Source: Bacteroidota bacterium (GTDB taxonomy: Bacteria > Bacteroidota > Ignavibacteria > Kapaibacteriales > HRBIN21). Taken from it: a stretch of DNA of 64,000 nt. The stretch covers positions 69,571 through 133,570 of the forward strand of contig JAUQPR010000003.1 in assembly GCA_030550275.1 (NCBI GenBank). The letters run 5' to 3'. Made by a program: the position numbers and the translations under genes. The notes under the pieces are model-generated. The model had not been told where the DNA came from. It ran no database searches and saw only the letters and a program-made list of their open reading frames with translations. Below are positions 1 to 64,000 of this stretch, one piece after another. How positions within the stretch are numbered: the stretch's first letter is position 1; each line of letters opens with the position of its first letter.

Positions 1-564
1 CTCATCTACGTCAACACGCGCAACATCCTCTTCATCTGCGGTGGGGCGTTCGAGGGGATTGAGCGGATCATCGCGCGCCGGCTCCGCCGCAATACCATCG
101 GCTTTACAGCAACGCCGAGCGCCGCCATTAACCCCGACGACACCTATGCCCTGCTCCGGCAAATCGAGCCAGACGACCTGCTCAAATTCGGCTTCATTCC
201 CGAGTTCATCGGGCGGCTGCCCGTGATTGCCCCGCTGCATCCGCTCGACGAGGCAGCACTGATGGAGATTCTGCAGCGCCCCAAAAACGCCCTGGTCAAG
301 CAGTACCAGAAGCTCTTCCTCATGGAGGGGGTGGAGCTGGTCTTCGAGCCGGAAGCCCTTCAGGCGATTGTCCGGCGGGCAATTGCGCGTGGGACCGGCG
401 CACGCGGGCTCCGCGCCATCATGGAGGAGGTCATGCTGCCGATTATGTTCGAGCTGCCCTCACACCCCGACGTTCGCCGCTGCGTCATCACTGCCGAGAC
501 GGTCGAGAAGGGCGCTCCCCCGCGGTACGAGCGCTACAGCAGCGACGAAGCCCTCTTCGGCTGA
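1..564 (+). CDS. clpX: ATP-dependent Clp protease ATP-binding subunit ClpX, C-terminal part (5' end lies outside the window)
   Basis: Frame +1 is open from base 1 ([21 protein letters not shown]...) with no start codon in the window. C-terminal ClpX motifs are present ([19 protein letters not shown]). Stop TGA at 562-564. Confidence 0.85.
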
Positions 565-568
565 AGCC

Positions 569-3500
569 CTACGGGGCATACCCGCGGAGCTCGTCGTCGT
601 TGTCCTCGCAGTGGTAAAGCCGGCGCCGCTGCTCCTTGGGAGCTGCGGGTGGTTCTCCTTGGCGCAGTGCCTGCAACGCGCGCTGCTCCAGCTGCTGCCG
701 GAGTTGGGCATCCCGCTGGCGAAGCTGCTCATCCCGCACGCGGTCAAAGTAGCAGCGCCCATCAACGTAGGTCTGTTCGACCACCGAGCGTGTCGAAAGC
801 GGTGGACCCGACCATAGCACGATATCGGCATCCTTGCCCACCTCGATGCTACCGACGCGATGGTCCACGCGCAGCATCCGCGCGGGATTGAGCGTTACGA
901 ACTTGAGCGCCTCCTCCTCGGAGATACCGCTGTAGCCGACGGACTTGCCCGCCTCCTGTGCCAGACGGCGCCCCATTTCGGCATCATCGCTGTTGATGGC
1001 AACCAGCACCCCCTGCTCGTGCATGATGGCGGGATTGTAGGGGATGGCGTCGTAGACCTCGAACTTGTACGCCCACCAATCGGAGAAGGTGGACGCACCA
1101 GCGCCGTGCCGTGCCAGCTCGCGCGCCACCTTGTAGCCTTCTAGTACATGGGTGAAGACGTTGACCCGGAAGCCGAACTGCTCCGCCAGGCGCATGAGCA
1201 TGAGGATCTCACTCTGCACGTACGAGTGGCAGTGGATGAGCCGTTTGCCCCGAAGGATCTCCAGCAGCGCCTCCAACTGCAGGTCGCGGCGCGGTGGGAT
1301 GCTCCGTTGGCGCTCCCGTTCGGGCAATGCCCGCCAGCGTTGCCATTCGGCTTCATACTCCAGCGCCGCCTGGAAGGCATCGCGCATGATCTCCTCCACG
1401 CCCAACCGCGTCTGCGGATAGCGCCGCGTGAAGCGGTCGCCCCAGTTGGATTGCTTGACATTCTCCCCCAACGCGAACTTGATGGTCGCCGGTGCGCCTT
1501 CGAACTTCAGCTCCTCCGGTTCAGCGCCCCACCGGAGCTTAATGAGCTGGCACTGCCCTCCGATGGGATTTGCCGAGCCGTGTAGCAGATGCGCTGCCGT
1601 CACCCCACCGGCGAGCTGGCGATAGATGTTGATGTCGTCGGGGTCGATGACATCCCCGATGCGCACCTCTGCCGTGACGGCATGGGTTCCCTCGTTGACT
1701 CCGCCTTCGATGGCGATGTGGGAGTGCTCATCGAGGATGCCTGGCGTCAGGTGCTTCCCCGTTGCGTCAATCACCGTATCGGCACTCTCCTTCAACCCAC
1801 GCCCGATAGCGGCAATCTTCCCCCCGCGGATGAGCACATCGGTGTTCTGCAGCACCCCTGCTGGCGAGCACGTCCACACCGTTGCATTCCGGAAGAGCAC
1901 AGCGCGCTGCGGCGGGGGCGACGGCAACCCGTACGGTCCGTTTGGAAAGACCAGCGGAGCAAGCGCGTACTCCCGCTGTGGCACCTCCGGCGGCGCGGGA
2001 GAGAACAGAGAATCCCGCCGTGCCTGCCAGGAGAGCGTGCGCCCATCGGGGAGGAGCAGCTGCCCGACCAGGAGGGAATCCCGCAGTTCGGCACTCCACC
2101 GTAGAACGCCGCTGATGCCCAAGCTATCCCCACTTGCCGTGAAGAGCAGCCGATTCCGCTGGAGCTGTACCGAGGCGCGCACCTGGGCTTGTCGGGCAAG
2201 CAGCGTCAGCTCCGGGGCGGAACGCTTGCCCGTGATGCGCAGCCGCAGCGTATCGAGCCCGGGAATGGCGGTGCTCCACACACCGCGCAGCTCCACCCGC
2301 ACGGTATCGCCGAGCGGAAACTCCTCTCCCGCCACGAAGATGCTCCGCAGCTCCGTCTCCGGGGCAAAGAGCTCCCCATCGCACAGGAGAAGGTTCGCCA
2401 GCTTGCCGGGCTCGATACTGCCCACGATATCGGACACACCGAGGAAGTCCGCCGGCTGGGTTGTCAGTGCTGCCAGGGCACGCTCCGGCGACAGCCCACG
2501 CCGTAGAGCTTTGCGCAAGCGCTCCCAGAAGGCGGAGCGCTCCTGCAGCCCGTGTGTTGTGAAGGCGAAGGGGATGCCCACCGAATCCAGCCAGAAGGGA
2601 TTCTGCGGAGCCGCGTCCCAATGGCGCAACTCCTCCAGCGACACCTCCAACGCCCGCTCCGGAGCCCTGACATCGGGGACATCGGGGAAGTTCACCGGTA
2701 GCAGAAGGCGCGGACGCAAGCGCTGCAGAACGGGCAGGCGACGGTACTCCCGTCCGCTCCCCACATAGAGCACCGGGAGTTGGAACTCCTGTAGGAGGCG
2801 AATCGCCCGCAGCAGCGTGCGCTCATTCTCGGCGTGGACCACAAAGGGGATGCCCTGCTGGAGCGCTGCAGCGAGCGCCTCCAAGGAGATATTGACCTCT
2901 GGGCGAGGCTGCCGCGGGTTGCGCCGATAGGCATCCCAAGCGCTGCGGTACCATTGGGCATCCAGGAGTGTCTGCCGCACCAGGGCAATCGCCCCCATGA
3001 GCGAACTGGGATACGGCGTACGGGAGTTGCCCTTGCGGAAGCCCAGCCACTGCGCCACACCCGCGCGGAGCACAATCGCCGGCGCAGTTCCCGCGCGCGC
3101 CAACACCAGCGCCGAACTTCCGCGGAAGATACCCTCCTCCGAGCCGACGTGCAGCACGGCAAAGCCCAAAGCACGGAACTGCTCTGCCTCGCGCTCCGAT
3201 AGCTCAAAGCGCTCCTCGATCCTGCGCTCCGGGCGCACCGCTTCGTTCCAATGCCGTGCCCCTTCCGGTGGCGGTGCAACGGGCTCATCCCACTCCCCGG
3301 GATTTGCAGTATCGCGCCGCCGCGCCACATATGGCTCCACAAACGCCGGATACACCCACAGCCCGGAGCAATCCCGCAGCGTCGCCCCCGGCGGGATCGG
3401 AATGCTCACCCCAACGGCTTCGATCCGCTCATCCCGAATGAGAACGGTCGCCCGCTCCAGCCGCTGCCCCGGTTTGGGCACCACCGTTGCGTTCGTCAGT

Positions 3501-3610
3501 GCAATGAGGCGCACGGGCTTCTCCCGAACCCCCTCACTGGGTGCCGTTCCCTTGAGCTGCGCCAGAAGCTCAAGGCTCAGCAGCAGAACTGCAGCTCCCC
3601 ATCGCCACAT
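569..3610 (-). CDS. Large exported amidohydrolase-family protein (about 1014 aa, tandem metal-dependent hydrolase domains)
   Basis: ORF 569..4141 trimmed to the ATG at 3610-3608 ([18 protein letters not shown] signal peptide). Upstream of that the translation is low-complexity and would overlap metK. Amidohydrolase motifs are present ([10 protein letters not shown]..., [16 protein letters not shown]..). Convergent with clpX with a 4-bp gap. Confidence 0.7.
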
Positions 3611-3727
3611 CAGGCAGCCCGACCACTGTACTACGAGCCCACAAAAATAGGGCATCCTGCCGGCTGCGGCAAAACTTGTAGCTTTGCGACTTGTGCGAAG
3701 TGTTCCGTCAGCTCTTGCCAACGGGAG

Positions 3728-4888
3728 ATGCGTACGTACCTTTTTACGTCCGAGTCCGTCTCCGAAGGGCACCCGGACAAGCTCTGCGACCAGGTCTCCG
3801 ATGCAGTGCTGGATGCCGTGCTGGAGCAGGATCCTCAGGGGCGCGTTGCGTGCGAGTGCTTCGTGACAACGGGGCTGATCGTCGTCGGTGGCGAGCTCAA
3901 CACCACGGCGCATCTGGACCTGCCGCCCCTGGTGCGCTCGGTCATTCGCGATATCGGCTACACCAGCCCGGCATATCGCTTCGACAGCGAATCCTGCTGC
4001 GTGCTCAACGTGCTCAACCGCCAATCCCCCGACATCGCTTTGGGAGTGGACCGAGGCGGTGCTGGCGACCAAGGGCTTATGTTCGGGTACGCCTGCCGCG
4101 AAACCCCTGAGCTGATGCCGCTCCCGATCATGCTGGCGCATGCCCTGGTCCGCCGTCTGGCGCAGTTGCGCAAAACACAGCCCTCCCCGATGCCCTACCT
4201 GCGCCCGGATGCAAAATCCCAGGTCACCGTCGAGTACGCCGAGAGCGGGGAGCCCCTACGCGTGGCTGCCGTGGTGGTCTCCACCCAGCACGACCCCGAT
4301 GTGGACCAGGAGCAGTTGCGCCGCGATGTCATCGAGCATGTCATCCGTGCAGTTATCCCCGCTGAGCTGCTCGACGAGCGCACGCGCATGTACATCAACC
4401 CCACCGGGCGATTCGAGATCGGGGGTCCGCACGGGGATACTGGGCTGACGGGGCGCAAGATTATCGTGGACACCTACGGCGGGCGTGCTCCGCATGGTGG
4501 TGGGGCATTTTCGGGCAAGGACCCCACGAAGGTGGACCGCTCGGCAGCCTACATGGCGCGCTACCTTGCCAAGAACATCGTCGCGGCAGGATTGGCTCGG
4601 GAGTGCACCGTGCAGCTCTCCTATGCCATCGGCATTGCCGAGCCCATCTCGCTTCACGTCAACACCCATTGTAGTGGGACCGTCCCACCGCAGGAGTTGG
4701 AGCACTTCATCCGCACGCACATTGACCTGACTCCGACGGGCATCATCGAGCGCTTCCAACTCCGGCGTCCCATCTACCGCCCAACGGCTGCGTACGGACA
4801 CTTCGGTCGCGCGGAGTTCCCCTGGGAGCAGTTGGACCTGGTGGAGGAGCTCCGCCGCTACTTTGGCACGCATGTTCCACAGTCGTGA
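3728..4888 (+). CDS. metK: S-adenosylmethionine synthetase
   Basis: ATG at 3728 within ORF 3251..4888. N-terminus [30 protein letters not shown] and motif [19 protein letters not shown] are classic MetK. 386 aa. Confidence 0.92.
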
Positions 4889-4895
4889 GCTGAGC

Positions 4896-6203
4896 ATGTC
4901 TATCCCTCCGCGCCGCTCCACCGAGCCGCTCGATGAGCGTCCGGGGCAGTACTGTATCCGCAGCCTTGCGCTGGCTCCCGAAGGGTACAAGCTCATCGAA
5001 TGGGCAGAAGCCCATATGCCTGTGCTCATGGAGCTGCGGCGCCGCTACTCGCAGAGCAAGCCCTTTGCCGGCTACCGCATCGCCGGCTGCCTGCACGTGA
5101 CAAAGGAGACAGCTGTGCTCATCCGCACCTTCGTTGCTGCCGGAGCGGAGGTTGCGTGGTCAGGCTGCAACCCACTTTCGACCAATGACGCCGTTGCCGC
5201 CGCATTGGCTGCCGAGGGCATCCGCATCTTCGCCTGGCAGGGGAACCTGGAGGACTTCTACTGGTGCATCGAGCGCACGCTGGATATCGAACCGCATCTG
5301 ACGTTGGATGACGGCGCCGACCTCATCACCACCGTCCACGAGAAGTACCCAGAGCTGGCGCAGCGCATCATCGGGGGAACGGAGGAGACCACCACCGGCG
5401 TTATCCGCCTCCGTGCGCGTGCGCGGCAGGGCAAGCTGCTCTACCCCGTCATCGCCGTCAACGACGCTGAGACCAAGTGGGATTTCGACAATGTCTACGG
5501 CACTGGGCAATCCACCATTGACGGCATCCTCCGGGCAACCTCGGTGATGCTTGCGGGCAAGGTATTCGTCGTTGCTGGCTACGGACATTGCGGCTCCGGC
5601 GTTGCGCGCCGCGCGCGCGGGATGGGCGCTCGTGTCATCGTCACCGAGGTCCGCCCAATCGCTGCCCTCAAAGCCGTCCTGGAGGGCTACGAAGTGCTCC
5701 CCATGGACGAAGCCGCCCGCATCGGGGACATCTTCTGCACCGCGACCGGCATGCGCGATGTCCTCCGCCGCCACCACTTCGAGCTCATGAAGGACGGGGC
5801 GATCCTGTGCAACACCGGGCACTACGACGTTGAAATCAACCTGCAGGAGCTCGAAGAGCTCACGCTTCGCAAGCGCGAAATCCGCCCGCACTGCACCGAG
5901 CACACGCTGCGCAATGGCAAGCGGCTGTATGTGCTGGCACAAGGGCGGCTGGTCAATCTCGCTGCCGCCGAAGGGCACCCCTCCGAGGTCATGGACATGT
6001 CCTTTGCGAACCAGTTCCTGGCGCACCTGCGGCTGGTCGAAGCCCATCAGCGTGGAGAGACTCTGCCGCGCGAGGTGCTGCCCATCCCCAGCGAGCAGGA
6101 TGAGCTCATCGCCCGAATGAAGCTGGAGACTATGGGCATCCGCATTGACGAGCTCACCCCAGAGCAGCGACAGTACCTGGACGAATACCTGGCAGGAACG
6201 TAA
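4896..6203 (+). CDS. ahcY: Adenosylhomocysteinase (S-adenosyl-L-homocysteine hydrolase)
   Basis: ORF 4863..6203. The internal ATG at 4896 lies just after the metK stop. NAD-binding VAGYGHCGSGVARRARGMGARVIVTEV, HxTKETAVLI and the C-terminal DEYLAGT-type tail are typical SahH. Confidence 0.9.
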   Translation: MSIPPRRSTEPLDERPGQYCIRSLALAPEGYKLIEWAEAHMPVLMELRRRYSQSKPFAGYRIAGCLHVTKETAVLIRTFVAAGAEVAWSGCNPLSTNDAVAAALAAEGIRIFAWQGNLEDFYWCIERTLDIEPHLTLDDGADLITTVHEKYPELAQRIIGGTEETTTGVIRLRARARQGKLLYPVIAVNDAETKWDFDNVYGTGQSTIDGILRATSVMLAGKVFVVAGYGHCGSGVARRARGMGARVIVTEVRPIAALKAVLEGYEVLPMDEAARIGDIFCTATGMRDVLRRHHFELMKDGAILCNTGHYDVEINLQELEELTLRKREIRPHCTEHTLRNGKRLYVLAQGRLVNLAAAEGHPSEVMDMSFANQFLAHLRLVEAHQRGETLPREVLPIPSEQDELIARMKLETMGIRIDELTPEQRQYLDEYLAGT

Positions 6204-6204
6204 G

Positions 6205-7098
6205 CTACAGCCCCGCCTCGCTCCGGCGATACGCCAGGGCACCCGGGAAATGTACCAGTTGCAGCCGCGCGTCCATCCCGGTCAAGGTCTCCGTGCCGCC
6301 GACGAAGAGATATCCTCCCGGCACCAGGGCATCCACCAAGGACTGAACCACACGGCGCCGCACGTCCGGGGCAAAGTAGAGCAGCACATTGCGGCACAGG
6401 ATTACGCCCATCGGCGCCATCTGATGGACCGCATCGGTATTGACCAGATTCAGCACGCCGAAGCGCACCCGCTGCCGAAGCTCTGGAATCACCTCCAGCT
6501 CCGGACCGTAGCGCACGACGTAGGGCTCGTACTCGGCGGGGATCCGCACCGTTGCCGCCGGATAGCGCCCACGCTGTGCCTGTGTAATGGCATCGGTGCT
6601 AACGTCCGTGCCCCAGAGCTCGAGCTGCTCTGAGAGCATCCCGTACCGGTGGAGCACCATTGCCAGCGAATAGGGCTCCTCGCCTGCTGCACAGCCGGCA
6701 CTCCAGAGGCGCAGCGGTAGTCCACTGCGCTGCAGTTCCGGCACAATCGTTCGCGCGATCGCTTCGAAGTGCTCCGGGGTGCGGAAGAAGGCGCTCTCCA
6801 AGACCACAATCGCGTTGAGCATCTCCTGCTGCTCGCGCAGCGCTGCTGCGTCGGTGCCGGTGACGTAGCGCAGGTACTCCTCAAAGCGCTGCAGCCCCAG
6901 CGCCCGCAGGCGGCGCGCCAACCGCGCCTTGAGGAAGTACTGCCGGTTGTCGGCAATCCACACGCCGCTGAGCTGGTAGATAAACTGCCGCAGCTGCAAA
7001 AACGTGCTCTGCCCCAGCGGGGGCTCCTCCTTCGCTGCTTCAGCAAAGGGGACGAAGGCTTCCGGAGGCGTGAATCGAAGCATCGCCCATACCTGCAT
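6205..7098 (-). CDS. cheR: Chemotaxis protein methyltransferase CheR (SAM-dependent)
   Basis: CheR N-terminal helical domain (LRQFIYQLSGVWIADNRQYFLKARLARRLRALGLQRFEEYL) and methyltransferase core (LRLWSAGCAAGEEPYSLAMVL). Alternative start at M6 (7083). Stop is 1 bp from the ahcY stop. Confidence 0.8.
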   Translation of the reverse strand: MQVWAMLRFTPPEAFVPFAEAAKEEPPLGQSTFLQLRQFIYQLSGVWIADNRQYFLKARLARRLRALGLQRFEEYLRYVTGTDAAALREQQEMLNAIVVLESAFFRTPEHFEAIARTIVPELQRSGLPLRLWSAGCAAGEEPYSLAMVLHRYGMLSEQLELWGTDVSTDAITQAQRGRYPAATVRIPAEYEPYVVRYGPELEVIPELRQRVRFGVLNLVNTDAVHQMAPMGVILCRNVLLYFAPDVRRRVVQSLVDALVPGGYLFVGGTETLTGMDARLQLVHFPGALAYRRSEAGL

Positions 7099-7107
7099 TG
7101 CCGTGCC

Positions 7108-8004
7108 CTACTGCGCTGTGGGTTCACCCTCGGAAGTATCGGCGTCCGCCAGAGATTCTAAAACGATCCGCATGCCATCGCTGGAGAAGCGCACCCCGAC
7201 AAGGTCCGAGGGCACCTGGTAGACGTTGCCCCGAATGGCAATGATGGTCTCGGCGGGGACCAGCTCGCGCACCTCGATGCGTGCCCGGCGGCTCCCCACA
7301 CCGTAGTAGCGCTGTTCCAATTCGTGGAGCCACTGCTGAAGCCGCTCATGCTCCCTCTGCAGCGTCCGCAGCCGCTCCTCCGCCTGCGCATATCGCCGAA
7401 GCGCCATACACTCCTCCAGCTGTCCCTGCAGAGTACGGAGCTGCTGGCGCACCTGCTGAAGCTGCTGCTTCCAGTACTCCTGCTCGAGTTGCTGCACATA
7501 GGGCAGTCCAACCGAGAGCACGGGCGCGTGCGCCCCAAAGGCACCGCGAAGCTGCCACAAGCGAATCGTCTCGGCTGCCACGACCTGCCCACCGTAGAGC
7601 ACCGCCTGCTCCGCCTCGACCCGAAAGGCGTGCAACACGCTCATGCGGGCTTCCACCGCCAAGCGCAACGTCCCGCGCACCACCACCTGCGAATGGATTG
7701 CCGAATGCAGCTCCGCATCCCCAAGCGCAACGATGCTCGAGCGCGAGCACCAGCCCGCAATCCGCACATTGCCGTGCACCAGAAGCTGGCAGTTGAGAAC
7801 GTCGCCGTCGCAGACGAGATCGCCCTCAACTTCGGCAGCAAGGTTCTCCAGCGAGGTCTCCACGTGCAGCTCCCCCGAGTGGAGCACCCCAAAGGCGTGC
7901 GCGGCATCCCCGGAGGGTTGGGGCTCCTCCTGGAGAACCTCCGCGCGGAGATGCTTCCACAGCAGCGCCTGCAAGCGCCGAGCAAGTTCAGAGGGGAGTT
8001 CCAT
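7108..8004 (-). CDS. DUF342 / FapA-like beta-helical protein with C-terminal coiled coil
   Basis: Repetitive beta-helix-like segment (EVEGDLVCDGDVLNCQLLVHGNVRIAG...VVVRGTLRLAVEA) followed by a Q/L/R-rich coiled coil. The start abuts the regulator stop (8004/8005). Family assignment is by resemblance only. Confidence 0.4.
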   Translation of the reverse strand: MELPSELARRLQALLWKHLRAEVLQEEPQPSGDAAHAFGVLHSGELHVETSLENLAAEVEGDLVCDGDVLNCQLLVHGNVRIAGWCSRSSIVALGDAELHSAIHSQVVVRGTLRLAVEARMSVLHAFRVEAEQAVLYGGQVVAAETIRLWQLRGAFGAHAPVLSVGLPYVQQLEQEYWKQQLQQVRQQLRTLQGQLEECMALRRYAQAEERLRTLQREHERLQQWLHELEQRYYGVGSRRARIEVRELVPAETIIAIRGNVYQVPSDLVGVRFSSDGMRIVLESLADADTSEGEPTAQ

Positions 8005-9471
8005 CTACCGAGGTCGGAATTCCGACGGTTTGATGCCGTACTGCTTCAGCTTGTACTGGAAGGTCTGCCGAGAGAGCTGCAACAGTTGCGCTGCGCGCGA
8101 GACATTCCCCTGCGTCAGCGCAAGGGTTTGGCGGAAGAGGTCGCTCACCACCGCGTGGTATGGTGCTCCCTCCTCCGATAGGCAGAGCAGATGCTGCCCT
8201 GGGGGTAGCCGCAGCATCGCCAGCGTTGGCAACGCTGCTCCCTTCCGTGGGGAGTCCGCCTCTTCGGCACGCGCCCGAAGGAAGCTCAAGCTCTCGTGGG
8301 TGATGACCTCACCCTGTTCGAGCAACACCGCCCGTTCGATCGCATTGCGCAGCTCCCGGACATTCCCCCGCCACGGGTACGACAGCAGCAGCGTGACCGC
8401 CTCCGGCGTAAACCCTGTGATGCGCTTGTTGAAGCGGCGATTGAACTCGTTGACAAACGCGGTCGCCAGGGGTAGGATATCCTCCGGGCGCTCCCGCAAC
8501 GGCGGAATGTGGATGACAGCAACGTTGAGCCGGTAGTAGAGGTCCTCTCGGAACTTCCCCTCGCGCACCATCTGCTCCAGGTCGCGGTTGGTGGCTGCGA
8601 TGACTCGGACGTCAACGTGCACCTCCTCGCGCCCGCCCAATCGGTAGAAGCTGCGCTCCTGCAGCACTCGCAGCAGCTTGACCTGCAGCTCCAGCGGCAG
8701 CTCTGAGATCTCATCCAGGAACAGCGTCCCGCGGTCTGCCTGCTCGAACTTGCCCGGGTGGAGTTTTTCAAAGGCTCCGGTGAAGGCACCGCGCTCGTAG
8801 CCGAAGAGCTCGCTTTCGGCAAGTTCACGCGGGATTGCGCCACAGTTGATCACCACAAAGGGTCCGGAAGCGCGCGGGGAGTTCCGGTGGATGAAGCGCG
8901 CAAACAGCTCCTTGCCCGTGCCCGTCTCGCCCGTGATGAGCACCGTCGTATCCACAGGAGCGAAGAGCTTCGCCTGGCTGAGCGCCGAACGGAGGCTCTC
9001 CGAGACGGCAACGATATCGTAGGGATGCTCCAGGCGGAGCTGCTCCTCCAGCAGTTGAGCGTGGCGGCGCAGATCGTAGTTGCGCAGCGCGCGCTCCAGG
9101 ATCAGCTCCAACTGCTCCAGGTCTATGGGCTTGACGATGAAATCCTCCGCCCCCAGCTTCATCGCCCGCACCGCCATTTTGACGTCGGAGAAGGCGGTGA
9201 TGACCACCACAGGGGCTTTGAAGCCCTCTGTGCGGAGCTGCTCGAGCACATCCAAGCCGTTGCGCTCCCCCAGGAAGATGTCCAGCAGCACCAAGTCCGG
9301 GCGCAGCCGAGGCAGCTCCGCCAGCGCCGTCAAGGCATCCGGAATCCAGTAGACCCGGCGATAGCGCAGCTGGAGGTAGTTCTCCAGGGAGGCGCCCACG
9401 GTAGGGTCGTCCTCGATGATGAGAATCGTGTAGTTAGCCACGCCTGTCTGCGCAAGGGTCTCCGGCGGCAT
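8005..9471 (-). CDS. Sigma-54-dependent two-component response regulator (NtrC/FlrC family)
   Basis: ORF 8005..9663 trimmed to ATG 9471-9469 ([10 protein letters not shown].. then ILIIEDDP receiver). AAA+ sigma-54 activator motifs are present: [37 protein letters not shown]-terminal HTH ([26 protein letters not shown]). Confidence 0.85.
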
Positions 9472-10525
9472 CTTCGTTGCCTGCGATCGGCAGTCGGACA
9501 ATACACCTGGTGCCAAGACCGGGGGTGCTCTGGATGAGCAACTGCCCGCGGTGTTGTGCAATGATACGGCGAGCAATCGGAAGTCCCAGCCCCGTGCCGT
9601 TTGCCTTGCGCGTGAAGAAGGGCTCGAATATGCGCTCCAACTCCTCCGGGGCAATCCCCACACCGTTATCCTCGATGGTGATGACGACCATCGGGGGCTC
9701 CTCTGCCGTATCCAGCTCCGTGTGCAAGCGGATGGTGCCGCGCTCAGGGATGGCGTCGGCAGCGTTCGTCAGCAAGTTGACAATCGCCTGCTGCAACTGC
9801 CGAGCATCGGCGTAGATGGGCGGAAGCTCCGGAGCATAGTCCCGCTGGAGCTGAATGCTCTTGCGGTAGAACAGCGTCTGCAGCAACTGAATTGCTTGCT
9901 CCAACAGCTCGTGGACATCCTGGCGGCAGATACACTGTCCGGAACTGCGGGCAAAGGAGAGCGTGGAATCTACCAGCTCCCCAATCCGGCGTGCTCCGGT
10001 CAATGCCAATTCCGCCGCGGTGCGCTCTGGGGAATTCTCCGGCAGAGCTTGCCGGAGAAGCTGCAAATTGAGCTGGATAGCCGACAGCGGGTTGCGAATC
10101 TCGTGCACAATCCCGGCAAGGAGCTGCCCCAGCAGCGCGAGTTTGTCCGTGAGCACCAGCCGCTCAGCAATGAGCTGTGCATCGGTCTCCTCCAGCAGAG
10201 TTGCCCAGAGGTAGTGCTGCTGCTCATGGGCAAAGAGCCGTGCCCGTACCTCAAGTGTCGCGGTGGCGCCGTTGGGTAAGCCGATATGGAGCTCCGTGCG
10301 CACCGCGCTGGTGGGCTCGCGTTGGAGCAATCGGTACACTCGGCGGAACTCCGGCAGGGCAGCATGCTGCAACTCCTCCGGCGTAAGCTGCAGTAGCTCT
10401 GCGGCGCGCTCGGAGTACTCCACCACACGCCACTGCTGCGTCTCCAACACCAGCCAACCATGCACTGCATTGCGCAGCAGGGCACGGTACCACTCGGCTA
10501 CCCGAAGCGTTGCAGGCGGTGTCAT
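9434..10525 (-). CDS. PAS-domain sensor histidine kinase
   Basis: ORF 9434..11236 trimmed to ATG 10525-10523, which forms an ATGA overlap with the DUF58 stop. N-terminal PAS-like region; H-box LAGIVHEIRNPLSAI; HATPase motifs IEDNGVGIAPEELERIFEPFFT and GTGLGLPIARRI. Confidence 0.8.
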   Translation of the reverse strand: MTPPATLRVAEWYRALLRNAVHGWLVLETQQWRVVEYSERAAELLQLTPEELQHAALPEFRRVYRLLQREPTSAVRTELHIGLPNGATATLEVRARLFAHEQQHYLWATLLEETDAQLIAERLVLTDKLALLGQLLAGIVHEIRNPLSAIQLNLQLLRQALPENSPERTAAELALTGARRIGELVDSTLSFARSSGQCICRQDVHELLEQAIQLLQTLFYRKSIQLQRDYAPELPPIYADARQLQQAIVNLLTNAADAIPERGTIRLHTELDTAEEPPMVVITIEDNGVGIAPEELERIFEPFFTRKANGTGLGLPIARRIIAQHRGQLLIQSTPGLGTRCIVRLPIAGNEDAAGDPCADRRG

Positions 10526-11436
10526 TGCTGCATTCGCCGGCGCTTGGACAGATACTGCAGCAGCGCCCGATCGAAGGGCGTCTCGGTGGTCAAGAGAGCG
10601 AAATCCGCCCCGTGCTCTGCACAGCCGTACCGCAGCATCCGCTGATGCTCCGCGACCGCCTCCTGGTATGCCCGACGGATGAAGTAGGGGTGCGTTGCCA
10701 GGCGTTCGCCGGTCTCCACATCGCGGAACTCTGCAGCACTGTCGTAGGCGAAGGAGAGCTCCACCGGATCGAGCACCTGCAGGAGGATTACCTCGTGATG
10801 CTGTCCGCGGAGGCGCCGCACCGCGCGCAGCAGTGGCTCCACAGGCTCGAGGAGATCGCCGATGAGCACCACCAGGCTCCGCCGCCGCAGCCGCTCGGCA
10901 ACCATCTCCAACGCACCCGCACTCTGCGTCTGCCCACTGGGGCGATGCTGCTCCAATGCCCGCACAAGCTCGCCAAAGTAGGAGAACCGGGCGCTGGGAG
11001 GGCGATAGAGCCGAGGCTCTGCGTCGTAGAGCAGAAGCCCAACAGCATCCTTCTGCCGCAGCAGCAGATACCCCAGCGCTGCCGTCAGGACGGCAGCATA
11101 GTCCCATTTTGCCCACACCCCCTGTCCCTGGAATCCCATCGAGGCGCTGCCATCGAGCACCAGCATCACACGCACGTTGGTCTCCTCCTCGAACTGCTTG
11201 ACGTAGAAGCGCTCCGTGCGTGCGTACACGCGCCAATCAATCAGGCGCGGCTCATCCCCGGGTTGGTACTGGCGATGCTCGGCGAACTCAACACTGTAGC
11301 CGTGAAACGGCGACCGATGCAGCCCAACCAGAAAGCCCTCCACTACCGCCCGGGCCCGCAGCTCCAGCGATTGGAGCCGTGCCAGCACCTCCGGTCGCAA
11401 CTGCTCTCGCCACGCTGCGTCCTGCACCAGTGCCAT
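10522..11436 (-). CDS. DUF58 domain protein (vWA-like; usually partnered with MoxR ATPases)
   Basis: DUF58 signature HGYSVEFAEHRQYQPGDEPRLIDWRVYARTERFYVKQFEEE plus vWA-like MLVLDGSASMGF. No MoxR gene is adjacent. Confidence 0.7.
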   Translation of the reverse strand: MALVQDAAWREQLRPEVLARLQSLELRARAVVEGFLVGLHRSPFHGYSVEFAEHRQYQPGDEPRLIDWRVYARTERFYVKQFEEETNVRVMLVLDGSASMGFQGQGVWAKWDYAAVLTAALGYLLLRQKDAVGLLLYDAEPRLYRPPSARFSYFGELVRALEQHRPSGQTQSAGALEMVAERLRRRSLVVLIGDLLEPVEPLLRAVRRLRGQHHEVILLQVLDPVELSFAYDSAAEFRDVETGERLATHPYFIRRAYQEAVAEHQRMLRYGCAEHGADFALLTTETPFDRALLQYLSKRRRMQQ

Positions 11437-11461
11437 CGCCTCAGACCCTCAAACACACCCC

Positions 11462-12667
11462 CTACACCGGCTCCCGGGGCGGCTGCAGCTCCCCAAGGAA
11501 GGGCGTCACATCCTGGAACAGCCCGCGCGTGGACTCCTCATGGATGTAGCGCACGACCGCCTCCAAGGAGCCCGTCTCCCGCCACACGCGGAGCTGCCGG
11601 TCCGCCCCCGTGCCCATCTCCAGGATTTCGTGGATGTACTCGATCTCCTTGCGCGTGCCCAGCTCATCGACGACATCGTCCACAAACTCCAGCAACTCCC
11701 GAATTAGCATGCGTGCCGGGAACTCGCGCTGCTTGCCAAAGTCGATGAGCTTGCCATCAATGCCGTAGCGCACCGCGCGCCATTTGTTCTCCATGATGAG
11801 CGAGCGCCGGTAGACACGGAAGCTCATGTTCTTCTGGTAGAGCGAAAACAGCTTCGCCGCGATTGCCTGGCACAGCGCCGCAATCGCCACCGTCTCATCA
11901 ATGCGCATAGGGAGGTCGCAGATGCGTATCTCCAGGGTCGGGAAGAACGGATGCGGACGAATGTCCCACCAAATCTTCTTGCCGTTGTCAATGCAGCCGG
12001 TGCGGATGAGCAAGCGGACGTAGTTTTCAAACTCCGCCCAACTGCTGAAGAAGTCCGGTAGCGCCGTCCGCGGGAAGCGCTCAAAGAGCTTGGAGCGGTA
12101 GGATTTGAGCCCGGTGTTCATGCCCATCCAGAAGGGCGAATTGGTCGAGAGCGCCAGCACGTGCGGCAGGAAGTAGCGCATCACGTTCATGAGCTGGATC
12201 TGCGTCTCGCGGTTCTCAATACCGATGTGGATGTGCAAGCCAAAGATGAGGAGCGAGCGCGCCAGGATCTGCATGTCCTCCACAATGCCCAGGTAGCGCT
12301 CATCGGGGTAGATCTCCTGCTCCTGCCAGCGGGCAAAGGGATGGGTGCTGGCGGCAGCAATGAGCAGCCCGTTCTGCCGCGCCAGATGCGCCACGATGGA
12401 GCGGATCTTCGTCAGCTCAAAGCGCACCTCCTGAATGGTGCGGCACACGCCCGTACCAATCTCCACAATCGAGGCATGGAGCTCGGGCTTGACATGCTCG
12501 TGCAACAACGTGCGTCCCTGTGAAAGCAGCTCCATCCCGATGTGCGAGCGCAGGTCGAGCGTGTGCGGGTCCAAGACCATGTACTCCTCCTCCACCCCGA
12601 TGGTGAAGCTGGGGCGTTCGTACGGGTCGTACTCCTCGCGATAGGGCACCACCTCTTCCGGACCCAT
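11462..12667 (-). CDS. ybdK: Carboxylate-amine ligase, YbdK / glutamate-cysteine ligase family 2
   Basis: N-terminus FTIGVEEEYMVLDPHTLDL and motifs GLHIHIGIENRE, LALSTNSPFW, IWWDIRPHP match the GCS2/YbdK family. 25-bp gap to the DUF58 start. Confidence 0.8.
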   Translation of the reverse strand: MGPEEVVPYREEYDPYERPSFTIGVEEEYMVLDPHTLDLRSHIGMELLSQGRTLLHEHVKPELHASIVEIGTGVCRTIQEVRFELTKIRSIVAHLARQNGLLIAAASTHPFARWQEQEIYPDERYLGIVEDMQILARSLLIFGLHIHIGIENRETQIQLMNVMRYFLPHVLALSTNSPFWMGMNTGLKSYRSKLFERFPRTALPDFFSSWAEFENYVRLLIRTGCIDNGKKIWWDIRPHPFFPTLEIRICDLPMRIDETVAIAALCQAIAAKLFSLYQKNMSFRVYRRSLIMENKWRAVRYGIDGKLIDFGKQREFPARMLIRELLEFVDDVVDELGTRKEIEYIHEILEMGTGADRQLRVWRETGSLEAVVRYIHEESTRGLFQDVTPFLGELQPPREPV

Positions 12668-12754
12668 GGTGCTTGCCTACGGCTGTGGGCACATTCCGGC
12701 GCGCTCAGACGTCCTTTCCCCACAAAAGTATGCACTTCCCCGTAGATAGCCACA

Positions 12755-13495
12755 ATGGTGTGCTTCTTCGGCGATGTCCACCTGGGCGACGGGAATGGCG
12801 CCGAACAGCGCAGGCGTTGCGAGCTCCTGCTGGAGCTGCTCGCCGCGCTGCCCCGCCGCTGCTCCCATGTGGTGATTCTGGGGGACCTGTTCGACTACTG
12901 GTTCGACTACCGCACGGTCATTCCGCGGGAGTTCTGGCAGGTCGTTGCCGCTCTGGACCGGCTCCAGCGCCAGGGTGTGCGCATTGACTACCTCATGGGG
13001 AACCACGACTTTGGGCATTGGCGCTTCTTTGCCGAGGAACTGGGCATCACTCCGCACCGGGGCGATATCGAGCGGTGCTGGTACGGGAAGCGCTTCTACA
13101 TCGCCCACGGGGACGGGAAGAACCCCAGGGATTGGGGCTACCTCCTGCTGCGCGCACTGTTGCAGAACCGCTACGCTCAGGCGCTCTACCGCTTGCTCCA
13201 TCCCGACCTCGGTATTGGGCTTGCGCGCTGGGCATCACAGCGCAGCCGCATGCACAGCACCGGTTCGCAGGAGCCGCTGGCTAAGGCTCTGGAGGAGTTC
13301 GCCCAGCGCAAGCTCCGTGAAGGCTTCGATGTGGTCGTACTCGGGCACAGCCACGTGCCAGTGCTCAAATCGCTTGGGGCAGGCTGGTATCTCAACCCCG
13401 GCGGCTGGGTCGAGGATACTCCCCGCCTGGGCTGCTTCGACGGAGAGCAGCTCCGGTTGCTCCCCGTGCAGCAATGGATCGCTGCAATTGGCTGA
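12755..13495 (+). CDS. Calcineurin-like metallophosphoesterase, LpxH-like (UDP-2,3-diacylglucosamine diphosphatase family)
   Basis: N-terminus [10 protein letters not shown], then [12 protein letters not shown] and LMGNHDFGH metallophosphoesterase motifs arranged as in LpxH. Confidence 0.55.
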
Positions 13496-13560
13496 AACGG
13501 CTCTTCGTCTGCCCTGCCGCCCGAACCACATGTCCCATCAAGCCGCGTCCACCTGTGCGG

Positions 13561-14523
13561 ATGGAGTTCAAGGACTACTACAAAATCCTGGGCGTTGCGC
13601 CCGGCGCCTCGACCGATGAGATCAAGCGCGCCTACCGCAAGCTGGCGATGCAATACCACCCCGACCGCAACCCCGGCAACAAGGAAGCCGAAGAGCGCTT
13701 CAAGGAGATCGCTGAAGCCTACGAGGTGCTCACTGACCCAGAGAAGCGCGCCAAGTACGACCGGCTCTACGCTCAATGGACCGAATTCCAGCGGCGCGGG
13801 GGGCGCCCAGAATCCTTCGACTGGGGTCCCTGGGTCTCCTCCCCAGGCAGCCACGTCCACTTCACCAGCGACATCTTCTCCGAGTTCGAGGATCTCTTCA
13901 GCGGCGGCATGTCCGAGTTCTTCGAGCGCATCTTCGGTGGGTTCGGTGGGCATACCACCACGACCCGCCGCCGTGCCCGCTCTCAGGCGCAGACGGGCAT
14001 CCGCGGTGAGGACTACTCGGCAACGGTGGAGATCACGCTCGAGGAAGCCTTCAGCGGAACCCAGCGCCGGCTCCGTGTTGGGGACCGTACCATCGAGGTC
14101 CGCATCCGCCCCGGCATCCCCGATGGGCACGTCCTCAAGATCCCTGGGCAGGGAGCCCCGGGCTACATGGGTGGACCTCCGGGGGATTTGTACCTGACCG
14201 TCCGCGTCCTTCCCCACGACCGCTTCGAGCGCAAGGGCAACGATTTGTACACCAAGCTCACAGTGGACCTCTACACAGCGCTGTTGGGGGGAAGCTCCTT
14301 TGTGCGCACACTGGATGGGAAGACGCTCCAGGTGCGTATCCCGCCGGAATCGCAGCCGGGCACGCTGCTGCGGCTGCGCGGGCAGGGGATGCCGCATTAT
14401 GACAATCCGCAGCAGCGGGGGGATTTGTACGTCCGGCTCGAAGTCGAACTGCCGCGGAACCTCACGCCCCAGGAGCGCGAGCTGTTCCAGCAATTGGCAC
14501 GCCTGCGCAAGAGCATCTCCTGA
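13561..14523 (+). CDS. cbpA: J-domain chaperone, CbpA-like (DnaJ homolog without zinc finger)
   Basis: ATG at 13561 ([12 protein letters not shown]). J-domain with HPD ([12 protein letters not shown]). No CxxCxGxG zinc-finger repeats. C-terminal DnaJ CTD-like beta domains. Confidence 0.75.
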
Positions 14524-14525
14524 AG

Positions 14526-15620
14526 ATGACCCAGGTGCGGCTGTGCGGGTTGAGTAAACGCTTCCCACCCGACCGAGTCGCCCTGCACGAGGTGTGGCTA
14601 ACGGTGGAGCCCGGAGAGTTCCTCACCATCGTCGGCGCTTCCGGCAGTGGCAAGAGCACCTTGCTGCGCCTCATTGCTGGCTTGGAATTCCCCAGCAGCG
14701 GCGAGATCTACTTCAACACTGAGCGCGTCACCGAGCTACCGCCGCAGCAGCGCGACGTGGGCATGGTCTTCCAGAACTACGCTCTCTACCCGCATCTGAC
14801 GGTGTTCGAGAACCTCGCCTTCCCGCTGCGCATCCGCCGATGGCGACGCCATGCAATCGCCGAACGCGTCCGCCAAATCGCAGCACTGCTGGGGCTGGAG
14901 GCGGTGTTGGACCGCTATCCTCGGGAGCTCTCTGGAGGGCAGCGTCAGCGTGTTGCCCTGGGGCGCGCGCTGGTGCGCTCCCCCCGCGTCTTCCTCTTCG
15001 ATGAGCCGCTCTCCAATGTGGATGCCCCCCTGCGCGCACAGATGCGCGCGGATTTGCTCTCCCTTCAACGCCAGCTCGGCATTACCGCGCTCTACGTCAC
15101 CCATGACCAGCTCGAAGCGCTCTCGCTGGGCACCCGTGTCGCAGTCCTCTCCGAAGGGCGCCTGCTCCAGGTTGCCCCACCGGAGGAGCTCTACTACTTC
15201 CCCAACAGCCTCACCGTTGCCCGCTTCATTGGTTCCCCGCCGATGAACCTTCTCTCCGGCGTCGTGCAGCAAGGACAGCTCCTGCTGCGCGGTGGGGAAG
15301 CAGCGGTACCCTTGCCGCTTCCGCTGCCGGAGGGCTCGCAGTGGACCTTGGGCATCCGCGCAGAGCTGCTCACCCTGGGGAACACACCGGAGAGCGTTCC
15401 AATAGGCAACGCCATCGTCAAGAGCGTTGAGTACGCTGGGCACGAGACGCTCGTCGCCCTTGAGCATCCGGCTGCGGAGGGAAGCCTCTTCGTACGGCTC
15501 TCGCCCCCGCTGCGCCCTCCATCGTACGGGGAGACTGTCGCGCTGGCGTTGCGCCCGGGTCCGCTCTGTCTGTTCGACCCAGGCAGTGGGCAGCGCCGCT
15601 ACCCTATAGACGCACGGTGA
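14526..15620 (+). CDS. ABC transporter ATP-binding protein, MalK/UgpC/MsiK type (no permease or binding-protein genes adjacent)
   Basis: Walker A GASGSGKST, Q-loop, signature LSGGQRQRVALGRAL, Walker B VFLFDEPLSNVD, and a C-terminal TOBE-like regulatory domain. Confidence 0.8.
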   Translation: MTQVRLCGLSKRFPPDRVALHEVWLTVEPGEFLTIVGASGSGKSTLLRLIAGLEFPSSGEIYFNTERVTELPPQQRDVGMVFQNYALYPHLTVFENLAFPLRIRRWRRHAIAERVRQIAALLGLEAVLDRYPRELSGGQRQRVALGRALVRSPRVFLFDEPLSNVDAPLRAQMRADLLSLQRQLGITALYVTHDQLEALSLGTRVAVLSEGRLLQVAPPEELYYFPNSLTVARFIGSPPMNLLSGVVQQGQLLLRGGEAAVPLPLPLPEGSQWTLGIRAELLTLGNTPESVPIGNAIVKSVEYAGHETLVALEHPAAEGSLFVRLSPPLRPPSYGETVALALRPGPLCLFDPGSGQRRYPIDAR

Positions 15621-18147
15621 ATCCAACGGTCGGCAAAATCGGCAGCATGCGAATGGGGCGGCTCTCGATCGCCAGCGTCTGTGGGTCCACGCGGTACTGG
15701 ATCGCCAGCACGTTCGCGCGGTTGTACACGTTGGCAATATCCAGGTACAGGCTCCACTCCTTCCCCAGCCAATCGGCATACGCCGTCAGCCGGAGGTCCA
15801 GGCGGTGATAATCCGGCAGCCGCGCGCGGTTGAGATTGTCCAATCCGCCGCGATCGGCTTGGAAGACCACCCCACGCCAATCCGTGTCAATGCGAGCAAC
15901 GGGAGCCCCTGTGGAATCGCGCTCCACAACGATTCTGGGCTTGACGCCAACGGGAGCAGTCCAGGGGAAGCCGGTCCCGTAGGTCCAGGTCGCGTTGAGC
16001 TCCAACCAGGAGTTGATGCGCCACCCGGCAACGAAGTTGAAGACGTGGCGGCGGTCGTAGTTGAAGGGATAGCGAACCCCGTCCTGCTGCCGATACGCCC
16101 AAGAGAGGGCATAGGAGATCCAGCCGTACAGGGGGCTACCTTCGCGGTAGAACTTCTGCAGCAGCAGCTCGATTCCGTACGCATCTCCGGTGGCACCGTT
16201 GACCGGGATGATGGTGAGCGAATCCCCGGGCACAGGGACCGGAGGAGTCCAGCTCTGGGGATTTCGCGGATCGGCTTCCGGGCTGCGCAACTGCGTCACC
16301 CAGACCGTCCCGGCAAGCCGCTCCTGTACGATGAGGTTCCAGAAGCGCTTGTAGTAGAGCTCCAGCCGAAGCTGCCATTCCGGTGACACCATTCGCTCCA
16401 CACCCGCCACCCAATGGGCTGCAGCCTCTGCCTGGAGCTGGCGAGCTCGCGGGTGCGTGAAGTCCAGAAAGGTCTGCCGGTCGAACAGCTTCTCATAGCC
16501 CGGTGACTGGTAGTAGATGCCCCATGCGCCGCGCACTGTGGTTACTTCGTCCAGCATGTACGAAAGTGCCATCCGCGGTGCAACGTACCCCCGGCGGATA
16601 AACCCGAAGTAGTCCCACCGCAGTCCGGGCAGCAGCGTGAACCGCCCCAATCGGATGCGGTCCTGCACGTAGAGCGCTGTTCGGAGCGCTCCGGTACCGA
16701 CGGCGTAGCTTTCGGGGAGCTTTGGGATGCGCGGATTGGTCTCGCGCAGCGCCACCAGACGCGGGTCGAGCTTGAGGGAAAAGCCGAGCTCGTTGTCGAT
16801 CCAATCCACTCCAGCGCCAAACTCGATCTGGTGTGCCGGCAGGCTCGTGAGCACATGCTCCCACAGCAACGAGTACTTACGGAACGCAAACTCTCCGCCG
16901 CCCTCGACCGAGAACAGCCGAGGCACCTCTATGCCCAACTGCCGCAGGGAATCCTGCAGGCGGCGGAAGTCCTCCAGTGTTGCATCGCGGCTGCCGAGCA
17001 CAAGCTCGCTGCCGCCCTCGCCCCCAAACTGGTTTCTGCCGTGGTTGTTATACGCCGAAAGCTGCAGCCGAGCACTCCAACTCGGGGCGATCACCCAATC
17101 CCACGTGAACCCGGCAAGCGTGTTGTACGCCTCATCGAACAGACTCACGCTATCGGGGCGCTGCCGCCGTGCTCCGGAGGTGAGCTCGGTATTGTCCCGA
17201 TTGAAGAGCCACAGGGTGCTGAGCCGATGGGTCGAGCTGGGCGCCACCGTGAGCTTGAGCTGGAGGTCCCCGAAATTCGGCAGCGCAACATCCCCATCAA
17301 CCAACCCGGCAGCGCGGACAATCGGACCAGCAATCAGATCGTAGTAGGTCCGCCGCGACGCCAGCAGGTATGAGCCCTGCCAGAACGGCAGCCGCCCCTC
17401 CACGACGACATTGGCATTCACAAGCGTTGCCGAAAGCATGCCGCTGAATGGGCGTTCGCGCTGCCCCTGGCGCACGGTAACGTCCAGCACAGCCGAGAGC
17501 CGATCCCCGTAGCGCGCGGGGAAGCCCCCCAGCGAGAGCTGTACATCCGCAAGCGTCTCCGGATTGTACATCGAGACCAGCCCGTAGAGCCGGTAGGGGT
17601 TGAACACCTCGAAGCCGTCAATGAGAATCAGGTTCTGGTCCGGTGTCGAGCCGCGAATGACCAACTGGGAGGAGAAATCGCTCGTGGCGGTGATTCCGGG
17701 CAGCGTCTGCAGAGCACGCAGGAGGTCCTCCACAGCGCCGGCGCGGTACTTGACCGTCCGAGGTTGTACGAAGACAACACTGGGGCGGGGATCCTCGCGC
17801 GACTGCACTGGCTGTGCCCCGAGGACCTGAATCTCCCGCAGCGAGATCGCCTGCGGGCTCAGCCGCACGGTGAGCCGCTCGACCGCACCCGGGGCAAGCG
17901 ACACCCGCAGCCGTTCGGGACGATACCCGACACCGCGCACCTCCAGCTCGTGCGTTCCCGCCGGAAGCTCAAGCCGAAACCGCCCCTGTGCATCGGCAAC
18001 CGCCCCACGGTTGAGCGTCCGAACCTGCACCGTTGCCCCAGGGATAGGGGAGCCGCTGCTGTCTTGGATTATCCCGACCACCTGCGCTGCTGGCTGTGCA
18101 AGCGCCGTCACCGCACATGCATACACTGCGAGGGCAATACGCCACAT
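15604..18147 (-). CDS. TonB-dependent outer-membrane receptor with N-terminal carboxypeptidase-regulatory-like domain
   Basis: ORF 15604..18354 trimmed to ATG 18147-18145 (MWRIALAVYACAVTALAQ signal). CarbopepD_reg-like VVGIIQDSSGSPIPGATVQV..., plug region (TLPGITATSDFSSQLVIRGSTPDQNLILIDG), C-terminal beta-barrel ending ...GFTVRL. Confidence 0.8.
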   Translation of the reverse strand: MWRIALAVYACAVTALAQPAAQVVGIIQDSSGSPIPGATVQVRTLNRGAVADAQGRFRLELPAGTHELEVRGVGYRPERLRVSLAPGAVERLTVRLSPQAISLREIQVLGAQPVQSREDPRPSVVFVQPRTVKYRAGAVEDLLRALQTLPGITATSDFSSQLVIRGSTPDQNLILIDGFEVFNPYRLYGLVSMYNPETLADVQLSLGGFPARYGDRLSAVLDVTVRQGQRERPFSGMLSATLVNANVVVEGRLPFWQGSYLLASRRTYYDLIAGPIVRAAGLVDGDVALPNFGDLQLKLTVAPSSTHRLSTLWLFNRDNTELTSGARRQRPDSVSLFDEAYNTLAGFTWDWVIAPSWSARLQLSAYNNHGRNQFGGEGGSELVLGSRDATLEDFRRLQDSLRQLGIEVPRLFSVEGGGEFAFRKYSLLWEHVLTSLPAHQIEFGAGVDWIDNELGFSLKLDPRLVALRETNPRIPKLPESYAVGTGALRTALYVQDRIRLGRFTLLPGLRWDYFGFIRRGYVAPRMALSYMLDEVTTVRGAWGIYYQSPGYEKLFDRQTFLDFTHPRARQLQAEAAAHWVAGVERMVSPEWQLRLELYYKRFWNLIVQERLAGTVWVTQLRSPEADPRNPQSWTPPVPVPGDSLTIIPVNGATGDAYGIELLLQKFYREGSPLYGWISYALSWAYRQQDGVRYPFNYDRRHVFNFVAGWRINSWLELNATWTYGTGFPWTAPVGVKPRIVVERDSTGAPVARIDTDWRGVVFQADRGGLDNLNRARLPDYHRLDLRLTAYADWLGKEWSLYLDIANVYNRANVLAIQYRVDPQTLAIESRPIRMLPILPTVGFTVRL

Positions 18148-18202
18148 TCTCCGCCTCCGTCCTTCGCAGAGGACAGAGACGAAAAAGAACCGCACCAAGG
18201 TG

Positions 18203-19054
18203 CTACAGCACTCCACCCCGCAGCGCCAGCCATCCCCACAGCACCGGAGCTGCAAAGAGAAGGCTGTCCACGCGGTCCAGTATACCCCCGTGTCCGGGCA
18301 GGAGAGCGGAGCTGTCTTTGACTCCGGCATCACGCTTGAGCTGGGATTCTGCAAGGTCGCCCAATTGCATCACCGCCCCGATGAGCGCCCCCACACCGAG
18401 CAGCTCCCAGAGCCGGATCTCTGTGAAGACGAGGCTGCCCAGCAGCGGGAACACCAGTGTCGCTGTACTCCAGCATGCAACCGCGCCCTCCCAGGTCTTC
18501 TTCGGGCTACTGCGCGGAGCAAGGGGACGTCGCCCCCAGCGCCGCCCGACTGCATACGCCGCCGTATCCGCCAGCCAAATCACCGCCAGGAGCACAAGCA
18601 CCGTCGCCCCGGGGATCCCATCGGCAACGCTTCCATGTTCCCACACCCGCAGGGCAACGAGTGTTCCCAGCGGAGCCCCAACGTACAGTGCCCCTGCAAG
18701 CGTCGCTGCCGTTGAGAGCAGCGCCATCTCCGGTCCGCGTGCAAGCTCCAATGTCCACACCAGGAGCACCCCCACAAGGACCACCACCCCGAGCACGGCA
18801 AAGTAGTCCATCCATGCGGCTGCCAATATCGGTGGGGCTACCGCCAACAGGCTGATTCCGCCCGGCTGCACCCGCACCCCCTTGCGGGCAGCCAAGGCGC
18901 GGTATTCCCATGCTCCTCCCAGTGCCACCAGAGCAACGAATCCTGCCCATGCCCATCCCCCCAGCACCACCATCGCCACGACGATGGGGATCCCCACGAC
19001 CGCAACCGCTATGCGTTGGGCTAAGGTTTTCCGTGCAGCGTCCGATGTGCTCAT
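18203..19054 (-). CDS. cdsA: Phosphatidate cytidylyltransferase
   Basis: Multi-pass membrane protein with C-terminal CdsA signature (SQLKRDAGVKDSSALLPGHGGILDRVDSLLFAAP). Confidence 0.8.
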   Translation of the reverse strand: MSTSDAARKTLAQRIAVAVVGIPIVVAMVVLGGWAWAGFVALVALGGAWEYRALAARKGVRVQPGGISLLAVAPPILAAAWMDYFAVLGVVVLVGVLLVWTLELARGPEMALLSTAATLAGALYVGAPLGTLVALRVWEHGSVADGIPGATVLVLLAVIWLADTAAYAVGRRWGRRPLAPRSSPKKTWEGAVACWSTATLVFPLLGSLVFTEIRLWELLGVGALIGAVMQLGDLAESQLKRDAGVKDSSALLPGHGGILDRVDSLLFAAPVLWGWLALRGGVL

Positions 19055-19122
19055 ATGCAGTGCAGCGAATGTGCAACCGTGCCTCGAAATTACCGTAGTT
19101 TCGCGCAGCTTGCTCTCTGCAG

Positions 19123-19941
19123 ATGCCGGTTGCCATGGACACGGGCTTGCTCATCCTCGCCTTGCCGCAGGAGCGTCCGCGTGCGGCACTGGAGTTTGCC
19201 GAGCGGATCCGCTCTCGGGATCTCCCCGTCTCTGTGTGGCTTCCAGAGTCTGAGACCGTTCCGTGGTCGCAGGAGCTGGAGCAGTTCCGACGACTCTGCC
19301 CAGTGCTGGTGGGCACAGCGTCGGCACCAGAGCATCCGGTGGAGTTCCTCGTGGACACCTCCCTCCAGCCCTCCTCCGAGCGCCGGGCGCTTCTGCAGCA
19401 GCTTCAGCAGCGCTTCCCACAGGCGCTTTGGCTCCGTTCGGGATTGACCGAAAGCGCAACCGCGTTCGCCCATACCCTGGGGAGCAGCAACGTGGTCGCC
19501 TTCGATGCACTGCCCGGGCTTCTCCGGACGCTGCAACGGATAGAGATTGCGGCGGCACTCAACGCACCCGCCGATGCCCTGTCCAAAGCCCAGGAGCTGT
19601 TTAGCGCGCTCGGCTACGCCGTCGAAGTTGTGGAGGACCGCGTGGGGCTGGTCATTCCGCGCATCCTGGCAATGCTCATCAACGAGGGTGCTTTCGCCGT
19701 GATGGAGCGCGCGGCAACACCGCAGGACATCGACACAGCAATGCGCCTGGGCACGGGCTACCCCAAAGGGGTTCTGGAATGGGGCGATGAGATTGGGCTT
19801 GAGGTCGTGCTGGCAATCCTGGATGCCCTCTACGCCGAGTACCGGCAGGAGCGCTACCGTGCCTGCGTATTGCTGCGGCAGTACGCCCGAGCCCAGCGCT
19901 TGGGACGTCATACCCACCAGGGCTTCTACCGGTATGATTGA
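19123..19941 (+). CDS. 3-hydroxyacyl-CoA dehydrogenase-family protein with a degenerate N-terminal (NAD-binding) domain
   Basis: C-terminal 3HCDH_C-like segment (LVIPRILAMLINEGAFAVMERAATPQDIDTAMRLGTGYPKGVLEWGDEIGLEV). No recognisable GxGxxG Rossmann motif in the N-terminal half. Confidence 0.5.
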   Translation: MPVAMDTGLLILALPQERPRAALEFAERIRSRDLPVSVWLPESETVPWSQELEQFRRLCPVLVGTASAPEHPVEFLVDTSLQPSSERRALLQQLQQRFPQALWLRSGLTESATAFAHTLGSSNVVAFDALPGLLRTLQRIEIAAALNAPADALSKAQELFSALGYAVEVVEDRVGLVIPRILAMLINEGAFAVMERAATPQDIDTAMRLGTGYPKGVLEWGDEIGLEVVLAILDALYAEYRQERYRACVLLRQYARAQRLGRHTHQGFYRYD

Positions 19942-20692
19942 GCTGCCGGGCACATATCCCTTTGCCGAAGGGCTCAGCGCCGTTGTCTTCCTGGACTTCG
20001 ATGGCACGCTCACGCCGGTAGACATCGGCGATACGCTGCTGTGCCGCTATAGCAACGCAGCCGAACTGCTCCCAGCCGTCCGCGCGGGGCAGTTGAGCGT
20101 GCTGGAGTACTACCGCGAGGTATGCCGCAAGCTCCGCGCAACGCCGGAGGAGCTTGCTGCTGCCGCATGCGAGATTGGACTGCGTCCATACGCACGGGAG
20201 CTTGTGGAGAGCTGCTCCCGTCACGGCGCCGGTGTGGCGATCCTCAGCGATGGATTCGATGCCTACATCCTCCCCGTGCTCCGCACCGCCGGGATGGAGC
20301 ATCTCCCCATCGCGTGCAATCTGCTCCGCTGGACCGGTTCGGGCTACGAGCCAGAGTTCCCTTGGGCACAGCAACGGTGCCAGCTCGACTGCCCCGCGCC
20401 ATCCCCCTGCGCGGCGTGCAAACGGGCAGCGCTGCTGAGCTGGGCTCCACCGAGCGCGGCGGTCGTCTACGTCGGGGATGGGATGTCGGATTTCTGCCCG
20501 GCGCTCTTCGCCGATGTGGTATTCGCACGCGGCGAGCTCGTTGACTGGTGCCGCAGCCGTGGCATCGGCTACATCCCGTACGGCGATCTCTTCGAGCTGC
20601 GGCAGCGTCTGGAGGAGCTCTTCCGCCGGCGGCGTCTCTTCCAGCGGTACCTTCCACTGCGGCGGCGGCAGCGGGCATGGGTCGAGGAGTGA
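19934..20692 (+). CDS. HAD-IB family hydrolase (MtnX / phosphoserine-phosphatase-like)
   Basis: ATG at 19934 (overlaps the upstream stop by 8 bp). Motif I VVFLDFDGTLT and motif IV VYVGDGMSDFCPA. Cys-rich C-terminal part. Confidence 0.65.
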   Translation: MIELPGTYPFAEGLSAVVFLDFDGTLTPVDIGDTLLCRYSNAAELLPAVRAGQLSVLEYYREVCRKLRATPEELAAAACEIGLRPYARELVESCSRHGAGVAILSDGFDAYILPVLRTAGMEHLPIACNLLRWTGSGYEPEFPWAQQRCQLDCPAPSPCAACKRAALLSWAPPSAAVVYVGDGMSDFCPALFADVVFARGELVDWCRSRGIGYIPYGDLFELRQRLEELFRRRRLFQRYLPLRRRQRAWVEE

Positions 20693-22191
20693 GCATCTGG
20701 ATCGGCATTGCCCTGTGTGCCGGCGTCCTCAGCGCTCAGATGCCGCAACGGCAAACTGTGCTGCGCGCGGTCACGCTCAACGGCATCCCCTTGCAGAGTT
20801 CGAGCCTGGACAGCCTCACCATTGCTCCCACAGACACCATCGGGTTTGCCTACGCCTGCCTGTGCCCGCAGGGGGTGGCTCCGCCGCTGTTCGAGATCCA
20901 ACTGCGCTCCGGCGAACGCCAGCAGGTGCGCTCCCTGCGCGCCGATAGCATCCTCTACGCCAACCTGCCCGAGGGCGAGTACGAGTTCCGTGTGCGGGCG
21001 TTCTCCCCTACTGAGGGCTGGGATGCTGAACCGGTCGGGCTCCGCTTCTGGGTCAACTCCGCACGAGCGCAGCAGTGGAAAGAGCGCTGGCTGCGCCCAT
21101 CGGCAGCCCCTGCTCTGAAACAGACCACGGAGAAGCCCGCTGCACACCCCCGCTTCGCCGGCGATGGCGTACTCCCGTGGATACTGCTTGCCGCTGGCAT
21201 CCTCGCCGGAGGACTGCTGGGCACATGGCTCTGGCTGCGCATACGCATCCGCCGCAAGAGCGCCCGGTTGCCCATGGCGACCGATGGAGCTGCCTCCCTC
21301 TCGAGCGCTCCTCCCACCGCGTACGACAGCTTGCTGGCAGAGAACAGCCGTCTCAAAGCCGAGCTGAACGCCCTGCGCGGGCAGATCAGCGCCCTGGAAG
21401 CCCGCAGCCGCCATCTGAGCGAGGAGAACCGCTCCCTGCGCGAACAGGTCGAACGGCTGCGCGCCAAGCAAGAGGAGCTCGAGCAACTGCAGGAGCAAAA
21501 GGATGCCCTCTTCGCAATGGTGCTGCACGATATCAAGAACCCCGCCATGATTATCCGCGGGCTGGTTGAGCTGCTGCGCTCCTACGACCTCAGCGCACAG
21601 GAGCAGCAGGAGATCATCAACGACATCGTTGCCACCTCGGCGCGCATCGTGGAGCTGTCGCAGGAGATCTCGCGCATCCTGGCGCTGGAGGCAAAGGTGC
21701 TGCAGCTTGACCTGCAACCGACCGATGTCGCTGAGCTCATCGCCGCCGTATGCCGGCAGAACAAACCGCTGGCAGACCGCAAGTCTATTGCCCTGTTGCA
21801 GGAGGTGGAGCCCGATCTGCCGCTCATCATCGCCGATCCACAGCGGCTGGAGGAGGTGCTGGACAACTTGGTCAGCAACGGCATCAAGTACTCCCAACCG
21901 GGGGCAACTGTGGTGGTGCGCGCCTACGCCCGCGACGACAAGCTCTACATTGAGGTCGAAGACAACGGGCTCGGCATGAGCGAGGAGGATGTCCGGCAAG
22001 CCTTCCAGCGTGGAGTACGGCTCGGCTCCAAGCCCACCGGTGGTGAGCCCAGTTCGGGGCTGGGGCTGTGGATTGTCAAGCGCCTGGTTGAAGCCCACCA
22101 CGGTCACGTCCGCATCCGCAGTGCCTTAGGGAAGGGGACAACCGTCTACGTCGAGCTACCGCTGGAACAGCCCAGTCCGCAACCGAGCTAA
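20677..22191 (+). CDS. Sensor histidine kinase with periplasmic Y_Y_Y (Ig-like) domain and coiled-coil linker; no response regulator adjacent
   Basis: ATG 20677 (signal/TM MGRGVSIWIGIALCAGVLSAQ). Y_Y_Y-like segment (YANLPEGEYEFRVRAFSPTEGWDAEPVGLRFWV), TM helix, coiled coil. H-box FAMVLHDIKNPAMI. HATPase ATVVVRAYARDDKLYIEVEDNGLGMS, GLGLWIVKRLVEAHHG. Confidence 0.8.
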   Translation: MGRGVSIWIGIALCAGVLSAQMPQRQTVLRAVTLNGIPLQSSSLDSLTIAPTDTIGFAYACLCPQGVAPPLFEIQLRSGERQQVRSLRADSILYANLPEGEYEFRVRAFSPTEGWDAEPVGLRFWVNSARAQQWKERWLRPSAAPALKQTTEKPAAHPRFAGDGVLPWILLAAGILAGGLLGTWLWLRIRIRRKSARLPMATDGAASLSSAPPTAYDSLLAENSRLKAELNALRGQISALEARSRHLSEENRSLREQVERLRAKQEELEQLQEQKDALFAMVLHDIKNPAMIIRGLVELLRSYDLSAQEQQEIINDIVATSARIVELSQEISRILALEAKVLQLDLQPTDVAELIAAVCRQNKPLADRKSIALLQEVEPDLPLIIADPQRLEEVLDNLVSNGIKYSQPGATVVVRAYARDDKLYIEVEDNGLGMSEEDVRQAFQRGVRLGSKPTGGEPSSGLGLWIVKRLVEAHHGHVRIRSALGKGTTVYVELPLEQPSPQPS

Positions 22192-22235
22192 GCGCTCCGA
22201 AGCAGCCGTGCCCACGTAGTTTTGCACCTTCGGCA

Positions 22236-23234
22236 TTGTGCTGGTATGCTGCCGTAGCGATGTGTGTACGCGTCGAGCCGTACCGCCCTGAACTCCGCCA
22301 CGAGTGGGAAGCCCTCGTTGCGCGCTCCAATAACGGCACGATGTTCCACCGCCTGCAGTTCCTCGATTACCACCCGCCAGGCAAGTTCCACTTCCACCAC
22401 CTGCTGTTTTGGAAGGGGGACCGCCTCGTCGGCGTCATGCCAGGCGGGCTGCTCGAAGATGGGCGCGTCCTCTGGTCGCCTGTCGGTGCCAGCTACGGCG
22501 GCATCGTTACCGAGGACATCCCCTTTGCGCTTGCCCTGGAGATAGTGGACGCGCTGTTGGAGTACGGTCGCCGCTTCGGGCTGCGCGAGCTCTACCTTAT
22601 CCCCGCTCCCTTCATTTACAGCCGCAACTACTCGCAGAACCTGGAATACGCGCTGCTCTACCGCCGCTTCGGCTTTGAATACCACTACATCTCGCACGCC
22701 ATCCACCTCAAGCACGGGACTGATCCCTTCAGCTACTTTGGCGCTAACACCCGAAGGAAGCTCCGCAAGCTGCTGCGCGCGCAACTCCTGCAGATCCGTG
22801 AATCCCAAGACTACGACACCTTCTACGAAATCCTGGTGCGCAACAAAGCCCGCCACGGTGCAACCCCGACCCACTCCCTGCAGGACCTCCACCGCCTGCG
22901 GGAGCTGGTGCCCGAGCACCTGCGCCTGCTCATGGTCTACTACGGGGAGACCGCCATTGCGGGGTCGCTGCTGTTCCTGTGCAACCCCAAGGTGGTGCTG
23001 TGCTTCTACAACATGATGCTGTACGAGTACAGCCATCTGCGCCCGGTCTACCTGCTTATGTACGAGATTGTGCGCTGGGCAGCCGAGCACGGCTACGAGT
23101 GGGTGGATATTGGCGTCTCCCAGGATACGCGCTCGCCCGATCCGATGACCCCATCGCTGAGCCTTATCCACTTCAAGGAGCGCTTCGGCAGCAGGGGAAT
23201 TCTGCGCAGCACGTTCTACTACCGATTCGCCTAA
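22236..23234 (+). CDS. FemAB-like / BioF2-like GNAT-fold acyltransferase (Acetyltransf_6 family)
   Basis: About 330 aa with two GNAT-like halves, typical of FemAB-family proteins found in exopolysaccharide loci. The start may be M9 (22260). Assigned by architecture and resemblance, not by a search. Confidence 0.45.
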   Translation: MCWYAAVAMCVRVEPYRPELRHEWEALVARSNNGTMFHRLQFLDYHPPGKFHFHHLLFWKGDRLVGVMPGGLLEDGRVLWSPVGASYGGIVTEDIPFALALEIVDALLEYGRRFGLRELYLIPAPFIYSRNYSQNLEYALLYRRFGFEYHYISHAIHLKHGTDPFSYFGANTRRKLRKLLRAQLLQIRESQDYDTFYEILVRNKARHGATPTHSLQDLHRLRELVPEHLRLLMVYYGETAIAGSLLFLCNPKVVLCFYNMMLYEYSHLRPVYLLMYEIVRWAAEHGYEWVDIGVSQDTRSPDPMTPSLSLIHFKERFGSRGILRSTFYYRFA

Positions 23235-24373
23235 TGCCGCCCACCTGGGACGTGTGCATCCTGAGTATGTCCGAGGTGCAGTATGATGCTCGGACGCTCA
23301 ATGTCGCGCGCTCGCTGACGCGCATGGACAAACGGGTCTGCCTCAGCGGCTGGGGGAATGCATCCGTTGCCGAGCGGTTGCAGCAGCAAGGCATAGCGGC
23401 GCAGCTCCGCCCGCGTCCGGCGTTCCCCAGGATGGCGCTGGAATGGGGCTACTTCATGCTGTGGAACCTGCTCCGGCAGCGCCATCTGCGGGCGCGGGCA
23501 TACTGGGCAGCAGACCTCTACTCGCTGCCAATCGCAGCGCACCTGGCACGCCGGTTTCGGGCATGCTTGTTTTACGATTCGCGCGAGCTCTACTTCGCGC
23601 TCGCTTCACTGCACAAGCGCCCACTGACACAGAGAATCCTGCAGCGGATCGAATCACACTACATCCGGCGCGCCCACCGCTGCATCGTCTCCGGCTGGCT
23701 GGATGCCGAAGAGGTGCAGCGACACTACCACCTGCCGGCTCCCCCGGTGGTCCTACTGAACGTCCCTCCATACCGGGTGCCGCCCCGAACGGATCTGCTA
23801 CGCCGGACCCTGCGGATCCCACCCAACGCCGTTGTCCTGCTCTACCAAGGCGCTGTATTCGCTGGGCGGGGGCTCGTCCACGCCCTGCAGCTCCTGTGTA
23901 GCCTGCCCGAGGCAGTTCTGTGCATCCTCGGTGATGGTCCTCTGCGCCCAGCCCTACAGCAGATGGCACGGCAGTTCAACGTCACGCAACGCCTGTTTTG
24001 GCTGGGCTGGCGTCCCTACGAGGAGCTGCTGGAGTGGACCGCTTCCGCCGATATCGGGCTGGCGCTCATCGAACCCATCAGCCGGAGCTACGAGCTGGCA
24101 CTGCCGAATAAGGTCTTCGAATACTGCATGGCGGGCATCCCCACCATTGCCACAGCCCTGCCCGCGCTGCAGCAGCTCTTTGAACGCTACCGGATCGGCG
24201 TCCTGCTCTCCCCCGAACTCTCTATCGAAGAGCTACGCCGCGCCGTCCGTACCCTGCGCATACCGGAGGTGTGGAACCAATACCACGAACGCTGTCGCCA
24301 AGCTGCCACGCAGCTATGCTGGGAAGCTCAACACTCAAAACTCGTGGAGCTGTGGGAGACTACCTCCTGCTGA
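23234..24373 (+). CDS. Glycosyltransferase family 4 (GT-B, GT1 clan)
   Basis: ATG at 23234 overlaps the upstream TAA (TAATG). C-terminal GT4 E-x7-E region (ALPNKVFEYCMAGIPTIA). Divergent N-terminal domain. Confidence 0.7.
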   Translation: MPPTWDVCILSMSEVQYDARTLNVARSLTRMDKRVCLSGWGNASVAERLQQQGIAAQLRPRPAFPRMALEWGYFMLWNLLRQRHLRARAYWAADLYSLPIAAHLARRFRACLFYDSRELYFALASLHKRPLTQRILQRIESHYIRRAHRCIVSGWLDAEEVQRHYHLPAPPVVLLNVPPYRVPPRTDLLRRTLRIPPNAVVLLYQGAVFAGRGLVHALQLLCSLPEAVLCILGDGPLRPALQQMARQFNVTQRLFWLGWRPYEELLEWTASADIGLALIEPISRSYELALPNKVFEYCMAGIPTIATALPALQQLFERYRIGVLLSPELSIEELRRAVRTLRIPEVWNQYHERCRQAATQLCWEAQHSKLVELWETTSC

Positions 24374-25224
24374 CGCTCCAGCAGCTCATCGGCTCCAGCA
24401 CCCACCTGGTCGCCAAACGTGTGGTGAGCCAGTTGAGTCCGGAGCTGAGCCTCTTCTGGCGCAGCCTCATTGCCGCCCTCAGCAGCATGGCGTGGCTGCT
24501 GTACGAGAACCACCGAACCGCTCTGCTGCACCGGCTCCGCCTCCGTCAGGTGGTGCTGCTGCTTGTGCTGGGGCTGCTCGCCGTGCCGCTCAACCAGTGG
24601 TGCTTTCTGGCTGGGGTGCGGCTATCCACCCCTGCCAATGCCTCCCTGATGTACGCACTGACGCCGGTCTGGACCCTGCTGTTGAGCAGCGCACTGCACC
24701 AGGAGCGCCTGACTGCGCTGAAGCTCACCGGAGTGCTGCTGGCAGTAGGGGGTGTGGTGTTGGTGCTCTGGGAGGAAGCACCGTTCCCCAGCAGCTCCAC
24801 CACGCTCGGGAATTGGCTCCTGCTGCTGGCAAGCTGGGCATGGGCACTCTACACCGTTCTCAGCCAGCGTGTTGCCATGCAGTTGGGCGCTCTGAAGACC
24901 ACGGCGCTCAGTATGGTGCTGGGCTGGATGCTTTACCTCCCGCTGTGGGCTGCGCTGGGTGCGGAGTTAGGGCTGGAGCTGCTCTCCCCCTCACTGGTGC
25001 TGGAGCTGCTCTACATGGGCGTGGTGACATCGGGCATCGGCTACCTGCTATGGGTAGCAGTCCTGCAGCGGCTGGAAGCCAGCAAGGTTGCGGTCTTCGC
25101 TACACTCCAGCCGGTGCTCACCACTCTGGCTGCCATCCCGCTCTTCGGGTTTGTCCCCTCGTTCCCCTTCCTGCTGGGCGGAATGGCTATCCTTGCGGGG
25201 ATGCTTCTGACCCAACTGGGCTGA
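24316..25224 (+). CDS. EamA/DMT-family transporter (10 TMS)
   Basis: Two EamA-like halves of hydrophobic helices (LLVLGLLAVPLNQWCFLAGVRLSTPANASLMYALTPVWTLLLS ...). The start is uncertain (ATG 24316, or GTG 24352, which overlaps the GT4 stop less). Confidence 0.65.
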   Translation: MLGSSTLKTRGAVGDYLLLTLQQLIGSSTHLVAKRVVSQLSPELSLFWRSLIAALSSMAWLLYENHRTALLHRLRLRQVVLLLVLGLLAVPLNQWCFLAGVRLSTPANASLMYALTPVWTLLLSSALHQERLTALKLTGVLLAVGGVVLVLWEEAPFPSSSTTLGNWLLLLASWAWALYTVLSQRVAMQLGALKTTALSMVLGWMLYLPLWAALGAELGLELLSPSLVLELLYMGVVTSGIGYLLWVAVLQRLEASKVAVFATLQPVLTTLAAIPLFGFVPSFPFLLGGMAILAGMLLTQLG

Positions 25225-25291
25225 CCGCGCGCCCTCGGCTTCGATTGGGCGGCGTTCTGTATTTTGCGCCACTGACAATGCAAGCGCATCC

Positions 25292-28200
25292 ATGCTACGT
25301 CGGCTGGGGATTGCCATCGCCGCGGTTGTGAGCGCTACGGCAGCGGGAACTGGCTTCATTGAGAACCAAGGGCAGGTGCGCGACCGCTTCGGGCAGCTTC
25401 GCCCGGACATCCTCTTCGTTGCTGAACTGCCGGGGATGGAGCTCTTCGTCCACACCCGAGGCATCAGCTACGTGTTCACCGTGGTGGAGCTCTCCGAGGA
25501 GCTTCCCCCTGAACACCGCTGGCGCCGCCTCAGCGCTCGCCGCTACCGACTCGACCTGGAGTGGCTCTCCGCAGAGCCCTTCTTCCGGGTGCGTGCATCG
25601 GGAGCGCATCCCATGCTGCGCCACTACTACCTGCCGGGACGCACGGCGTTGAACGTTGCCGCCTACCAGGAGGTACAGCTTGAGGAGCTCTACCCGGGCG
25701 TGACGCTTCGGCTGCGGCTGGGCAGCGAAGGGCTCAAGTACGACCTGCTGTGCCGCCGTGCCGAAGATCTCGCCCGCGTGCGCTTCCGCTACGTCGGCGC
25801 GCAGCAGCTCTCCCTGCAGCCCGATGGGAGCTTGCTGGTGCATACCCCGCTGGGCACGGTGCGCGAGCTTCCCCCGGTGGCATTCCAGCTCAATCGAACC
25901 CTTGCAGCCGCCTATCAGCTCCACGGCGATACTGTGAGCTTCCGCGCTGCCGAAGCGCTTCCCCACCTGCCGCTGGTCTTTGATCCCGGTGTGGCGTGGT
26001 CCACCTTCTATGGTGGAAGCCGGCTGGAGGACTTCACCGCCGTCGCCGCAGACGCTGCCGGGAATATCTACCTGGCGGGCTGGAGTGTGAGCACAGACTT
26101 CCCCGTGGTGAACGCCTTCCAACCCAATTTGCGCGACACCCTGGCAACGGACATCGTCGTAGTCAAGCTCTCCGCAGCGGGCTCTCCAATCTGGGCAACC
26201 TATTACGGCGGCGATAGCAGCGATGCCGCCTACGGCATCGCCTGCGATGGCTCAGGGGAGGTGGTGGTTGTGGGCACCACCACGAGCCCGAACTTCCCCG
26301 TCCAAAACGCCTTCCAGAGCACGCTCTCGGGCTACTCCGATGCCGTCATCGTGCGCTTCAACAGCTCCGGGCAGCGCCTGTGGGCAACCTACTACGGCGG
26401 CAGCGGTGAGGAGACCGCCTACGGTGTGGCATTCCACCGCAGTGGGATCTTCGTCGGCGGCACCACGAGCAGCACGAACTTCCCCGTGCTCAACGCGCTC
26501 CAGAGCGTCCATGGAGGTGGCACCACAGATGGCTTCGTGCTGAAGTTCTCCGCTGCCGGGCAGCGCCTGTGGGCAACCTACTACGGCGGCAGCGGTGAGG
26601 AGGACCTCCGAGGAATCGCCGCTGACAGCCTCGGTGCCGTTCTCGCTGTTGGCATGACCACGAGCACGAACTTCCCCGTGCAGAACGCACTGCAACCGAC
26701 CTACGGTGGCGGACTCTCGGATGCCTTCGTGCTCAAGCTCTCCGGCTCTGGGCAGCGCCTGTGGGCAACCTACTACGGCGGCAATCGGCTGGACTTCGGC
26801 TACGGCGTCGCCACCGACGTGCGCAACATGGTCTATATCTGCGGCAGCTCCCTCAGCGACTCCATCCCTATGCGCTACGCCTTCCAGTCGCGCCGAGTTG
26901 CTGCACTGGAGGCATTCATCGCAGCGCTGGACACCGTCGGAGGTCTGCTCTGGGGCACCTTCTACGGCGGCAACGGTGTGGATGAAGCTCGCGGCATCGC
27001 CACCACGCCGCAGCGCCGCATCCTTGTGGTCGGCTCCACCAACAGCTCGAACTTCCCGCTCAACCAGCCGCTCCAGAACAGCCATGCCGGCAATGGGGAT
27101 GCCTTTGTGGCAGCCTTCAACTACGTGGGCGTCCAACTGTGGTCGAGCTACTACGGCGGCTCCAGCGCCGACATCTTCTACCGCGTCGCCGCCGATAGCG
27201 CAGGGAACTTCACCGCGGCGGGCAACTCCACAAGCTCGGACTTCCCCCTGCAGAACGCCTTCCAAAGCACGCTCCGCGGCGGGATGGATGGCGTTGCCGT
27301 GCGGTTCGAATGGGAGAGCATCCGCTGCTGGCTCCTGCGCCCCGGTCCGCTGTGCCCTGGCGACACCATCAGCATTGGATTCGAGGCACGGGGCTACTTC
27401 TTCCCGGACAACGTCTTCACCGCCGTGCTCTCAGATTCCACCGGCAGCTTCAACACCTCCACGCTCATTGGCTCCCTTGCCGGGCAGAGCAGCGGAGTCA
27501 TCCTCGGGCGCATTCCGGATACGGTCTCTCCGAGCAAGCGCTACCGGATTCGCGTCCTGGGTTCGCGCCCTGCAACCATCGGGAGCCCCAGCGATAGCTT
27601 CACGATTCTGCCCCGCCCAACGCCGCCGGTGATCACCGTGGAGCCGGATACTGTGCTCTGCCCCGGCGACAGCGCTATCCTGCGCATCGAACCGCAGGAG
27701 ATGGCAACCTACCGCTGGCTGCTCAACGGCAATCCCATCGGGAGTGACTCACCGCAACTTGTCGCCCGACAAGCCGGACGCTACAGCGTCCTTGTGCGCA
27801 CCCCGTGCGGGGAGGTGCGCTCCCAGCGCGATATTGTGCTCACCAGCGCCAATAGACCCGCCATCCCACGAATCGAGGTCCTGGGAGCACGCCGCTTCTG
27901 CCGAGGAGATTCCGCTATCCTCCGCACCGCCAACCAGGGTGGGGAGACCTCCTACGAATGGCTCCGCAACGGCGTCCTCATAGGGCAGAATGCGCCGGTC
28001 CTGACCGTCTCCCAAAGCGGCAGCTACACCGTGGTGGTGGCGAACCTCTGCGGTCGCGTTGCTTCGCCGGATACGGTACACATCCTCGTGGATGAACCGC
28101 TGGCGCCTCCGGAGTTGGTTGCCGAGGGTGCCACGCGCTTCTGCCAAGGCGATTCCGTCGTGCTCCGTACCCGCGCCGACAGCGCCATCATGGAATACCG

Positions 28201-29962
28201 CTGGTACCGCGATGGAACGCTCTTCCTGCGTAACGAGCGTGCCTGGCGCATCGCCGTGCGGCAATCGGGATGGTACAGCGTGGAGATCGTCAACACCTGC
28301 GGCGCTGTCCGCTCCGATAGCCTCCGCATCGAGGTCATCCCTCGACCGCTCCCACCGCGCATCACCGTCGAAGGGGGAACGGTGCTGTGCGCTGGCGATA
28401 GCACCCGACTGCGCACGGCAGAGCAACCGGGCGCAACGTACCAGTGGTACCGCGACGGTCGAGCCGTTGGACCCAATGCCCCTGTCTACGTCGTCCGGGA
28501 ATCGGGCACCTACACGGTCGAGGTCCGCACCGAATGCGGCGCTGTGCGCTCGCCCGATAGTGTTGTCATCCGCGTGTTGGATGCTCCACCAACTCCGCCC
28601 CTGTATGCCAGCGGCGCACCCCGACTGTGCGAGGGAGATAGCCTTGAGCTCTGGACAGAGCCCTTCACCGGTGCCCAGTACCAATGGACCCGCAACGGAG
28701 CTCCCGTGGGGGCTGATACGAACGTGCTCGTTGTGCGCCAAGCCGGCGTGTATCGAGTTCGCCTGCTGACGCCTTGTGGGGAAGCTGTCTCCGATTCCCT
28801 CGTCGTCGAGGTGCTGAGTCCACCCCCGGCGCCGGTAGTGCAGCCGCTGGGTCCACTCCGGCTGTGTGAAGGGGATTCGCTGCAATTGGTGCTCCGAGAG
28901 CGGCTCTCGGGCATCCGCTACACCTGGTATCGGGATAGCCTCCCACTGCCGTACACCGGGGATACGCTCACCGTCAGCACAGCTGCGACGTACTGGGTCC
29001 AAGCATCCAACGAATGCGGGGAAGCAGCCTCCGAGCGCCTCACCGTCGTCGTGCTCCCACGCCCGCCGAAGCCGGAGATCGCCCAGCGCGGCGATACCCT
29101 GGTCTCCAGCTCCCCTGTGGGGAACCAATGGCTGGATAGCACCGGAGCTCCCATTCCTGGGGCAACGGAGCAGTACTTCGTGCCACCCGGCAGTGGGCGC
29201 TACCGCGTGCGCGTGACCATTGATGGCTGCGCTTCGGAATCCGACCCGTACGACTACGTAGCGCGCGTCCAGCCGGTTGCAGCAGGGCTTCGGCTGCCAC
29301 AGGGACGGCGCTATACTCCGGGAGAGCGTATCGAGCTGGAGCTGCTGCTCCTGCCCGCCGGGCAAGCGCTCCCGCCGGGGAGACTGAGTGCACGCCTGCG
29401 TTACTGGGCGCGAGTTCTGGAGCCGCTCGCTCCGACGCCCTTGGGCAGCCTCCAGCAGGGTTGGCGAACTCTGCCGGTGGAGCTGCGAATTCCTGCACTC
29501 CCTGCCGGGACGGCTCAGCTCCGGCTCGCAACGGGGCTGCTCTTCCGTGTCCTCTTGGGCGATAGGGACTATACCCCGCTTCTGCTGGACAGCCTGCAGT
29601 TCCATGCCGAACGCACCTTCCCCTTCGTCGCCCTGCCTCCGGACACCCTGTGGGTGGAGATCTGCCGCGAGGGTGGAGAACGCCTCTTTGACCCAGAAAC
29701 GCCAGCGCTGCAGCTGCGTATCCTGCCGAATCCCGCTGCATCCGCGCCGACACTGCACTACGCTATCCCCGAGCCAGGGGACATCCGCATCCGCATGTGG
29801 AGCCTCTACGGCACGGAGGTAGCACGGCTCGTCGAGGGCTTCCACCAGCCTGGTCACTACGAGCTCCTCCTGGACACCGAGCGGCTCCCTGCGGGCGTGT
29901 ACGTGGTGGCGTTGCAAACCCCGACCCAAGAGGTGCGAACACTCCTGTACTACGTGCCATGA
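25292..29962 (+). CDS. Giant exported T9SS cargo protein: signal peptide, about 10 SBBP beta-propeller repeats, 9 tandem Ig-like (I-set-like) repeats, T9SS type-A C-terminal sorting domain
   Basis: Signal MLRRLGIAIAAVVSATAAG. The repeat YYGGSG..D.A.GIA.D..G...VVG.T.S.NFPVQNAFQ occurs about 10 times (aa 240-640). Nine ~80-aa repeats carry the Ig signature P.P.I...G...LC.GDS..L......YQW.R.G.......SG.Y.V.V.T.CG (aa 770-1290). The C-terminus LRILPNPAASAPTLHYA..IRIRMWSLYGTEVARL...LPAGVYVVALQTP is a Por_Secre_tail-type CTD. Confidence 0.85.
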   Translation: MLRRLGIAIAAVVSATAAGTGFIENQGQVRDRFGQLRPDILFVAELPGMELFVHTRGISYVFTVVELSEELPPEHRWRRLSARRYRLDLEWLSAEPFFRVRASGAHPMLRHYYLPGRTALNVAAYQEVQLEELYPGVTLRLRLGSEGLKYDLLCRRAEDLARVRFRYVGAQQLSLQPDGSLLVHTPLGTVRELPPVAFQLNRTLAAAYQLHGDTVSFRAAEALPHLPLVFDPGVAWSTFYGGSRLEDFTAVAADAAGNIYLAGWSVSTDFPVVNAFQPNLRDTLATDIVVVKLSAAGSPIWATYYGGDSSDAAYGIACDGSGEVVVVGTTTSPNFPVQNAFQSTLSGYSDAVIVRFNSSGQRLWATYYGGSGEETAYGVAFHRSGIFVGGTTSSTNFPVLNALQSVHGGGTTDGFVLKFSAAGQRLWATYYGGSGEEDLRGIAADSLGAVLAVGMTTSTNFPVQNALQPTYGGGLSDAFVLKLSGSGQRLWATYYGGNRLDFGYGVATDVRNMVYICGSSLSDSIPMRYAFQSRRVAALEAFIAALDTVGGLLWGTFYGGNGVDEARGIATTPQRRILVVGSTNSSNFPLNQPLQNSHAGNGDAFVAAFNYVGVQLWSSYYGGSSADIFYRVAADSAGNFTAAGNSTSSDFPLQNAFQSTLRGGMDGVAVRFEWESIRCWLLRPGPLCPGDTISIGFEARGYFFPDNVFTAVLSDSTGSFNTSTLIGSLAGQSSGVILGRIPDTVSPSKRYRIRVLGSRPATIGSPSDSFTILPRPTPPVITVEPDTVLCPGDSAILRIEPQEMATYRWLLNGNPIGSDSPQLVARQAGRYSVLVRTPCGEVRSQRDIVLTSANRPAIPRIEVLGARRFCRGDSAILRTANQGGETSYEWLRNGVLIGQNAPVLTVSQSGSYTVVVANLCGRVASPDTVHILVDEPLAPPELVAEGATRFCQGDSVVLRTRADSAIMEYRWYRDGTLFLRNERAWRIAVRQSGWYSVEIVNTCGAVRSDSLRIEVIPRPLPPRITVEGGTVLCAGDSTRLRTAEQPGATYQWYRDGRAVGPNAPVYVVRESGTYTVEVRTECGAVRSPDSVVIRVLDAPPTPPLYASGAPRLCEGDSLELWTEPFTGAQYQWTRNGAPVGADTNVLVVRQAGVYRVRLLTPCGEAVSDSLVVEVLSPPPAPVVQPLGPLRLCEGDSLQLVLRERLSGIRYTWYRDSLPLPYTGDTLTVSTAATYWVQASNECGEAASERLTVVVLPRPPKPEIAQRGDTLVSSSPVGNQWLDSTGAPIPGATEQYFVPPGSGRYRVRVTIDGCASESDPYDYVARVQPVAAGLRLPQGRRYTPGERIELELLLLPAGQALPPGRLSARLRYWARVLEPLAPTPLGSLQQGWRTLPVELRIPALPAGTAQLRLATGLLFRVLLGDRDYTPLLLDSLQFHAERTFPFVALPPDTLWVEICREGGERLFDPETPALQLRILPNPAASAPTLHYAIPEPGDIRIRMWSLYGTEVARLVEGFHQPGHYELLLDTERLPAGVYVVALQTPTQEVRTLLYYVP

Positions 29963-30741
29963 CCCACCTGGGACGGTTCATCGGACTGCTCTGCTGCGGC
30001 ATCTCCACAGCGCTGGCGCAGTATGCTGCCGGCGTGAGTATCGGCGCTGGGGTGAACCTGCATACGGCGGACTTCCGCACTGTATCGCCGGACATCCCCA
30101 ACTGCTGCCCTGGCTTTGAAGCCGGAAGCGGAGCGGCATGGAGCCTGGGTCTGACCTACGATGGGCTCCCGCTTGCTCCCCGCCTTCGGCTCCTGGGCGA
30201 GCTGAACTACCTCCGGCGGGATGCACGGCTGACCCAGCGCGAGGCAATTGTGTTCAGTTCCGACGATGGGCGCGCCGTTGCTGGCACAGTGCAGCACGAG
30301 CTTCAGACCCAGCTGGCATCGCTGGGGATAACACTGCTGCTGGGGTATTCGCCGCTTGGCTCCGTGCCGAGCTTGCAGCTGCGAGCCGGCATCCACACGG
30401 GGTGGACGGTGCTGGCAGCGTTCTCTCAGCAGGAGCTCCTCGTGGACCCACCGTACGGGCGCTTTTTGGACACGGGCACGCGCTCGCGCAACCACTACAG
30501 CGGCAAGCTTCCCAACGCCAGTTCTGTATCGGTCCTTGCCACCGTAGGAGCGCGCTACCTGCTTCCCATCAGCGACCTCTTCAGCCTCATGCCGACGGTA
30601 TCGGGATGGTTTGGGCTCACTCCCGTCGTCTCCGGCATTGCCTGGCGGGCTCATGCCCTGCACTTCAGCATGGGGATTGTTTACTCGCCGCTGCCGGAGG
30701 CACCCTCACCGCTCCGTCCCGGCTCGCCGGAACGCCCCTGA
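29959..30741 (+). CDS. Small outer-membrane beta-barrel protein (PorT / OMP_b-brl_2-like porin family)
   Basis: ATG at 29959 overlaps the upstream TGA (ATGA). Signal MTHLGRFIGLLCCGISTALAQ. 260 aa with alternating hydrophobic beta-strand pattern (VSIGAGVNLHTADF, LGLTYDGL, LGITLLLGYSP). Confidence 0.55.
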   Translation: MTHLGRFIGLLCCGISTALAQYAAGVSIGAGVNLHTADFRTVSPDIPNCCPGFEAGSGAAWSLGLTYDGLPLAPRLRLLGELNYLRRDARLTQREAIVFSSDDGRAVAGTVQHELQTQLASLGITLLLGYSPLGSVPSLQLRAGIHTGWTVLAAFSQQELLVDPPYGRFLDTGTRSRNHYSGKLPNASSVSVLATVGARYLLPISDLFSLMPTVSGWFGLTPVVSGIAWRAHALHFSMGIVYSPLPEAPSPLRPGSPERP

Positions 30742-30743
30742 GC

Positions 30744-32051
30744 ATGCGCGCAAGCGCTGCAGCGGCAATCGCCCTCTATGGGCTCACCCTCTTTGCCCAG
30801 GAGCCCCCGGTGCTCCTGCGCGATCTGCGCATCTACGGTGGCACGGACGAGACCGCTCCCCCAATCCTCCAGCTCCCCTCGGAGGAGGCGCCATTGGAGG
30901 CGCCGGGCTACCCGTTTGTAACCCTGGAGCTCGACGTTGAAAGCCCGCTTCCGCCGGCGCTTCTGGCTCGGTTGGTCCACTGCCGTCCAGACTGGCAGGA
31001 GAGCCAAAATGTCTTCCTCGCCTTCGGTCTTGCGGGCACAACGCTCTTCTCCTGGGAGAGCGCTCCTGCCCCTTCGAGCTTCTACACCTACCGAGGGCGG
31101 CTTCGACTGCCCAACGCACAGCTCTCGGTGCCGTATGCGGGCAATTGGAAGGTGCTCCTCTACGACGCCCGAGCCCCAACGACCCCATTGGCGGAAGCTC
31201 GCTTCTTCGCTGTCAAGCCCGCAGCGGAGTGCCGTGTAACGGTGTACGCGGACCTCTATACGGCATCCCCCGGCGTTAGCCCTGCTGCGGTGACTGTGGA
31301 AGCCTGGGTCCGCCCCCTTTCGGCTCGCCGTACCGACCGCCGCCTCCATACGGTGGTCTTCTACCGCAACCACCGCTGGTGCGAGCCGTACGTGGTCACC
31401 CAGGATGCCCGAATCGCCGACACGCGCCAGCTCTACAGCACGGGCTACCGCAGCAGTATCTCTGGGATGCTCCCGGCAGGGAAGCTCTTCCGGGTGGAGC
31501 AGCTCCCGGCGCAGAACGAGTACCGAGTGCTGGACCTGAGCAATCCCGCACAGTTCCCTCCCGGTGCTGCTCAGCCCATCCGGCTCCCCATGGCGGATCT
31601 GCGCCGCCGGGGCAACTTCTGGGAGTTCGCCGATGATGGTGCCCTCCGCTCCGCCCATCTTCCTCCGCATCTGCAGGACTACATTCCCGTGGAGTTCATC
31701 CTCGACCCCGAAGGCGCCCCACCCAGCGCGCAGGAGCTCTTCCTGGTGGGCTCCTTCAACCACTGGTGTCCTTCGGCACAGTGGCAGCTTGCCTGGGATG
31801 AGCAGGAGGGCGTCTACCGGCTCCGACAGTTGCTGCGGCGCGGGCGCCACAACTACCTCTACGCCACCGGTCGGCTCAACGCCGACACACGCCAGGTCGA
31901 AGCGCTCGATTTCACCGAATGGGAGGGCAACACGACCGCTGCGCGGCACACCTTCTTTGCCTTCGTGTACTACCTGGAGCCCGATTTCGGCGGCTACGAT
32001 GCCCTCATCGCCGTCGGAGCCGCCAGTATCTACGGTCCGCTCCGCCGCTAA
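30744..32051 (+). CDS. Exported protein of unknown function (435 aa); DUF5103-like T9SS-associated protein is a low-confidence possibility
   Basis: ATG at 30744, 3 bp after the upstream stop. Signal MRASAAAAIALYGLTLFAQ. No motif I can assign confidently. The context (cargo then beta-barrel then this gene) suggests a secretion link. Confidence 0.4.
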   Translation: MRASAAAAIALYGLTLFAQEPPVLLRDLRIYGGTDETAPPILQLPSEEAPLEAPGYPFVTLELDVESPLPPALLARLVHCRPDWQESQNVFLAFGLAGTTLFSWESAPAPSSFYTYRGRLRLPNAQLSVPYAGNWKVLLYDARAPTTPLAEARFFAVKPAAECRVTVYADLYTASPGVSPAAVTVEAWVRPLSARRTDRRLHTVVFYRNHRWCEPYVVTQDARIADTRQLYSTGYRSSISGMLPAGKLFRVEQLPAQNEYRVLDLSNPAQFPPGAAQPIRLPMADLRRRGNFWEFADDGALRSAHLPPHLQDYIPVEFILDPEGAPPSAQELFLVGSFNHWCPSAQWQLAWDEQEGVYRLRQLLRRGRHNYLYATGRLNADTRQVEALDFTEWEGNTTAARHTFFAFVYYLEPDFGGYDALIAVGAASIYGPLRR

Positions 32052-33358
32052 CGCCGCAGCGCCAGCAGCTCGACCAGCATCTGGTCGCTGACGCTCATCG
32101 TGCGTGCCGCTGCCTCAAACGCCCGCTGTGTGGCGATGAGGTCGCTGAACTCCTCGGTCAAATCCACATTCGACTCCTCCAGTGCCCCCCCGACGACCTG
32201 GACGCTGGGGAAGCTCTCGCCAGCCGTGCCGAAGATCGGCGCACCACTGCTGGGCGATAGCGCGAGCAGATGCTCCCCTTGCCGCAGCAGCCCCTCCGGA
32301 TTGGGAAACTTCGCCACCACGAGCTGCGCCAGGACCTCCGACCGCCCGTTACTGAAGCTCCCGATGAGCCTGCCCGCAGCATCAACGCTGATGCCGAGCA
32401 GCTCACCGGCGGTGTACCCATCCTGCTCAACTACCTGCACGGTGCTCTGCCCGGCAAAATGCGTCAACCCAGCAAGCGGATTGCTGGCTGAGCTGAGCTC
32501 CACCGTTACCGACTTCGTGGCATCGAAGAGCTCCGCGCCGCCGAGGGCTGCGTTGAGCTCGCTCCCTGCCAGGGCAATCGTGAGCGGGGAGCTGAGCGTC
32601 CCATCGGCGGCAAACTGCACCGGGCTTGCCCCCGCAGGCAAGGTCACCGCCGAACCGTCCAGAGTAACGCTCAGCTCGAATTCGTTCGGTGTTGCGGTCT
32701 TGCGGAACTCCAGGCGCAATACGTGCGTCCCTCCGCGCACGTCGTAGATGACCGCGCTAACGGCAACGGACTCCCCTTCTGCCAGGCTTGTGCTCAAATT
32801 CCCGCTGAGCCGGACCCGTTCGGTCTGGTGCGGTGGAGACTGCAGCCCCGGCGGGATCTGAATTGTGCCCAACTGGCGAGAGAGGACCGCTCTACCGGAA
32901 GCATCGCGCACAATGCGTCCCCCAGCGGTCTGCACTACGTACCCTTGCACGAACGCTCCCGAGGCGCTCTCCACCAGATTCCCCGCAGCATCCAACGCAA
33001 AGCTCCCTGCACGCGTGAAGTACATCTGCCCCTGTGCCCGCACCACGAAGAAGCCCTCGCCCTGTAGCGCCACATCCAGGGGGCGTCCCGTATACGTGAG
33101 CGTGCCCTGAGACAGATCCCGAACCACCGCGGCGAAGCGAACCCCGTTGCCGATTTGCAGCGGATTCGTCCCACCGACCTCTACGCCTGCAGCGCTGCCC
33201 AGCCCAAACCGCAGCGCCAATGCCTCGGCGAACAGCGCCCGCGACGCCTTGTAGCCAATCGTGTTGACGTTGGCGATGTTATCGGCAATGACCGCCAAGC
33301 GGCGCTGATGCGCCTGAAGCGACGACCGCGCCGAGTTCATCGAATGAAGCAACGCCAT
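32048..33358 (-). CDS. flgE: Flagellar hook protein FlgE
   Basis: N-terminus MALLHSMNSARSSLQAHQRRLAVIADNIANVNTIGYK (flagellar basal-body rod/hook N-terminal motif). C-terminal ...AFEAAARTMSVSDQMLVELLALRR. Start taken as ATG 33358-33356 (the ORF track starts at 33385). Confidence 0.85.
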   Translation of the reverse strand: MALLHSMNSARSSLQAHQRRLAVIADNIANVNTIGYKASRALFAEALALRFGLGSAAGVEVGGTNPLQIGNGVRFAAVVRDLSQGTLTYTGRPLDVALQGEGFFVVRAQGQMYFTRAGSFALDAAGNLVESASGAFVQGYVVQTAGGRIVRDASGRAVLSRQLGTIQIPPGLQSPPHQTERVRLSGNLSTSLAEGESVAVSAVIYDVRGGTHVLRLEFRKTATPNEFELSVTLDGSAVTLPAGASPVQFAADGTLSSPLTIALAGSELNAALGGAELFDATKSVTVELSSASNPLAGLTHFAGQSTVQVVEQDGYTAGELLGISVDAAGRLIGSFSNGRSEVLAQLVVAKFPNPEGLLRQGEHLLALSPSSGAPIFGTAGESFPSVQVVGGALEESNVDLTEEFSDLIATQRAFEAAARTMSVSDQMLVELLALRR

Positions 33359-33385
33359 TGTGCGTACCCGCAACTGGTGGAACAT

Positions 33386-34060
33386 TCATCGCCGACGAAC
33401 CTCCAGGACTGCCGAGAGCGGAACCTCAATTCCGCCAAGCCGGAGATAGGCGCCATCGGCAGCAAATCTGACCGCTTCCACAACACCTTCGACGAACGCG
33501 CCCAGCTCCTGTTCCCCACCCGTCTCCATCGTTGCCACGATCCGAATGCGGTACTCCCCTGCCGGGAGCCGATTCCCCGCCGCATCTGTGCCATCCCATT
33601 CAAACCACTGCTCTCCTGCCGATACCCCACGCCGCTCCACAGAGCGCAGCACCCGACCATCGGACGCCAGGACCTCCATCCGCACTGCTGCAGTGCCTTG
33701 GGGAACTTCGCAGCCCACCCGTACCGAACCCTGCACTCCCAGCAGGAGCTTTCCAGTCTCTGCCCGCACTGTACTGCCCAGCAACGCCGGTGCAGAAGCA
33801 CTCCCGATGCCCTCCATGAGCGCTGAGAGTTGCCCCACCTCCAGCTCCATCAACTGCCGCATGGAGAGGAGCTGCTCCAATTGCGAGAACACCGCCAGTT
33901 GGGCTGCCAGCTCCTGCCCGTCGTACGGGCGCACGGGGTTTTGGAGTCGGAGCTGCATGGTCAGCAGCTTCAGGAATGCATCCCTGCCCATCTCCGTGCG
34001 CTGGGGCTGGAGAGCCTTCGTCGAGAGCGATTGTGGTGCAATTGCATCAACCCTTGGCAT
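33386..34060 (-). CDS. flgD: Flagellar hook capping / assembly protein FlgD
   Basis: FlgD N-terminal motif DAFLKLLTMQLRLQNPVRPYDGQELAAQLAVFSQLEQ. C-terminal Ig-like (FLgD_ig) segment. Confidence 0.8.
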   Translation of the reverse strand: MPRVDAIAPQSLSTKALQPQRTEMGRDAFLKLLTMQLRLQNPVRPYDGQELAAQLAVFSQLEQLLSMRQLMELEVGQLSALMEGIGSASAPALLGSTVRAETGKLLLGVQGSVRVGCEVPQGTAAVRMEVLASDGRVLRSVERRGVSAGEQWFEWDGTDAAGNRLPAGEYRIRIVATMETGGEQELGAFVEGVVEAVRFAADGAYLRLGGIEVPLSAVLEVRRR

Positions 34061-35075
34061 GGACTGCTCCCGTGGAGGGTGTCACATCTTGGCTTGTCGC
34101 GGCAGCGGCGTTCCGATGCCACCGGAAGGAGGACACAAACCGATGGCGCTCCCGGTACTCCTGCGCATCGGGATTACCCTGAGGGAGAGATCCGCCGGAG
34201 AAGCCCATCTCCGAAGAGCGGACCCGCACCTCCAGCAGCTCCAACCGAAGTTGTCGTCCCGCAAGCATCCGCTCCAGCTCTGCGGTATTGCTGCCCAAGG
34301 TCCGCCCCAGCTCGCTGGATTCCGTCTCCGCTTGCACTCGGACGGAATCCTCCGCCACCGCCACCGATAAGGCGAGAGTGCCCCACTGGGGCAACTCTAC
34401 CCGCATGTGCGCAACCGCTGGGGGATGCTCGCTGCGCCCCGCTGCTGCGCTCCGCATGAGCTCCTGCAGAAAGAGCGTCCGGAGCTGCATCTCCAAAGCG
34501 TGCTGCCCGGTTACGCCTTGCAGTGTCGGTGGACTCCCTTGCTCCGAGCCTACCGCACCACTCGCCGTGCTCATGGCAGAGAATGCTCCCGCGTGCACTC
34601 CCTGGAGCCCATCGGCTCCGTTCGGTGGAGCAAATTCTCCGAACCTCGCCTGCGCTTCTCCTTGACCGCCTTCCGGCAAGAGCACCTCGGCAGCTGGATT
34701 CGCCTGGGAGGTCTCCGGACCGGATGCCTGAGGGTCCGCAGGCTGGGCAGCCCCCAAGGGGTTGTCCATGAGTGCCTGCCCGAGCCCACATTCGGGCTTG
34801 TGGAATGCCCTCGCCGTTTGGTGTGGAAACCCAAATCCAGCGTCTCCGTTGGGAACCGCCGTCGGTAGAGCAGAAGCCGTAGCGCCAGGAGCAGCGCCCT
34901 CCCCTCCGGGCAGGATGCGCGGGAGCATCTGCATTGCCTGCAGCAGTGCAGCAAACCCGTACGCGTTCTCTCCTACAGGCTCCCCCTGCTGCGACGGCGT
35001 CCTCGTCCCGCCGAACGGCTGGCTTCGTGGCAGCTCTCCACCCCAGCGGATGTGCATCCTGCACCGTTGGCTCAT
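34047..35075 (-). CDS. fliK: Flagellar hook-length control protein FliK-like
   Basis: Low-complexity A/G/P-rich N-terminal region. C-terminal Flg_hook-like domain (RVELPQWGTLALSVAVAEDSVRVQAETESSELGRTLGSNTAELERML). Overlaps the flgD start by 14 bp. Confidence 0.6.
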   Translation of the reverse strand: MSQRCRMHIRWGGELPRSQPFGGTRTPSQQGEPVGENAYGFAALLQAMQMLPRILPGGEGAAPGATASALPTAVPNGDAGFGFPHQTARAFHKPECGLGQALMDNPLGAAQPADPQASGPETSQANPAAEVLLPEGGQGEAQARFGEFAPPNGADGLQGVHAGAFSAMSTASGAVGSEQGSPPTLQGVTGQHALEMQLRTLFLQELMRSAAAGRSEHPPAVAHMRVELPQWGTLALSVAVAEDSVRVQAETESSELGRTLGSNTAELERMLAGRQLRLELLEVRVRSSEMGFSGGSLPQGNPDAQEYRERHRFVSSFRWHRNAAAATSQDVTPSTGAVHAKG

Positions 35076-35122
35076 CCTGCAGCCGAAGTTATCGGCAGCC
35101 TCCGGCGAAAACTAAAGCCCAA

Positions 35123-35560
35123 TCACGGCTGTGGGGGAAGCCGACCGTGCCGTGCGTCGTTTTGAAGCTGCTTGAGCCAGAAGAGGTCGTGCGCCAAGTC
35201 CACCAGGTTTCGCACCGCGCCCTGTGTCATGAGCAGGTAGACCTCCTGGAAGCGCTGGCAAACCTCCTCCGGTGCCCACGGGAGAAGGCGCTCCAGGAGC
35301 TGCCGGAGCACCGCAACGCTTTCGGCAAAGCTCTCCTCGACGCTTCGGTACCCCTCTTGCCCTGGCGCAAGGCGCTTCCAGATTCGGTAGACCCGCCACA
35401 GCGAAGCCCCGGCGAAGATGATCTCGTTGGCAAACTCCGCTGCGTCATGCTGTGCTGCAAGCTCCAGAATCACCCCGAGGTCGCCAGGCTTGCGCAGGGA
35501 GTTGTTTGCATACGCCTGCAGGTACGCTACGACCGCTTCCGTGTCGGCAGAGAGCTTCAT
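35123..35560 (-). CDS. Hypothetical protein (145 aa) in the flagellar hook operon (position matches FliJ/YlxF-type accessory genes)
   Basis: Clean ORF starting 2 bp after the upstream lipoprotein stop. No recognisable motif. Confidence 0.4.
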   Translation of the reverse strand: MKLSADTEAVVAYLQAYANNSLRKPGDLGVILELAAQHDAAEFANEIIFAGASLWRVYRIWKRLAPGQEGYRSVEESFAESVAVLRQLLERLLPWAPEEVCQRFQEVYLLMTQGAVRNLVDLAHDLFWLKQLQNDARHGRLPPQP

Positions 35561-35561
35561 C

Positions 35562-36149
35562 TCAGTACTGCAGCGCTCGGAGAACTCCGGTAAACAGACG
35601 CTCCTGCTCCTCCGGTGCCGGAGGTTCGATCGGACGCAGCTTCAACGGGAGCAACACGACCTCGTAGACGTTCCCCGCCGAGGAGACGAACACCGCTGCC
35701 CGCGCCTCCACACCCTCCTGGGCAAAGCGGTAGGTTACAAAGGTCCTGGGACCAATTCGCAGCAACTGGTAGTCTCCACTCAGCTTCACCCCAGCACCGG
35801 TCCGGCGGAGCCGGCGCTGGAAGCTCTCCTGCGCCAACTGCAGGAGGTCGTACGTGGCGACCTGCCCCGGCGAGCCGGAACGCACGAATACCAGCACCAG
35901 TCCGAGGGTGTACTCCGGGTTCACCGCCGTCGCCACCACGCCGGCAGGGGCAAGCTCCCCCAGCTCCAGTGTAATCCACCCCTCCGGCAGGAACAGCAGG
36001 ACATCCTCCCCAGGCGAGCGCACGGGGTCCTCCGATAGCGGAATCCCGGGCTCCGGCGAGAGCTCAGCTACCCACGACGGTCCCGTTGGCTGCCGCATCA
36101 GCAGCGCGCACCCTGCGAGCAGCACCAACGTCAGTACGGCAGCTCTCAT
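35562..36149 (-). CDS. Lipoprotein of unknown function
   Basis: ATG 36149-36147 forms an ATGA overlap with the DUF1684 stop. Signal plus lipobox MRAAVLTLVLLAGCALL. Confidence 0.5.
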   Translation of the reverse strand: MRAAVLTLVLLAGCALLMRQPTGPSWVAELSPEPGIPLSEDPVRSPGEDVLLFLPEGWITLELGELAPAGVVATAVNPEYTLGLVLVFVRSGSPGQVATYDLLQLAQESFQRRLRRTGAGVKLSGDYQLLRIGPRTFVTYRFAQEGVEARAAVFVSSAGNVYEVVLLPLKLRPIEPPAPEEQERLFTGVLRALQY

Positions 36150-36808
36150 CGCTGGACCTTGGAGGTGCACATCCTCTCCCCGGCCCGGATGGGGATGGGA
36201 AGCCGATTCTCTGCCGGAACCACTGGGCAGGCGTACTCCTCGTTGTAAGCGCAGTAGGGATTGAAGGCGCGGTTGAAGTCCAGCACGTACTCCTCCTCCC
36301 CAGGCTCCTCCTGCAGCTCCAAATACCGCCCTCCGGCGTAGGTCTCTTGCCCAGTGGTAGCATCGGCGAAGGGAATAAACAGCAGCCCGCCCTCCTCCAG
36401 GGGCTTGTACACTGTCAACGACAGCACCGTATCCCCCAGGGGGAAGAGGAGGCGACCGTACCGCAGCATCCGATGCCGATATCCGGCACGTGTGGAAGCG
36501 AGCTCAACGGTATCCAGGCGCTGGAAGCGCTGCAGTGCCGCCGGGAGGACGTATTCCCTCGTCGGCGGGTAGTAGCACAGCCCCGCAAAGTGCCGCCGCT
36601 GTGGGAGCGGGATGGGGGAATCCGGCGCACTCCGAAACGCCTCATCCTTGAGCCGTCGTTCGGTCAGCACCTCCAGCGAATCCCACTCAGGCTCCAGCGA
36701 TTCCTCTCCGCTCCGGCTGTCATCGGCGCACCCAGGAGCTTCCCACAACAGCACGACCAAGAGGGCGCCAGGGCACAGCGTTTTCCACAGGCTTTTCCAC
36801 ATCCTCAC
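36146..36808 (-). CDS. DUF1684 domain lipoprotein
   Basis: Lipobox LLWEAPGCADD. C-terminal DUF1684 signature YVLDFNRAFNPYCAYNEEYACPVVPAENRLPIPIRAGE. The first 9 codons overlap two DnaA-box-like motifs, so the start may be M3 (36802). Confidence 0.65.
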   Translation of the reverse strand: MRMWKSLWKTLCPGALLVVLLWEAPGCADDSRSGEESLEPEWDSLEVLTERRLKDEAFRSAPDSPIPLPQRRHFAGLCYYPPTREYVLPAALQRFQRLDTVELASTRAGYRHRMLRYGRLLFPLGDTVLSLTVYKPLEEGGLLFIPFADATTGQETYAGGRYLELQEEPGEEEYVLDFNRAFNPYCAYNEEYACPVVPAENRLPIPIRAGERMCTSKVQR

Positions 36809-37016
36809 ACCAAGTTTTCCACACAGGTGTGGAAAGCGCGGAGGTTATCCACATCGCCCCCCTGCGCGCGTATTTTCCACAGGCGTATCCCCACGAATTC
36901 CACACAGCATTCGGGCAGAGCCTGGGCTGTCCAATTCATTGTCCAACATTGGGATAGGCGGAGCCGGCATCCGGTTTTCCACATTTCCACAGCTCCTCTC
37001 ATCGCCACATTCCACA
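36781..37016. promoter_or_regulatory. Array of ten DnaA-box-like 9-mers (TT[A/T]TCCACA); candidate oriC or DnaA-regulated promoter
   Basis: Perfect TTTTCCACA at 36781, 36793, 36815, 36873 and 36975. Perfect TTATCCACA at 36845. Variants: CTTTCCACA on the reverse strand at 36828-36836 (forming a 9-bp-arm inverted repeat 36816-36835 with the 36815 box), AATTCCACA at 36896, ATTTCCACA at 36983, CATTCCACA at 37008. Lower-GC stretch at 36925-36955. Confidence 0.6.
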
Positions 37017-37025
37017 AGGAAGCAC

Positions 37026-38291
37026 TCACCGGATGATGTCAAAGCCGCAGTAGGGGCGGAGAGGCTCAGGGATGCTGATAGCTCCGTCAGGAGTCTGGCA
37101 CTGCTCCAACAGGGCAACCATCAAGCGAGGCGTTGCCAAACCGCTTCCATTGAGCGTATGGACAAAGCGCGGTTTCTCGCCCGGAGCTGGGCGGTATCGG
37201 ATTCCGGCGCGCCGGGATTGGAAATCCTCGAAATTGGAGCAGCTTGAAACCTCCAACCACCGCTGCTGGCAGGGCGACCAAACCTCCAGGTCGTAGGTCT
37301 TCGCGCTGGCAAATCCTAAGTCACCAGCGCAGAGCACAACAACGCGGTAGACCAACCCCAAGGCTTGGAGCAGCTCCTCTACTTCGGCAACCAGCTTCTC
37401 CAGCTCCTCGTACGACTCCTCAGGGCGGCAGAATTTGACCAACTCGACCTTGTTGAACTGGTGCATTCGGACCAACCCGCGGGTCTCGCGCCCGTAGCTT
37501 CCGGCTTCGCGGCGGAAGCACGCAGAGTAGCCGCAGAGCTTAATTGGGAGCTTCTCAGCGGGGAGGACCTCGTCGGCGTAGTAGTTCGTCAAGGGGACTT
37601 CGGCGGTGGGGATGAGATAGAGGTCATCGTGCTCGATGTGGTACATGTCCTCCCGAAGCTTGGGGAGTTGTCCGGTGCCCTGCATTGCCTTAGGGGTGAC
37701 CAGGAAGGGCGGGAAGACCTCCTGGTATCCATGGCGCTGGATGTGGAAATCGAGCATGAAGTTGAGCAGCGCCCGCTCCAATTGAGCCCCCTTTCCGGTG
37801 TAGAACACGAAGCCGCTTCCGCTGACCTTTGCGGCGCGGGGGAAGTCCAGCAACCCCAGGTGGGAGGCGATTTCGAGATGGTCCCTCCGAAACTCCTTCG
37901 GCTGTGGAGTGCCCCAGCGGCGGACCTCTACGTTCGCCTCCTCTGTTGCCCCATCGGGGACGCTGGGATGTGGAAGGTTGGGCAGTAGCAGGAGCCGCTC
38001 GTTGAGCTGGTGCTCCACCTCCTGAAGCTCGTCCTCCATGGAACGGAGCTGTTCGGCGATCGCCTTGAGAGAGGCGAGCAGCTCTTCGCAGGGTTGCCCC
38101 TGCTGGCGGCGCCGAGCAACTTCGTTCTGCGCGGACTTCCGCTGGTGGCTGAGCGATTCGATCTGGCGCAGGAGTTCGCGCCGCCGGGAATCCAACTGCA
38201 GGATCTCCTCCAGGTCGTAGGAGTCTCCACGCCGGCGGAGCTGTGCGGCGATCTCCTCCGGGCGCTCACGGATGAGCTTCAGGTCGAGCAT
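37026..38291 (-). CDS. serS: Seryl-tRNA synthetase
   Basis: ORF 37026..38405 trimmed to ATG 38291 (MLDLKLIRERPEEIAAQLRRRG). Class II aaRS motifs are present (FRREAGSYGRETRGLVRMHQFNKVE, GSGLATPRLMVALLE). 421 aa. Confidence 0.9.
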   Translation of the reverse strand: MLDLKLIRERPEEIAAQLRRRGDSYDLEEILQLDSRRRELLRQIESLSHQRKSAQNEVARRRQQGQPCEELLASLKAIAEQLRSMEDELQEVEHQLNERLLLLPNLPHPSVPDGATEEANVEVRRWGTPQPKEFRRDHLEIASHLGLLDFPRAAKVSGSGFVFYTGKGAQLERALLNFMLDFHIQRHGYQEVFPPFLVTPKAMQGTGQLPKLREDMYHIEHDDLYLIPTAEVPLTNYYADEVLPAEKLPIKLCGYSACFRREAGSYGRETRGLVRMHQFNKVELVKFCRPEESYEELEKLVAEVEELLQALGLVYRVVVLCAGDLGFASAKTYDLEVWSPCQQRWLEVSSCSNFEDFQSRRAGIRYRPAPGEKPRFVHTLNGSGLATPRLMVALLEQCQTPDGAISIPEPLRPYCGFDIIR

Positions 38292-38416
38292 TACTGCATC
38301 GTCGCAGTGGAAGAGGCACCAAAAATACCAAACCGCGGCGGGCTTGCTGTCGGAAACAGGGCAGAGCAACGGCTTGCGCTTGTGTATTTTTGCTCGATGT
38401 TCCACAGGCAGTGCTC

Positions 38417-39898
38417 ATGGGCAAACACCGCAAGCCTCGAGTTGGACTGCTCTACCACAAGACGAAGATCCTCTGCACGGTTGGTCCGGCTGTCTCCTCC
38501 CCGGAGAAGCTGGAGGAGCTGGTCGTGGCAGGGGCTGACGCCTTCCGGCTGAACTTCTCGCACGGGTCTGTCGAGATGCACGCCGCCTACGTCGGGTGGA
38601 TCCGCGAGGTGGAGCGGCGGACGGGCGTGTATCTCCCGATTGTCGTGGACCTCCCCGGACCGAAGCTGCGGGTGGGGGAGCTGGAGGGGAACTTCCTCGA
38701 GCTGCGCACGGGTGAGGAGGTGCTACTGGTGGATTCCTCCAGCGCAGGGCGTGCAATACCGCGGCATAAGGGAGGTGTGCCGGTCATCCCGGTTGAGTAT
38801 CCGACGTTGGCGGAGGACGTCAAGCCTGGGGATACCGTGCTCATCGATGACGGGCGCTTGCGGTTGCGGGTCCGCAGCAAGGAGGGAAAGGCAGTCCGCG
38901 CGGTGGTGGTCGCCGGAGGGATCTTGCACTCGCGCAAGGGGATCAACCTGCCAGGGGTAGCGATCTCACTGCCGAGCCTGACGCCGCGCGATTACGAGGG
39001 TATCCGCTTTGCGGCTGCCCATGGCTGCGAGTACGTAGCCGTGTCGTTTGTGCGCTCGGCGGAGGATATCAAAGCTGTACGCGCAGCGCTTGAGCAAGTG
39101 GGGAGCGATGCTTGGGTCATCGCAAAGATCGAGCGCCCTGAAGCCCTGGCGAGGATTGATGAGATTCTCTCCGTCTCCGACGCCCTCATGATTGCCCGAG
39201 GGGACCTTGGGGTCGAAATCCCCGCTGTCCAGGTACCGTTGGTGCAGAAGCGGCTCATCGAGCTTGCCCGGCGCTCTGCCAAGCCGGTCATCACCGCAAC
39301 GCAGATGCTGGAGAGCATGGTGCACAACCCAGTTCCGACCCGCGCCGAAGCCAGCGACGTTGCAAACGCAGTGCTGGATGGAACCGACGCGGTCATGCTC
39401 AGCGCGGAGACCTCTGTGGGCGCCTATCCGGTCGAGGCGGTAGCGACCATGCGCTCGATCTGCCAAGAGGCTGAGCGGGCGCTGAAGGTACACCCGGAGG
39501 TGGTGCAGCCACTTGTGGAGAGTGGAGCACCAGAGCAGCTCGTCACGGACGCGATTGCGGCGGCAGCGGCGGCAATCGCTGCCGAACGGCGGGTCAGCGG
39601 AATCGCCTCCCTGACGCTTTCGGGCGAGACGGTGCGCCTGATATCCAAGCGGTATCCACCCGTGCCGATCATCGCCGTGACCCAGAGCGTCCATGTTGCG
39701 CGCCGGGTCGGGCTGCTGTGGGGAACGGTCGGGGTGGTCATCGAGCGCGTGGGGTCCACCGACGAGACCATTGAGGAGGTCAAGCGGCTGCTGCGGGAGC
39801 GCGGCTTCTTCCTGCCGCGGGAGCGCATCCTCATCACCATTGGACGACCGATTGTGAGCCGCTCTCGGACCAACATGCTCTCCATCGAAACCCTGTAG
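38417..39898 (+). CDS. pyk: Pyruvate kinase
   Basis: The ORF track starts at a TTG (38390); the first ATG is 38417 (MGKHRKPRVGLLYHKTKILCTVGPA). Motifs KIERPEAL, MIARGDLGVEIP, MLSAETSVGAYP. Confidence 0.9.
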   Translation: MGKHRKPRVGLLYHKTKILCTVGPAVSSPEKLEELVVAGADAFRLNFSHGSVEMHAAYVGWIREVERRTGVYLPIVVDLPGPKLRVGELEGNFLELRTGEEVLLVDSSSAGRAIPRHKGGVPVIPVEYPTLAEDVKPGDTVLIDDGRLRLRVRSKEGKAVRAVVVAGGILHSRKGINLPGVAISLPSLTPRDYEGIRFAAAHGCEYVAVSFVRSAEDIKAVRAALEQVGSDAWVIAKIERPEALARIDEILSVSDALMIARGDLGVEIPAVQVPLVQKRLIELARRSAKPVITATQMLESMVHNPVPTRAEASDVANAVLDGTDAVMLSAETSVGAYPVEAVATMRSICQEAERALKVHPEVVQPLVESGAPEQLVTDAIAAAAAAIAAERRVSGIASLTLSGETVRLISKRYPPVPIIAVTQSVHVARRVGLLWGTVGVVIERVGSTDETIEEVKRLLRERGFFLPRERILITIGRPIVSRSRTNMLSIETL

Positions 39899-39921
39899 GT
39901 CGCACCAACGCGGTCGGTGCC

Positions 39922-40473
39922 ATGGAGGGTCGAGTGCTCGTGCCGATAGCCAATGGCACTGAGGAGATGGAGGCGGTGACCATCATTGACCTGCTGCGCC
40001 GCGCCGGGATTGCCGTCCTCGTTGCCGGAGAGAGCCCAATGGTGGTGTGCTCGCGTGGGGTGCGCATCGTGCCCGATGTGCTGCTGGAGGAGATTCCCGA
40101 AGAGGAGGAGTTCGCCGCAGTGGTGCTACCGGGAGGGACCCGTGGGACGGAGGCGCTGCTGCAGAATACGCATCTGGCGAGGATTCTCCAGGCGCAGCAT
40201 CGCCGGCGAGCTTACATCGGCGCAATCTGTGCTGCTCCCACGATCTTGGCTGCCCATGGGCTTTTGGAGCCCGATACCCCTGTCACCTCGCATCCTTCGG
40301 TAGCGGAGCAGCTTCGGGCGTATCTATACCGGACGGAACCGGTTGTGCGCGCCGGGCACATCCTCACCAGCCGCGGAGCCGGGACGGCGATCGCCTTCGC
40401 GCTGGAGCTCATTCGCCTATTGGTGGGCGATGACGCCGCAGCCGAGGTTGCTCGCCAGATCGTGCTCAACTGA
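39922..40473 (+). CDS. DJ-1/PfpI (ThiJ/YajL) family protein
   Basis: 183 aa. Nucleophile-elbow region AYIGAICAAPTILA and the DJ-1 fold pattern (VLVPIANGTEEMEAVTIIDLLRRAG). Confidence 0.75.
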   Translation: MEGRVLVPIANGTEEMEAVTIIDLLRRAGIAVLVAGESPMVVCSRGVRIVPDVLLEEIPEEEEFAAVVLPGGTRGTEALLQNTHLARILQAQHRRRAYIGAICAAPTILAAHGLLEPDTPVTSHPSVAEQLRAYLYRTEPVVRAGHILTSRGAGTAIAFALELIRLLVGDDAAAEVARQIVLN

Positions 40474-40476
40474 GGC

Positions 40477-41685
40477 TCACGGGAAGAGCCACTTCCACGG
40501 GTGGTAGCTCAGGCGGAGGAGCCCCAGCCGGTGGCTCCAGCCCAGGAGCACCTCTCCATCGGGGGTCACTGCAGGCACGAGCACCAGTGGTGGTGCCTCC
40601 GAGAGCGAAAGGACCTCCCGAAGGCTGCCATCCTCGCGGGAGAGCACGTATGCTCCGAGCGCTCCACCCTGGCGGGCAAGGCACAGCAGCGCCTGGCGAA
40701 AGACGATTGGTGGCGCTGTAAGCTCCGCTTGCAGGTACAGCTTCCAGAGTAGCTTCCCTTGGCGCGAAAAGCACAGAACGCCGGAGATGGGATTGCCCAC
40801 CCCCGTGCTGCCGATGCCGACGTAGAGCGAGGAATCCGCAGTGGCGAGGAAGCGCGCCGGTGCCGGTAGAAGCTGGGACCACAGCAGCTCCCCCGTGGGC
40901 GAGAATGCATGGAGCACAGCAGCAGGCGAGGACTCCGGATTGTAGCGGATTCCAGCAACGGCAAGGAAGCGGTCGCCCACAACGGGTCCACTCGAGATCG
41001 CCGTCAGCGGAAGGGCGCGCGCCCAGCGCTGCTGCCCGGTGGAGGCATCCAGGAGCACCAGTGTATCGGTTTCCCCAGGGACGCCTGGTCCGCTGGAGAG
41101 AGCGACCGCATCTGCAAATGCCGCAGGAAGCCGTCCGATAGGAGCGGCTCGATTGGAGCGCCATCGCAACCGCCCATCGCCGCTGAAGCAGAGGAGCTCT
41201 CCAGCCAGGCTTGCTGCAAGGACGCCATCGGAGAATGGCAGGAGATGAGCATAGGCGGCGCCGGAATCCAGCGGGGCAAACGCAGCCGTGCTCCAGAGCA
41301 GCTTGCCCTCGTGGGAGAGGGCGTAGAGCACGCCATCAGTTGCCAAAGCGTACACCCGGGAACTATCGGCGGCAAGGGAGGTAGCAATCGCACCACCAGG
41401 AAGCCGGAAGAGCCAATCCACCCGAGTGGGCGAGACCGATAGGAGCGAGCCCCCGGAGGTTGCCATAATCCAGCGCCGTGAGGAGAGCACCAATGGTGGG
41501 ACAACGCACCCGCTTGTGTCCGCTGCATCCAGAGGCAGCAGGAGGGGAATGCTCGGAGGGAGTTCGGCTGCTGCGCTGTAGTTGCTGCTCCGCTGTGGAG
41601 TCCCCAGCGCGGCGGGGAGCTCCCATTGCTCCCGCTGGCAGGCGCACAGCAGCAGGAGTGCCAGAAGACCAGCGCGTGTGTTCAT
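40477..41685 (-). CDS. PQQ-like beta-propeller repeat lipoprotein (BamB-like)
   Basis: ORF trimmed to ATG 41685 (MNTRAGLLALLLLCACQ lipobox), ATGA overlap with the cca stop. Repeats of the DG.L.A..-.G.LLW type (DGVLYALSHEGKLLWS, GELLCFSGDGRLRWRS, LLDASTGQQRWA). Confidence 0.55.
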   Translation of the reverse strand: MNTRAGLLALLLLCACQREQWELPAALGTPQRSSNYSAAAELPPSIPLLLPLDAADTSGCVVPPLVLSSRRWIMATSGGSLLSVSPTRVDWLFRLPGGAIATSLAADSSRVYALATDGVLYALSHEGKLLWSTAAFAPLDSGAAYAHLLPFSDGVLAASLAGELLCFSGDGRLRWRSNRAAPIGRLPAAFADAVALSSGPGVPGETDTLVLLDASTGQQRWARALPLTAISSGPVVGDRFLAVAGIRYNPESSPAAVLHAFSPTGELLWSQLLPAPARFLATADSSLYVGIGSTGVGNPISGVLCFSRQGKLLWKLYLQAELTAPPIVFRQALLCLARQGGALGAYVLSREDGSLREVLSLSEAPPLVLVPAVTPDGEVLLGWSHRLGLLRLSYHPWKWLFP

Positions 41686-43208
41686 CCGGACGCTCCCTCG
41701 GGTGAGGCGTTCACCGGTTTGCCCCGATGCCGGCGGAAGCGCTCCTCCTGGTAGGCGAGTGCCTCTGCCAGTAGGCGCTCCTTGTTCTGGAGCAGGTAGT
41801 CGCGGACGGCATCGTGCTCGTTGGGGACAAGCCCATCCAGGATTGCCCGTTCGAGGGCTTTTTTGATGTAGCCCACTGCGGGCGAAGGCGGCAGCCCGCA
41901 CAGCTGCATGATCTCCTCCCCGCGCACCGGGGATTGGAAGGCGCGCAGCCGGTCACGCTCCTGCACCTCCAGAATGCGCCGTTCCAGTGCGTCGTAGTTT
42001 GCCAGGAAGCGCTGTGCCAGCTCTGGGTTGCGCGTTGTGATATCGGCGCGGCACAGCAGTAGCAGATCCTCCAGTGCATCGCCGGCTTGGACGATCAGGC
42101 GGCGAATAGCCGAGTCGGTGACACCTTCATCCACGAGCGCTTGCGGGCGCTGGTGGAGGCGGACCAAGGTCTGCACGTAGGCGAGCTCGGACATCGGCAG
42201 GCGCATTCGGCGGAAGATGCTCTCCAGCATGCGCGCGCCCACCTCTTCGTGCCCGTGGAAGGTCCAGCCGACGCCCTCAACGAAGCGCTTCGTCCGGGCT
42301 TTTCCGATATCGTGCACCAGGGCAGCAAAACGGAGCCAGAGCTTGTCGGAGCGGGCAGCAACGTTATCGAGCACCTGCAGCGTGTGGCGCAGAACATCTT
42401 TGTGCCCGTAGGCGTAGGGACCCTGGCGCACAAGCTCCACGCCCGCCAGTTGGTGCAGCTCGGGGAAGATGAACTTGAGAAGCCCGCACTGGTAGAGCAG
42501 GAGCAGCCCCTTACCCGGGTGCGGAGTGGAGAGAATCTTGAGCAGCTCCTCGGTCACGCGCTCCTGCGAGACGATTTGGATGCGCGATGCCAGCCGGGTC
42601 ATCGCCTGGCGGGCATCCTCGGCAAGGGTTCCATCGAGCGCTGCCACAAAGCGGGCTGCCCGCATCATCCGCAGCGGGTCTTCGTTGAAGGTTACCCACG
42701 GGTCCAGCGGAGTCCGGATGTAGCGCTGATGGAGGTCCTGCAGACCGCCGAAGAGGTCAACGAGGGCACCCCAGTACGGCTGGTTGAGCGCAAGCGCCAT
42801 TGCGTTGATGGTGAAATCGCGCCGGCGCAAGTCGTCCCAGAGGGTGCCCTCCTGCACAATCGGCTTGCGGGAGTGCTCTTCGTAGACCTCCGTTCGGGTG
42901 CCGACGAATTCGCAGCGGTACTCGCCGATGGGCACCAGTGCCGTGCGGAAGCGTTCGTAGACGACGGCTTTCGAACGGAAGCGGCGTGCCACCCGCCGGG
43001 CAAAGGCGATAGCATCGCCGATGACGGTGAAGTCCATATCCTTGCGGGCACTCCCGAGCAGGAGGTCGCGCACGTAGCCCCCGACGACGAAGAGCCCAAT
43101 GCCCTCTTTGTCGGCGAGCGTGCCGAGCTTGTACAGGAGCGGGTCGGCAAGCTCCAGCCGGGGTGCTCGCTCCAGGTAGTCCACGACGTCGGCAGGGAGT
43201 GGGCTCAT
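41682..43208 (-). CDS. cca: CCA tRNA nucleotidyltransferase / poly(A) polymerase-family protein with HD domain
   Basis: ORF trimmed to ATG 43208 (ATGA overlap with the kef stop). Pol-beta-like NTase head (LFVVGGYVRDLLLGSARKDMDFTV.., RRDFTINAMAL). HD domain (HGHEEVGARMLE.., ALVHDIGK). Confidence 0.8.
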   Translation of the reverse strand: MSPLPADVVDYLERAPRLELADPLLYKLGTLADKEGIGLFVVGGYVRDLLLGSARKDMDFTVIGDAIAFARRVARRFRSKAVVYERFRTALVPIGEYRCEFVGTRTEVYEEHSRKPIVQEGTLWDDLRRRDFTINAMALALNQPYWGALVDLFGGLQDLHQRYIRTPLDPWVTFNEDPLRMMRAARFVAALDGTLAEDARQAMTRLASRIQIVSQERVTEELLKILSTPHPGKGLLLLYQCGLLKFIFPELHQLAGVELVRQGPYAYGHKDVLRHTLQVLDNVAARSDKLWLRFAALVHDIGKARTKRFVEGVGWTFHGHEEVGARMLESIFRRMRLPMSELAYVQTLVRLHQRPQALVDEGVTDSAIRRLIVQAGDALEDLLLLCRADITTRNPELAQRFLANYDALERRILEVQERDRLRAFQSPVRGEEIMQLCGLPPSPAVGYIKKALERAILDGLVPNEHDAVRDYLLQNKERLLAEALAYQEERFRRHRGKPVNASPEGASG

Positions 43209-44878
43209 TCCTGCACAGCCCCGTAGTGGAACCGCTGGTAGTGCTCGGAGCGGAAGCGCTCCTGGACCTCTGCAATGGACTCCTCCGGCATCCCCAGTTG
43301 CCGCATCAGGATAGCGATGATGTGTAAGGAGGCTTCGAACTCTTCGGCGACCACGGCGGAGGCGCCAGCGTCGTAGAGTGGCTCGATCTGCGCCACAAAG
43401 CGAGTGCGTACGATGATGAACGCCTCTGGTGCCACCGTTCGGGCAACGGCAACGGCTTGGGGGAGGCGCAGCGTATCCGAGATGGCGAGCACTATCACGC
43501 GCGCTTGGTCTGCTCCGGCTCGGCGCAGTGCGCGCTCGTCGGTGCAATCGCCCTGAATGACGCGCTCCCCCCGTGCACGCAGCTCAGCAACGGTCCTGGG
43601 GTTGAGCTCCATGACGGCAAAGGAGATCCCCACTGAGCGGAGGACTGCGCACACGTTCTGCCCACTCACTCCGTAGCCGATGACCAGGACGTCGCTGGCG
43701 GGGAGCTCTGCTGCCGTCGGGCTCGCAGACGGCGCAAGGCGTTCTGCGATGCTGTAGAGCACAGGTGTCAGCATCATGCTCAGCACGAGCGCTCCCAGAA
43801 GCTGCTGCGTTGTTGCCGCCGAGAGGAGCTCAGTCCTGCTGCCGATGTTCACAAGTACGAAGGAGAACTCCCCGATATTGGACAGCAGCACTGCTGTCAG
43901 CAGTGCCGTCCGCAGCGGATAGCGCAGCAGGACGAAGAGCACTGTGATGAGAAGCGCTTTCCCCAGAACGATTGCCACCGCAAGCAACACTACGCTTGCC
44001 CACATCTGCCACAACGAAGCCGAAAGCGAAAGTCCCACCGCCAGGAAGAACACCGCCGCAAAGGCATCGCGGAAGGGCTCGATGGCAAAGGTCAGATGGT
44101 ACCGCTCGCGGATGCCGGAGAGCGCCAAGCCCACCAGAAATGCCCCCAAGCCCGTGGGGATGTTCAAATGCTCGCTCAGCACCGCCGAACCAATGCCCAG
44201 GGAGAGCGCCAGGAGCACGACGAGCTCGCGCGAAATAGGCAGGCGCAAGCCACGCAGGAGCAGCGGAACGCCCCATCGGACCAGCAGGAACAGCAGCACT
44301 GCTCCGGTGAGAACTGCCCCAAAATGCACAAGGAAGGCAGCCGCGTTGCTCGAGTGGGTACTGCTCCCCAGCGTCTCCATCGCAAGGATGAGCGGACCAA
44401 TCGCCAGGTCTTGAAACAGCAGCACTCCAAGGGCGGCTCTGCCGTGCACGGTGGAGAGTTCGCCCTGCTTGCTCAAGAGTTGCAACCCCAGGGCAGTGCT
44501 GCTGAGGCAGACGATAAAGCCAGCGCTCAGGGCTGCCGGCACGGATGCGTCGGCAACTCCATGCCAGATGAGAGCAGCCAAGCCGATAGTCGACAGGATC
44601 TGAAGCGAGCCACCGAGCAGCGCTGGATAGCGCAACAGCCACAACTCTTTGGGCGAGAACTCCAAGCCGATGGCAAAGAGTAGCAGGATCACCCCGAGCT
44701 CGCCCAGGAGGCGGATCCCCTCTGGGTCGCTGAGTGCACCGAGGGTAGAGGGTCCGAGCACAACGCCGGCGATGAGCAAGCCCAGCGCGGGGGGAAGGCG
44801 CAGCCGCTCAAACAGCGCGATGATGGCAAACGCCACCCCCAGCACAAGCGCCAGTTGGGACAGAAATGCCGAAGGCAT
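43205..44878 (-). CDS. Monovalent cation:proton antiporter-2 (CPA2, Kef-type) with C-terminal TrkA-N (RCK) domain
   Basis: Twelve or so hydrophobic helices with Na_H_Exchanger-like motifs. RCK domain VLVIGYGVSGQNVCAVLRSVGISFAVMELN. Confidence 0.8.
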   Translation of the reverse strand: MPSAFLSQLALVLGVAFAIIALFERLRLPPALGLLIAGVVLGPSTLGALSDPEGIRLLGELGVILLLFAIGLEFSPKELWLLRYPALLGGSLQILSTIGLAALIWHGVADASVPAALSAGFIVCLSSTALGLQLLSKQGELSTVHGRAALGVLLFQDLAIGPLILAMETLGSSTHSSNAAAFLVHFGAVLTGAVLLFLLVRWGVPLLLRGLRLPISRELVVLLALSLGIGSAVLSEHLNIPTGLGAFLVGLALSGIRERYHLTFAIEPFRDAFAAVFFLAVGLSLSASLWQMWASVVLLAVAIVLGKALLITVLFVLLRYPLRTALLTAVLLSNIGEFSFVLVNIGSRTELLSAATTQQLLGALVLSMMLTPVLYSIAERLAPSASPTAAELPASDVLVIGYGVSGQNVCAVLRSVGISFAVMELNPRTVAELRARGERVIQGDCTDERALRRAGADQARVIVLAISDTLRLPQAVAVARTVAPEAFIIVRTRFVAQIEPLYDAGASAVVAEEFEASLHIIAILMRQLGMPEESIAEVQERFRSEHYQRFHYGAVQE

Positions 44879-44921
44879 CAGGGAAGCAGGGGCTTAGTTG
44901 TTTTGGGTTGAAGCAGGCACT

Positions 44922-45944
44922 CTACGGCTGCCCATCGGTTGGGGTGTACGTCGGAACGTCGATGACGCGGCGAAGACCCGTGCTGCCACGGTCGCGGCGC
45001 TCGATGGCAACCAACGCAGCGGCGTAGATCTCGCGCCAGGTGACACCGAACTTCTCCATCAGCTCCTCCGGCTCGCCGCTGCCGCCGAAGGTATCGCGAA
45101 TGCCCACGAACTCAATTGGGACGGGGTAGTTCTTCGCCACAATCTCGGCAACGGCGCTGCCCATGCCTCCGTGGATCTGGTGCTCCTCGGCGGTCACGAT
45201 TGCCCCGCACTCGCGGGCAGCAGCCACGATGGTCTCGATGTCCATCGGCTTGATGGTGTGGTTGTTGATGACCCGTGCCTGGATGCCGCGCTTGGCAAGC
45301 ATATCGGCTGCCAGGAGCGCTTCCCAGACCATTGCGCCGCAGGCGATGATGGCAACATCGTTGCCCTCGCGGAAGATCTCCGCTCGCCCGAGCTGGAAGG
45401 GTGTCTCCTCCGTGGTGAACCAGGGAACGGCGGCGCGCCCGAAGCGAACGTACGCCGGACCCCACATCTCGCCGATGGCGATGGTGGCTTTCTTGGTCTC
45501 CATGTAGTCGCACGGCACCACCAGGGTCATCTTGGGAAGGGTCCGGATGACGGCGATCTCCTCCAGCGCCTGGTGCGTTGCGCCATCCGGACCGACGCTC
45601 ACGCCGGCATGCCCTCCGCCGATCTTCACGTTGACCTCGTTGTAGCAGACCGAGATTCTGAGCTGGTCGGCATTGCGGAAGGCGCAGAAGGCGCCGTAGC
45701 TGGCAAAGAAGGGGATCTTGCCCGAAAGGGCTAATCCGACGGCGATCGTTGTGGCGTTTTGCTCGGCAACCCCGATGGAGAAGAAGCGGTCAGGGAATCG
45801 GTCGCGGAAGAGCGAGGTCATGACCGATTCGGTGATGTCCCCACCGAGCACGACGACGTTGTCGTAGCGTTCACCGAGCACGACCAGCCCTTCCCCAAAG
45901 CCTTGGCGAGTTGGTTTCTTGCCCAGGAGCCGAAATTCCGGCAT
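44922..45944 (-). CDS. Transketolase, C-terminal (pyrimidine-binding) subunit of a split transketolase
   Basis: Motifs FFSIGVAEQNATTIAVGLAL, GPDGATHQALEDIAV-like (GPDGATHQALEEIAVIR), and the C-terminal transketolase_C domain. Confidence 0.85.
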   Translation of the reverse strand: MPEFRLLGKKPTRQGFGEGLVVLGERYDNVVVLGGDITESVMTSLFRDRFPDRFFSIGVAEQNATTIAVGLALSGKIPFFASYGAFCAFRNADQLRISVCYNEVNVKIGGGHAGVSVGPDGATHQALEEIAVIRTLPKMTLVVPCDYMETKKATIAIGEMWGPAYVRFGRAAVPWFTTEETPFQLGRAEIFREGNDVAIIACGAMVWEALLAADMLAKRGIQARVINNHTIKPMDIETIVAAARECGAIVTAEEHQIHGGMGSAVAEIVAKNYPVPIEFVGIRDTFGGSGEPEELMEKFGVTWREIYAAALVAIERRDRGSTGLRRVIDVPTYTPTDGQP

Positions 45945-45953
45945 GGTCTCCGC

Positions 45954-46583
45954 TCAAGGATTGTTCAACGAGCGAGCAAATCGGCTGTAGCGCTCCTGCG
46001 GGAGATAGTCCAGCAGGCGCGCCCAGGAGAGCGCTTGCGGCAATCGCCCACCCTCCCCATGAATCAGGAAGCGCCCGTAGAGCAGCGCGCGCAGCTTCCC
46101 GTTGCGCGTAGTTTGGTCCCAGAGCACGTAGCCGCTGCCCGAGGGCAGACGCACGAACTCCAGCACCTGCGCGGGGTAGTCCTTCCCCGGCGCCTGGAGA
46201 TGGCGCTGCTCCTGCTGCAGCTCGGTGGGGACCTCCGCAAGGTCGCTCACGCTCAGCCAGAGGTAGCCTCTGTTGGAGAAGCGGAACTCCCGTGTTGCCG
46301 TGGTGATGGCGCCTTCGGGCTCGCGGACCCGGCGCCCGAAGGTTGCGGGGAAGACCTCTCGGACCTCCGGCAGCGTGGTTGGCAGAAGGGTTGCCAACGT
46401 CTCCGCGGGCACTGCCGAGAGCGCACCACCGGAGGGAACGGGTGCCGGAGCCGGCGTACCCGAGACCGGCGCTGCAGCCGCTGGTTGCTCTGCGGTGGGG
46501 GCAGCCGACCCCGGTGCCGGGCTCTCCGGACGCGCGCATCCCAGCAGGGCAGCGGTGCCGATGCAGAGGAGCCAGCGACTCAT
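45954..46583 (-). CDS. Lipoprotein of unknown function, encoded between the two transketolase subunit genes
   Basis: ATG 46583-46581 forms an ATGA overlap with the upstream subunit stop. Lipobox ALLGCARP. Pro/Ala-rich linker, then about 130 aa of globular sequence with no recognisable motif. Confidence 0.5.
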   Translation of the reverse strand: MSRWLLCIGTAALLGCARPESPAPGSAAPTAEQPAAAAPVSGTPAPAPVPSGGALSAVPAETLATLLPTTLPEVREVFPATFGRRVREPEGAITTATREFRFSNRGYLWLSVSDLAEVPTELQQEQRHLQAPGKDYPAQVLEFVRLPSGSGYVLWDQTTRNGKLRALLYGRFLIHGEGGRLPQALSWARLLDYLPQERYSRFARSLNNP

Positions 46584-47506
46584 GTTGCCTCGCTGGGTTC
46601 GACAACGGCGATGTAGGGGTCCTCCAGCTCCTGCAATGCCCGCAGTGCCTGTTCGGGTGTGGGAGGCTTCCCGTGCCAGCGGTAGTCGTCCTCCATGAAG
46701 GAGACGCCCTTGCCCATCTTCGTGTGGGCGATGATGACGGTCGGCTTGCCAATGCCACGGCGATGGTTCTCCAGGAACTGCTCAAAGCAGGCGGCGAGTT
46801 GGGCGTAGTCGTGTCCGTCGCACTCGAGCACCTCGAAGCCGAATGCCTCGAACTTCTTGTCCAGCGGGTAGATGCTCATGACGTCGCGGACCCGCCCGTC
46901 AATCTGGCAGTCGTTGTTGTCCACAATCCAGCACAGGTTATCCAGCCGGTAGTGTGCGGCAGCCATAGCGGCTTCCCAGACCGAGCCCTCCTGGAGCTCG
47001 CCATCGCCGGTGAGGGAGAAGACGCGCCGGTCGTTCTTGTCCAGCCACTTATCGCTGAGCGCCATGCCGACGGCGATGGAGATGCCCTGCCCCAGCGATG
47101 CGGTGGAGGTTTCGATGCCGGGCAAGCCCATATCGCGCCCAGGGTGCCCCTGGAGGCGGCTGCCGTACTTGCGTAGTGTGCGCAGCTCCTCGATGGGGAA
47201 GAATCCCGCCCGCGCCAAGGTCGAATACAGCACCGGACAGAGGTGCCCGGCGCTGAGCACATACCGATCGCGCCCAGGCCACCACGGCTCCTGCGGGCGA
47301 TAGCGCATGAAGCCACCGAAGAAGAGCACGGCGTGGATGTCGGCGGTGCCCAGTGGACCTCCGCTGTGCCCGGAGCCTGCCAGCACCAGCATTTTGATGA
47401 TGTCGCGCCGGATTTCACGGGCGATTTCGGCAAACTCGTGCGGCTGGCGTGGGCGATTCTCGTAGACGGTTGGGCTGAAGACGATGCGCAGGTTGTGCAC
47501 CTCCAT
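46580..47506 (-). CDS. Transketolase, N-terminal (TPP-binding) subunit of a split transketolase
   Basis: ORF 46580..48328 trimmed to ATG 47506 (MEVHNLRIVFSP). Everything upstream is low-complexity and antisense to nothing conserved. TPP motifs SGHSGGPLG and GDGELQEGSVWEA. Confidence 0.8.
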   Translation of the reverse strand: MEVHNLRIVFSPTVYENRPRQPHEFAEIAREIRRDIIKMLVLAGSGHSGGPLGTADIHAVLFFGGFMRYRPQEPWWPGRDRYVLSAGHLCPVLYSTLARAGFFPIEELRTLRKYGSRLQGHPGRDMGLPGIETSTASLGQGISIAVGMALSDKWLDKNDRRVFSLTGDGELQEGSVWEAAMAAAHYRLDNLCWIVDNNDCQIDGRVRDVMSIYPLDKKFEAFGFEVLECDGHDYAQLAACFEQFLENHRRGIGKPTVIIAHTKMGKGVSFMEDDYRWHGKPPTPEQALRALQELEDPYIAVVEPSEAT

Positions 47507-47635
47507 GGACGGTGCAGCAGTTGAGCAACTTGCAGTGTCACGCAAACTTACGAAAGCCCAGGCAGCGCGCCGGCTCAAGGGCTTGAAGCGGGGGCGTAAT
47601 TTTGTGCCGGTTACACTGTCGCTCTCTTGCGCCAA

Positions 47636-48982
47636 ATGAGCCATCCCTTTCTGCCCTTGACCGACGAGGACCGGCAGCAGATGCTCCGTCACATCGGGGT
47701 GGAGTCCATCGAGGAGCTCCTCGAAGCGATTCCGGAGCAGCTTCGCCTGCGCGAGCCGCTGCCTCTGCCGCCCCAGCTCTCGGAAGCCGAGACCTACGAG
47801 CTGCTCCGAGAGCTCGCCGCACGCAATGCCGGTGCGCATACGCACATCTGCTTCATGGGCGCGGGGGCGTACGACCATTACGTTCCCGCAGTGGTCAAGG
47901 CGTTGATTTCGCGCGGGGAGTTCCAGACCGCCTACACGCCCTATCAGGCTGAGGTCGCGCAGGGGACCCTGCAGAGCATCTACGAGTTCCAGTCCATGCT
48001 GTGCGAGCTCACAGGCATGGATGTTGCCAATGCCTCCCTCTACGATGCTGGCGGAGCGCTTGCCGAGGCGTGCTTCCTGGCATCCGCTGCCACCGGACGC
48101 AAGCGCATCATCGTTGCCGGAGAGGTGCACCCGCACTACCGGCGTGTGGCACAGACCGTGTGTGCTGGTCGGGGAATCTCCATCGAAAGCCTCATCGCCG
48201 AGGACGGGACCATCCCGTACGAAGAGCTCGAGGCGCAGGTTCGGGAGGATACGGCGGCGGTGGTCGTCCAGCAGCCGAATTTCTACGGCACGGTGGACGA
48301 TGTTGCCCCCGCTGGGGAGCTGGCACACCGTGTTGGGGCGCTCTTTGTGGTTGTGGTGGACCCGATCTCGCTGGGGCTGCTGCAGCCGCCGGGGGCATAC
48401 GGTGCGGATGTCGTCGTCGGAGAGGGGCAGCCTTTGGGCATCCCGCTGAGCCTGGGGGGACCGTACCTGGGGCTGTTTGCTGCGCGGCGGCAGTGGATTC
48501 GCCTTATGCCGGGGCGCATCGCCGGGGCAACGGAGGATGCAGAGGGGCGGCGTGGATTTGTACTGGTGCTGCAGACGCGGGAGCAGCAGATCAAGCGTGA
48601 GCGCGCGACCTCCAACATCTGCACCAACCAGGGCTTAATGATGCTTGCCGCGACCATCTACCTTGCCTGGGTGGGCAAGCAGGGGATTGGGGAGCTGGCG
48701 CGCCAGTGCCTGCAGCGTGCGCATTACCTTGCCGAGCGCATTGCAGAGTTGCCCGGGTACGAACTCCCCATTGGCAAGCCGTTCTTCCGTGAGTTTCTGG
48801 TGCGCACGCCGGTCGAACCGGAGGAGATTGTGCGGCGCGGGATCGAACACGGCTTCTTGGCGGGGGTGCCCACCCGACGGGTTGGGGCGCGCCTGCAGGG
48901 CTTGCTCATTGCCCTCACGGAGCGCCGCACGCGCGAGCAGATGGACGCATTCGTGGAGTTCCTTGCCCGGTGGGCTCGGTAG
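47636..48982 (+). CDS. gcvPA: Glycine dehydrogenase (decarboxylating) subunit 1
   Basis: The ORF track starts at a TTG (47627); ATG at 47636 (MSHPFLPLTDEDRQQMLRHIGV). Motifs TPYQAEVAQGTLQSIYEFQSM and ERATSNICTNQGL. Confidence 0.88.
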   Translation: MSHPFLPLTDEDRQQMLRHIGVESIEELLEAIPEQLRLREPLPLPPQLSEAETYELLRELAARNAGAHTHICFMGAGAYDHYVPAVVKALISRGEFQTAYTPYQAEVAQGTLQSIYEFQSMLCELTGMDVANASLYDAGGALAEACFLASAATGRKRIIVAGEVHPHYRRVAQTVCAGRGISIESLIAEDGTIPYEELEAQVREDTAAVVVQQPNFYGTVDDVAPAGELAHRVGALFVVVVDPISLGLLQPPGAYGADVVVGEGQPLGIPLSLGGPYLGLFAARRQWIRLMPGRIAGATEDAEGRRGFVLVLQTREQQIKRERATSNICTNQGLMMLAATIYLAWVGKQGIGELARQCLQRAHYLAERIAELPGYELPIGKPFFREFLVRTPVEPEEIVRRGIEHGFLAGVPTRRVGARLQGLLIALTERRTREQMDAFVEFLARWAR

Positions 48983-48985
48983 CTC

Positions 48986-49312
48986 ATGCCCTCTGCCGGC
49001 AAATTCCGGCGTTGGCGCCGGCGCTGGGTGCTGCTCGGCGCCGTGCTCGTAGCGCTGCTGTTTGCGCTCTTCTCGCGCTACGGGGTGCTCACACGCTGGA
49101 GAATCGAGCAGCGCTACCGGGCACAGCAGCAGCACTATGAGCGCCTGCAGGCGGAGGTGGACTCTCTGCGGCAGCTCCTCCATCGGCTGCGGACGCGTCC
49201 GGCAGTGGAGATCGAGCGCCTTGCGCGCGAACGCTACGGCATGGTGCGCCCTGGAGAGACGCTGTACGTGGTAAGCGAGAGCACAGCGGTGCTCGATGCT
49301 CGTGGGCGTTGA
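48986..49312 (+). CDS. ftsB: Septum formation initiator (FtsB/DivIC family)
   Basis: 108 aa. N-terminal TM (WVLLGAVLVALLFALF), coiled coil (QQQHYERLQAEVDSLRQLLHRL), and DivIC-type tail (IERLARERYGMVRPGETLY). Confidence 0.7.
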   Translation: MPSAGKFRRWRRRWVLLGAVLVALLFALFSRYGVLTRWRIEQRYRAQQQHYERLQAEVDSLRQLLHRLRTRPAVEIERLARERYGMVRPGETLYVVSESTAVLDARGR

Positions 49313-50237
49313 TATCGGTGCCAGCCGAACCAAGCTGGTGGTGCTGCCGCCCGGCGCGCAGCAGCCGGTGCATCAGCGGGTTGTGGAGACGCCGGTTGAG
49401 GCATCCCCGCAGGAGTTCCTTGCCTGGCTTGTCAGGGAGCTGCAGGCGCTGCACGTGGAGCACTTTGCCGGAGTGGGGATCGGTATTGCCGGTCTCGTCA
49501 ACCGAAGGGGTGAGCTGCTGCTTGCGCCCAATTTGCCACGACTGCGGAACTTCGCGCTGCAGCAGGGACTGCAGGAGCGGCTCCGCTGCCCGATCTTGCT
49601 GGACAACGATGCCAACGTTGCCGCATGGGCAGAGGCGCTGTACGGAGCCGCGCACGACGTAGAGAGCTTCCTCTACGTGACCCTGGGGACTGGGGTTGGC
49701 GGAGCGCTCGTTTTGGAACGGCGTTTGTGGCGCGGCGTGGATGGTACTGCCGGCGAGATCGGACACATGGTGGTGGACATCACAGCGACCGGCATTACGG
49801 GGCTGCCGCCGTACCGGATTGGGGTGCTCGAGGAGTACACCGGCATGAGTGCGCTGCTGCGCTGCGCTGCGTCGGTAGTGCGGCGGTATCCGCATTCGGA
49901 GCTCTTTGCACAGCCGGTTACGCTCGATGCGCTCGCGCGCGCCTACCACGCCGGCGATGAGGCTGCTCGAGAGTGCCTGGTGTGGTACGGCTGGGTGCTC
50001 GGTATTGGGATTGCCTCGGCGTTGGCGCTGCTGGGGCTCCAGGTGGTGGTGCTCGGCGGGGGGATCGTGGAAGCCTTCCCGCAGTTGCCGGAGCTGGTTG
50101 CGCGGGTTGTCCATGAACGGGCGCTTCCCCCGCTTGTTCCGACGGTCCAGGTCCGGAGAGCGCAGTTCGGAAGCTGGGCGGGGGCGCTGGGGGCGGCATG
50201 GCTGGTTGCGGAGTATGTCGGTTCAGCTCCATCGTAG
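49296..50237 (+). CDS. ROK-family sugar kinase (glucokinase-like)
   Basis: N-terminus MLVGVDIGASRTKLVV (ATP-binding beta-hairpin). ROK signature LDNDANVAAWAEALYGAA and GTGVGGALVLERRLWRGVDGTAGEIGH. Confidence 0.75.
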   Translation: MLVGVDIGASRTKLVVLPPGAQQPVHQRVVETPVEASPQEFLAWLVRELQALHVEHFAGVGIGIAGLVNRRGELLLAPNLPRLRNFALQQGLQERLRCPILLDNDANVAAWAEALYGAAHDVESFLYVTLGTGVGGALVLERRLWRGVDGTAGEIGHMVVDITATGITGLPPYRIGVLEEYTGMSALLRCAASVVRRYPHSELFAQPVTLDALARAYHAGDEAARECLVWYGWVLGIGIASALALLGLQVVVLGGGIVEAFPQLPELVARVVHERALPPLVPTVQVRRAQFGSWAGALGAAWLVAEYVGSAPS

Positions 50238-50239
50238 CA

Positions 50240-50623
50240 ATGCGCGAGAGCATTATTGCAGCGCAGGCTCCACAGCCGATCGGTCCGTACGTGCACGCTG
50301 TTGCCGTCAGCGGAACGTTGGTGTTCGTTTCCGGGCAGATCGGTATCACCGCAAGCGGGGAGCTCGTCGCTGCGGACGTGCGGGCGCAAACGCGGCAGGC
50401 GTTGGAGAACCTGCGGGCAATTTTGGAGGCGGCGGGCTCAGATCTGGGGCACGTGGTCAAGACAACGGTCTTCCTCCGCTCGATGCAGGACTTCGCCGCG
50501 ATGAATGAGGTCTACGCCGAGTTCTTCGGCGCTACTCCTCCGGCGCGAACGACGGTGGAGGTCTCCGCGCTTCCGCGCGGGGCGCTGGTGGAGATTGAAG
50601 CGATCGCCGTGCGCCCGCTATAG
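50240..50623 (+). CDS. ridA: RidA / YjgF / TdcF reactive-intermediate deaminase family protein
   Basis: ATG at 50240 (MRESIIAAQAPQPIGPYVHAV). C-terminal RidA signature PARTTVEVSALPRGALVEIEAIA. Confidence 0.8.
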   Translation: MRESIIAAQAPQPIGPYVHAVAVSGTLVFVSGQIGITASGELVAADVRAQTRQALENLRAILEAAGSDLGHVVKTTVFLRSMQDFAAMNEVYAEFFGATPPARTTVEVSALPRGALVEIEAIAVRPL

Positions 50624-52984
50624 CACGATGCACGGAAGGCTCCAGGAGCGCAGCCCGGTGCGGAGTCGGAGCTGGTAAAATCCCGGGGCAAGCTCGTGCG
50701 GCAAGCGGAAGGAGGCAAAGCCCTCGGCGCCGTGCACCAGCGCCTGCCAAATCCGGACACCGTGCACGGAGACCAGCTCCAGCAGCACTGTGCTGCTTTC
50801 CGGCTCTCCGAGCTCGAGGGTGGCGTATTCGCCGCGCCGGAGCGGGTGCGGCAGGAGCCGAGGCATCGGCTTCTCGGCGGCTTCCAGCACGGGGAGGGTT
50901 GTATCGCCGAACTCCCATATCCGGATTCGGGTCAGCCAAACGCCGTCGAAGCTCCCCGAAGCGTCGCTCAGCAACCGGAAGCGGAGCAGAAGCGGCTTCC
51001 CAGCAACGCCGGCGAGCACCGCCCGCTGCGGAATCCACAGCGGGAAGTTCCCATCGAAGCCGTAGCCGCTCTCCTGGCGGCTGGAAGCGATTCCGGAGGC
51101 AGGGCGCATGCGCTCGGTTCGGACGGGCTGCCAGCGTGCGCCACCATCGGTGGAGAACTCCACAACGGCGAAATCGAAGCGGGCTTCCACGCTCCAGCGT
51201 ATCCAGAACTCCAGGACCGCTGTGCTGCGGGGGGTGATAGTGACGGGCAGGCGCTGTTGCAGCACCAGAGTCGCCGAATCCGGATATGCCCCATCGGGGC
51301 TGTCGGTCAGTGCCCATTGCTCCACGGTGGAGTCGTACGCCAGCGCCCAGTCCCGGAGGTCCCAGTACACCGAGTCTGCGGGCTGCTCAAAGAGCGTGTG
51401 CACGACTGGGCGTCCTCCCCACAGAGAGAGCGTATCGCGGCGCAGGACGCCGTCCTGCTCCAGTTGCAGCTCCAGGTGCAGCGGTGCACCGTTGGGGCGT
51501 CCGGAGGCGTAGTGCAGCGACCACGTCCCCACAGTGCACTGCGCCGGTGGCAGTTCGGGGAGCTGGAGCGGGGAATTGCTCACCTGGACGAGGCTGTCCA
51601 GGCTGACGATACGCACGGCGGCACCGGCAGGGGCGGTTTGTGCCCCGAGATTGCACAGCTCCAGGCGCAGGGTTGGCGAAGGCTCCCACTGCAGCTCCCA
51701 TCGGAATGGGCGGAGATTGGCTCCCGCGCTCCAGGCGATCTGTCGGTTGAGCCAGAGGTTCTCCCGCGCGTGGGGAAGGATCCGTTCGGGCTCGGGCCAG
51801 AAGCCGTCCAGGAGCGAGCCGACCTCGGCGGTCATCGCAAGCGTCTTGGGTTTGCCGTCGCTTGTGTCGTACATCCAGTCGTCGGAGGCGCCGCGCACGG
51901 CATAGCCGACCGTTTCCCGGTCACGTCCGAACGAATACAGGCTGGGGCGCGAAGCCTCGGCACAGAGCAGGCGGTAGAGGAGCGAATCCGGCGTCTCCCG
52001 CGGCAGCGCCGCGTATGGGTAGATGAGGAACTCGCCGTAGGTGTGGTAGTTCAGCGCCGTGTGGAAGGGGAGGCTCAGGCAGAGGTCTCGGAGCGCCTGG
52101 GTCTCCGGCTCGGAGAAAGGGGCGGTTCCGCGGTAGGTGTCCGAGCGCGGGTTGGTTGAGGAGCCTCGGTTGGGGGAATCCCAGAAGTGCGGTGGACCGT
52201 AGTTGCGGTTGAGGTCTACGCCGTAGCTGCCATCGGGGTTGGGACGGCGGTTTTTGCGCCACATGCCGCCACCCTCTGGAGCGGTCTCTTCGTTGTAGGC
52301 GTAGCCGTCGGGATTGACTACCGGGACGACGTAAAGCAGCCGATTGCGCAGCAGGAAGAGCGCCTCCGGGTCGCCGCGCCGTGCTCCTTCCAGCAGCCAC
52401 CACAGGAAGTACACCAGCGTGGTCACGCCGCCAGGTTCGCGGGCATGGTGCAGAGCCGTGTAGAGAGCCGCCGGGACGGTGTCCGGGTTCGCCGCCAGGG
52501 TGAAGCGGTAGCCGTAGATGGGGCGCCCCTCGACGGAGTAGCCGATGATCTCCGGCTCGGAGACGGCTTCGGGGAGGAAGCGGCGCATGCGGTCGAATTC
52601 CTCGAAGATCTCGTGTAGCCGGTAGAAGCCGCCGAGTGTGCCCAAGCGGAAGTTGGCAGGGTCATCCGCTGTGGGCGTGGGGAGGGCTGCCCGACGAATC
52701 CGCTCCCTGTAGAAGGCGGCAAGGTCAGCGATGAGCGTATCCAGCCGAAGTCCCGACTGCTGCAGTTGTGCAACGCCGGAAGCCGGGAGCACCGCCGTCA
52801 GGCAATGGCTGCCAAGCCGGAGGCTATGCTCGTCGGCGCCAGCATCCCAGAGGAGCTGCCAGGGGAGCGAATCGCTCCAGCAGAGACGGACCAGCATGAA
52901 GGGCTCCGGTGGAGAGACCCTGAGCGGTTGCGCCAGCGCAGAGCCGGCGCACAGCAATGCCACGGTAGCGTTGCGGAGGCTCAT
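50618..52984 (-). CDS. Secreted M14 zinc carboxypeptidase with T9SS C-terminal sorting domain
   Basis: Signal MSLRNATVALLCAGSALAQ. M14 motifs (HAREPGGVTTLVYFLWWLL, NPDGYAYNE, VDLNRNYG, the YHTYGE region). C-terminal LLPHPLRRGEYATLEL..VLLELVSVHGVRIWQAL...LAPGFYQLRLRTG is a T9SS CTD. Confidence 0.8.
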   Translation of the reverse strand: MSLRNATVALLCAGSALAQPLRVSPPEPFMLVRLCWSDSLPWQLLWDAGADEHSLRLGSHCLTAVLPASGVAQLQQSGLRLDTLIADLAAFYRERIRRAALPTPTADDPANFRLGTLGGFYRLHEIFEEFDRMRRFLPEAVSEPEIIGYSVEGRPIYGYRFTLAANPDTVPAALYTALHHAREPGGVTTLVYFLWWLLEGARRGDPEALFLLRNRLLYVVPVVNPDGYAYNEETAPEGGGMWRKNRRPNPDGSYGVDLNRNYGPPHFWDSPNRGSSTNPRSDTYRGTAPFSEPETQALRDLCLSLPFHTALNYHTYGEFLIYPYAALPRETPDSLLYRLLCAEASRPSLYSFGRDRETVGYAVRGASDDWMYDTSDGKPKTLAMTAEVGSLLDGFWPEPERILPHARENLWLNRQIAWSAGANLRPFRWELQWEPSPTLRLELCNLGAQTAPAGAAVRIVSLDSLVQVSNSPLQLPELPPAQCTVGTWSLHYASGRPNGAPLHLELQLEQDGVLRRDTLSLWGGRPVVHTLFEQPADSVYWDLRDWALAYDSTVEQWALTDSPDGAYPDSATLVLQQRLPVTITPRSTAVLEFWIRWSVEARFDFAVVEFSTDGGARWQPVRTERMRPASGIASSRQESGYGFDGNFPLWIPQRAVLAGVAGKPLLLRFRLLSDASGSFDGVWLTRIRIWEFGDTTLPVLEAAEKPMPRLLPHPLRRGEYATLELGEPESSTVLLELVSVHGVRIWQALVHGAEGFASFRLPHELAPGFYQLRLRTGLRSWSLPCIVL

Positions 52985-53661
52985 GCAGAAGTGGCAGGTT
53001 GGGGAACGAATTCGCAGACGACCAGGCGCTTTTGGTTCTCCTCAAACCATGGGGCGCCGTAAAGGCGGATGTCGTGCACCGTAGAGCGCAGCGTTGGGAA
53101 GCGCGCGTGCGCCTCTTGCAGTTCGGCTTGGAGATCGCCGCCTTTGTATGCGACGAGCTTCCCTGTGGGTTTGAGCAGGGGCTCCGCCCATTGAAGCAGC
53201 GTCGGCAGCGGAGCCACGGCTCGTGCCAGCGCGATATCGAAGGCGGAGCGGTACTGTGGAGAGCTGCTCAGCTCTTCGATGCGGGCGCGCTTGACCTGCA
53301 GGTGGCGTAGCCCCGTGTGGGCGGCGAACATCGCAACCAGGCGTGCCTTTTTGGCGACGGACTCCACCAGCAGCATGTGGAGATCCGGGCGGGCGATTGC
53401 GATGGGGATGCCAGGGAGCCCAGCTCCGGTGCCGATGTCAACACAGCGGGCGCGCGGCGGGAATTCGACGTACTTGAGCGCGGCAAGCGAATGGAGGATG
53501 TGGCGCTCGTAGAGGTGCTCGATATCCTTGCGTGAAATCAGGTTGACGCGCTCGTTCCAGTACCGCAGCTCGCGCACGTAGCGCTCCAGGGCTTGCAGCT
53601 GCTCCGGCTCCAGCACGATGGAATTCGCAGCGCAGATGGTCCAGAATTCCGCTATCTCCAT
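52981..53661 (-). CDS. rsmG: 16S rRNA (guanine527-N7)-methyltransferase
   Basis: GidB family. SAM-binding DIGTGAGLPGIPIAI. N-terminal LEPEQLQALERYVRELRYWNERVNLIS. Confidence 0.85.
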   Translation of the reverse strand: MEIAEFWTICAANSIVLEPEQLQALERYVRELRYWNERVNLISRKDIEHLYERHILHSLAALKYVEFPPRARCVDIGTGAGLPGIPIAIARPDLHMLLVESVAKKARLVAMFAAHTGLRHLQVKRARIEELSSSPQYRSAFDIALARAVAPLPTLLQWAEPLLKPTGKLVAYKGGDLQAELQEAHARFPTLRSTVHDIRLYGAPWFEENQKRLVVCEFVPQPATSA

Positions 53662-53678
53662 GGGCGCAATCGTACGAA

Positions 53679-53706
53679 CGCAAAAGGGCTGGCGTTGTGC
53701 CAGCCC
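53679..53706 (-). terminator. Stem-loop with a T-run on the minus strand between fmdB and rsmG (candidate intrinsic terminator or attenuator)
   Basis: GGGCTGGC-gttgt-GCCAGCCC (53686-53706), an 8-bp perfect GC-rich stem, followed on the minus strand by TTTTG (plus-strand AAAA 53682-53685). Only about 20 nt remain before the rsmG ATG. Confidence 0.35.
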
Positions 53707-53730
53707 TGAGCCGATGTGTGCCAGACGGGT

Positions 53731-54036
53731 TTAGGCATTTTCGCAGGCGCCACCACAGGCGCATGCGGCGCTGGAGTTCGCTGCCGTGCTCGAGGATTCG
53801 GAGCGCTCTGCCGAGCTCTCGGAGCCGGATTTGCGGGCGTAGTCGGTGATGTAGAAGCCCGAGCCGTTGAAGATGAAGGCAACATTGCGGCTGAGCAACC
53901 GCTGGACTCGCCCGCTCCCTTTCGGCTCCTGCTGGCAAACCTCCTCAGGGCAGTACTCCAGCGCTGGTGCCGTGATGGGCTGCGTGTACTCGAATGTTGC
54001 TCCGCAGCGTTCGCAGCGATACTCGTAGATCGGCAT
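53731..54036 (-). CDS. FmdB-family zinc-ribbon regulatory protein
   Basis: MPIYEYRCERCGATFEY....CPEEVCQQE: the N-terminal CxxC...CxxC zinc-ribbon characteristic of FmdB, with a serine-rich C-terminal tail. Confidence 0.7.
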   Translation of the reverse strand: MPIYEYRCERCGATFEYTQPITAPALEYCPEEVCQQEPKGSGRVQRLLSRNVAFIFNGSGFYITDYARKSGSESSAERSESSSTAANSSAACACGGACENA

Positions 54037-54040
54037 GGCG

Positions 54041-55081
54041 CTACCCTCTTTGGTTGGACACCACAGCTCCGGAGAACTCCAGCACAGGAGCCTTCAGAAA
54101 CCCGACCCGCTCGTAGACGAGCTGCAGTGTATGTGCAGCGCGCTCCCGCGCCCTGCGGGCTCCCTCGGCAAGCAGGTTGTGCAGATGGTCCTCGGCTGCC
54201 CGCAGCCGAAGGTACTCCTCGCGGATGGGGCGGAGGAATTCGATGAGGGCTTCTGCCAGAGCGGCTTTGAAGGTGGCATACCCGGCGGAGCCGAACTCGG
54301 CTTCAATTTCGGGAATGCTCTTCCCCGTGGCGACGTGGTAGAGCACGATGAGGTTGGCAATGCCGGGGCGCTGCTCCTCGTAGCGGATCTCACGTCCGGA
54401 GTCCGTGACCGCTTTGCGGATCTTGCGCTGGATATCCTCCGGCGTGTCGGTCAGGAACAGGACGGCGTTCTCGTTGGGGTCGGATTTGGACATCTTCTTC
54501 GTCGGCTCCTGCAGGCTCATGATCTTGGCGCCGAGCGGAGGGATGTAGGGCTCGGGGATGCGGAAGGTCTCGCCGTAGTAGTAGTTGAAGCGCTCGGCGA
54601 GGTTGCGCGTGAGCTCTAAGTGCTGCTTCTGGTCGGCGCCCACGGGGACGAGATCGGCTTGGTAGAGCAGGATGTCCGCCGCCATCAGGATAGGGTAGGC
54701 GAACAAGCCCACGTTAACGTTGTGGCGGTGCTGGAGCGATTTCTCCTTGAACTGCGTCATGCGCTGGCATTCCCCCATGCCAGTCAGGCATGCCAGCACC
54801 CAGGTCAACTGCGTATGCTCTGGCACGTGTGATTGGACGAAGAGCACGCTTTGCTGCGGATCGATACCGCATGCCAGGTAGAGTGCCGCCGTATCCAGCG
54901 TGCGTTGGCGAAGCTGTTCGGGCTCTTGCCGCACCGTGATGGCGTGCAGGTCGGCAATCATGAAGTAGCATTCGTGGCTGTCCTGCAGGGCAACCCAGTT
55001 GCGGAGGGCGCCCGTGTAGTGCCCGATGGTCAGCTTCCCCGATGGCTGGATACCGCTGAGGATGACCGGACGCTGCGCCAT
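54041..55081 (-). CDS. trpS: Tryptophanyl-tRNA synthetase
   Basis: Class I motifs: HIGH-type (GIQPSGKLTIGHYTGAL) and KMSKS (KKMSKSDPN). 346 aa. Confidence 0.92.
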   Translation of the reverse strand: MAQRPVILSGIQPSGKLTIGHYTGALRNWVALQDSHECYFMIADLHAITVRQEPEQLRQRTLDTAALYLACGIDPQQSVLFVQSHVPEHTQLTWVLACLTGMGECQRMTQFKEKSLQHRHNVNVGLFAYPILMAADILLYQADLVPVGADQKQHLELTRNLAERFNYYYGETFRIPEPYIPPLGAKIMSLQEPTKKMSKSDPNENAVLFLTDTPEDIQRKIRKAVTDSGREIRYEEQRPGIANLIVLYHVATGKSIPEIEAEFGSAGYATFKAALAEALIEFLRPIREEYLRLRAAEDHLHNLLAEGARRARERAAHTLQLVYERVGFLKAPVLEFSGAVVSNQRG

Positions 55082-55182
55082 TGGTTCGCTGGGGTACGCA
55101 CGACGTGTGTGGAGTGCTGCTCACGCGTGTCCCTGCACAGCATGCTGCGGCAGGAGCGCACTGCCCTCGTGGCGCCTTGGTG

Positions 55183-55257
55183 TGGTCGCTGGTGGATTCG
55201 AACCACCGACCTTCCGCGTGTGAAACGGACGCTCTGGACCAGCTGAGCTAAGCGACC
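55183..55257 (-). tRNA. tRNA-Val (anticodon CAC); CCA not encoded
   Basis: The reverse complement folds as a cloverleaf: acceptor GGTCGCT/AGCGACC, D-arm GCTC..GAGC, anticodon stem TCCGT/GCGGA with loop TTCACAC, T-arm GGTGG-TTCGAAT-CCACC, discriminator A. The 3' flank is CAC, not CCA. Confidence 0.85.
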
Positions 55258-55298
55258 ACGCAGCGCAAAAATACAGCATTTCGCACTTCTCGAGGGCA

Positions 55299-55892
55299 TC
55301 AGCGGCGGGGGCGCAGCAACAGCGTGGCGCGGACCGTGAGGAGACGGGGCTTGCGATCATCCCGCAGCACGACAAGCTCCCACTGCAGGCGCCACTGCGG
55401 CGGAGCAGAGGACCAGCGCTCTAGGACGAGCTGTATTCGGGCATTCGCCATAGGCATCCCTGGACGCCAGCGCCAGCTTCGGGATACGGTGCCGTCGTCG
55501 AGCCGCTCCTGGAGGTCCAGCTGCAGCCCATCGAGCACCTCCGCTCCACTGCGGCGTCCGCCGGGCAAGCGAGCGATGAGCAGCTCAAGCGAATCCAGCA
55601 CGACCGGAGCAACGACTGGCTCGCTCCGTCGCAACAGGATGCGCGCCCGCAGACGCTCTCCGGCGCCTGTATCAATCTGAGCAGTGCTCAGCTCCACTTG
55701 GTATGCTGCCGTCCGGAAGGTATCGTCCCCGCTGGTGACCTCCACGGTGACCTCCCGCTCAATGAGCTCCAGCGGCGTCTGAGTCTGCGTTGGCACCGTT
55801 TCGCGCTCCGTGGGAAGGTCCACAGGCGAGACACAGCCCCACAGGAGCAGGCTCAACGGGAGAGCCACCTTACCGAGAGAACGCCATGCCAT
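55299..55892 (-). CDS. Lipoprotein of unknown function (third gene of the ECF sigma / anti-sigma operon)
   Basis: ORF 55299..56213 trimmed to M108 (MAWRSLGKVALPLSLLLWGCVSP lipobox). The upstream part overlaps the anti-sigma CDS in another frame. Coordinates are approximate to within +/-1. Confidence 0.45.
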   Translation of the reverse strand: MAWRSLGKVALPLSLLLWGCVSPVDLPTERETVPTQTQTPLELIEREVTVEVTSGDDTFRTAAYQVELSTAQIDTGAGERLRARILLRRSEPVVAPVVLDSLELLIARLPGGRRSGAEVLDGLQLDLQERLDDGTVSRSWRWRPGMPMANARIQLVLERWSSAPPQWRLQWELVVLRDDRKPRLLTVRATLLLRPRR

Positions 55893-56934
55893 AGCTGATC
55901 CCCAGTTTCCGTGTGCTGAACCACTGCCCTTCGAAGCGGTACAGCAGGAGCGTGCCCTCCAGCCCGATGCGGAGCTGGGAGCGCTCCCCGAGCCGGATTG
56001 CGCTTCCCACCCAGGCTTTCCCAACGGGACCGACAACCGTGCCGCCGAGGAGGGTATGCAGGAAGGGCACAACGGATGCCTCCGCCGAGGGCTCCCAATG
56101 ATGGGCAAGCCCAACCCACAGGAGTGTGGGGCGCTGGCGGTATTGCAGCCCGGTGCGCTCACTGGAGAAGACCTGTGGGAAGTCCTCGCTGCCGGCTTCG
56201 AGGGCAATTGCATGGGCTGTGCTCAGGGGCTGCTCCACGCTCAGGCACAGATTCCGCACGCCGGAGCTCTGCATGGGAAGTGTTGCCTCCGGGCTACTCT
56301 GCTGCCACAGCCCCAGGAAGCGGATCCCCACGCGCAGGGGCAATCCCGGAGATACCGGAAGCTGGATGCTCTCCGGCAATGTAGCAGGAGACGCCTCGGT
56401 AGGACTGGGCTGCGGCGGTGTGAACGTAGCTATGGGCGATTCCTGTGGGGGCACCGGCTGTACAACGGCTGCAGGTGGCTCCGATAGACTCGGCTGTGGA
56501 GCGGTGCTCGGTGGAGCGATGGGGATGCGCAGAGCAGGTAGTGCTGCGGGGGCGCGCATGGGGAGCGCCATCTCAAGCACTGCAGGGGAGGGTTGCGGCG
56601 ATGAGCTCGCAGAGGGCTCCGGCGTGCGCAAGAAGAGGAGCGCTCCCAGGGCAAAGCCCAGCAGCGCCGAACCAATGGCGATGGCGCCGGTTTGCCAGCG
56701 TTGGCGAATGCCCTGCTCGGCGAATCCCAAGCGCTGGAAGAGCTGCTGCTCAAGCTGCGCTGGGATGGAGGGCTGCTCCCGCACGAGAGCGCGCTGGACG
56801 AGGATGAGCTGCCGGAGGGCGGCTCGTAGTTCAGCATCGGCTGCAAGGGCGTAGAAGAGCCCCTCTTCTGCCTCTGCCGGGAGCTCCCCATCGAGCAGTT
56901 CGTGCAGGCGCTGGAGATATTCGGCGGAGGTCAT
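55870..56934 (-). CDS. Membrane-anchored anti-sigma factor (putative), with Pro-rich periplasmic linker and C-terminal beta-rich domain
   Basis: Immediately downstream of and overlapping the ECF sigma gene. N-terminal cytoplasmic helix (YLQRLHELLDGELPAEAEEGLFYALAADAELRAAL), one TM (AIAIGSALLGFALGALLFL), then a P/S/A-rich linker. Confidence 0.5.
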   Translation of the reverse strand: MTSAEYLQRLHELLDGELPAEAEEGLFYALAADAELRAALRQLILVQRALVREQPSIPAQLEQQLFQRLGFAEQGIRQRWQTGAIAIGSALLGFALGALLFLRTPEPSASSSPQPSPAVLEMALPMRAPAALPALRIPIAPPSTAPQPSLSEPPAAVVQPVPPQESPIATFTPPQPSPTEASPATLPESIQLPVSPGLPLRVGIRFLGLWQQSSPEATLPMQSSGVRNLCLSVEQPLSTAHAIALEAGSEDFPQVFSSERTGLQYRQRPTLLWVGLAHHWEPSAEASVVPFLHTLLGGTVVGPVGKAWVGSAIRLGERSQLRIGLEGTLLLYRFEGQWFSTRKLGISYGMAFSR

Positions 56935-57563
56935 GGCTCCCTCTGGGCTGAGCTAGACTGCCGGTAGTGTTGTAGCTCCTCGATGTAGGGCGCCAGGAGC
57001 TGGCGCAGCTTCTCTTTGGCTCGGAAGACGCGCACCTTGACGGCGCTCTCGCTGGCTCCGACGATGTGCGCGATTTCGGCGTAGGAGAGCCCAATCTGTT
57101 CGCGCAGGACGAGCGCTTCGCGGTACTCCGGAGGTAGTTGTGCCAGCGCACGGTGAAGGATGGTGCTCAACTCCGCCCGCTCGAGCTGATGCTCTGGAGA
57201 GGAGGATGTCGGCGGCGTATGGAGCTCCTCTTCGAACTCGGTGGTCGGGTGATGGTCCCGCAGAAAGTTGAAGCACAGGTTCCGTGCAATGCGCAGCAGG
57301 AATGCCGGCACATTGGTCATTGTGCGTTCCTGCTGAGCACTTTGCCAGAAGCGCAGGAAGGTCTCCTGGAACACGTCCTGTGCGTCCTGCCGATTGCCCA
57401 AGATGCGGGCGCAGTAGCTGTAAACCCGCTGGCTGTATCGGGCGTAGAGTTCGTGGAACGCAGCTTCGGCACGCTGGCGGTTTGGCGAGCCCATCAGAGC
57501 AAAGAGTTCCTCATCGCTACAGTTGGCAAGCGGGCGCTTCATGCCGCGCGTAATAACCCACAC
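56931..57563 (-). CDS. RNA polymerase sigma-70 factor, ECF subfamily
   Basis: Region 2 (DAQDVFQETFLRFWQ.., LLRIARNLCFNFLRDHH) and region 4 HTH (LPPEYREALVLREQIGLSYAEIAHIVGASESAVKVRVFRAKEKLR). The start may be M8 (57542). Confidence 0.85.
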   Translation of the reverse strand: MWVITRGMKRPLANCSDEELFALMGSPNRQRAEAAFHELYARYSQRVYSYCARILGNRQDAQDVFQETFLRFWQSAQQERTMTNVPAFLLRIARNLCFNFLRDHHPTTEFEEELHTPPTSSSPEHQLERAELSTILHRALAQLPPEYREALVLREQIGLSYAEIAHIVGASESAVKVRVFRAKEKLRQLLAPYIEELQHYRQSSSAQREP

Positions 57564-57651
57564 CGAGGGGCTTGGTTACGCAAGATAGCGCTTTCCCGGC
57601 ACGTGGAGCCATCGCTGTAATTTTGAGAACTTTTCCAGGCGCACCGAACCG

Positions 57652-58848
57652 ATGCAGCGGCTGCCGAACCTGGTGTGGCTTTTGGGCTGGATCAGCCTGT
57701 GCACGGATTTCGCCAGCGAGATGCTCTACCCCGTTGTGCCGCTCTTTTTGGTGCATGGACTTGGGGCGTCGCCGGTCGTGCTCGGGATTATCGAGGGGAG
57801 CTCGGAGGCGCTTGTGGGGCTTCTCAAGGGCGTGATTGGGCGGTGGTCCGATCGGGTTGGACGTCGGCGCGAATTCGTCATCGCGGGGTATACGCTTTCA
57901 GGGCTTGTCAAACCCATCCCTGCAGTGTTGCCGGTATGGTGGAGCGTGTTCGGGGGGAAGCTACTGGACCGGCTGGGCAAAGCGCTGCGGACGGCGCCGC
58001 GGGATGCCCTGCTGGCAGCGGTGGCTCCGGAGGGGCAGCGCGGACGCGTCTTTGGATTCCACCGTTCGATGGATACGTGGGGCGCCGTGCTTGGACCCTT
58101 GGCAGCATTGGGGTGGCTCGGCTGGATGCCCGGGGCGTATCGGGAGCTGTTCGCCTTGACCCTTGTGCCCTCGGTAGTAGCGATTGTGCTGAGCTGGCGG
58201 ATTCGCGAACCTCGTGTGGGCACACCGAGCCGTGCTTCGGCGACGCCGGAGCGCTCTGCGACCAGGATGCGGCTTCCCGGCTCTGTATACCGCGCGCTTC
58301 TCTTCTGGGGAGCGTTCGCGATCGGATTCCCCGGGATGGCGTTTGTGGTGTTGAGATTGCGTGAGTTCGGCAACGATCTCTTCGCGCTGGGGGCGTACAC
58401 TGGATATAACCTGCTCTACGCGGTAGCGGCAGCGCCGATGGGGCGGCTCTCTGACCGGTTTGGACGGCGGGCGGTGCTGCAATTGGGTGTGCTGCTGTGC
58501 GCGGTCGCATGTGCTGTGCTGGCAATTGGGAGAAGCGCAGTCATTGCACCTCTGGCGGTTGTGGGGTTGGGGGTGGGCATGGCAGCGCTGGAGACGGCTT
58601 CGCGCGCCTGGATCGCCGATATCACCACCGCTGAGGTGCGGGGAACGGCGTTGGGGCTCTACGCTACTGTGGGGAGCATCGCCGCATTCGGGGCAGCGCT
58701 CTGGGCGGGATGGCTGTGGGAGCACTTCGGAGCGGCGGCGCCCTTCCTCTGGGCGCTGGGATGCAGTGGTTGTGCGTTCGCGCTCCTGTGGCGGGTTCCA
58801 CCGGCGGAGGAGAGCCATGCTCAAGGAATTGCTCAAGCCCGAGATTGA
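57652..58848 (+). CDS. MFS transporter
   Basis: Twelve predicted helices. MFS loop motif GRWSDRVGRRREFVIAG between TM2 and TM3, repeated as GRLSDRFGRRAVLQLG in the second half. Confidence 0.8.
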   Translation: MQRLPNLVWLLGWISLCTDFASEMLYPVVPLFLVHGLGASPVVLGIIEGSSEALVGLLKGVIGRWSDRVGRRREFVIAGYTLSGLVKPIPAVLPVWWSVFGGKLLDRLGKALRTAPRDALLAAVAPEGQRGRVFGFHRSMDTWGAVLGPLAALGWLGWMPGAYRELFALTLVPSVVAIVLSWRIREPRVGTPSRASATPERSATRMRLPGSVYRALLFWGAFAIGFPGMAFVVLRLREFGNDLFALGAYTGYNLLYAVAAAPMGRLSDRFGRRAVLQLGVLLCAVACAVLAIGRSAVIAPLAVVGLGVGMAALETASRAWIADITTAEVRGTALGLYATVGSIAAFGAALWAGWLWEHFGAAAPFLWALGCSGCAFALLWRVPPAEESHAQGIAQARD

Positions 58849-60163
58849 GGAGCTCCTGCGTGAGCGCCGCTGGAGCGAGCTGCGGGAAGCCCTGGCGGAT
58901 TGGCAGGCTCCGGAGATCGCCGAGCTGCTTTTGGAGCTGGACAAAGCCGATCGCATCATCCTCTTCCGGGCGCTCCCGCGCTGGATTGCCGCAGAGGTCT
59001 TCTCCTACCTGGAGCCAGCACAGCAGGATGCATTGCTGCGGGAGCTCACCGACCAGGAGACCCGAGAGCTCCTGCGCCAGCTCAGCCCAGACGATCGCAC
59101 GGCACTCCTGGAGGAGATGCCCGCCGAGGTTACCCGCCGCCTGCTAACGCTGCTCAAGCCCGAAGACTTCCGCGAAGCCAGCTTCCTGCTGGGCTTCCCC
59201 GAGCAGAGCGTCGGGCGCTTGATGACCCCGGAATTCGTGGCACTGCTCCCCTATTGGACCGTCAGAGAGGCACTCGAGTACCTGCGCCGCTATGGACGCG
59301 ACAGCGAGACGCTCAACCACCTCTACGTCACCGATGACGAGGGGCACCTGCTCGGCGAGGTCCCACTGCGCACGTTGGTCCTTGCCCCCGAGCATGCCGT
59401 CATCGCGGATGTGATGAACTACTCGGTCGTGAGCCTCTCTGCTTTCGAGGACCGCGAGACCGCCGTGCACATGATGCAGAAGTACGACCTTTCGGTCTTG
59501 CCGGTGGTGGATTCCGACGGCGTGCTGCTGGGCATCGTGACCTTCGATGATGTCATGGACGTCTCGGTCGAGGAGGTGACCGAGGACTTCCAAAAGATTG
59601 CTGCTGTAGCCCCCATCGAGTTCCCGTACCGCGAGGCATCGGTCTGGCATCTCTGGAAGCGCCGAGTGGGATGGCTGTTGCTGCTCCTGGTGTCGGACTT
59701 CCTCACCTCCACGGTGATCGCCACGTATGAGGGGGCGATTCAGCGCATCATCGAGCTGAGCTTCTTCATCCCGGTGGTCATCGGTACGGGGGGCAACGTT
59801 GCGACGCAGTCGGCAACGATTATCGTGCGTGCGTTGGCGCTGCGGGAGATCGTGCCGCGGGATTGGCTGCGGGTGTTCTTCAAGGAACTTGCCGTTGGAG
59901 CTGCTCTGGGCAGTGCGCTGGCGCTGGTGGTGTGGCTGCGAGGCTTCTTCTGGCGGGGCGGACCCGAGGTAGCGCTCGTTGTGGGCATGAGCATGCTGTT
60001 TGTGACGATTTGGTCCAATCTCGTCGCCTCCGTCTTCCCCGTCCTTGCCAAGCGCGTGGGAATAGACCCGGCGCTCATCTCCGGTCCGTTCCTGACGACC
60101 TTCATTGACGTCACGGGGTTGCTGATCTACTTCAACGTGGCTGAGTGGTTGCTGCTGAGGTAG
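58817..60163 (+). CDS. mgtE: Magnesium transporter MgtE
   Basis: ORF 58460..60163 trimmed to ATG 58817 ([22 protein letters not shown]). MgtE N-domain, tandem CBS ([21 protein letters not shown].., [26 protein letters not shown]), and membrane domain ([20 protein letters not shown]). Confidence 0.88.
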
Positions 60164-60168
60164 TGGAG

Positions 60169-61128
60169 ATGCCGTCTGTGCATACACTCCGGCGGGTGGT
60201 CATCACGGGTGGAGCAGGATTCTTGGGGTCGCACCTCTGCGACCGCTTCGTGGCGGAGGGGTACGAGGTGGTCTGCATTGACAATTTGCTGACCGGCTCG
60301 GTGGACAACATCGCCCACCTGTTGGGGCACCGGCGATTCCGCTTTGTGCACTACGACGTGACGAACTACCTCTACGTCGAGGGCGAGCTCTTTGCGGTGT
60401 TGCACTTTGCTTCGCCGGCTTCCCCGAAGGACTACCAGATGCACCCCATTCACACGCTCAAGGTGGGCTCGTTGGGAACCCACAAGGCGTTGGGGTTGGC
60501 AAAAGCCAAGGGAGCCCGCTTCCTGCTTGCCAGCACCAGCGAGGTTTACGGCGACCCATTGGTGCACCCGCAGCCGGAGGAGTACTGGGGAAATGTCAAT
60601 CCCATCGGGGTGCGTGGAGTCTACGACGAAGCAAAGCGCTTCGCCGAAGCGATGACGATGGCGTACCACCGCTACCACGGGCTCCAGACGCGGATTGCGC
60701 GGATCTTCAACACCTACGGACCGCGCATGCGCATGGATGATGGGCGGGCAATCCCGACCTTTATCGTGCAGGCGTTGCGGGGAGAGCCCTTGACAGTCTA
60801 CGGCGATGGGCGGCAGACCCGCTCGGTCTGCTACGTGGACGATATGGTCGAGGGGCTCTACCGGCTGCTGCTGTCGGAGGTTGTCGAACCGGTCAATTTG
60901 GGCAATCCGGACGAGGTCTCCGTGCTGCAGCTTGCCGAGGAGATTCGACAGCTTGTGGGGGCGAACAGCCCGATTGTGTTCGAGCCGTTGCCGCAGGACG
61001 ATCCCCGCGTGCGTCGCCCCGATATTCGCCGGGCTCAGGAGCTATTGGGCTGGGAGCCGACAGTGGAGCGCCGAGAGGGCTTGCTGCGGACGATAGCGGA
61101 TTTCCGCAAGCGGCTGGGGTGTTGCTGA
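60169..61128 (+). CDS. uxs: UDP-glucuronate decarboxylase (UDP-xylose synthase) / NAD-dependent epimerase-dehydratase family
   Basis: ATG at 60169 ([27 protein letters not shown]). Motifs [10 protein letters not shown] and [20 protein letters not shown] (catalytic YxxxK). Overall UXS-like layout. Confidence 0.75.
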
Positions 61129-61174
61129 AGTGGCAAAAGCCCTATTTTCGTGCCAAAACTCCTCGGGCTGGTGC

Positions 61175-62200
61175 ATGGCGGAGCGGAATCCATTGCTGCG
61201 ACCGGAGCGCATGGCAGAGGATGTCGAAGAGGCGCAACTGCGCCCACGCTCCTTTGCCGAGTTCATCGGGCAGCGCAGCGTTGTGGAGAATCTCAAGGTC
61301 TTTGTCGCAGCGGCTCGGCAGCGCGGCGAGGCGCTCGACCACGTGCTGCTGACCGGTCCGCCAGGGCTGGGCAAGACGACGCTGGCAACGATCATTGCCC
61401 GCGAGATGGGCGCAGAATTCCGCATGGTCTCCGGTCCGGTGTTGGAGCGCCCGGGGGACCTGGCGGGGCTGCTGACCACGTTGCCCGAGGGCGCCGTCGT
61501 GCTCATTGATGAGATCCATCGCCTTTCCCCCAGCGTCGAGGAGTACCTGTACGCGGCGATGGAGGATTTCCGGCTCGACATTGTGATCGACTCCGGTCCG
61601 GCGGCGCGTTCGGTGCAGTTGCGATTGCCCCGCTTTACGCTCGTGGGTGCCACCACACGGCAAGGGCTGCTGAGCGCTCCCCTGCGGTCGCGCTTCGGGA
61701 TCGCGGCACGGCTGGACTACTACGGGACCGAAGAGCTGTGCGCCATTGTGCACCGCACGGCGGCGATCCTCGGCGTGCCCATTGTGCAGGAGGCTGCCTG
61801 GGAGATTGCCCGACGCGCCCGAGGTACTCCCCGCATCGCCAATCGCTTGCTGCGCCGCACCCGAGATTTCGCCCAGGTCAAGGGCGATGGCACCATCACC
61901 CTCCCCATTGCCCAAATGGCACTGCAGGCGCTGGAGGTGGATGAGTTCGGGCTGGACGAGATGGACAAGCGCATCCTGCTGACCATCATTGACAAGTTCG
62001 GTGGAGGACCCGTTGGGCTCAACACCATCGCCGTCGCCGTCGGCGAGGAACCCGATACGCTGGAGGAGGTCTACGAGCCCTTCCTCATCCAGCAGGGGTT
62101 GCTGCGGCGAACTCCTCGAGGGCGGGAGGCGACCGAGCTTGCCTACAGACATCTCCAGCGCGAGCTGAACTCAACGTCCTCGCAACCGCGGCTGTTCTGA
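61175..62200 (+). CDS. ruvB: Holliday junction branch migration helicase RuvB
   Basis: ATG at 61175 ([11 protein letters not shown]..). [12 protein letters not shown], Walker [12 protein letters not shown], Walker [10 protein letters not shown], sensor [17 protein letters not shown], and winged-helix tail. Confidence 0.92.
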
Positions 62201-62202
62201 GC

Positions 62203-63348
62203 ATGCTGAGCGTTTGGGAACAGCATGAGCTCCTGCATGCCGATGTGGTCATCGTCGGCGGCGGGGTGGTGGGGATGTGGAGCGCTCTGGAGATTGCACG
62301 GCGCCATCCCCGGCTGCGGATCCTCCTGCTGGAGCGCGCCCCGATTCCGTTGGGCGCAAGCACCCGGAACGCCGGCTTTGCCACGATTGGCACCGTAGGG
62401 GAGGCAATAGAGCATGCCCGCTCCGCTGGCACCGAGCGCGTGGCAATGCTCATGGTGGAGCGCTGGCTGGGAATCCGCCGTTGGCTGGAGGAGTTCGACC
62501 CCGAGGAGTTGGGCTACGAGCCCGTCGGAGGCTACGAGCTGATACGCCCGCACGAGGAGCACGTGCGCCACGCCGTTGACTATTGGAATGAGCTGCTGCG
62601 CGACTCCTTCGGCGGGGATGTCTTCGCCGATCGCCCTGAGCTGGTGGCAGAATTTGGGTTCCCACGCGAGCAGGTGCAGACAATTCTTGCCACACCCTAC
62701 GACGGGGCATTGCACACGGGGAGGGCGATCCGGGCACTGCAACTGCGCATCGCACGCATGGGGATCTGGACCATGAGTGGAGCACGAGCGGAAGCGCTCG
62801 AGCCCGCTTCAAGCGGCGTAACGCTGACCTGCTGGGATAGCGCTGCACAGCGGACGCTGACGCTGCGGGCGCGCGTGGTTGCCCTTTGCACCAATGCCTG
62901 GTTGCCGGAGCTGGTGCCGAATTTGGAGATCCGCCCGGCGCGGGGACAAGTTCTGCTGAGCATCCCCTTAGGGCGGCAGTTGTGGTGCGGGACCTTCCAC
63001 ATGGAGGCGGGGTTTTACTACTTCCGTGCGCTCGGGACGCGTCTGCTGCTGGGCGGAGGACGCCACCGGGCAATGCAGGAGGAGGAGACCTACGAGTTCG
63101 CGCTCAATCCCTTTGTGCAGAAGCACCTGGAGGAGCTTGCCCGCAGCCTGCTCCCACCGGATGTGGAGTTTGCCGTGCAGACTCGTTGGTGCGGCATCAT
63201 GGGGATGGCACCGGACCGGCTCCCACGGGTGCAGCATGTGGGGGAGCGCACGGTGGTGGGATTCGGGTGCAACGGCATGGGTATGGCGCTTGCCCCGCGC
63301 ATTGGGGCGCAGGTGGCAACCTTGGTGGAGGAGTGGCTGGCGGCTTGA
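62203..63348 (+). CDS. FAD-dependent oxidoreductase (DAO family; glycine/D-amino-acid oxidase-like)
   Basis: N-terminal dinucleotide-binding DVVIVGGGVVGMWSALEIA. DAO-family core. C-terminal G-x-GxxG-type motif (VVGFGCNGMGMALAP). Confidence 0.7.
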   Translation: MLSVWEQHELLHADVVIVGGGVVGMWSALEIARRHPRLRILLLERAPIPLGASTRNAGFATIGTVGEAIEHARSAGTERVAMLMVERWLGIRRWLEEFDPEELGYEPVGGYELIRPHEEHVRHAVDYWNELLRDSFGGDVFADRPELVAEFGFPREQVQTILATPYDGALHTGRAIRALQLRIARMGIWTMSGARAEALEPASSGVTLTCWDSAAQRTLTLRARVVALCTNAWLPELVPNLEIRPARGQVLLSIPLGRQLWCGTFHMEAGFYYFRALGTRLLLGGGRHRAMQEEETYEFALNPFVQKHLEELARSLLPPDVEFAVQTRWCGIMGMAPDRLPRVQHVGERTVVGFGCNGMGMALAPRIGAQVATLVEEWLAA

Positions 63349-63392
63349 GTGCCCCTGTATGTTGCGGCAAGTCCGTAAAATTGCACCCAAAC

Positions 63393-63465
63393 GCCAACGT
63401 AGCTCAGCTGGTAGAGCAGCTCACTCGTAATGAGCAGGTCGGGGGTTCGAATCCCCCCGTTGGCT
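63393..63465 (+). tRNA. tRNA-Thr (anticodon CGT); CCA not encoded
   Basis: Acceptor GCCAACG/CGTTGGC, D-arm GCTC..GAGC, anticodon stem GCTCA/TGAGC with loop CTCGTAA, T-arm GGGGG-TTCGAAT-CCCCC, discriminator T. The 3' flank is CAT. Confidence 0.85.
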
Positions 63466-63477
63466 CATCTCCCCGCG

Positions 63478-64000
63478 TCATGGTTGCTCCTCTGGGCGTG
63501 CTGCTGCGGCTTTGCGGAGGCGGTCCATCAGCGCAGCATTGCGTTGCACTTCTGGAGTGCACACGACCACGATGGAGCGAATCCCTGCTCGATCGGCGGC
63601 GCGGAACTCTGCGTAGAGCGTTTCTGCGCGCAGGGGGCGAAGGGGAAGCTTGAGGGGAAACGGCGCCGCCTCAGGCGCCAGGACAATGCTGGAGGTGAGG
63701 GGCTCGGTGCGGAGCACATGCTGCAGCTCCTCCCACGAGAACACCAGCAGCACGCGGGCATTGGGAGCGTAGTGGCGATACTTCATCCCCGGTGAAGGGG
63801 TGGCGGCAAGTTCCTCACCCTGCCAGTAGGTCACGGGCTCTCCAAGGACGCGCGCAAGCTGCTCAGCGGTGATCGCCCCTGGGCGAAGGATGACCGGGGG
63901 CGAGCTCAGCAGGTTGACCACCGTTGACTCCAGCCCAATCTCGCAGGCACCTCCGTCCACCACGGCGGCGATGGCACCATCGAGATCCTCCAGGACATGC
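63478..64000 (-). CDS. L-threonylcarbamoyladenylate synthase (Sua5/YwlC family), C-terminal part (5' end lies beyond the window edge)
   Basis: The reading frame stays open to base 64000. ...GACEIGLESTVVNLLSSPPVILRPGAITAEQL is the end of the YrdC domain plus the Sua5 C-terminal domain. Stop at 63478. Confidence 0.7.
   Translation of the reverse strand, partial: HVLEDLDGAIAAVVDGGACEIGLESTVVNLLSSPPVILRPGAITAEQLARVLGEPVTYWQGEELAATPSPGMKYRHYAPNARVLLVFSWEELQHVLRTEPLTSSIVLAPEAAPFPLKLPLRPLRAETLYAEFRAADRAGIRSIVVVCTPEVQRNAALMDRLRKAAAARPEEQP

Follow-up and report, generated by a model that had tools for sequence, protein, structure and literature searches.

Organization of the locus

The window, by which we mean the whole 64-kb (64,000 nucleotide) stretch of DNA analysed here, derives from a high-GC Kapabacteria relative. 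Between positions 6205 and 12667 its minus strand carries six open reading frames, encoding a YbdK/GCS2 protein, a DUF58 protein, a histidine kinase, an NtrC-type sigma-54 regulator, a short FapA-like protein and CheR, which either overlap or are separated by gaps of at most 25 bp. In the direction of transcription the features are:

12720–12733, minus strand: TAnnTTTG-like box (GCATACTTTTGTGG) upstream of ybdK, within 87 bp of divergent intergenic DNA; candidate −7 element of a Bacteroidota-type housekeeping promoter
11462–12667, minus strand: YbdK-family carboxylate-amine ligase (GCS2; Pfam), operon gene 1
10522–11436, minus strand: DUF58 vWA-like protein (Pfam DUF58 and VWA_2)
9434–10525, minus strand: soluble sensor histidine kinase (Pfam HisKA and HATPase_c; PAS-like N-terminal domain)
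8005–9471, minus strand: NtrC-type sigma-54-dependent response regulator (Pfam Response_reg, Sigma54_activat and HTH_8)
7108–8004, minus strand: short FapA/DUF342-like protein (Pfam FapA)
6205–7098, minus strand: CheR-type protein-glutamate O-methyltransferase (Pfam CheR_N and CheR), final operon gene

Read from the sequence, 25 bp separate ybdK from the DUF58 gene, the DUF58 and kinase genes share an ATGA overlap, the ATG of the FapA-like gene directly abuts the TAG stop of the regulator gene, and cheR follows after 9 bp. The kinase–regulator overlap is the 38 bp originally annotated if the regulator starts at ATG 9471, but the alternative start GTG 9441, which reduces it to 8 bp, is the better fit to the N-termini of regulator orthologues: their alignments begin at window residue 8–13, and the corresponding overlaps in relatives measure 4–7 bp. 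Inside the operon neither terminator-like nor sigma-70-like sites were found on the minus strand. The convergent stops of cheR and ahcY lie 1 bp apart. The first-pass annotation had described six tightly packed minus-strand genes and a fliK-flgD-flgE cluster elsewhere in the window (at 32048–35075), and had noted no MCP, cheA, cheB or cheW gene and no MoxR partner; all of this was borne out, the absences among the window ORFs scanned, as was every domain it had proposed for Pfam confirmation (DUF58, FapA/DUF342, CheR and Sigma54_activat).

Relationships of the kinase and the regulator

The regulator possesses a GAFTGA motif, Walker motifs and a receiver Asp (in LLDIFLG) and shares 57–63% identity with members of a large Ignavibacteria and Kapabacteria family. 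The kinase is 39–41% identical to the kinases preceding the orthologous regulator in loci L014, L015 and L017. Its earlier description as a PAS histidine kinase is secure for HisKA and HATPase_c; the PAS domain itself falls under the Pfam threshold (15 bits versus 22.6) and is backed by an NCBIfam AtoS alignment spanning residues 15–351 and by PAS matches in the orthologues. For both proteins the top NCBIfam scores are to AtoS and AtoC, in the case of the kinase to the C-terminal part of AtoS (232.9 bits), yet these lie far under the equivalog cutoffs (233 versus 646 and 436 versus 714). Unlike AtoS, the kinase is without a membrane-anchored N-terminal half, and no ato genes lie near the pair. 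None of the NCBIfam equivalogs FlgR, FlbD or NtrC was matched by the regulator; FlgR (318 versus a cutoff of 750) and FlbD (338 versus 750) both scored below AtoC.

We surveyed the context of the regulator in 80 metagenome loci, which were not dereplicated, and took downstream counts from the 54 with at least 2.5 kb of downstream sequence. The dominant context of this kinase–regulator family in Ignavibacteria and Kapabacteria is TPR-HK-RR-HEAT-cheR-cheY-cheY-cheZ-cheA-cheB, the 371-aa gene following cheA being cheB. Individual orders include TPR-HK-RR-HEAT-CheR-CheY-CheY-CheZ-CheA (L015), TPR-HK-RR-CheR (L017) and RR-CheR (L016). A kinase gene lies upstream of the regulator in 49 of 66 loci; cheR lies 3′ of it in 34 of 54, mostly with operonic gaps, and any che gene, a HEAT gene or a fapA gene follows in 35, 23 and 8 loci, respectively. 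Intergenic distances between the regulator and the che or HEAT gene that follows are mostly −20 to +30 bp. Within the family, no fewer than five sequence lineages show the regulator linked to che genes: type A, the Metallophos-FapA type, the L094 type, the L099 type and the window clade. The association of this pair with motility genes claimed earlier is supported by neighborhood across many lineages. Gene neighborhood supports a motility link that runs to chemotaxis genes. The flanks of these two-component-che operons hold housekeeping and no flagellar genes, and in some lineages BatA-type or DUF58 vWA proteins are encoded upstream of the kinase–regulator pair.

In 17 of the 54 loci the retained kinase–regulator pair lacks any neighboring che, FapA or HEAT gene, and thus the pair is not obligatorily tied to chemotaxis. 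A pair unrelated to motility, engaged in metabolic or envelope regulation of the AtoSC/ZraSR type and next to che and fapA genes through historical accident or shared expression, would account for this portion, about one third, of the census and for the AtoS/AtoC similarity; it would also agree with the housekeeping flanks, the upstream vWA proteins and a plausible sigma-54 promoter before hyp183, a small non-che gene, in L014 and L047. We nevertheless consider it unlikely, given the recurrence of the che linkage in so many lineages, the operonic intergenic distances, and an AtoC similarity that is generic for the family as well as under cutoff.

A second alternative has CheA/CheY crosstalk and the cognate kinase both feeding the sigma-54 regulator, with the che genes controlling transcription besides or instead of swimming. 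Its precedent is the CrdS/CrdA HK/NtrC-type pair of Myxococcus xanthus, which is genetically and functionally tied to, and cooperatively regulated by, a che cluster that includes CheR; this cluster, Che3, is reported to control development and to be without CheY (PMC3147164). The regulator and che genes do share one operon in most relatives. The Ignavibacteria/Kapabacteria operon, however, has two CheY proteins and CheZ and, unlike Che3, therefore looks like a motor-directed pathway. In the window clade CheR alone is retained beside the regulator, so that CheA is not linked there. We regard this alternative as improbable.

Conservation and decay within the window clade

The complete six-gene order, overlaps included, is conserved throughout one Kapabacteria clade and found only there, inside a block of about 20 kb in which unrelated genes (metK, ahcY, dnaJ and a TonB receptor) are equally syntenic; the synteny of the six genes consequently tells little of their function. 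The compact operon of the first-pass annotation is real and conserved in this clade, but YbdK and DUF58 join the kinase–regulator pair there only. The convergence with metK-ahcY, once proposed to couple SAM supply to CheR, is clade-wide synteny that is absent from outgroups and gives no evidence of such coupling. In L011 the kinase and FapA-like genes are pseudogenes while the other four operon genes, including those for the regulator and CheR, remain intact, and hence kinase, regulator, FapA-like protein and CheR do not form an inseparable whole. The regulator of the window clade falls outside the main che-linked group, which it joins in 13 of 30 bootstraps (weak support), and it could be a paralogue instead of the orthologue.

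CheR and the FapA-like protein

Within the clade the window CheR is 53–62% identical to its counterparts; the next-best matches listed are 33–41% identical, and CheRs of the che operons 28–35%. In a neighbor-joining tree the window-clade CheRs grouped with Ignavibacteria/Kapabacteria che-operon CheRs in 0 of 100 bootstraps. The "orphan" CheR, previously taken as part of a module, is most readily interpreted, from its position, as what is left of a disrupted che operon. Remnant is a positional inference here, since the protein never groups with che-operon CheRs; the clade's cheR may be a replaced gene or a second paralogue. Two COG1352 genes are listed for Thermonerobacter, and related Kapabacteria MAGs are reported to have a complete CheABWRYZ set with dispersed flagellar and motility genes (PMC6338057).

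The FapA-like protein (Pfam FapA, 40.8 bits versus a cutoff of 31) consists of an N-terminal helix, a beta-solenoid, a coiled-coil hairpin and a C-terminal beta domain. It shares the solenoid and coiled coil with FapA of Vibrio vulnificus and BB0267 of Borrelia, but has 298 aa and is without a FapA_N domain. FapA in Vibrio functions in polar recruitment and EIIA-Glc control. Co-conservation with the flagellar sigma-28 module is known for the family (PMC11607428). L018 and L019 carry short FapA-like genes within cheW-fapA-HEAT-cheR-cheY operons preceded by a sigma-28-like motif, TTTA-N15/16-(G/A)CCGATAA. The window protein is very divergent, and its subfamily is confined to one Kapabacteria clade. 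In L020, L090 and L091 a short FapA-like gene lies directly 3′ of the same regulator, and in L099 and L100 a full-length FapA follows a related kinase–regulator pair.

Promoters and the proposed flagellar control

The operon had been put forward as a novel, self-contained module in which hook and basal-body genes are driven by an FlrB/FlrC-like pair, the substrate of CheR is the DUF342 protein or the kinase, YbdK and DUF58 are integral, and metK-ahcY provides SAM. FlrB/FlrC (Vibrio), FleS/FleR (Pseudomonas) and FlgS/FlgR (Campylobacter, Helicobacter) are the sigma-54 two-component systems of flagellar hierarchies, and the window pair does resemble them: a soluble (PAS-)kinase and a REC-AAA+-HTH sigma-54 activator lie among motility genes in a flagellated host, with flagellar hook genes in the window and the tight, overlapping packing kept clade-wide. 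Sigma-54 promoters, for which a genome-wide search had been suggested as a check, were sought in the window and the clade block. Upstream of fliK-flgD-flgE, the window's sole flagellar operon, there is a sigma-28-type promoter and no sigma-54 consensus, which speaks against FlrBC-like control of these genes; no convincing sigma-54 promoter was found in the window or the clade block. In contrast to the three flagellar systems, the wider neighborhood of the pair links it to chemotaxis genes (cheR/Y/Z/A/B) and FapA and not to hook or basal-body genes, and the regulator has no equivalog-level match, its FlgR and FlbD scores being far under cutoff. In addition, the CheR of relatives sits beside CheY, CheZ, CheA and CheB, an ordinary methylation-dependent chemotaxis set, YbdK, DUF58 and the metK-ahcY adjacency occur only where the whole 20-kb block is syntenic, and the losses in L011 divide the proposed unit. 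We give this proposal very little credence.

A probable mosaic origin for the operon

We favor, at a probability of roughly 60%, the reading that the six genes form a genuine operon and an evolutionary mosaic, built from the kinase–regulator pair of a broken-up chemotaxis operon. They resemble what one lineage has retained of a che-operon sensor/sigma-54 pair, plus two unrelated upstream genes, rather than a new self-contained signalling machine. The core would be the PAS-like kinase and NtrC-type regulator, from a family whose genes open the main chemotaxis operon in most Ignavibacteria and Kapabacteria. That operon would have been broken up in the window clade, leaving cheR alone downstream of the regulator, with the short FapA-like beta-solenoid/coiled-coil protein probably in place of the HEAT-repeat protein. 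The kinase is predicted to detect a cytoplasmic cue and phosphorylate the regulator, which would switch on motility- or chemotaxis-related genes at other sites in the genome through their sigma-54 promoters; the predicted targets exclude fliK-flgD-flgE with its sigma-28-type promoter. CheR would perform ordinary methylation of chemoreceptors, and the FapA-like protein may be a scaffold that helps to assemble or position the flagellum or the receptor array.

Judged by gene content, ybdK and the DUF58 gene are clade-specific additions to the operon: DUF58 lies 5′ of the kinase in the window clade only, and in the census of metagenome loci neither GCS2 nor DUF58 genes occur beside the regulator outside that clade. 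YbdK (Pfam GCS2, 1.5e-63; NCBIfam NF010039 "carboxylate-amine ligase", 542.6 bits versus a cutoff of 371) is 86–90% identical across the clade, and the DUF58 protein (Pfam DUF58, 1.1e-59; VWA_2, 4.7e-10) retains in its translation an intact DxSxS MIDAS motif, DGSAS. An intact MIDAS recalls MoxR-DUF58-BatA/B (Bat aerotolerance-type) operons, as do the BatA-type vWA and TPR proteins that precede the orthologous pair in some relatives; unlike those operons, the 64-kb window yielded no MoxR ATPase, and the partner of DUF58 is YbdK, in this clade only. On the mosaic reading both genes would be co-transcribed passengers, recruited upstream under a housekeeping-type-looking promoter. The box at 12720–12733 is its putative −7 element, assigned by resemblance to the Bacteroidetes sigmaA consensus, and the core of this box, GTACTTT(C/T)GTG, is kept upstream of ybdK in all seven clade loci aligned.

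A compact six-gene operon

The first-pass annotation had read six compact minus-strand genes at positions 6205–12667 of the window (64% G+C) as a single, novel and self-contained signalling module, possibly a flagellar FlrB/FlrC analogue. The ORFs are all present and, the kinase's PAS domain aside, every domain claimed for them was confirmed by Pfam.

Genes of the operon and the flagellar genes of the window, with Pfam domains
11462–12667, minus strand: YbdK-type ligase (GCS2)
10522–11436, minus strand: DUF58 protein (DUF58, 201.7 bits; VWA_2)
9434–10525, minus strand: histidine kinase, HK (HisKA, HATPase_c)
8005–9471, minus strand: sigma-54 response regulator, RR (Response_reg, Sigma54_activat, AAA_lid_14, HTH_8)
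7108–8004, minus strand: FapA-like protein (FapA, 40.8 bits, cutoff 31)
6205–7098, minus strand: CheR (CheR_N, 46.2 bits; CheR, 152.1 bits; both above cutoff)
32048–35075, minus strand: fliK, flgD and flgE

The junctions read in the sequence agree with those first described, namely a 25-bp gap, an ATGA overlap, a TAG followed directly by an ATG and a 9-bp gap, and the cheR stop codon does lie 1 bp from that of the convergent ahcY gene. The reported 38-bp overlap of kinase and regulator holds with the regulator start as called and shrinks to only 8 bp with a GTG start at 9441, which fits the orthologues better. The PAS domain of the kinase falls below threshold in Pfam but is favored by an alignment to AtoS (NCBIfam) and by PAS matches in orthologues. 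No minus-strand terminator-like site was found within the six genes, and Rfam and tRNA scans of the operon gave no match. Upstream of ybdK, the sequence GTACTTT(C/T)GTG resembles a Bacteroidota −7 box and is kept in all seven aligned loci of the window clade, by which we mean the Kapabacteria relatives that share the six-gene order. As the first-pass annotation had noted, neither a MoxR partner for the DUF58 protein nor an MCP, cheA, cheB or cheW gene was found among the scanned window ORFs; CheR is the only che product seen in the window.

The operon within a syntenic block

Homologues of the FapA-like protein are few: a word-indexed search recovered only eight, and an exhaustive profile search across 1.84 billion representatives returned one strong cluster and a fragment. 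A genome scan places the protein in Kapabacteria-type MAGs, namely bacterium HR21, Candidatus Kapaibacterium and bacteria labelled 'Chlorobiota' or 'Bacteroidota', and the six genes are kept in all of these carrier loci. The whole surrounding block is kept as well. One flank carries a TonB receptor, ABC ATPase, DnaJ and metallophosphatase; the opposite flank carries AhcY, MetK, an amidohydrolase, ClpX, ClpP and trigger factor. Gene order in the clade therefore cannot tell functional linkage from shared descent. The same applies to the convergence of the operon on metK–ahcY, which had been noted for the supply and recycling of the SAM used by CheR and belongs to this clade-wide block.

Identities to the window proteins within the clade are 86–90% for GCS2, 73–76% for the regulator, 63–68% for DUF58, 53–56% for the kinase, 53–62% for CheR and 48–51% for the FapA-like protein. 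Within the entire syntenic block, the YbdK-type ligase (11462–12667, minus strand) shows the highest conservation, about level with AhcY (85–89%) and above MetK (80–85%), an unusual degree for an enzyme whose function is unclear; it scores 542.6 bits (cutoff 371) for the equivalog NF010039 (NCBIfam) and belongs to the YbdK family.

In one clade member, L011 (GCA_025059875.1), the kinase and FapA-like genes are pseudogenes (6837–7863 and 9349–10000). The kinase remnant retains 25% identity and has several stops, and the FapA-like gene is also interrupted by stops, with the remnant 'IIRGVAYYVPSGL'. GCS2, DUF58, the regulator (with its receiver Asp) and CheR are intact. This decay of two genes with retention of the others shows that the six do not form an indivisible unit.

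Taken together, the locus is a real, clade-conserved operon whose apparent unity is the compaction of three layers: a PAS-kinase/sigma-54 regulator pair that is widely conserved and linked to chemotaxis; the chemotaxis-operon genes for the FapA-like protein and CheR, retained beside that pair; and a clade-specific ybdK–DUF58 pair upstream. The claim of a single novel module gives way to this mosaic, in which YbdK and DUF58 accompany the pair only in the window clade. Tight packing and clade-level synteny caused the mosaic to be mistaken for a module, and the main value of the window is corrective, since three unrelated layers had looked like one new system.

The regulator pair in Ignavibacteria and Kapabacteria

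Searches with the regulator gave thousands of strong matches, with a dense series of ~474-aa proteins at 57–64% identity in Kapabacteria and Ignavibacteria. Among homologous loci, the gene order is TPR-HK-RR-HEAT-CheR-CheY-CheY-CheZ-CheA in L015, TPR-HK-RR-CheR in L017, RR-CheR in L016 and BatA-TPR-HK-RR-small protein in L014. For a census, a receiver-domain alignment was scanned over metagenome contigs, which returned 80 loci whose ORFs were labelled by BLASTP against reference proteins and with the FapA HMM; the loci were not dereplicated and the counts are therefore approximate. The commonest architecture was TPR-HK-RR-HEAT-cheR-cheY-cheY-cheZ-cheA-cheB-small protein, the cheB being confirmed by Pfam. 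At least 2.5 kb of sequence downstream of the regulator was available in 54 loci, of which 34 carry a same-strand cheR, 35 some che gene, 23 a HEAT protein and eight a FapA-like gene; 17 have no cheR or other che gene, HEAT or FapA-like gene. An upstream kinase was found in 49 of 66 loci, and GCS2 with DUF58 occurred in the window clade only. From the regulator to the che or HEAT gene that follows it, the distance is usually −20 to +30 bp, an operonic spacing.

Judged from this gene order, the PAS-kinase/sigma-54 pair is predicted to share a transcript with core che genes across Ignavibacteria and Kapabacteria, with a HEAT or FapA-like gene between regulator and cheR. We know of no experimental study so far of flagellar or chemotaxis regulation in either group. 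A two-component system (TCS) that heads the che operon in many lineages, repeatedly beside a FapA-like gene, is a candidate regulator, and the HEAT-repeat and FapA-like proteins are two candidate accessory proteins. This pattern of a sigma-54 TCS joined to a chemotaxis core deserves more attention than the six-gene operon itself.

The HEAT-repeat protein (~430–460 aa) is a regular member of these che operons (e.g., L015 11511–12821, L018 10908–12272 and L019 2799–4187), where its gene follows the regulator or the FapA-like gene and precedes cheR. To our knowledge, no che accessory protein of this kind has been described. A small acidic protein family of ~180–200 aa with a C-terminal CxCG motif, for which the Pfam search gave no match, is encoded in L014 (11511–12062), L017 (12974–13564) and many census loci (e.g., L038, L046, L051 and L067). 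Its gene ends the che operon, or directly follows the regulator where che genes are absent, and usually adjoins a convergent clpS. In L017, an Ignavibacteria scaffold, the stretch between regulator and cheR (11560–11960) contains duplicated AT-rich repeats surrounding a run of N at an assembly gap.

Two different vWA proteins adjoin the same TCS, DUF58 in the window clade and a BatA-type protein before TPR-HK-RR in several lineages (L014 4344–6449, L057, L058, L064 and L080). The window protein shares with MoxR-DUF58/Bat-type systems a DUF58 domain with a MIDAS motif (DGSAS, read in translation) but has no adjacent MoxR (AAA_3) gene: the sole AAA_3 match among the scanned window ORFs is sub-threshold and falls on RuvB, and no MoxR was seen in the clade loci. 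That DUF58 might be the remnant of a MoxR-Bat operon is unsupported, there being neither MoxR nor DUF58 upstream of BatA in L014.

The FapA-like protein

The window FapA-like protein contains the FapA beta-solenoid (PF03961) above the Pfam gathering threshold, and its AF2 model combines a beta-solenoid with a coiled-coil hairpin; FapA_N (PF20250) gave no Pfam match in it. The next tier of profile matches consists of other FapA-like proteins of ~300 aa, several of them named Kapabacteria in NCBI. Distant short relatives occur in the cheW-fapA-HEAT-cheR-cheY operons of L018 and L019, both of which carry TTTA-N15/16-(G/A)CCGATAA about 50 bp upstream of cheW. L020, L090 and L091 have the order Metallophos-RR-FapA with an orthologous regulator, and in L099 and L100 the gene after a more distantly related HK-RR pair encodes a full-length FapA (FapA_N plus FapA domains). 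Comparative work finds FapA conserved together with the flagellar sigma-28 sub-module (PMC11607428), and short FapA-like genes in che operons or after the regulator are consistent with that association, as is the direct adjacency of the window gene to cheR.

Is CheR a chemotaxis-operon remnant?

The window CheR has both the all-alpha CheR_N and the SAM-binding CheR domains and is a predicted CheR methyltransferase. For the E. coli-type equivalog (NCBIfam) it scores 136 against 435. It is 28–35% identical to the che-operon CheRs of related lineages, which are 42–60% identical to each other, and in neighbor-joining trees the window-clade CheR joined the che-operon CheRs of Ignavibacteria and Kapabacteria in 0 of 100 bootstraps. 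Orthology with these CheRs is consequently not supported. Identity to CheRs of other sources is 33–41% among the matches listed, several of which are labelled Deltaproteobacteria, and the window-clade CheR is thus no closer to the che-operon proteins than to these. The window-clade regulator falls outside the well-supported main group of its family (recovered in 26 of 30 bootstraps), which it joins in 13 of 30 only. The genes may have evolved fast in this high-GC lineage, may have been replaced in situ or may be paralogues.

A low-GC member of the Kapabacteria, Candidatus Thermonerobacter, has two listed COG1352 CheR genes. One of them shares a scaffold with cheA, and its distance from cheA is what the conserved operon would predict. 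The same paper reports that flagellar genes are dispersed and the CheABWRYZ set is complete (PMC6338057); the che genes of I. album are embedded in a flagellar cluster of 71 genes (PMC3362086).

Promoters and the link to motility

The regulator carries the GAFTGA motif and the receiver Asp, both read in the sequence, and the pair has the kinase plus REC-AAA+-HTH architecture of flagellar sigma-54 TCSs such as FlrBC, FleSR and FlgSR. NCBIfam scores for the regulator are 436 for AtoC (cutoff 714), 338 for FlbD (cutoff 750) and 318 for FlgR (cutoff 750), and the nearest model for the kinase is the C-terminal part of AtoS. With FlgR and FlbD far below cutoff and below AtoC, we rejected membership in a curated flagellar regulator family.

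Matches to TGGCAC-N5-TTGC with up to two mismatches are not enriched in the window (78 against 86 expected), and no site was found upstream of fliK-flgD-flgE, the sole flagellar operon testable there. The best intergenic-looking site (41649) falls inside the signal-peptide coding region of a lipoprotein. No sigma-54 site was conserved across the clade block and none lay consistently upstream of TPR or HK in more than 50 loci. The small acidic protein hyp183/196 was considered as a sigma-54 target, but L014 (11457) and L047 (14812) are the only loci in which a good site precedes its gene, so this is not a general feature.

The 47-bp gap before fliK, between a 145-aa ORF (35123–35560) and the fliK ATG (35075), holds TTTAGTTTT-N12-GCCGATAA (35116–35089, minus strand), a close match to the sigma-28/FliA consensus that would give a very short leader and is built like the motif preceding cheW in L018 and L019. 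It is the sole occurrence in the 64-kb window of GCCGATAA (up to one mismatch) with TTTA at the right spacing, apart from TTTA-N15-GCCGATAC at 7136–7162 (minus strand). The latter looks sigma-28-like and is contained in the 3′-terminal part of the FapA-like gene, with 38 nt separating it from the cheR ATG; as an internal cheR promoter it was discarded, since six clade relatives do not share it, and it is regarded as either fortuitous or strain-specific.

The claimed link to motility stands at the level of gene neighborhood. In the window flgE is 24 kb from the TCS, which is adjoined there only by the FapA-like and CheR genes; in relatives the TCS heads a che operon in 34–35 of 54 loci, and these operons are flanked by housekeeping rather than flagellar genes. 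Given this neighborhood and the lack of a hook-operon sigma-54 site in the window, the motility link is one to chemotaxis genes and FapA, and the claim of sigma-54 control of hook genes fails on the one operon testable here. We also considered, as a rather unlikely extension, that the pair might act as a hitherto unrecognized transcriptional master switch of motility in flagellated Bacteroidota-related lineages, coupled physically or biochemically to the chemosensory array through a FapA-like or HEAT adaptor, with the window operon as a stripped-down version.

The flagellar sigma-54 TCSs FlrBC, FleSR and FlgSR are the closest known systems; where an NtrC-type regulator tied to che genes is concerned, the closest is CrdS/CrdA with Che3 of M. 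xanthus (PMC3147164). The window locus is not demonstrably a member of either. Che3/CrdSA is a che cluster without CheY and with NtrC-type output, whereas the relatives' operon has two CheY and CheZ and the window only CheR, and the locus does not match a Che3/CrdSA-type class.

Other features of the window

ARAGORN called a tRNA-Ala(GGC) at 15514–15592 (plus strand) inside the ABC ATPase gene; Rfam did not confirm it and it is probably a false positive. At 25211–32051 (plus strand), a 1583-aa surface protein (DUF7948, SBBP beta-propeller repeats, Ig, PKD and CHU_C-associated Ig) is followed by a T9SS plug-domain protein, and both converge on flgE.

Follow-up and report, generated by a model that had tools for sequence, protein, structure and literature searches.

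The 1556-residue protein encoded at 25292–29962 (+ strand) of the 64-kb window (the whole stretch of DNA analysed) carries a seven-bladed β-propeller as its head, Ig-like domains as the stalk and a type IX secretion (T9SS) tag at the C-terminus. As the preliminary description had proposed, it is very probably a T9SS cargo protein from a bacterium of the FCB group, because its C-terminal sorting domain (CTD) is homologous to type-A CTDs and is predicted to share their fold, a T9SS Plug homolog is encoded two genes downstream, and its orthologs belong to Kapabacteria, which taxonomy places in the FCB group. The reading we favour, with a probability of roughly two in three, is that the protein is exported by Sec, translocated by the T9SS and works extracellularly, most probably in binding or adhesion at the cell surface. 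It is also an ordinary protein, a further member of a very large uncharacterised family.

Gene and overall architecture

The open reading frame is a single reading frame with an ATG start and a GC3 of 0.77, typical for genes of the window. It is also called as a gene in a JGI contig and has full-length orthologs at 54–57% identity in Kapabacteria/Kapaibacterium metagenome-assembled genomes (MAGs), so that the gene given in the preliminary description is real. A scan of 24900–32400 for promoters and terminators found no sites.

The modules and the two downstream genes are listed in Table 1. From the N-terminus, the order is putative signal peptide, DUF7948, seven SBBP blades, Ig_7 repeats, small Ig-like domain, cohesin-like domain and CTD. 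The rod behind the head is made up of nine β-sandwich modules (one post-propeller, six Ig_7, one small Ig-like and one cohesin-like). The domain list first drawn up from the sequence lacked DUF7948 (E 6e-37) and the three β-sandwiches that are not repeats, namely the post-propeller, small Ig-like and cohesin-like domains.

Table 1. Modules of the cargo protein and the genes that follow it (window coordinates)
Feature	Position	Strand	Basis
Putative Sec-type signal peptide, aa 1–20, MLRRLGIAIAAVVSATAAGT	25292..25351	+	n/h/c pattern judged by eye
DUF7948 domain, aa 22–232, all-β, N-terminal partner of the propeller	25355..25987	+	Pfam PF25778
Seven-bladed SBBP β-propeller, aa 233–673	25988..27310	+	Pfam SBBP PF06739, motifs, AF2
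Post-propeller β-sandwich, aa 676–776; Cys679/Cys688; motif LSDSxGxF...YRIRV	27317..27619	+	AF2
Six tandem Ig_7-type Ig-like repeats, aa 777–1256, Cys pair each	27620..29059	+	Pfam, repeat HMM
Small Ig-like domain, aa 1257–1325, GDTLxSS..GNQW..GC	29060..29266	+	AF2, ortholog conservation
Cohesin-like β-sandwich, aa 1326–1459	29267..29668	+	AF2, Foldseek
Linker with most of the conserved motif ICREGGxRLF	29669..29710	+	low confidence in AF2
T9SS type-A-like C-terminal sorting domain, aa 1474–1556, plus stop codon	29711..29962	+	HMMs, BLAST, AF2
260-aa outer-membrane β-barrel protein	29959..30741	+	gene call in JGI contig L001
T9SS Plug protein homolog, 435 aa	30744..32051	+	Pfam, NCBIfam

The N-terminal head

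By inspection, the n-region of the putative signal peptide is basic and the h-region after it hydrophobic. The segment is modelled with pLDDT below 50 over residues 1–18, with a helix at about residues 4–15 (AF2), and is the least conserved segment among the orthologs (15% identity); the conserved DUF7948 motif F.EN.GQ begins at residue 22. The first 150 residues contain no Cys, and the putative signal peptide has no lipobox Cys.

DUF7948 (PF25778) is matched over profile positions 1–213 of 214 (E 5.6e-37, 128.3 bits, GA 27), N-terminal to SBBP, and is modelled as an all-β domain with pLDDT of about 70–90. Searched alone against PDB sequences, it returned only chance matches and had no solved relative detectable by sequence. 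DUF7948 keeps its place before the propeller in nearly all of the 120 best homologs, and the head (residues 22–680) is collinear in nearly all of them.

The propeller matches Pfam SBBP (PF06739) in seven stretches and scores 82.7 bits against a GA of 20.5, which upholds the module as first named, with a different blade count: instead of about ten repeats, there are seven WxTYYGG and seven [NDS][FI]P...[FL]Q blade motifs, and the AF2 model contains 28 strands (7 × 4) with pLDDT of about 96. The model, which the preliminary description had suggested as the way to tell one propeller from two, closes the seven blades into one and rules out two propellers. At the DNA level, a tandem repeat with a 192-bp period is present at 26364–26783 in the propeller region.

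The only solved relatives of the propeller are structures of CylK (PDB 7RON/7FH6), a cyanobacterial Friedel-Crafts alkylating enzyme whose seven-bladed propeller belongs to the same sequence family and follows an N-terminal domain. CylK is matched over residues 254–646 (phmmer, E 4e-21) and gives the top Foldseek matches to the propeller model (E 4e-27). [quoted passage not shown] By analogy, the head could be a secreted enzyme with an active site between DUF7948 and propeller, for which the Ig stalk and CTD would provide surface delivery only. We regard this as unlikely, although it is the best of the alternatives: identity to CylK is only 21–22%, and DUF7948 has no match to CylK in sequence searches, so that half of the CylK active site is without a counterpart. 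[quoted passage not shown] Nor do the solved CylK chains (653–686 residues) match the Ig and CTD regions of the present protein.

The Ig-like stalk

The stalk begins with the post-propeller β-sandwich, whose strands (residues 676–772) are modelled with pLDDT of 67–89; no Pfam match covers this region, and the domain is common to 25 of 120 homologs.

It is followed by the Ig_7 array (PF19081; E 3.7e-24, 85.3 bits, GA 27.3), with repeats at residues 777–852, 857–933, 938–1017, 1021–1095, 1100–1175 and 1179–1256. Each copy scores 105–116 bits against a repeat HMM, and the next-best stretch, with an independent E-value of 0.007, is the weakly matching small Ig-like domain. The nine Ig repeats with nine Cys pairs counted earlier are therefore six repeats of about 80 residues with six Cys pairs, plus the three non-repeat β-sandwich domains alongside. 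Nor does their assignment to the I-set hold, since PF07679 has no match at E ≤ 1 in the Pfam scan and the D.G.Y.C F-strand motif is absent. The repeats instead follow the pattern C.G.S...Y.W...G.Y.V....C, also found in homologs, in which the second Cys is located eight residues past the Tyr (G.Y.V.....CG) rather than two. The Cys pair, earlier thought unusual for bacterial cargo, is characteristic of Ig_7 domains: of the 610 homologous repeats found in relatives that are not orthologs, 560 carry the first Cys and 376 carry both, and the T9SS substrate GhpA provides a precedent.

Recent expansion of the array is ruled out, as the six copies are only 27–53% identical among themselves, no DNA-level repeat was found across the array, and the repeats are conserved position by position among orthologs.

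The small Ig-like domain that follows the array (pLDDT 92–97) is the best-conserved module of the protein, with 77% mean identity among orthologs, and is found in 53 of 120 homologs.

Downstream genes and the comparison with GhpA

The barrel gene begins at the very end of the cargo gene, where start and stop codons share 4 bp (ATGA). It directly follows the cargo gene in all six orthologous loci; adjacency of a barrel gene is confined to nine of 84 loci. The 260-aa protein has no Pfam or NCBIfam match of its own; an exhaustive profile search returned 2109 relatives, mostly of about 700 residues, with an N-terminal OMP_b-brl_2 barrel and OmpA, and in a Chlorobiota MAG such a barrel–OmpA fusion adjoins an SBBP homolog. 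Since the ~700-aa relatives are barrel–OmpA proteins, the idea that the barrel and Plug genes are the halves of a split barrel–Plug gene is ruled out. A PorP/SprF-like identity is likewise unsupported, as the Pfam and NCBIfam scans gave no PorP/SprF match.

The second gene downstream encodes the Plug homolog, which scores 29.8 bits against Pfam T9SS_plug_1st (PF17116), above the GA of 23.9, and 68.9 bits (E 4e-19) against NCBIfam NF052315 T9SS_plug, below its equivalog cut-off of 100. It is 63–65% identical and syntenic across the six orthologous loci, and no terminator-like site lies between it and the cargo gene. Cargo gene, 260-aa barrel gene and Plug homolog form a conserved unit in Kapabacteria MAGs. 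Within the window, porK/L/M/N, sov/sprA, porV and porU were not found, and the remaining genes are unrelated.

The conserved order of cargo, barrel and Plug genes gives a hint on T9SS cargo handling outside Bacteroidia. It is conceivable, though we consider it doubtful, that the three act in Kapabacteria as one functional unit, with the barrel as a dedicated anchor or export partner for cargo with a type-A-like CTD. The counterparts of such a partner would be the PorP-like proteins that serve type-B cargo and, in the grappling hook, GhpB/C. The barrel here, by contrast, is of the OMP_b-brl_2 type, and its relatives elsewhere carry a fused OmpA peptidoglycan-binding domain.

GhpA of Aureispira (PDB 9FLP) is a T9SS substrate with an N-terminal functional head, 52 tandem Ig-like repeats with disulfides and a C-terminal sorting domain, followed by genes for an outer-membrane barrel and an OmpA-like protein (10.1101/2024.01.29.577165). 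It is the closest solved structure for the Ig repeats described here, which belong to the same sequence family as its own: the full-length query matches GhpA (9flp_A) with E 2e-134 in 14 stretches, the best of which (residues 886–1148) lies within the Ig repeats. The relation rests on this full-length search, because two repeats searched against the PDB found a phage tail protein instead of GhpA. The likeness extends to the locus, where a barrel gene is translationally coupled downstream of the cargo, as well as to the barrel–OmpA fusion of the Chlorobiota MAG, and by analogy the protein might be a protomer of a multimeric, grappling-hook-type surface appendage anchored by the downstream barrel. 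This is improbable: the present protein has only six repeats, GhpA 52; its head is a propeller where GhpA carries a hook module; the barrel is of the OMP_b-brl_2 type; and barrel adjacency is rare among the 84 loci. GhpA further differs in its length of 5898 residues, in its heptameric assembly and in the PorP- and PorE-like genes that follow it, in place of the barrel and Plug genes of the present locus.

The C-terminal cassette and sorting domain

The cohesin-like domain, which has no Pfam match, is modelled with nine strands (pLDDT 83–96), and its top Foldseek match is 2w1n, a cohesin+FN3 module (E 2.8e-6). It is common to 23 of 120 homologs, in each of which it is located directly upstream of the CTD, and about 50 of the 120 share the complete 300-aa C-terminal cassette in collinear order. 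The linker between the two domains has pLDDT below 50 at model residues 204–212. I1457, C1458 and R1459 of the motif ICREGGxRLF fall at the end of the cohesin-like part, and the C and R are nearly invariant in the homolog alignment; the motif could conceivably serve as a processing site.

The C-terminal 83 residues are modelled as a seven-strand β-sandwich with pLDDT of 92–97. By sequence, the homology of this domain to accepted type-A CTDs is clear: it reaches 60.7 bits with a custom HMM of the CTDs of 48 PF18962-positive homologs, is 34–40% identical to CTDs of PF18962-positive proteins by BLAST (E about 1e-12 against NCBI entries named "T9SS type A sorting domain-containing protein"), and its alignment keeps the PNP, G and G.Y motifs (ILPNPA, LYG and LPAGVYVV). 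This homology supports the type-A assignment of the preliminary description but not its epithet "textbook", because the domain falls below both curated cut-offs (PF18962, 16.9 bits, GA 27; TIGR04183, 17.3 bits, cut-off 23). The type-B model CHU_C gave no Pfam match to the CTD. In the clade of the present protein the domain ends in ...YVP, unlike the usual K/R-rich end. The curated models under-call cargo in this lineage, giving 17 bits where a family-specific profile gives 60.

The sub-threshold scores, the atypical end and the finding of a precomputed PF18962 match in none of the seven closest orthologs might be read as signs of a decayed or repurposed β-sandwich that the T9SS no longer uses, in a protein that is periplasmic or exported otherwise, but this is the least probable of the alternatives, given that all orthologs keep the domain and its motifs at the extreme C-terminus, that it scores well against real CTDs and its fold is predicted with high confidence, and that a T9SS Plug gene lies in the same gene cluster.

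Proposed export and function

In the preferred model, the signal peptide would carry the protein into the periplasm, where the T9SS translocon would recognise the CTD and pass the protein across the outer membrane; the CTD would then presumably be removed. In the mature protein DUF7948 would pack with the propeller to form the head, and the rod would keep the head away from the cell. We infer secretion itself, CTD cleavage, surface attachment and ligand binding, rather than catalysis, by the head.

"Surface adhesin or binding protein", as the preliminary description had it, is a reasonable reading, for which two precedents count. PMC3130794, with reference to Oliveira 2010, lists LipL53, a Leptospira SBBP lipoprotein, among extracellular-matrix-binding adhesins, and GhpA, whose Ig repeats are similar, serves as a surface adhesin (10.1101/2024.01.29.577165). 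The LipL53 family (NF047494) has SBBP propeller repeats in common with the present protein and, unlike it, lacks the Ig stalk and T9SS CTD; the match to this family, 78.2 bits, is below the equivalog cut-off of 400 and does not amount to membership.

Several points weigh on the other side: the CTD scores below threshold and has its ...YVP end, the window contains no T9SS core gene, the signal peptide was judged by eye, CylK, the only solved relative of the propeller, is an enzyme, and we know of no ligand for any DUF7948-SBBP head.

Family and distribution

The homolog search returned more than 5,200 matches, with more than 5,000 homologs of the same architecture; the family alignment was built on a set of 25 sequences. 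The same module order is found in uncharacterised SBBP or "T9SS type A sorting domain-containing" proteins of Bacteroidota, Ignavibacteria and Kapabacteria (for example P0003, P0043 and P0047). Relative to this family, in which the Ig repeats have a median of nine and reach 17, the present protein has six and the CTD of its clade is divergent; the nearest known sequences are only about 55% identical to it. A literature search returned nothing on SBBP together with the T9SS and only incidental mention of Kapabacteria together with the T9SS.

As one more member, from the poorly studied, thermophile-associated Kapabacteria lineage, of a DUF7948-SBBP-Ig_7 family of thousands, the protein matters little alone. 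The uncharacterised combination of DUF7948 and seven-bladed propeller is abundant and modelled with confidence, so that any ligand found for one such head would annotate thousands of proteins. In other lineages, the same head is joined to other surface or secretion anchors, namely CHU_C (type B), MYXO-CTERM, SLH and TIGR03437, which fits a generic extracellular display module.

Identity and family of the cargo gene

The cargo gene is a single open reading frame in the ORF scan of the window (25292..29962, + strand, ATG start, 1556 aa). The window DNA is 64% GC and long spurious ORFs are frequent, as in the 726-aa ORF opposite the cargo gene. That the cargo ORF is a real gene is supported by its codon-position GC (0.67/0.52/0.77), which is like that of other window genes, by the identical protein called on the JGI metagenome contig Ga0309760_1000011, by strong Pfam domains and by seven orthologs at 54–57% identity (five full-length, two N-terminally truncated). 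By a derived offset, Ga0309760_1000011 ends at window position 15627, and window positions 1–15626 lie beyond it; the assembly behind the window is thus longer than, or different from, this contig, the sole public one found with the identical protein. Bacterium HR21, Candidatus Kapabacteria/Kapaibacterium MAGs and one Chlorobiota MAG are the sources of the close orthologs, and since Kapaibacterium falls taxonomically within the FCB group (Bacteroidota/Chlorobiota group), the FCB-group placement given in the preliminary description is supported.

Of 8,000 candidates scored in a family search, 5,219 proteins passed E≤1e-5. Almost all of the 120 best homologs are collinear with the head (DUF7948 plus SBBP propeller, aa 22–680), and about 50 of them with the 300-aa C-terminal cassette of small Ig, cohesin-like and sorting domains. 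Proteins of other lineages combine the head with CHU_C, MYXO-CTERM, SLH or TIGR03437 ends, and an archaeal MAG also encodes the head; this variety is consistent with a generic module for display outside the cell. The cargo protein adds a member to an already known and very large group of T9SS cargo whose function is uncharacterised. Overall, what the preliminary description observed is confirmed in part, and its interpretation is supported in part.

Modules of the cargo protein (aa) and genes beside the cargo gene (window positions)
Feature	Position	Strand	Basis or remark
Sec-type signal peptide	aa 1–20		By inspection; AF2 pLDDT <50; least conserved segment
DUF7948 (PF25778)	aa 22–232		Pfam E 5.6e-37; all-beta in AF2 model
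Seven SBBP blades	aa 233–673		Motifs, Pfam, AF2
Beta-sandwich without Pfam family	aa 676–776		AF2
Six tandem Ig_7 repeats	aa 777–1256		Repeat HMM, 105–116 bits each
Small Ig-like domain	aa 1257–1325		Best-conserved module, 77% identity among orthologs
Cohesin-like beta-sandwich	aa 1326–1459		Foldseek best match 2w1n (cohesin+FN3 module), E 2.8e-6
Short low-confidence linker, conserved motif ICREGGxRLF	aa 1460–1473		AF2, alignment
C-terminal sorting domain (CTD)	aa 1474–1556		CTD-profile homology, AF2 fold
Histidine kinase, FemAB-like acetyltransferase, GT1 glycosyltransferase, EamA transporter	Upstream of cargo gene	Same as cargo	
260-aa outer-membrane beta-barrel gene	29959–30741	+	ATG overlaps cargo stop
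T9SS Plug homolog, 435 aa	30744–32051	+	2-bp gap after 260-aa gene

Head and propeller

[quoted passage not shown] The SBBP repeats, previously put at about ten, number seven by WxTYYGG motifs (n=7), by NFPxxNAxQ-like motifs (n=7), by Pfam stretches (7) and by the 28 strands (7 × 4) of the AF2 head model (mean pLDDT 86.9, ~96 in the propeller). These counts settle on one closed, seven-bladed propeller and rule out two. The only solved relatives of the propeller are structures of CylK, a cyanobacterial Friedel-Crafts alkylating enzyme (phmmer E 4e-21; Foldseek E 4e-27), whose C-terminal domain forms a propeller of seven blades (PMC8916777). A DNA-level tandem repeat lies within the propeller (26364–26783, +; period 192 bp, equal to one 64-aa blade; 2.2 copies, 78% identity), and the cargo gene carries no other outside it. 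Blades 3–5 are the youngest propeller copies.

The stalk

The nine Ig repeats of about 80 aa proposed earlier reduce to six sequence repeats, with the next-best stretch reaching just iE 0.007 in the repeat HMM. If the three non-repeat domains are counted, the stalk has nine beta-sandwich modules, which may explain the earlier figure. Nor is the I-set label supported: PF07679 gives no match at E≤1 and the D.G.Y.C motif is not present. Pfam ranks Ig_7 first (PF19081, E 3.7e-24), ahead of Ig_3 and Ig_2, and the second Cys lies 8 residues past the Tyr, in G.Y.V.....CG.

The Cys pair, described earlier as unusual for bacterial cargo, is not so: among homologous repeats from non-orthologous relatives the first Cys is present in 560/610 and both in 376/610, many of those counted as lacking the pair being envelopes truncated ahead of the second Cys. 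GhpA, the grappling-hook protein of Aureispira, is a solved T9SS substrate whose stem is built of 52 disulfide-containing Ig-like repeats (bioRxiv 10.1101/2024.01.29.577165); its match to the cargo protein has E 2e-134 and spans 14 stretches. That the six repeats are old is indicated by their pairwise identity of 27–53%, the absence of any DNA-level repeat in the Ig array and their position-by-position conservation across orthologs. A second AF2 model, of aa 1257–1556, has a mean pLDDT of 88.9.

The C-terminal sorting domain

Described beforehand as a textbook type-A domain, the CTD falls below both curated thresholds (PF18962, 16.9 bits, GA 27; TIGR04183, 17.3 bits, cut-off 23), and none of the seven closest orthologs has a precomputed PF18962 match; its homology to type-A CTDs stands. 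A custom HMM was made from the C-terminal 85 residues of 48 homologs that have PF18962 matches; it gives 60.7 bits for the query and 49–67 bits for all orthologs, with the PNP, G and G.Y.V motifs lining up. BLAST gives 34–40% identity to CTDs of proteins named by NCBI as ‘T9SS type A sorting domain-containing’. The fold in the AF2 model is a sandwich of seven strands (pLDDT 92–97), and a Pfam scan of the cargo protein gives no CHU_C (type B) signal. By profile and predicted fold, the CTD is judged to be truly related to type-A CTDs. Peculiar to the clade is its C-terminus, which in all orthologs reads ...YVP or ...YLP instead of closing with a basic residue.

Elsewhere in the window, 50618–52984 (−) encodes an M14 zinc carboxypeptidase of 788 aa that bears a signal peptide and an InhA-like MAM domain. 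Its C-terminal ~65 aa match the custom CTD profile weakly (19 bits) and keep the G.Y motif; it is possibly a second, still more divergent T9SS cargo.

The cargo-barrel-Plug unit

The least ordinary aspect of the locus is the conserved unit formed by the cargo, barrel and Plug genes. Six orthologous loci share their order, one of them interrupted by a DUF389 gene, and no terminator-like site was found in 24900–32400. The Plug homolog scores above threshold with PF17116 (29.8 bits, GA 23.9) and under the equivalog cut-off with NF052315 (E 4e-19); it shares 63–65% identity among orthologous loci, against ~55% for the cargo.

The 260-aa protein carries a signal peptide, and its CCPGF and PSPLxPG motifs are invariant; Pfam and NCBIfam scans give it no family match of its own. 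A word-indexed search picked up just 11 relatives, of which those with a name belong to Kapabacteria or Bacteroidetes MAGs. With an exhaustive profile search the number rose to 2,109, mostly ~700-aa OmpA family proteins with an N-terminal OMP_b-brl_2 barrel followed by OmpA domains; these relatives identify it as a stand-alone outer-membrane beta-barrel. In a locus from a Chlorobiota MAG, a 733-aa protein (1259–3460), of the length class of the barrel-OmpA relatives, matches the barrel profile in its N-terminal part (135.6 bits), and its gene lies 219 bp upstream of, and on the same strand as, that of a 1758-aa SBBP-family homolog (3679–8955), so that barrel-cargo adjacency is kept in another gene order. 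A weak barrel match also precedes the SBBP homolog in a Kapaibacterium MAG; the remaining 75 loci have no barrel neighbour. It seems quite unlikely that the Kapabacteria unit reflects a dedicated anchoring or export partnership. The T9SS core genes porK/L/M/N, sov, porV and porU were not found within the 64-kb window.

Proposed route and function

Alongside the observed architecture, CTD homology, Plug neighbour and family membership, the route judged most probable is one in which the cargo protein would be exported by the Sec route, CTD recognition would then lead to T9SS translocation, and a head-on-stalk binding protein would finally be displayed or released; secretion, CTD cleavage, anchoring and ligand binding are presumed steps of this scheme. 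Two precedents point by analogy to a role in adhesion: LipL53, a Leptospira SBBP lipoprotein counted among extracellular-matrix-binding adhesins (PMC3130794), and GhpA, an adhesin secreted by T9SS (10.1101/2024.01.29.577165). [quoted passage not shown]

Other features of the window

The Plug stop overlaps the convergent flgE by 4 bp. Genes of the flagellar hook (flgE, flgD, hook-length control; 32048–35100, −) adjoin T9SS-related genes, which suggests that the organism possesses a T9SS as well as flagella.

DnaA-box-like 9-mers are densely clustered on one strand at 36740–37010, between a DUF1684 gene and serS: five TTTTCCACA, one perfect TTATCCACA and more TTCCACA cores. The window has 14 DnaA-box-like matches at ≤1 mismatch (3.9 ± 1.7 expected), GC skew turns from negative to positive at ~37–38 kb, and the cluster is probably the chromosomal replication origin.

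A 1190-aa amidohydrolase ORF (569–4141, −) overlaps the metK ORF (3251–4888, +), whose SAM synthetase domains lie at aa 163–527; both starts are probably over-extended.

What the first reader, a model, noticed from the sequence alone, without database searches (positions are those of the whole stretch)
29959..32051. PorT-like small outer-membrane beta-barrel and an unassignable exported protein, translationally coupled to the T9SS cargo gene
The 260-aa beta-barrel gene starts with an ATGA overlap on the cargo stop, and the 435-aa signal-peptide protein starts 3 bp after the barrel stop, so all three are co-translated. Small OMP_b-brl_2/PorT-family barrels are T9SS components or cargo-specific partners in Bacteroidota. 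The third protein has no motif I can place; DUF5103-type T9SS-associated proteins are a candidate family. This may be a dedicated cargo-plus-outer-membrane-partner module.
Basis: inference. Interest (0 to 1): 0.55.

Follow-up and report, generated by a model that had tools for sequence, protein, structure and literature searches.

The report
T9SS cargo, partner barrel, relocated plug
In a Kapabacteria genome, a giant secreted surface protein is followed by a small outer-membrane barrel that accompanies this kind of cargo in many uncultured bacteria, which suggests an undescribed cargo-specific partner for the type IX secretion system; the third gene is the ordinary "plug" of that system.

Summary
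Three tightly packed + strand genes are present: a 1556-aa cargo, a 260-aa protein that starts in an ATGA overlap, and a 435-aa protein that starts after a 2-nt spacer.

- **Third gene.** It can be assigned.
- **260-aa protein.** It models confidently (pLDDT 90) as a small OmpA/OmpX-like outer-membrane barrel. It matches no family model itself, but its relatives match OMP_b-brl_2. No PorT, PorP or PorQ model matched.
- **Barrel family.** It has 1384 relatives and no informative annotation. Most are about 680 aa: the barrel followed by two OmpA peptidoglycan-binding domains.
- **Cargo link.** In 25 of 74 metagenome loci, the gene just upstream of the barrel ends in a type-A-like T9SS sorting domain. 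The background rate is 1.8%. These upstream proteins share a roughly 230-aa C-terminal module with the window cargo even when the rest of the protein differs.
- **Plug link.** The plug lies near the barrel only in this narrow clade. Elsewhere it sits in a bamD–thioesterase–plug–ruvB context.

Verdict: cargo plus barrel is a conserved, undescribed cassette, analogous to type-B cargo with PorP/SprF and PorE. The plug is a relocated core component.

The parts
25292..29962 (+). Cargo gene, 1556 aa. It has a signal-peptide-like N-terminus, DUF7948, SBBP beta-propeller repeats, repeated Ig-like (Ig_7/CHU_C-associated, PKD-like) domains, and a C-terminal module with a type-A-like T9SS sorting domain.
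   Evidence: DUF7948 E 5.6e-37, Ig_7 E 3.7e-24, SBBP E 1.7e-23. The same gene is called on public contigs.
29240..29959 (+). C-terminal module of the cargo, about 240 aa (roughly aa 1317-1556). It consists of an unannotated domain of about 150 aa (motifs PGD..P, FN..LL.P, F.A.LGD, G.F.L.GIC..GG.RL) followed by the sorting domain. This is the part shared by barrel-linked cargos.
   Evidence: BLAST of the window cargo against genes upstream of barrels: residues 1343-1545 match in L092, L093, L099, L106, L110, L117, L123, L142, L143, L145, L147, L156 and L162, and in the VWA/WD40 proteins of L173 and L175. Alignment. Pfam has no match for aa 1257-1477.
29723..29932 (+). Type-A-like T9SS C-terminal sorting domain (aa 1478-1547; PNP ... 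G.Y ... LQTPTQ).
   Evidence: PF18962 Por_Secre_tail E 4e-4 (21.1 bits, cut-off 27) on the isolated C-terminus. TIGR04183 E 0.0054 (16.7 bits, cut-off 23). Both are below the curated cut-offs. Homologous tails of other barrel-linked cargos reach E 2.8e-10.
29959..29962 (+). ATGA junction: the barrel start codon overlaps the cargo stop codon.
   Evidence: Sequence read.
29959..30741 (+). Small outer-membrane beta-barrel, 260 aa. It has a signal peptide (...STALA|QY), a barrel probably of 8 strands, and a Pro-rich C-terminal tail (PSPLRPGSPERP). In most relatives that tail is the linker to two OmpA domains; here the OmpA domains are absent.
   Evidence: AlphaFold2 pLDDT 89.9, pTM 0.82. Best Foldseek matches in PDB are OmpT, OmpA, Ail and OmpX, E about 1e-6. 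1384 relatives, most of them barrel plus two OmpA_C domains. No Pfam or NCBIfam match for the window protein itself.
30094..30117 (+). Family signature IPNCCPGF (aa 46-53) with an invariant Cys-Cys pair. It lies in the loop between strands 1 and 2, which I infer to be extracellular loop 1.
   Evidence: C49 and C50 are invariant in 30 stand-alone members. The pattern P[GN][VI]P[NS]CCPx[FY] alone retrieved 171 relatives from metagenomes. The loop position comes from the model's secondary structure; the sidedness is inference.
30739..30746 (+). Barrel stop TGA, 2-nt spacer GC, plug start ATG.
   Evidence: Sequence read.
30744..32051 (+). T9SS Plug homologue (DUF5103), 435 aa, with a signal peptide (...LTLFA|QEP).
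   Evidence: PF17116 29.6 bits, above the cut-off of 23.9. NF052315 T9SS_plug E 4e-19, 68.9 bits, below the equivalog cut-off of 100. The family profile matches PDB 6h3j_C 'Plug' at E 1.7e-12 over positions 77-434, and 4r7f_A at E 1.6e-19. More than 120 homologues, mostly labelled PF17116.

Best explanation
The locus joins two things.

**(1) A conserved two-gene cassette.**
- The first gene encodes a giant Sec-exported surface protein. It ends in a specific C-terminal module of about 230 aa: an unannotated domain of about 150 aa followed by a type-A-like T9SS sorting domain.
- A small, probably 8-stranded, outer-membrane barrel is encoded immediately downstream. In most lineages the barrel carries two periplasmic OmpA peptidoglycan-binding domains. 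In this clade only the Pro-rich linker remains.

Proposed mechanism (inferred): the cargo crosses the outer membrane through the T9SS. It is then received or held at the cell surface by its cognate barrel, through the barrel's conserved surface loops (the Cys-Cys loop and the PPYG.F.DTG.R.RN loop). Where the OmpA domains are present, they tie the complex to the cell wall. This would do for this subclass of sorting domain what PorP/SprF plus PorE do for type B cargo.

**(2) The plug.** The gene after the barrel is the organism's homologue of the T9SS Plug, the periplasmic protein that seals the idle SprA translocon. It is a core component. In this clade it has moved from its usual place upstream of ruvB to sit behind the cassette. 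It probably shares the transcript but does not belong to the conserved module.

**Shown:** gene structure, fold class, family relations and gene-neighbourhood statistics.
**Inferred:** secretion by the T9SS, physical contact between cargo and barrel, the sidedness of the loops, and co-transcription.
For: **Gene structure**
-.

**Barrel fold**
-.

**Barrel family**
- 1384 relatives. In the top 150, 25 are stand-alone (335 aa or fewer) and about 120 are 600-900 aa.
- The six long forms tested all carry OmpA_C, five of them as two stretches.
- 13 of 30 stand-alone members match OMP_b-brl_2.

**Link between cargo and barrel**
- In the 81 barrel loci analysed (80 from a metagenome scan plus L092), 25 of the 74 with an upstream gene have a gene ending in a sorting domain at position -1. 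No other position has more than 7.
- The background in control loci from related taxa is 15 of 839 genes, or 1.8%.
- Independent curated models agree: Por_Secre_tail and TIGR04183 each match 16 of 26 tightly coupled upstream C-termini.
- Gaps are mostly -4 to +50 nt.
- GC content of these loci ranges from 0.26 to 0.64, so the pairing is not one lineage's synteny.
- 20 of 29 coupled upstream proteins are homologous to the window cargo; the last ~200 aa match in most that carry the sorting domain.
- In L173 and L175 the passenger is VWA plus WD40, yet the same C-terminal module and a downstream barrel are present.
- L092 has a cargo with PKD_6 and Por_Secre_tail that ends 1 nt before a stand-alone barrel.

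**Plug**
- Identity.
- Usual context is era-bamD-thioesterase-plug-ruvB-proS.
- The window's ruvB is at 61130-62200 with no plug upstream.
- A barrel was within 6 kb of the plug in only 1 of 80 other genomes. In that one, a 467-aa membrane-protein gene separates them.

**Known precedent**
- A cognate barrel encoded directly downstream of a T9SS cargo, plus an OmpA-type wall anchor, is established for type B cargo: PMC9143113 and PMC12618676.
Against: - No experiment or complex prediction shows that cargo and barrel touch.
- The window cargo's sorting domain scores below the curated cut-offs.
- Published work holds that type A sorting domains are handled by PorV (PMC12618676), so a second partner may be unnecessary.
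- About two thirds of barrel loci have no sorting-domain gene at position -1. One stand-alone barrel follows a protein that looks cytoplasmic (PPDK_N/NTP_transf_2).
- The sorting-domain HMM used for the 25/74 count was built from 15 of those positives. The Pfam and NCBIfam counts are the independent check.
- The window barrel lacks OmpA domains, so wall anchoring cannot apply here.
- An 8-strand count is my reading of a model in which DSSP reports 9 strand segments.
- I could not test whether the genome has a second plug paralogue.
Confidence: 0.5

Rival explanations
1. The barrel is a general-purpose OmpA-like structural porin or wall anchor. Its position after giant surface-protein genes reflects shared envelope regulation or operon convenience, with no specific binding to the cargo.
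For: - The closest relatives are OmpA-family proteins with two OmpA_C domains, named 'OmpA family protein' where named at all.
- About two thirds of loci lack a sorting-domain gene at position -1.
- One stand-alone barrel follows a non-secreted-looking protein.
Against: - The enrichment is about 19-fold and is specific to position -1.
- The upstream partners share one particular C-terminal module even when the passenger domains differ.
- The strongly conserved motifs fall in loops rather than membrane strands, which is unusual for a purely structural anchor.
Confidence: 0.25
2. Barrel and plug work together. The barrel is an outer-membrane partner or anchor for the Plug, and the three genes form one dedicated secretion module.
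For: - Barrel and plug are 2 nt apart here and overlap by 4 nt in three sister species.
- In 7 other plug loci, a different unannotated OMP-like gene of 215-250 aa sits directly upstream of the plug. It shows weak profile similarity to the barrel family (hhalign probability 93%, N-terminal half only).
Against: - No plug lies within 6 kb in any of 81 barrel loci.
- No barrel lies within 6 kb in 79 of 80 other plug loci.
- In the closest outgroup (L013), an unrelated 467-aa membrane-protein gene lies between them.
- The broad barrel HMM does not detect the other small OMP-like genes, and they match no Pfam family.
- In the solved complex the Plug binds SprA directly (PMC10994853).
Confidence: 0.1
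3. The barrel is a general T9SS machinery component (the PorT/SprT, PorG or PorQ role) needed for secretion of all cargo in these bacteria.
For: - It is a small barrel in a T9SS context.
- PorT-type proteins are small barrels often classed with OMP_b-brl_2 (from my own knowledge, not tested here).
- It sits next to a core component, the Plug, in this clade.
Against: - No T9SS component model matched any of 30 members at E <= 1.
- It is not found near the plug or other T9SS genes outside this clade.
- It tracks one cargo subclass.
- Most members carry OmpA domains, which PorT, PorG and PorQ do not (the comparison rests on my own knowledge).
Confidence: 0.1

Closest known systems
Type B CTD cargo with a PorP/SprF-like barrel and a PorE-like OmpA_C protein (P. 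gingivalis PG1035-PorP-PorE; F. johnsoniae SprB-SprF)
   Same: - A gene for an outer-membrane barrel lies directly downstream of, and is tightly coupled to, a T9SS cargo gene.
- The partner tracks the cargo's extended C-terminal region rather than its passenger domains.
- An OmpA_C peptidoglycan-binding element is associated. PorE-like genes lie next to 6 of the porP-like genes in F. johnsoniae.
- Sources: PMC9143113 and PMC12618676.
   Different: - The barrel here is small, OmpA/OmpX-like and probably 8-stranded. PorP/SprF is a 14-stranded barrel.
- There is no PF11751 or TIGR03519 match.
- The OmpA domains are fused to the barrel in most members rather than encoded separately, and are absent in the window.
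- The cargo's sorting domain resembles type A (Por_Secre_tail in 16 of 26), not type B.
T9SS Plug (F. johnsoniae Fjoh_1759, PDB 6H3J chain C; Pfam PF17116, formerly DUF5103; NCBIfam NF052315)
   Same: The third gene is a near full-length homologue with a signal peptide. It passes the Pfam threshold, and the family profile aligns to the solved Plug over about 350 residues.
   Different: - It scores below NCBIfam's equivalog cut-off (68.9 against 100 bits), so it is divergent, as expected for Kapabacteria compared with Flavobacteriia.
- Its genomic position behind a cargo-barrel cassette is specific to this clade.
OmpA-family proteins with an N-terminal OMP_b-brl_2 barrel (PF13568 plus PF00691); NCBIfam TDE1717-family barrels
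   Same: - Fold class and domain order (N-terminal barrel, Pro-rich linker, OmpA_C) are shared.
- 13 of 30 stand-alone members match PF13568 and 7 of 30 match NF049866.
   Different: - The window protein matches neither model.
- The family has its own invariant signature (LPG[IV]P[NS]CCPxF, FEH, DTGxRxRN) and a specific linkage to cargo genes with sorting domains. I found neither in the three T9SS papers I read nor in three full-text keyword searches.
PorT/SprT
   Same: A small outer-membrane barrel encoded in a T9SS-bearing organism.
   Different: No sequence model connected them. PorT is a system-wide component not known to be paired with individual cargo genes (my own knowledge).

Membership tests
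T9SS Plug (PF17116 / NF052315 / PDB 6H3J_C) | Match to Pfam T9SS_plug_1st above the gathering threshold | tested here: met
   29.6 bits against a cut-off of 23.9, residues 28-157.
T9SS Plug (PF17116 / NF052315 / PDB 6H3J_C) | Match to the NCBIfam T9SS_plug equivalog model above its curated cut-off | tested here: not met
   68.9 bits against a cut-off of 100, E 4e-19. This makes it a clear homologue but not an NCBI-grade equivalog.
T9SS Plug (PF17116 / NF052315 / PDB 6H3J_C) | Near full-length homology to the experimentally defined Plug | tested here: met
   The profile of 32 family members including the window protein matches 6h3j_C at E 1.7e-12 (profile 77-434, chain 67-414) and 4r7f_A at E 1.6e-19.
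T9SS Plug (PF17116 / NF052315 / PDB 6H3J_C) | Binds and seals the periplasmic end of SprA | not testable with these tools
   Needs biochemistry or cryo-EM. The role in F. johnsoniae is described in PMC10994853.
OMP_b-brl_2 (PF13568) | Match to the Pfam model | tested here: not met
   The window protein has no match even at E <= 1. 13 of 30 stand-alone relatives do match (best E 2.5e-10), so the relation is at superfamily level only.
Small OmpA/OmpX-type outer-membrane beta-barrel (fold class) | Signal peptide plus a closed antiparallel barrel of about 8-10 strands | tested here: met
   AlphaFold2 pLDDT 89.9 and pTM 0.82, all-beta with long hairpins. Best Foldseek matches are OmpT, OmpA, Ail and OmpX, probability 1.00, TM 0.3-0.5. 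The strand number was not verified from coordinates.
PorT/SprT | Sequence match to a PorT/SprT family model | tested here: inconclusive
   No T9SS component family appears among the matches of 30 members in NCBIfam or Pfam at E <= 1. I could not confirm that a PorT-specific model is in those libraries.
PorP/SprF (PF11751 / TIGR03519) | Sequence match to the family model and a 14-stranded barrel | tested here: not met
   No match. The model is a much smaller barrel. FadL-like 14-strand structures align poorly, with TM about 0.2.
PorP/SprF (PF11751 / TIGR03519) | Encoded directly downstream of its cognate T9SS cargo gene | tested here: met
   ATGA overlap in the window. A sorting-domain gene is at position -1 in 25 of 74 barrel loci. 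This feature is shared by analogy, not by homology.
T9SS type A CTD (TIGR04183 / PF18962), for the upstream cargo | Match above the curated cut-off at the extreme C-terminus | tested here: inconclusive
   Window cargo: 21.1 bits (cut-off 27) and 16.7 bits (cut-off 23), correctly placed at aa 1478-1547. Homologous tails in other barrel-linked cargos reach E 2.8e-10. Three of 26 also give weak CHU_C (type B) matches.

The most novel reading that the evidence does not exclude
This barrel family (LPGxPxCCPxF signature, usually fused to two OmpA domains) is a third, undescribed class of cargo-specific T9SS outer-membrane partner. It recognises an extended C-terminal module of about 230 aa that contains a type-A-like sorting domain. 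It anchors giant adhesin-like proteins to the surface and, through OmpA, to the cell wall. It would operate in Kapabacteria, Ignavibacteria and other uncultured relatives of Bacteroidota. This would show that type-A-like signals are not all served by PorV alone.
Probability: 0.35. Interest if true: 0.7.

Novelty: new variant of a known kind. Interest (0 to 1): 0.55.

Why it matters
Current T9SS models assign type A cargo to the PorV shuttle with attachment to lipopolysaccharide, and type B cargo to cognate PorP/SprF barrels (PMC12618676). A widespread family with no informative annotation and 1384 relatives points to another route for surface anchoring. It is a small barrel with OmpA domains, tied to a distinct C-terminal module of giant surface proteins.

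The route would operate in poorly studied lineages (Kapabacteria, Ignavibacteria and others) where nothing about the T9SS has been tested.

It also gives practical rules. The CCP-loop signature finds the barrels, and the 'GIC..GG.RL + PNP...LxTPT' tail finds their cargos. The hypothesis can be tested directly by deletion, pull-down or complex prediction.

The plug result is ordinary, but it corrects an 'unassignable' label.

Tried and rejected
1. **Barrel-plug fusion.** The relatives of about 680 aa made me suspect barrel-plug fusion proteins (260 + 435 aa). Pfam showed instead a barrel plus two OmpA_C domains, so I rejected this.
2. **Word-index homologue search.** With the barrel alone it found only 5 proteins and missed the window's own cluster. 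The exhaustive profile search was needed.
3. **Barrel-plug co-occurrence.** Barrel HMMs, narrow and broad, searched against 80 plug loci found only L013 next to the plug, plus one unrelated hit in L072.
4. **Metagenome scan.** The 30-sequence alignment had no stretch conserved enough to search with. A 12-sequence subset worked.
5. **Other small OMP-like genes upstream of the plug** (the 7-member gene cluster I numbered 16). They have no Pfam family and only a partial hhalign match. I left this as a lead and did not count it as evidence.
6. **PDB sequence search with the barrel profile.** Nothing meaningful.
8. **Dedicated translocator.** I considered a type V or two-partner style role for the barrel and rejected it. 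A barrel of this size is too narrow for that, and the cargo carries a T9SS signal.
9. **Other T9SS genes.** A scan of 20 more of the larger ORFs in the window, plus the public Pfam annotation of roughly 20.7-42 kb, found none.
10. **Literature.** Searches for Kapabacteria plus T9SS and for SBBP/OmpA/T9SS found no description of this cassette.

Full report
**Observation.** The window is GC-rich. The plug protein is 100% identical to one found on public contigs including GCA_053498915.1, and close homologues are labelled Candidatus Kapabacteria.

- Cargo, 25292-29962, 1556 aa.
- A 260-aa gene whose ATG at 29959 overlaps the cargo's TGA stop (ATGA). It ends at 30741.
- A 435-aa gene that starts at 30744 after a 2-nt spacer and ends at 32051.

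Four public contigs of the same organism carry the same three gene calls. The plug's stop codon overlaps the stop of a convergent flgE gene, so the unit ends there. The coordinates and junctions are confirmed. Co-translation is only inferred from the spacing.

**The third gene is the T9SS Plug.**
- It passes Pfam's threshold for T9SS_plug_1st, the former DUF5103, at 29.6 against 23.9 bits.
- It matches NCBIfam's T9SS_plug at E 4e-19, though below the equivalog cut-off.
- It has more than 120 homologues, nearly all pre-labelled PF17116.
- A profile of 32 family members aligns over about 350 residues to the solved F. johnsoniae Plug (6h3j_C, E 1.7e-12) and to 4r7f_A (E 1.6e-19).

Plug seals the quiescent SprA translocon (PMC10994853).

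**The middle gene is a small outer-membrane barrel of a family with no informative annotation.**
- The window protein matches no Pfam or NCBIfam family.
- With six orthologues, AlphaFold2 gave pLDDT 81. With 30 family members it gave pLDDT 89.9 and pTM 0.82, and all five models agreed.
- The model is all-beta with long antiparallel hairpins.
- Foldseek's best PDB matches are OmpT, the OmpA transmembrane domain, Ail and OmpX.
- I read the model as an 8-stranded barrel. On that reading the Pro-rich C-terminal tail is periplasmic. The loops carrying the most conserved motifs (IPNCCPGF with an invariant Cys-Cys, and PPYG.F.DTG.R.RN) would face outwards. The sidedness is inference.

An exhaustive profile search found 1384 relatives. 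Among the best 150, about 120 are 600-900 aa and 25 are stand-alone proteins of 335 aa or fewer. My first guess was that the long forms are barrel-plug fusions. That was wrong: the six tested all carry OmpA_C after the barrel, five of them as two stretches.

Thirteen of 30 stand-alone members match OMP_b-brl_2 and seven match the TDE1717 barrel family. None matches a PorT, PorP, PorQ or PorG model. Where sources give a name, it is 'hypothetical protein' or 'OmpA family protein'.

**Which neighbour matters?** I tested both adjacencies in other genomes.

*Plug and barrel.*
- In 80 species-representative genomes with a plug homologue (35-62% identity), a barrel lies within 6 kb only in the nearest relative, L013. 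There a 467-aa membrane-protein gene sits between barrel and plug.
- The commonest plug context elsewhere is era-bamD-thioesterase-plug-ruvB-x-proS.
- The window's own ruvB (61130-62200) has an NAD-dependent epimerase upstream instead. The plug therefore appears to have moved in this clade.
- Conversely, none of the 81 barrel loci analysed (80 recovered from metagenomes through the CCP signature, plus L092) has a plug within 6 kb.

*Cargo and barrel.* This link is general.
- In 25 of 74 barrel loci with an upstream gene, that gene ends in a T9SS sorting domain. No other relative position has more than 7.
- In control loci from related taxa, 15 of 839 genes do.
- That count used an HMM I built from 15 of the positives. 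Curated models confirm it independently: Por_Secre_tail and TIGR04183 each match 16 of 26 tightly coupled upstream C-termini.
- Junctions are typically -4 to +50 nt, and GC content ranges from 0.26 to 0.64, so the taxonomic spread is wide.
- Twenty of 29 coupled upstream proteins are homologous to the window cargo. The last ~200 residues match in most that carry the sorting domain.
- In L173 and L175 the passenger is VWA plus WD40 rather than SBBP plus Ig. The same C-terminal module and a barrel 6 nt downstream are still present.
- The aligned module has a domain of about 150 aa with no Pfam match (motifs PGD..P, FN..LL.P, F.A.LGD, G.F.L.GIC..GG.RL). A type-A-like tail follows (PNP...E.G...D..GR.V...G.Y...L..G.Y...L.TPT).

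*Exceptions.* Many barrel-OmpA genes have no cargo upstream. One stand-alone barrel follows a PPDK_N/NTP_transf_2 protein. Two follow large proteins that end in an FGE-sulfatase (GldK/GldJ-like) domain.

**Mechanism.** The best-supported reading is a cargo-specific outer-membrane partner. The giant protein is exported by Sec and secreted by the T9SS through its C-terminal signal. The cognate barrel then receives or retains it at the surface. In long-form members the barrel also ties it to peptidoglycan through OmpA domains.

This parallels the established arrangement for type B cargo, in which a porP/sprF-like gene lies directly downstream of the cargo gene. PorP binds the cargo's C-terminal domain, and PorE links PorP to the wall (PMC9143113; PMC12618676).

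It is not a member of that family. The barrel is much smaller, no PorP/SprF model matches, the OmpA domains are fused, and the signal resembles type A.

No step of the physical mechanism has been shown here. The window's sorting domain also scores below the curated cut-offs. I put the cargo-partner mechanism at about 0.5.

Rivals:
- Generic OmpA-like anchor: 0.25.
- Barrel-plug pair: 0.1.
- General T9SS component: 0.1.

**Novelty and verdict.**
- The plug is an ordinary, already-known component.
- The cargo-barrel cassette is a new variant of a known kind. It follows the logic of SprB-SprF or PG1035-PorP-PorE with an unrelated barrel family and a different class of signal.
- I found no description of it in the three T9SS papers I read or in three full-text keyword searches.
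- Interest is moderate (0.55). A T9SS specialist would find a second family of cargo-linked barrels worth testing, but all the evidence here is comparative.

Noticed in passing
window 60145-62200; loci L012, L023, L034, L036-L039, L044, L050, L051, L054-L056 and others: In many Kapabacteria and Ignavibacteria genomes the plug gene sits in a conserved run: era - bamD - acyl-CoA thioesterase - plug - ruvB - x - proS. BamD is within three genes upstream of the plug in 30 of 74 loci. The window's ruvB (61130-62200) has an NAD-dependent epimerase (60145-61128) upstream instead, so the plug seems to have moved about 29 kb in this clade.
   Followed up: partly
L017:5222-5869, L024:5220-5870, L026:5309-5980, L031:901-1578, L052:5157-5906, L066:5223-5894, L075:5214-5915: Seven plug loci carry an unannotated gene of 215-250 aa directly upstream of the plug, in most of them just downstream of bamD. 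It has a signal peptide and looks like an outer-membrane protein. It matches no Pfam family. hhalign against the barrel family gives probability 93%, but only over the N-terminal half. It might be a second, very distant small barrel recurrently placed before the plug.
   Followed up: partly
window 32048-32051: The plug stop codon (32049-32051) and the stop of the convergent flgE gene (32048-32050 on the - strand) overlap, leaving no room for a terminator. A flagellar hook operon (flgE 32048-33385, flgD 33386-34060, fliK-like 34047-35075) directly abuts the T9SS genes.
   Followed up: no
L004:11305-12613 (JGI 3300071268): One metagenome contig of the same organism appears to carry a deletion. 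Only a 139-aa C-terminal FlgE fragment is called next to the fliK-like gene, and flgD is missing. The cargo, barrel and plug are intact.
   Followed up: no
L013:4583-5986: In the nearest outgroup species, a 467-aa multi-pass membrane-protein gene is inserted between barrel and plug. It resembles DUF389 by eye; I did not scan it. It breaks the barrel-plug junction, while cargo and barrel stay adjacent.
   Followed up: partly
L131 and L146 (genes upstream of the barrel-OmpA gene): Two barrel-OmpA genes are preceded by large proteins (1277 and 843 aa) that end in an FGE-sulfatase domain rather than a sorting domain. The domain also matches the GldK/PorK and GldJ models.
   Followed up: no
L174:3802-7753: This is an exception to the cargo rule. 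A stand-alone barrel starts 13 nt after a 1061-aa PPDK_N/NTP_transf_2 protein with no signal peptide. The neighbourhood also holds two T6SS Hcp genes and two small Por_Secre_tail proteins.
   Followed up: no
window 50618-52984 (- strand): A 788-aa M14 zinc carboxypeptidase with an InhA-like MAM domain. It may be another secreted or T9SS cargo protein. I did not check its C-terminus.
   Followed up: no
window 29959-30738 (tool behaviour): The word-index homologue search did not return the window barrel's own cluster (P0126/P0280, seen on 15 contigs), although it is in the collection. Only the exhaustive search found it.
   Followed up: yes

Follow-up and report, generated by a model that had tools for sequence, protein, structure and literature searches.

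The window analysed here is a 64-kb stretch of the genome of an uncultured bacterium, in which genes were placed by Pfam scans and by gene calls on identical metagenome contigs. The RuvB protein of this organism shares 83% identity with that of a Candidatus Kapabacteria bacterium MAG, 83% with that of a Chlorobiota bacterium and 80% with that of bacterium HR21. A 223-bp intergenic gap separates serS, which is transcribed toward it, from a gene encoding a DUF1684 lipoprotein-like protein that heads a string of genes, all on the minus strand (DUF1684, two hypothetical genes, fliK, flgD and flgE). Read on the reverse complement, DUF1684 starts with ATG TGG AAA AGC CTG TGG AAA ACG, coding for MWKSLWKT, the beginning of a lipoprotein-like signal peptide. 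This gene context (serS, the DUF1684-fliK-flgD-flgE string and rsmG) had been recognised in the original prediction, and the Pfam scans and gene calls agree with it. The gap and the first codons of DUF1684 hold a dense array of DnaA boxes, whose coordinates are given in Table 1 with those of the other features.

Table 1. Features of the serS/DUF1684 locus and its surroundings (positions in the 64-kb window)
Feature	Position	Strand	Remark
DUF1684 lipoprotein-like gene	36146-36802	-	Left flank; heads the DUF1684-two hypotheticals-fliK-flgD-flgE string
Doubtful box CTTCCCACA, two mismatches	36739		Inside DUF1684; not conserved
DnaA-box array, predicted oriC core	36781-37016	.	223-bp intergenic gap and first 22 bp of DUF1684
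Box TTTTCCACA, perfect	36781-36789	+	Within DUF1684 codons 5-8; conserved in relatives
Box TTTTCCACA, perfect	36793-36801	+	Within DUF1684 codons 1-4; invariant in alignment A1
Box TTTTCCACA, perfect	36815-36823	+	Left arm of the inverted pair; core invariant in A1
Box CTTTCCACA, one mismatch	36828-36836	-	Sole reverse-oriented box of the window's array
Box TTATCCACA, perfect E. coli consensus	36845-36853	+	TTGTCCACA or TTTTCCACA in relatives
Box TTTTCCACA, perfect	36873-36881	+	
Degenerate box GTATCCCCA, two mismatches	36885-36893	+	Counterpart in L093 is ATGTCCACA
Degenerate box AATTCCACA, two mismatches	36896-36904	+	
Candidate unwinding element A	36927-36956	.	Putative; 40% GC
Overlapping tandem pair TTTTCCACA/ATTTCCACA	36975-36991	+	ATTTCCACA at 36983, one mismatch
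Candidate unwinding element B	36992-37025	.	Putative; from the tandem pair to the serS stop codon
Degenerate box CATTCCACA, two mismatches	37008-37016	+	Present in close relatives; absent from L095, L096 and L099
serS	37026-38291	-	Right flank; transcription runs toward the array
GC-skew sign switch, ~95% support interval	37030-37601	.	Maximum likelihood at 37,510
TAnnTTTG promoter of serS	38320-38327	-	Conserved in all relatives
TAnnTTTG promoter of pyk	38385-38392	+	Divergent from serS; conserved in all relatives
rsmG	52981-53661		16 kb from the array

The array consists of 11 co-located boxes, of which six are perfect, two have one mismatch and three have two mismatches; all but one share the same orientation, the CACA end of 10 of the 11 facing serS. 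Searching both strands of the 64 kb returned five copies of TTTTCCACA, all on the plus strand within 203 bp (36781-36983), against a chance expectation of 0.15, and five copies were reached in none of 100 shuffles. The single copy of TTATCCACA in the window (expected 0.07) lies among them at 36845, so that the five perfect copies of the former and the one of the latter are present as originally announced. The same is true of the predicted inverted repeat, whose 9-bp arms (36816-36824 and 36827-36835) are 100% complementary. Four one-mismatch variants had also been listed: those at 36828 and 36983 stand, whereas the others (36885, 36896 and 37008) have two mismatches. When up to two mismatches are allowed, the best 260 bp contain 11 boxes, versus at most four elsewhere in the 64 kb. 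The locus thus presents what is expected of an oriC in this respect, a cluster of TTWTNCACA-type boxes in a short and mostly non-coding region. Besides the boxes, no repeats were found in the array, nor any GATC, GANTC, AGATCT or TTAA site. An RNA element was considered for the same segment and rejected, as it has no Rfam match at E<=1.

GC skew on the plus strand is negative from position 1 to ~37 kb and positive from there to 64 kb: among the 1-kb blocks, 35 of 37 have negative skew to the left and 25 of 27 have positive skew to the right. The cumulative G-C minimum within the window falls at 37,502, and a model with a single change point places a shift from -0.067 to +0.075 at 37,510 with a log-likelihood ratio (LLR) of 101, a value reached in none of 500 shuffles of the 1-kb blocks. 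A minimum at ~36.9 kb was what the original prediction had proposed to look for, and at the scale of the window it is there. At third codon positions, plus-strand skew on the left is -0.145 in plus-strand genes and -0.139 in minus-strand genes, and the corresponding values on the right are +0.130 and +0.110. Since the switch is equal on both gene strands, it is not an artefact of gene orientation and reflects replication; its minus-to-plus polarity is that of an origin and not of a terminus. Genes show no co-orientation with the presumed forks, 52% of those on the left being on the minus strand and 41% of those on the right on the plus strand. With contigs from the same strain or one closely related to it, the skew could be followed beyond the window, through tig-clpP-clpX on the left and Sua5, SecDF, purA and PolX on the right. 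The V shape persists for ~6 kb past the left end and ~9 kb past the right end, so that the minus-to-plus minimum of the cumulative skew holds over the ~80 kb followed in total. These extensions contain no second switch, no second box cluster and no dnaA.

Relatives of the locus were obtained by tracing DUF1684 homologues to their contigs, which yielded five lineages (L093, 88% identical; L094, 86%; L096, 63%; L099, 63%; L095, 62%). In all five the gene order is kept, from the transketolase genes through a Na+/H+ exchanger, the CCA/poly(A) polymerase, a BamB-like protein, DJ-1 and pyk/serS to DUF1684-fliK-flgD-flgE. Each of them carries 10-12 boxes at the serS/DUF1684 junction, together with a minus-to-plus skew switch located at most ~0.7 kb from that junction. 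The boxes are conserved in position and orientation, down to the reverse-oriented box, which occupies the position seen in the window in L093-L096 as well. Within the array, conservation is highest at the tandem pair at 36975-36991, which is near-identical in the six lineages; in the five relatives it reads TTTTCCACATTTCCACA and adjoins the serS stop codon. Invariant alignment columns make up 55% of the intergenic boxes versus 11% of the spacers (Fisher p = 4e-12). A logo built from 58 boxes of five lineages shows hardly any variation at positions 4-9 (TCCACA), the preference T>A>G at position 3 and little constraint at position 1, a pattern that at the sequence level matches the known degeneracy of DnaA boxes. 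Some public annotations place small ORFs of 54-65 amino acids in the array; we rejected them as spurious because the lineages differ by indels of lengths not divisible by three and because conservation follows the boxes.

Two more distant DUF1684 genes (L097 and L098), to which serS is not adjacent, lack both the box cluster and the skew switch, from which we conclude that the array is tied to its place in the chromosome and not to the DUF1684 gene. L098 comes from a Kapabacteria MAG. A scan of genome contigs based on serS returned matches of at most 60% identity from mixed phyla and no close relatives. Among the FCB-group serS loci retrieved, including those of Ignavibacteria/Kapaibacterium, none has an adjacent box cluster; on this ground the serS-linked origin appears to be specific to this Kapabacteria-like clade.

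A DnaA-box cluster coinciding with a minimum of GC disparity is the standard criterion for assigning an oriC (PMC10225481), and TTTTCCACA is an accepted variant of the DnaA box, listed as the cyanobacterial box (PMC10225481, PMC6323995). Given a skew switch that lies at the array, is independent of gene strand and recurs with the array in five relatives, we consider that the array is very probably a DnaA-dependent chromosomal oriC located away from dnaA in an uncultured Kapabacteria-type bacterium (Bacteroidota/Chlorobiota group), and one of the readings offered in the original prediction, an oriC displaced from dnaA, is in this way supported. It would presumably be the only origin of the replicon. 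Almost certainly it belongs to a common type of element, with a location that is unusual, being remote from dnaA and between serS and the flagellar hook operon. Linkage to the indicator genes dnaA, dnaN or mnmG is usual but not obligatory for an oriC, and here only rsmG is found nearby. The Pfam scans and gene calls detected no dnaA, dnaN, parAB or mnmG in the 64-kb window; the lack of dnaA and dnaN had already been noticed, and a scan of the six-frame translation for DnaA signature motifs gave no match either. With the extending contigs included, dnaA, dnaN, mnmG and parAB are absent from about -43 to +36 kb around the array. With dnaA not in the vicinity, this clade has its origin unlinked from the initiator gene. 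Among the loci scanned for the dnaA gene of the clade, dnaA was present only in those of Nitrospirota and Firmicutes.

The position of the array, directly upstream of the first gene of the flagellar string and partly inside it, could also suggest a DnaA-controlled promoter or operator of DUF1684-fliK-flgD-flgE that couples hook expression to replication and is not an origin, all the more as DnaA acts as a transcription factor in other bacteria. For such a regulated promoter one would expect a promoter accompanied by one to a few boxes. Yet the array has no sigma-70-type match, and neither TAnnTTTG (the Bacteroidota -7 motif) nor sigma-54 or sigma-28 motifs occur on its minus (coding) strand in five lineages, so that a promoter of these types inside the array was rejected; moreover, 10-12 boxes are far above the number in known DnaA operators, and DUF1684 genes located away from serS have no boxes. 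This explanation would also leave unaccounted for a strand-independent skew switch at precisely this site in six lineages, and we regard it as very unlikely. Similar weight is given by us to a titration or recycling locus of the datA/DARS type, lying apart from the true origin: high-affinity boxes that are clustered where neither dnaA nor a strong unwinding element is present would fit it, but it is improbable to a high degree when the E. coli loci are considered. There, datA and DARS have 3-5 boxes and lie away from the skew switch, whereas here 11 boxes sit at the switch, which in all six lineages falls within ~0.5 kb of the array, and a titration site would not be expected to coincide with the leading/lagging-strand boundary. 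The promoter and titration readings had both been offered in the original prediction as well, and neither of them predicts a skew switch or as many as 10-12 boxes.

The skew switch itself might have another cause, as the end points of inversions also flip the sign of the skew and ~80 kb of the replicon were examined. It would then mark where an ancient inversion or another rearrangement ends, with the motif TTTCCACA being the site of another protein or part of the origin of an integrated element. This would require an inversion of at least 36 kb ending exactly at the only DnaA-box cluster. The flanks, however, are syntenic housekeeping genes (serS, pyk, DJ-1, the CCA/poly(A) polymerase and the flagellar hook genes) from which rep, integrase and partition genes are absent, and the variants of the motif (TTGTCCACA, TTATCCACA and TTTTCCACA) remain within the DnaA-box family and include a perfect TTATCCACA. 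The chances of this scenario being right seem to us slight in the extreme, and we retain the chromosomal origin as our reading of the array.

In E. coli, oriC lies between mnmG/gidA and mioC, ~40 kb from dnaA. The array described here resembles it in being unlinked from dnaA, in having about the dimensions of its DnaA-oligomerisation region (~250 bp with ~11 sites), in the transcription of a neighbour (here serS) toward the origin, and in the presence of rsmG (gidB) in the wider neighbourhood, in this case at 16 kb. It differs in the absence of GATC sites (0 in the array), of mnmG and mioC, and of the three AT-rich 13-mer repeats, as well as in its boxes, nearly all of which point the same way, where E. 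coli has two opposed half-sites. The oriC regions of cyanobacteria also have many boxes within a few hundred bp and use TTTTCCACA, with TTATCCACA tolerated, as in the origins of Cyanothece ATCC 51142 (PMC4674748, PMC6323995). Origins far from dnaA/dnaN are documented as well, for example in Synechococcus lividus PCC 6715, where the predicted origin is distal to both genes, as is the one proposed here (PMC6323995). Unlike in those cases, the host is of the Kapabacteria type (Bacteroidota/Chlorobiota) and the flanks are serS and the flagellar hook string; many cyanobacteria furthermore have no clear skew (PMC10225481), in contrast with the strong GC skew observed in the window. Among cultivated lineages, the nearest for which an origin prediction has been published is Melioribacter roseus (Ignavibacteria), whose oriC was predicted by the same combination of GC-skew transition and DnaA boxes in the 303-bp dnaA-dnaN intergenic region (PMC3534657), whereas neither gene is found in the ~40 kb that flank our array on each side. 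Since Melioribacter retains a dnaA-dnaN origin, the unlinking of origin and dnaA would have arisen within the Bacteroidota/Chlorobiota/Ignavibacteria radiation.

In the R1/13-mer arrangement of E. coli, the origin-proximal box has its CACA end on the unwinding side. As the CACA ends of the boxes point toward serS, this arrangement leads to two candidate sites for unwinding on that side of the array. No 30-mer within +-10 kb is less stable than candidate A, which lies 22 bp past the eight left-hand boxes and is separated from them by a GC-rich spacer. It had been taken for the only markedly lower-GC stretch of the window, which is not the case, as it ranks as the second least stable 30-mer in the 64 kb (z = 3.5). 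At the homologous place, a marked loss of stability is confined to L096, whereas L093-L095 show it weakly. A clear AT-rich unwinding element is lacking, the best candidate being weak with 40% GC over 30 bp. In candidate B, the trio-like units number two when read in the canonical orientation (CTC-ATC at 36998-37003), as they do in L093, L094 and L095; L099 has three units (CTC-ATC-ATC) and L096 at most one. The support interval of the skew change point begins immediately to the right of candidate B.

This end of the array recalls the basal unwinding system (BUS) origins such as incC of Bacillus subtilis (PMC8287927, PMC6669920) by its tight tandem pair, the short spacer on the CACA side and the trio-like CTC-ATC. 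The BUS rule asks for a DnaA box (at most two mismatches and usually paired), a spacer of at most 16 bp and at least three trios (PMC8287927). We searched for it with trios defined as NAN on the strand complementary to TTATCCACA, according to the rule and then in all orientations, the canonical orientation being taken from the E. coli oriC R1/13-mer sequence. No match was found in the window, L093, L094 or L095, and L096 gave one at chance level; a true match, located after the tandem pair, was found in L099 only, that is, in one of the six lineages. The window offers two trio-like units where at least three within 16 bp are needed, and a canonical BUS/DnaA-trio origin was therefore rejected for it and BUS membership is not claimed.

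By analogy with characterised origins, ATP-DnaA would bind the ~11 boxes of the TTWTCCACA type, ten of them facing the same way, oligomerise along them and open the duplex on the serS-proximal side of the array. Opening might take place either at 36927-36956 or in the 34 bp that separate the serS stop codon from the tandem pair. Forks would then depart in both directions and, over evolution, the plus strand would have come to contain more G than C on the right and more C than G on the left.

All 10 copies of TAnnTTTG in the window are directly upstream of genes, two of them being the divergent promoters of serS and pyk. These two motifs are the only conserved elements of the serS-pyk spacer (38292-38390), and a bipartite origin involving this spacer was rejected, the box at 38398 not being conserved. 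On the minus strand, no terminator-like site was detected 3' of serS. As serS has no detectable terminator and DUF1684 no detectable promoter, the string may be read from the serS promoter through the oriC. One could go further and imagine an oriC devoid of a canonical AT-rich element and of a full run of trios in which read-through from serS helps the opening, while DnaA acts as a roadblock that gates the hook genes; we hold this scenario as a whole, transcription through the oriC included, to be unlikely. A roadblock of this kind would consist of ~11 boxes occupied by DnaA, two of them inside the signal-peptide codons of DUF1684. A secondary effect of DnaA on transcription entering DUF1684 and the hook string, alongside the role as origin, is possible.

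The serS-side origin reveals no new mechanism. What it does provide is an assignment of the origin, with good support, in a thermophile-associated and uncultured lineage, kin of bacterium HR21 and Candidatus Kapabacteria, in which dnaA, the default indicator of origin-finding programs, would not lead them to the serS/DUF1684 site. It also indicates that the TTTTCCACA box is not confined to cyanobacteria. A known origin enables the estimation of growth rates from coverage (peak-to-trough ratio) and the correct assignment of replichores, in a host species that is common in metagenomes and was found in many of the public ones.

Across several unrelated phyla, dnaA lies about 7-9 kb or less from serS, as in loci fetched from Nitrospirota (L026, L027, L042 and L059), Peptococcaceae (L064) and Clostridia (L070); in L070 a cluster of 9 boxes also lies some 5 kb away from serS. 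These arrangements suggest that serS sits near the origin in many lineages, including those that differ in dnaA linkage.

At the DUF1684 end of the box array (36781-36802, minus strand), two perfect DnaA boxes also encode MWKSLWKT, codons 1-8 of the lipoprotein-like DUF1684 precursor. The corresponding start in L095, a related-lineage contig with the array at the same junction, reads MWKTVWKT and is encoded by that contig's own boxes. The origin boxes either dictate the Trp-Lys repeats in the n-region of the DUF1684 signal peptide or have co-evolved with them.

A plus-strand site inside the predicted origin scored as terminator-like: a small GC-rich hairpin (GGGCAG...CTGTCC; 36913-36932) with AATTCATTGT after it. 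It sits exactly where the GC-rich spacer gives way to the low-stability 30-mer, and the terminator-like count for the surrounding region is at chance level. Hypothetical ORFs of 54-65 aa annotated within the array in public metagenomes were rejected as spurious genes on the basis of their indel pattern and conservation.

The Bacteroidota-type -7 promoter element TAnnTTTG has only 10 copies in the 64 kb window, all 10 with a gene start shortly downstream, and divergent pairing is frequent among them (metK/amidohydrolase, serS/pyk, DXS-N/gcvP). This placement, together with the invariance of the serS/pyk pair in the related contigs L093-L096, indicates Bacteroidota-style sigma-A promoter use in this organism. 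The hook genes may depend on sigma-54; a -24/-12 motif was looked for upstream of DUF1684 and was not found. The motility/regulation cluster, along with fliK, flgD and flgE, indicates a flagellated, Kapabacteria-like organism. The fliK N-terminus is uncertain, given that public assemblies call different starts (240, 336, 342 and 344 aa).

A conserved three-gene set adjoins flgE here and in all relatives: the first gene encodes a 1556-aa surface-type protein with DUF7948, SBBP and Ig-like repeats, the second a 260-aa hypothetical protein, and the third a protein of 435 aa that carries a type 9 secretion plug domain. A transketolase-like enzyme is encoded in two pieces, one gene for the N-terminal half (DXP_synthase_N/Transketolase_N) and one for the C-terminal half (Transket_pyr/Transketolase_C); a conserved gene for a hypothetical protein of 209 aa separates the two.

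Table. Coordinates of features in the window and in fetched loci (L-numbers)
Feature	Position	Strand	Remark
CheR, FapA-like protein, sigma-54-dependent response regulator, histidine kinase	6205-10500	-	motility/regulation cluster
Surface-type protein to type 9 secretion plug protein	25292-32051	+	three genes
fliK	34047-35075	-	start varies
Split transketolase-like enzyme	44922-47506	-	
TAnnTTTG	3642-3649	-	
TAnnTTTG	3679	+	
TAnnTTTG	12723-12730	-	
TAnnTTTG	22217	+	
TAnnTTTG	38320-38327	-	serS/pyk
TAnnTTTG	38385-38392	+	serS/pyk
TAnnTTTG	47543-47550	-	
TAnnTTTG	47597	+	
TAnnTTTG	55266-55273	-	
TAnnTTTG	57618	+	
ORF call in array	36805-36984	-	spurious
ORF call in array	L094 9801-9998		spurious
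ORF call in array	L095 9810-9995		spurious
ORF call in array	L091 7092-7256		spurious
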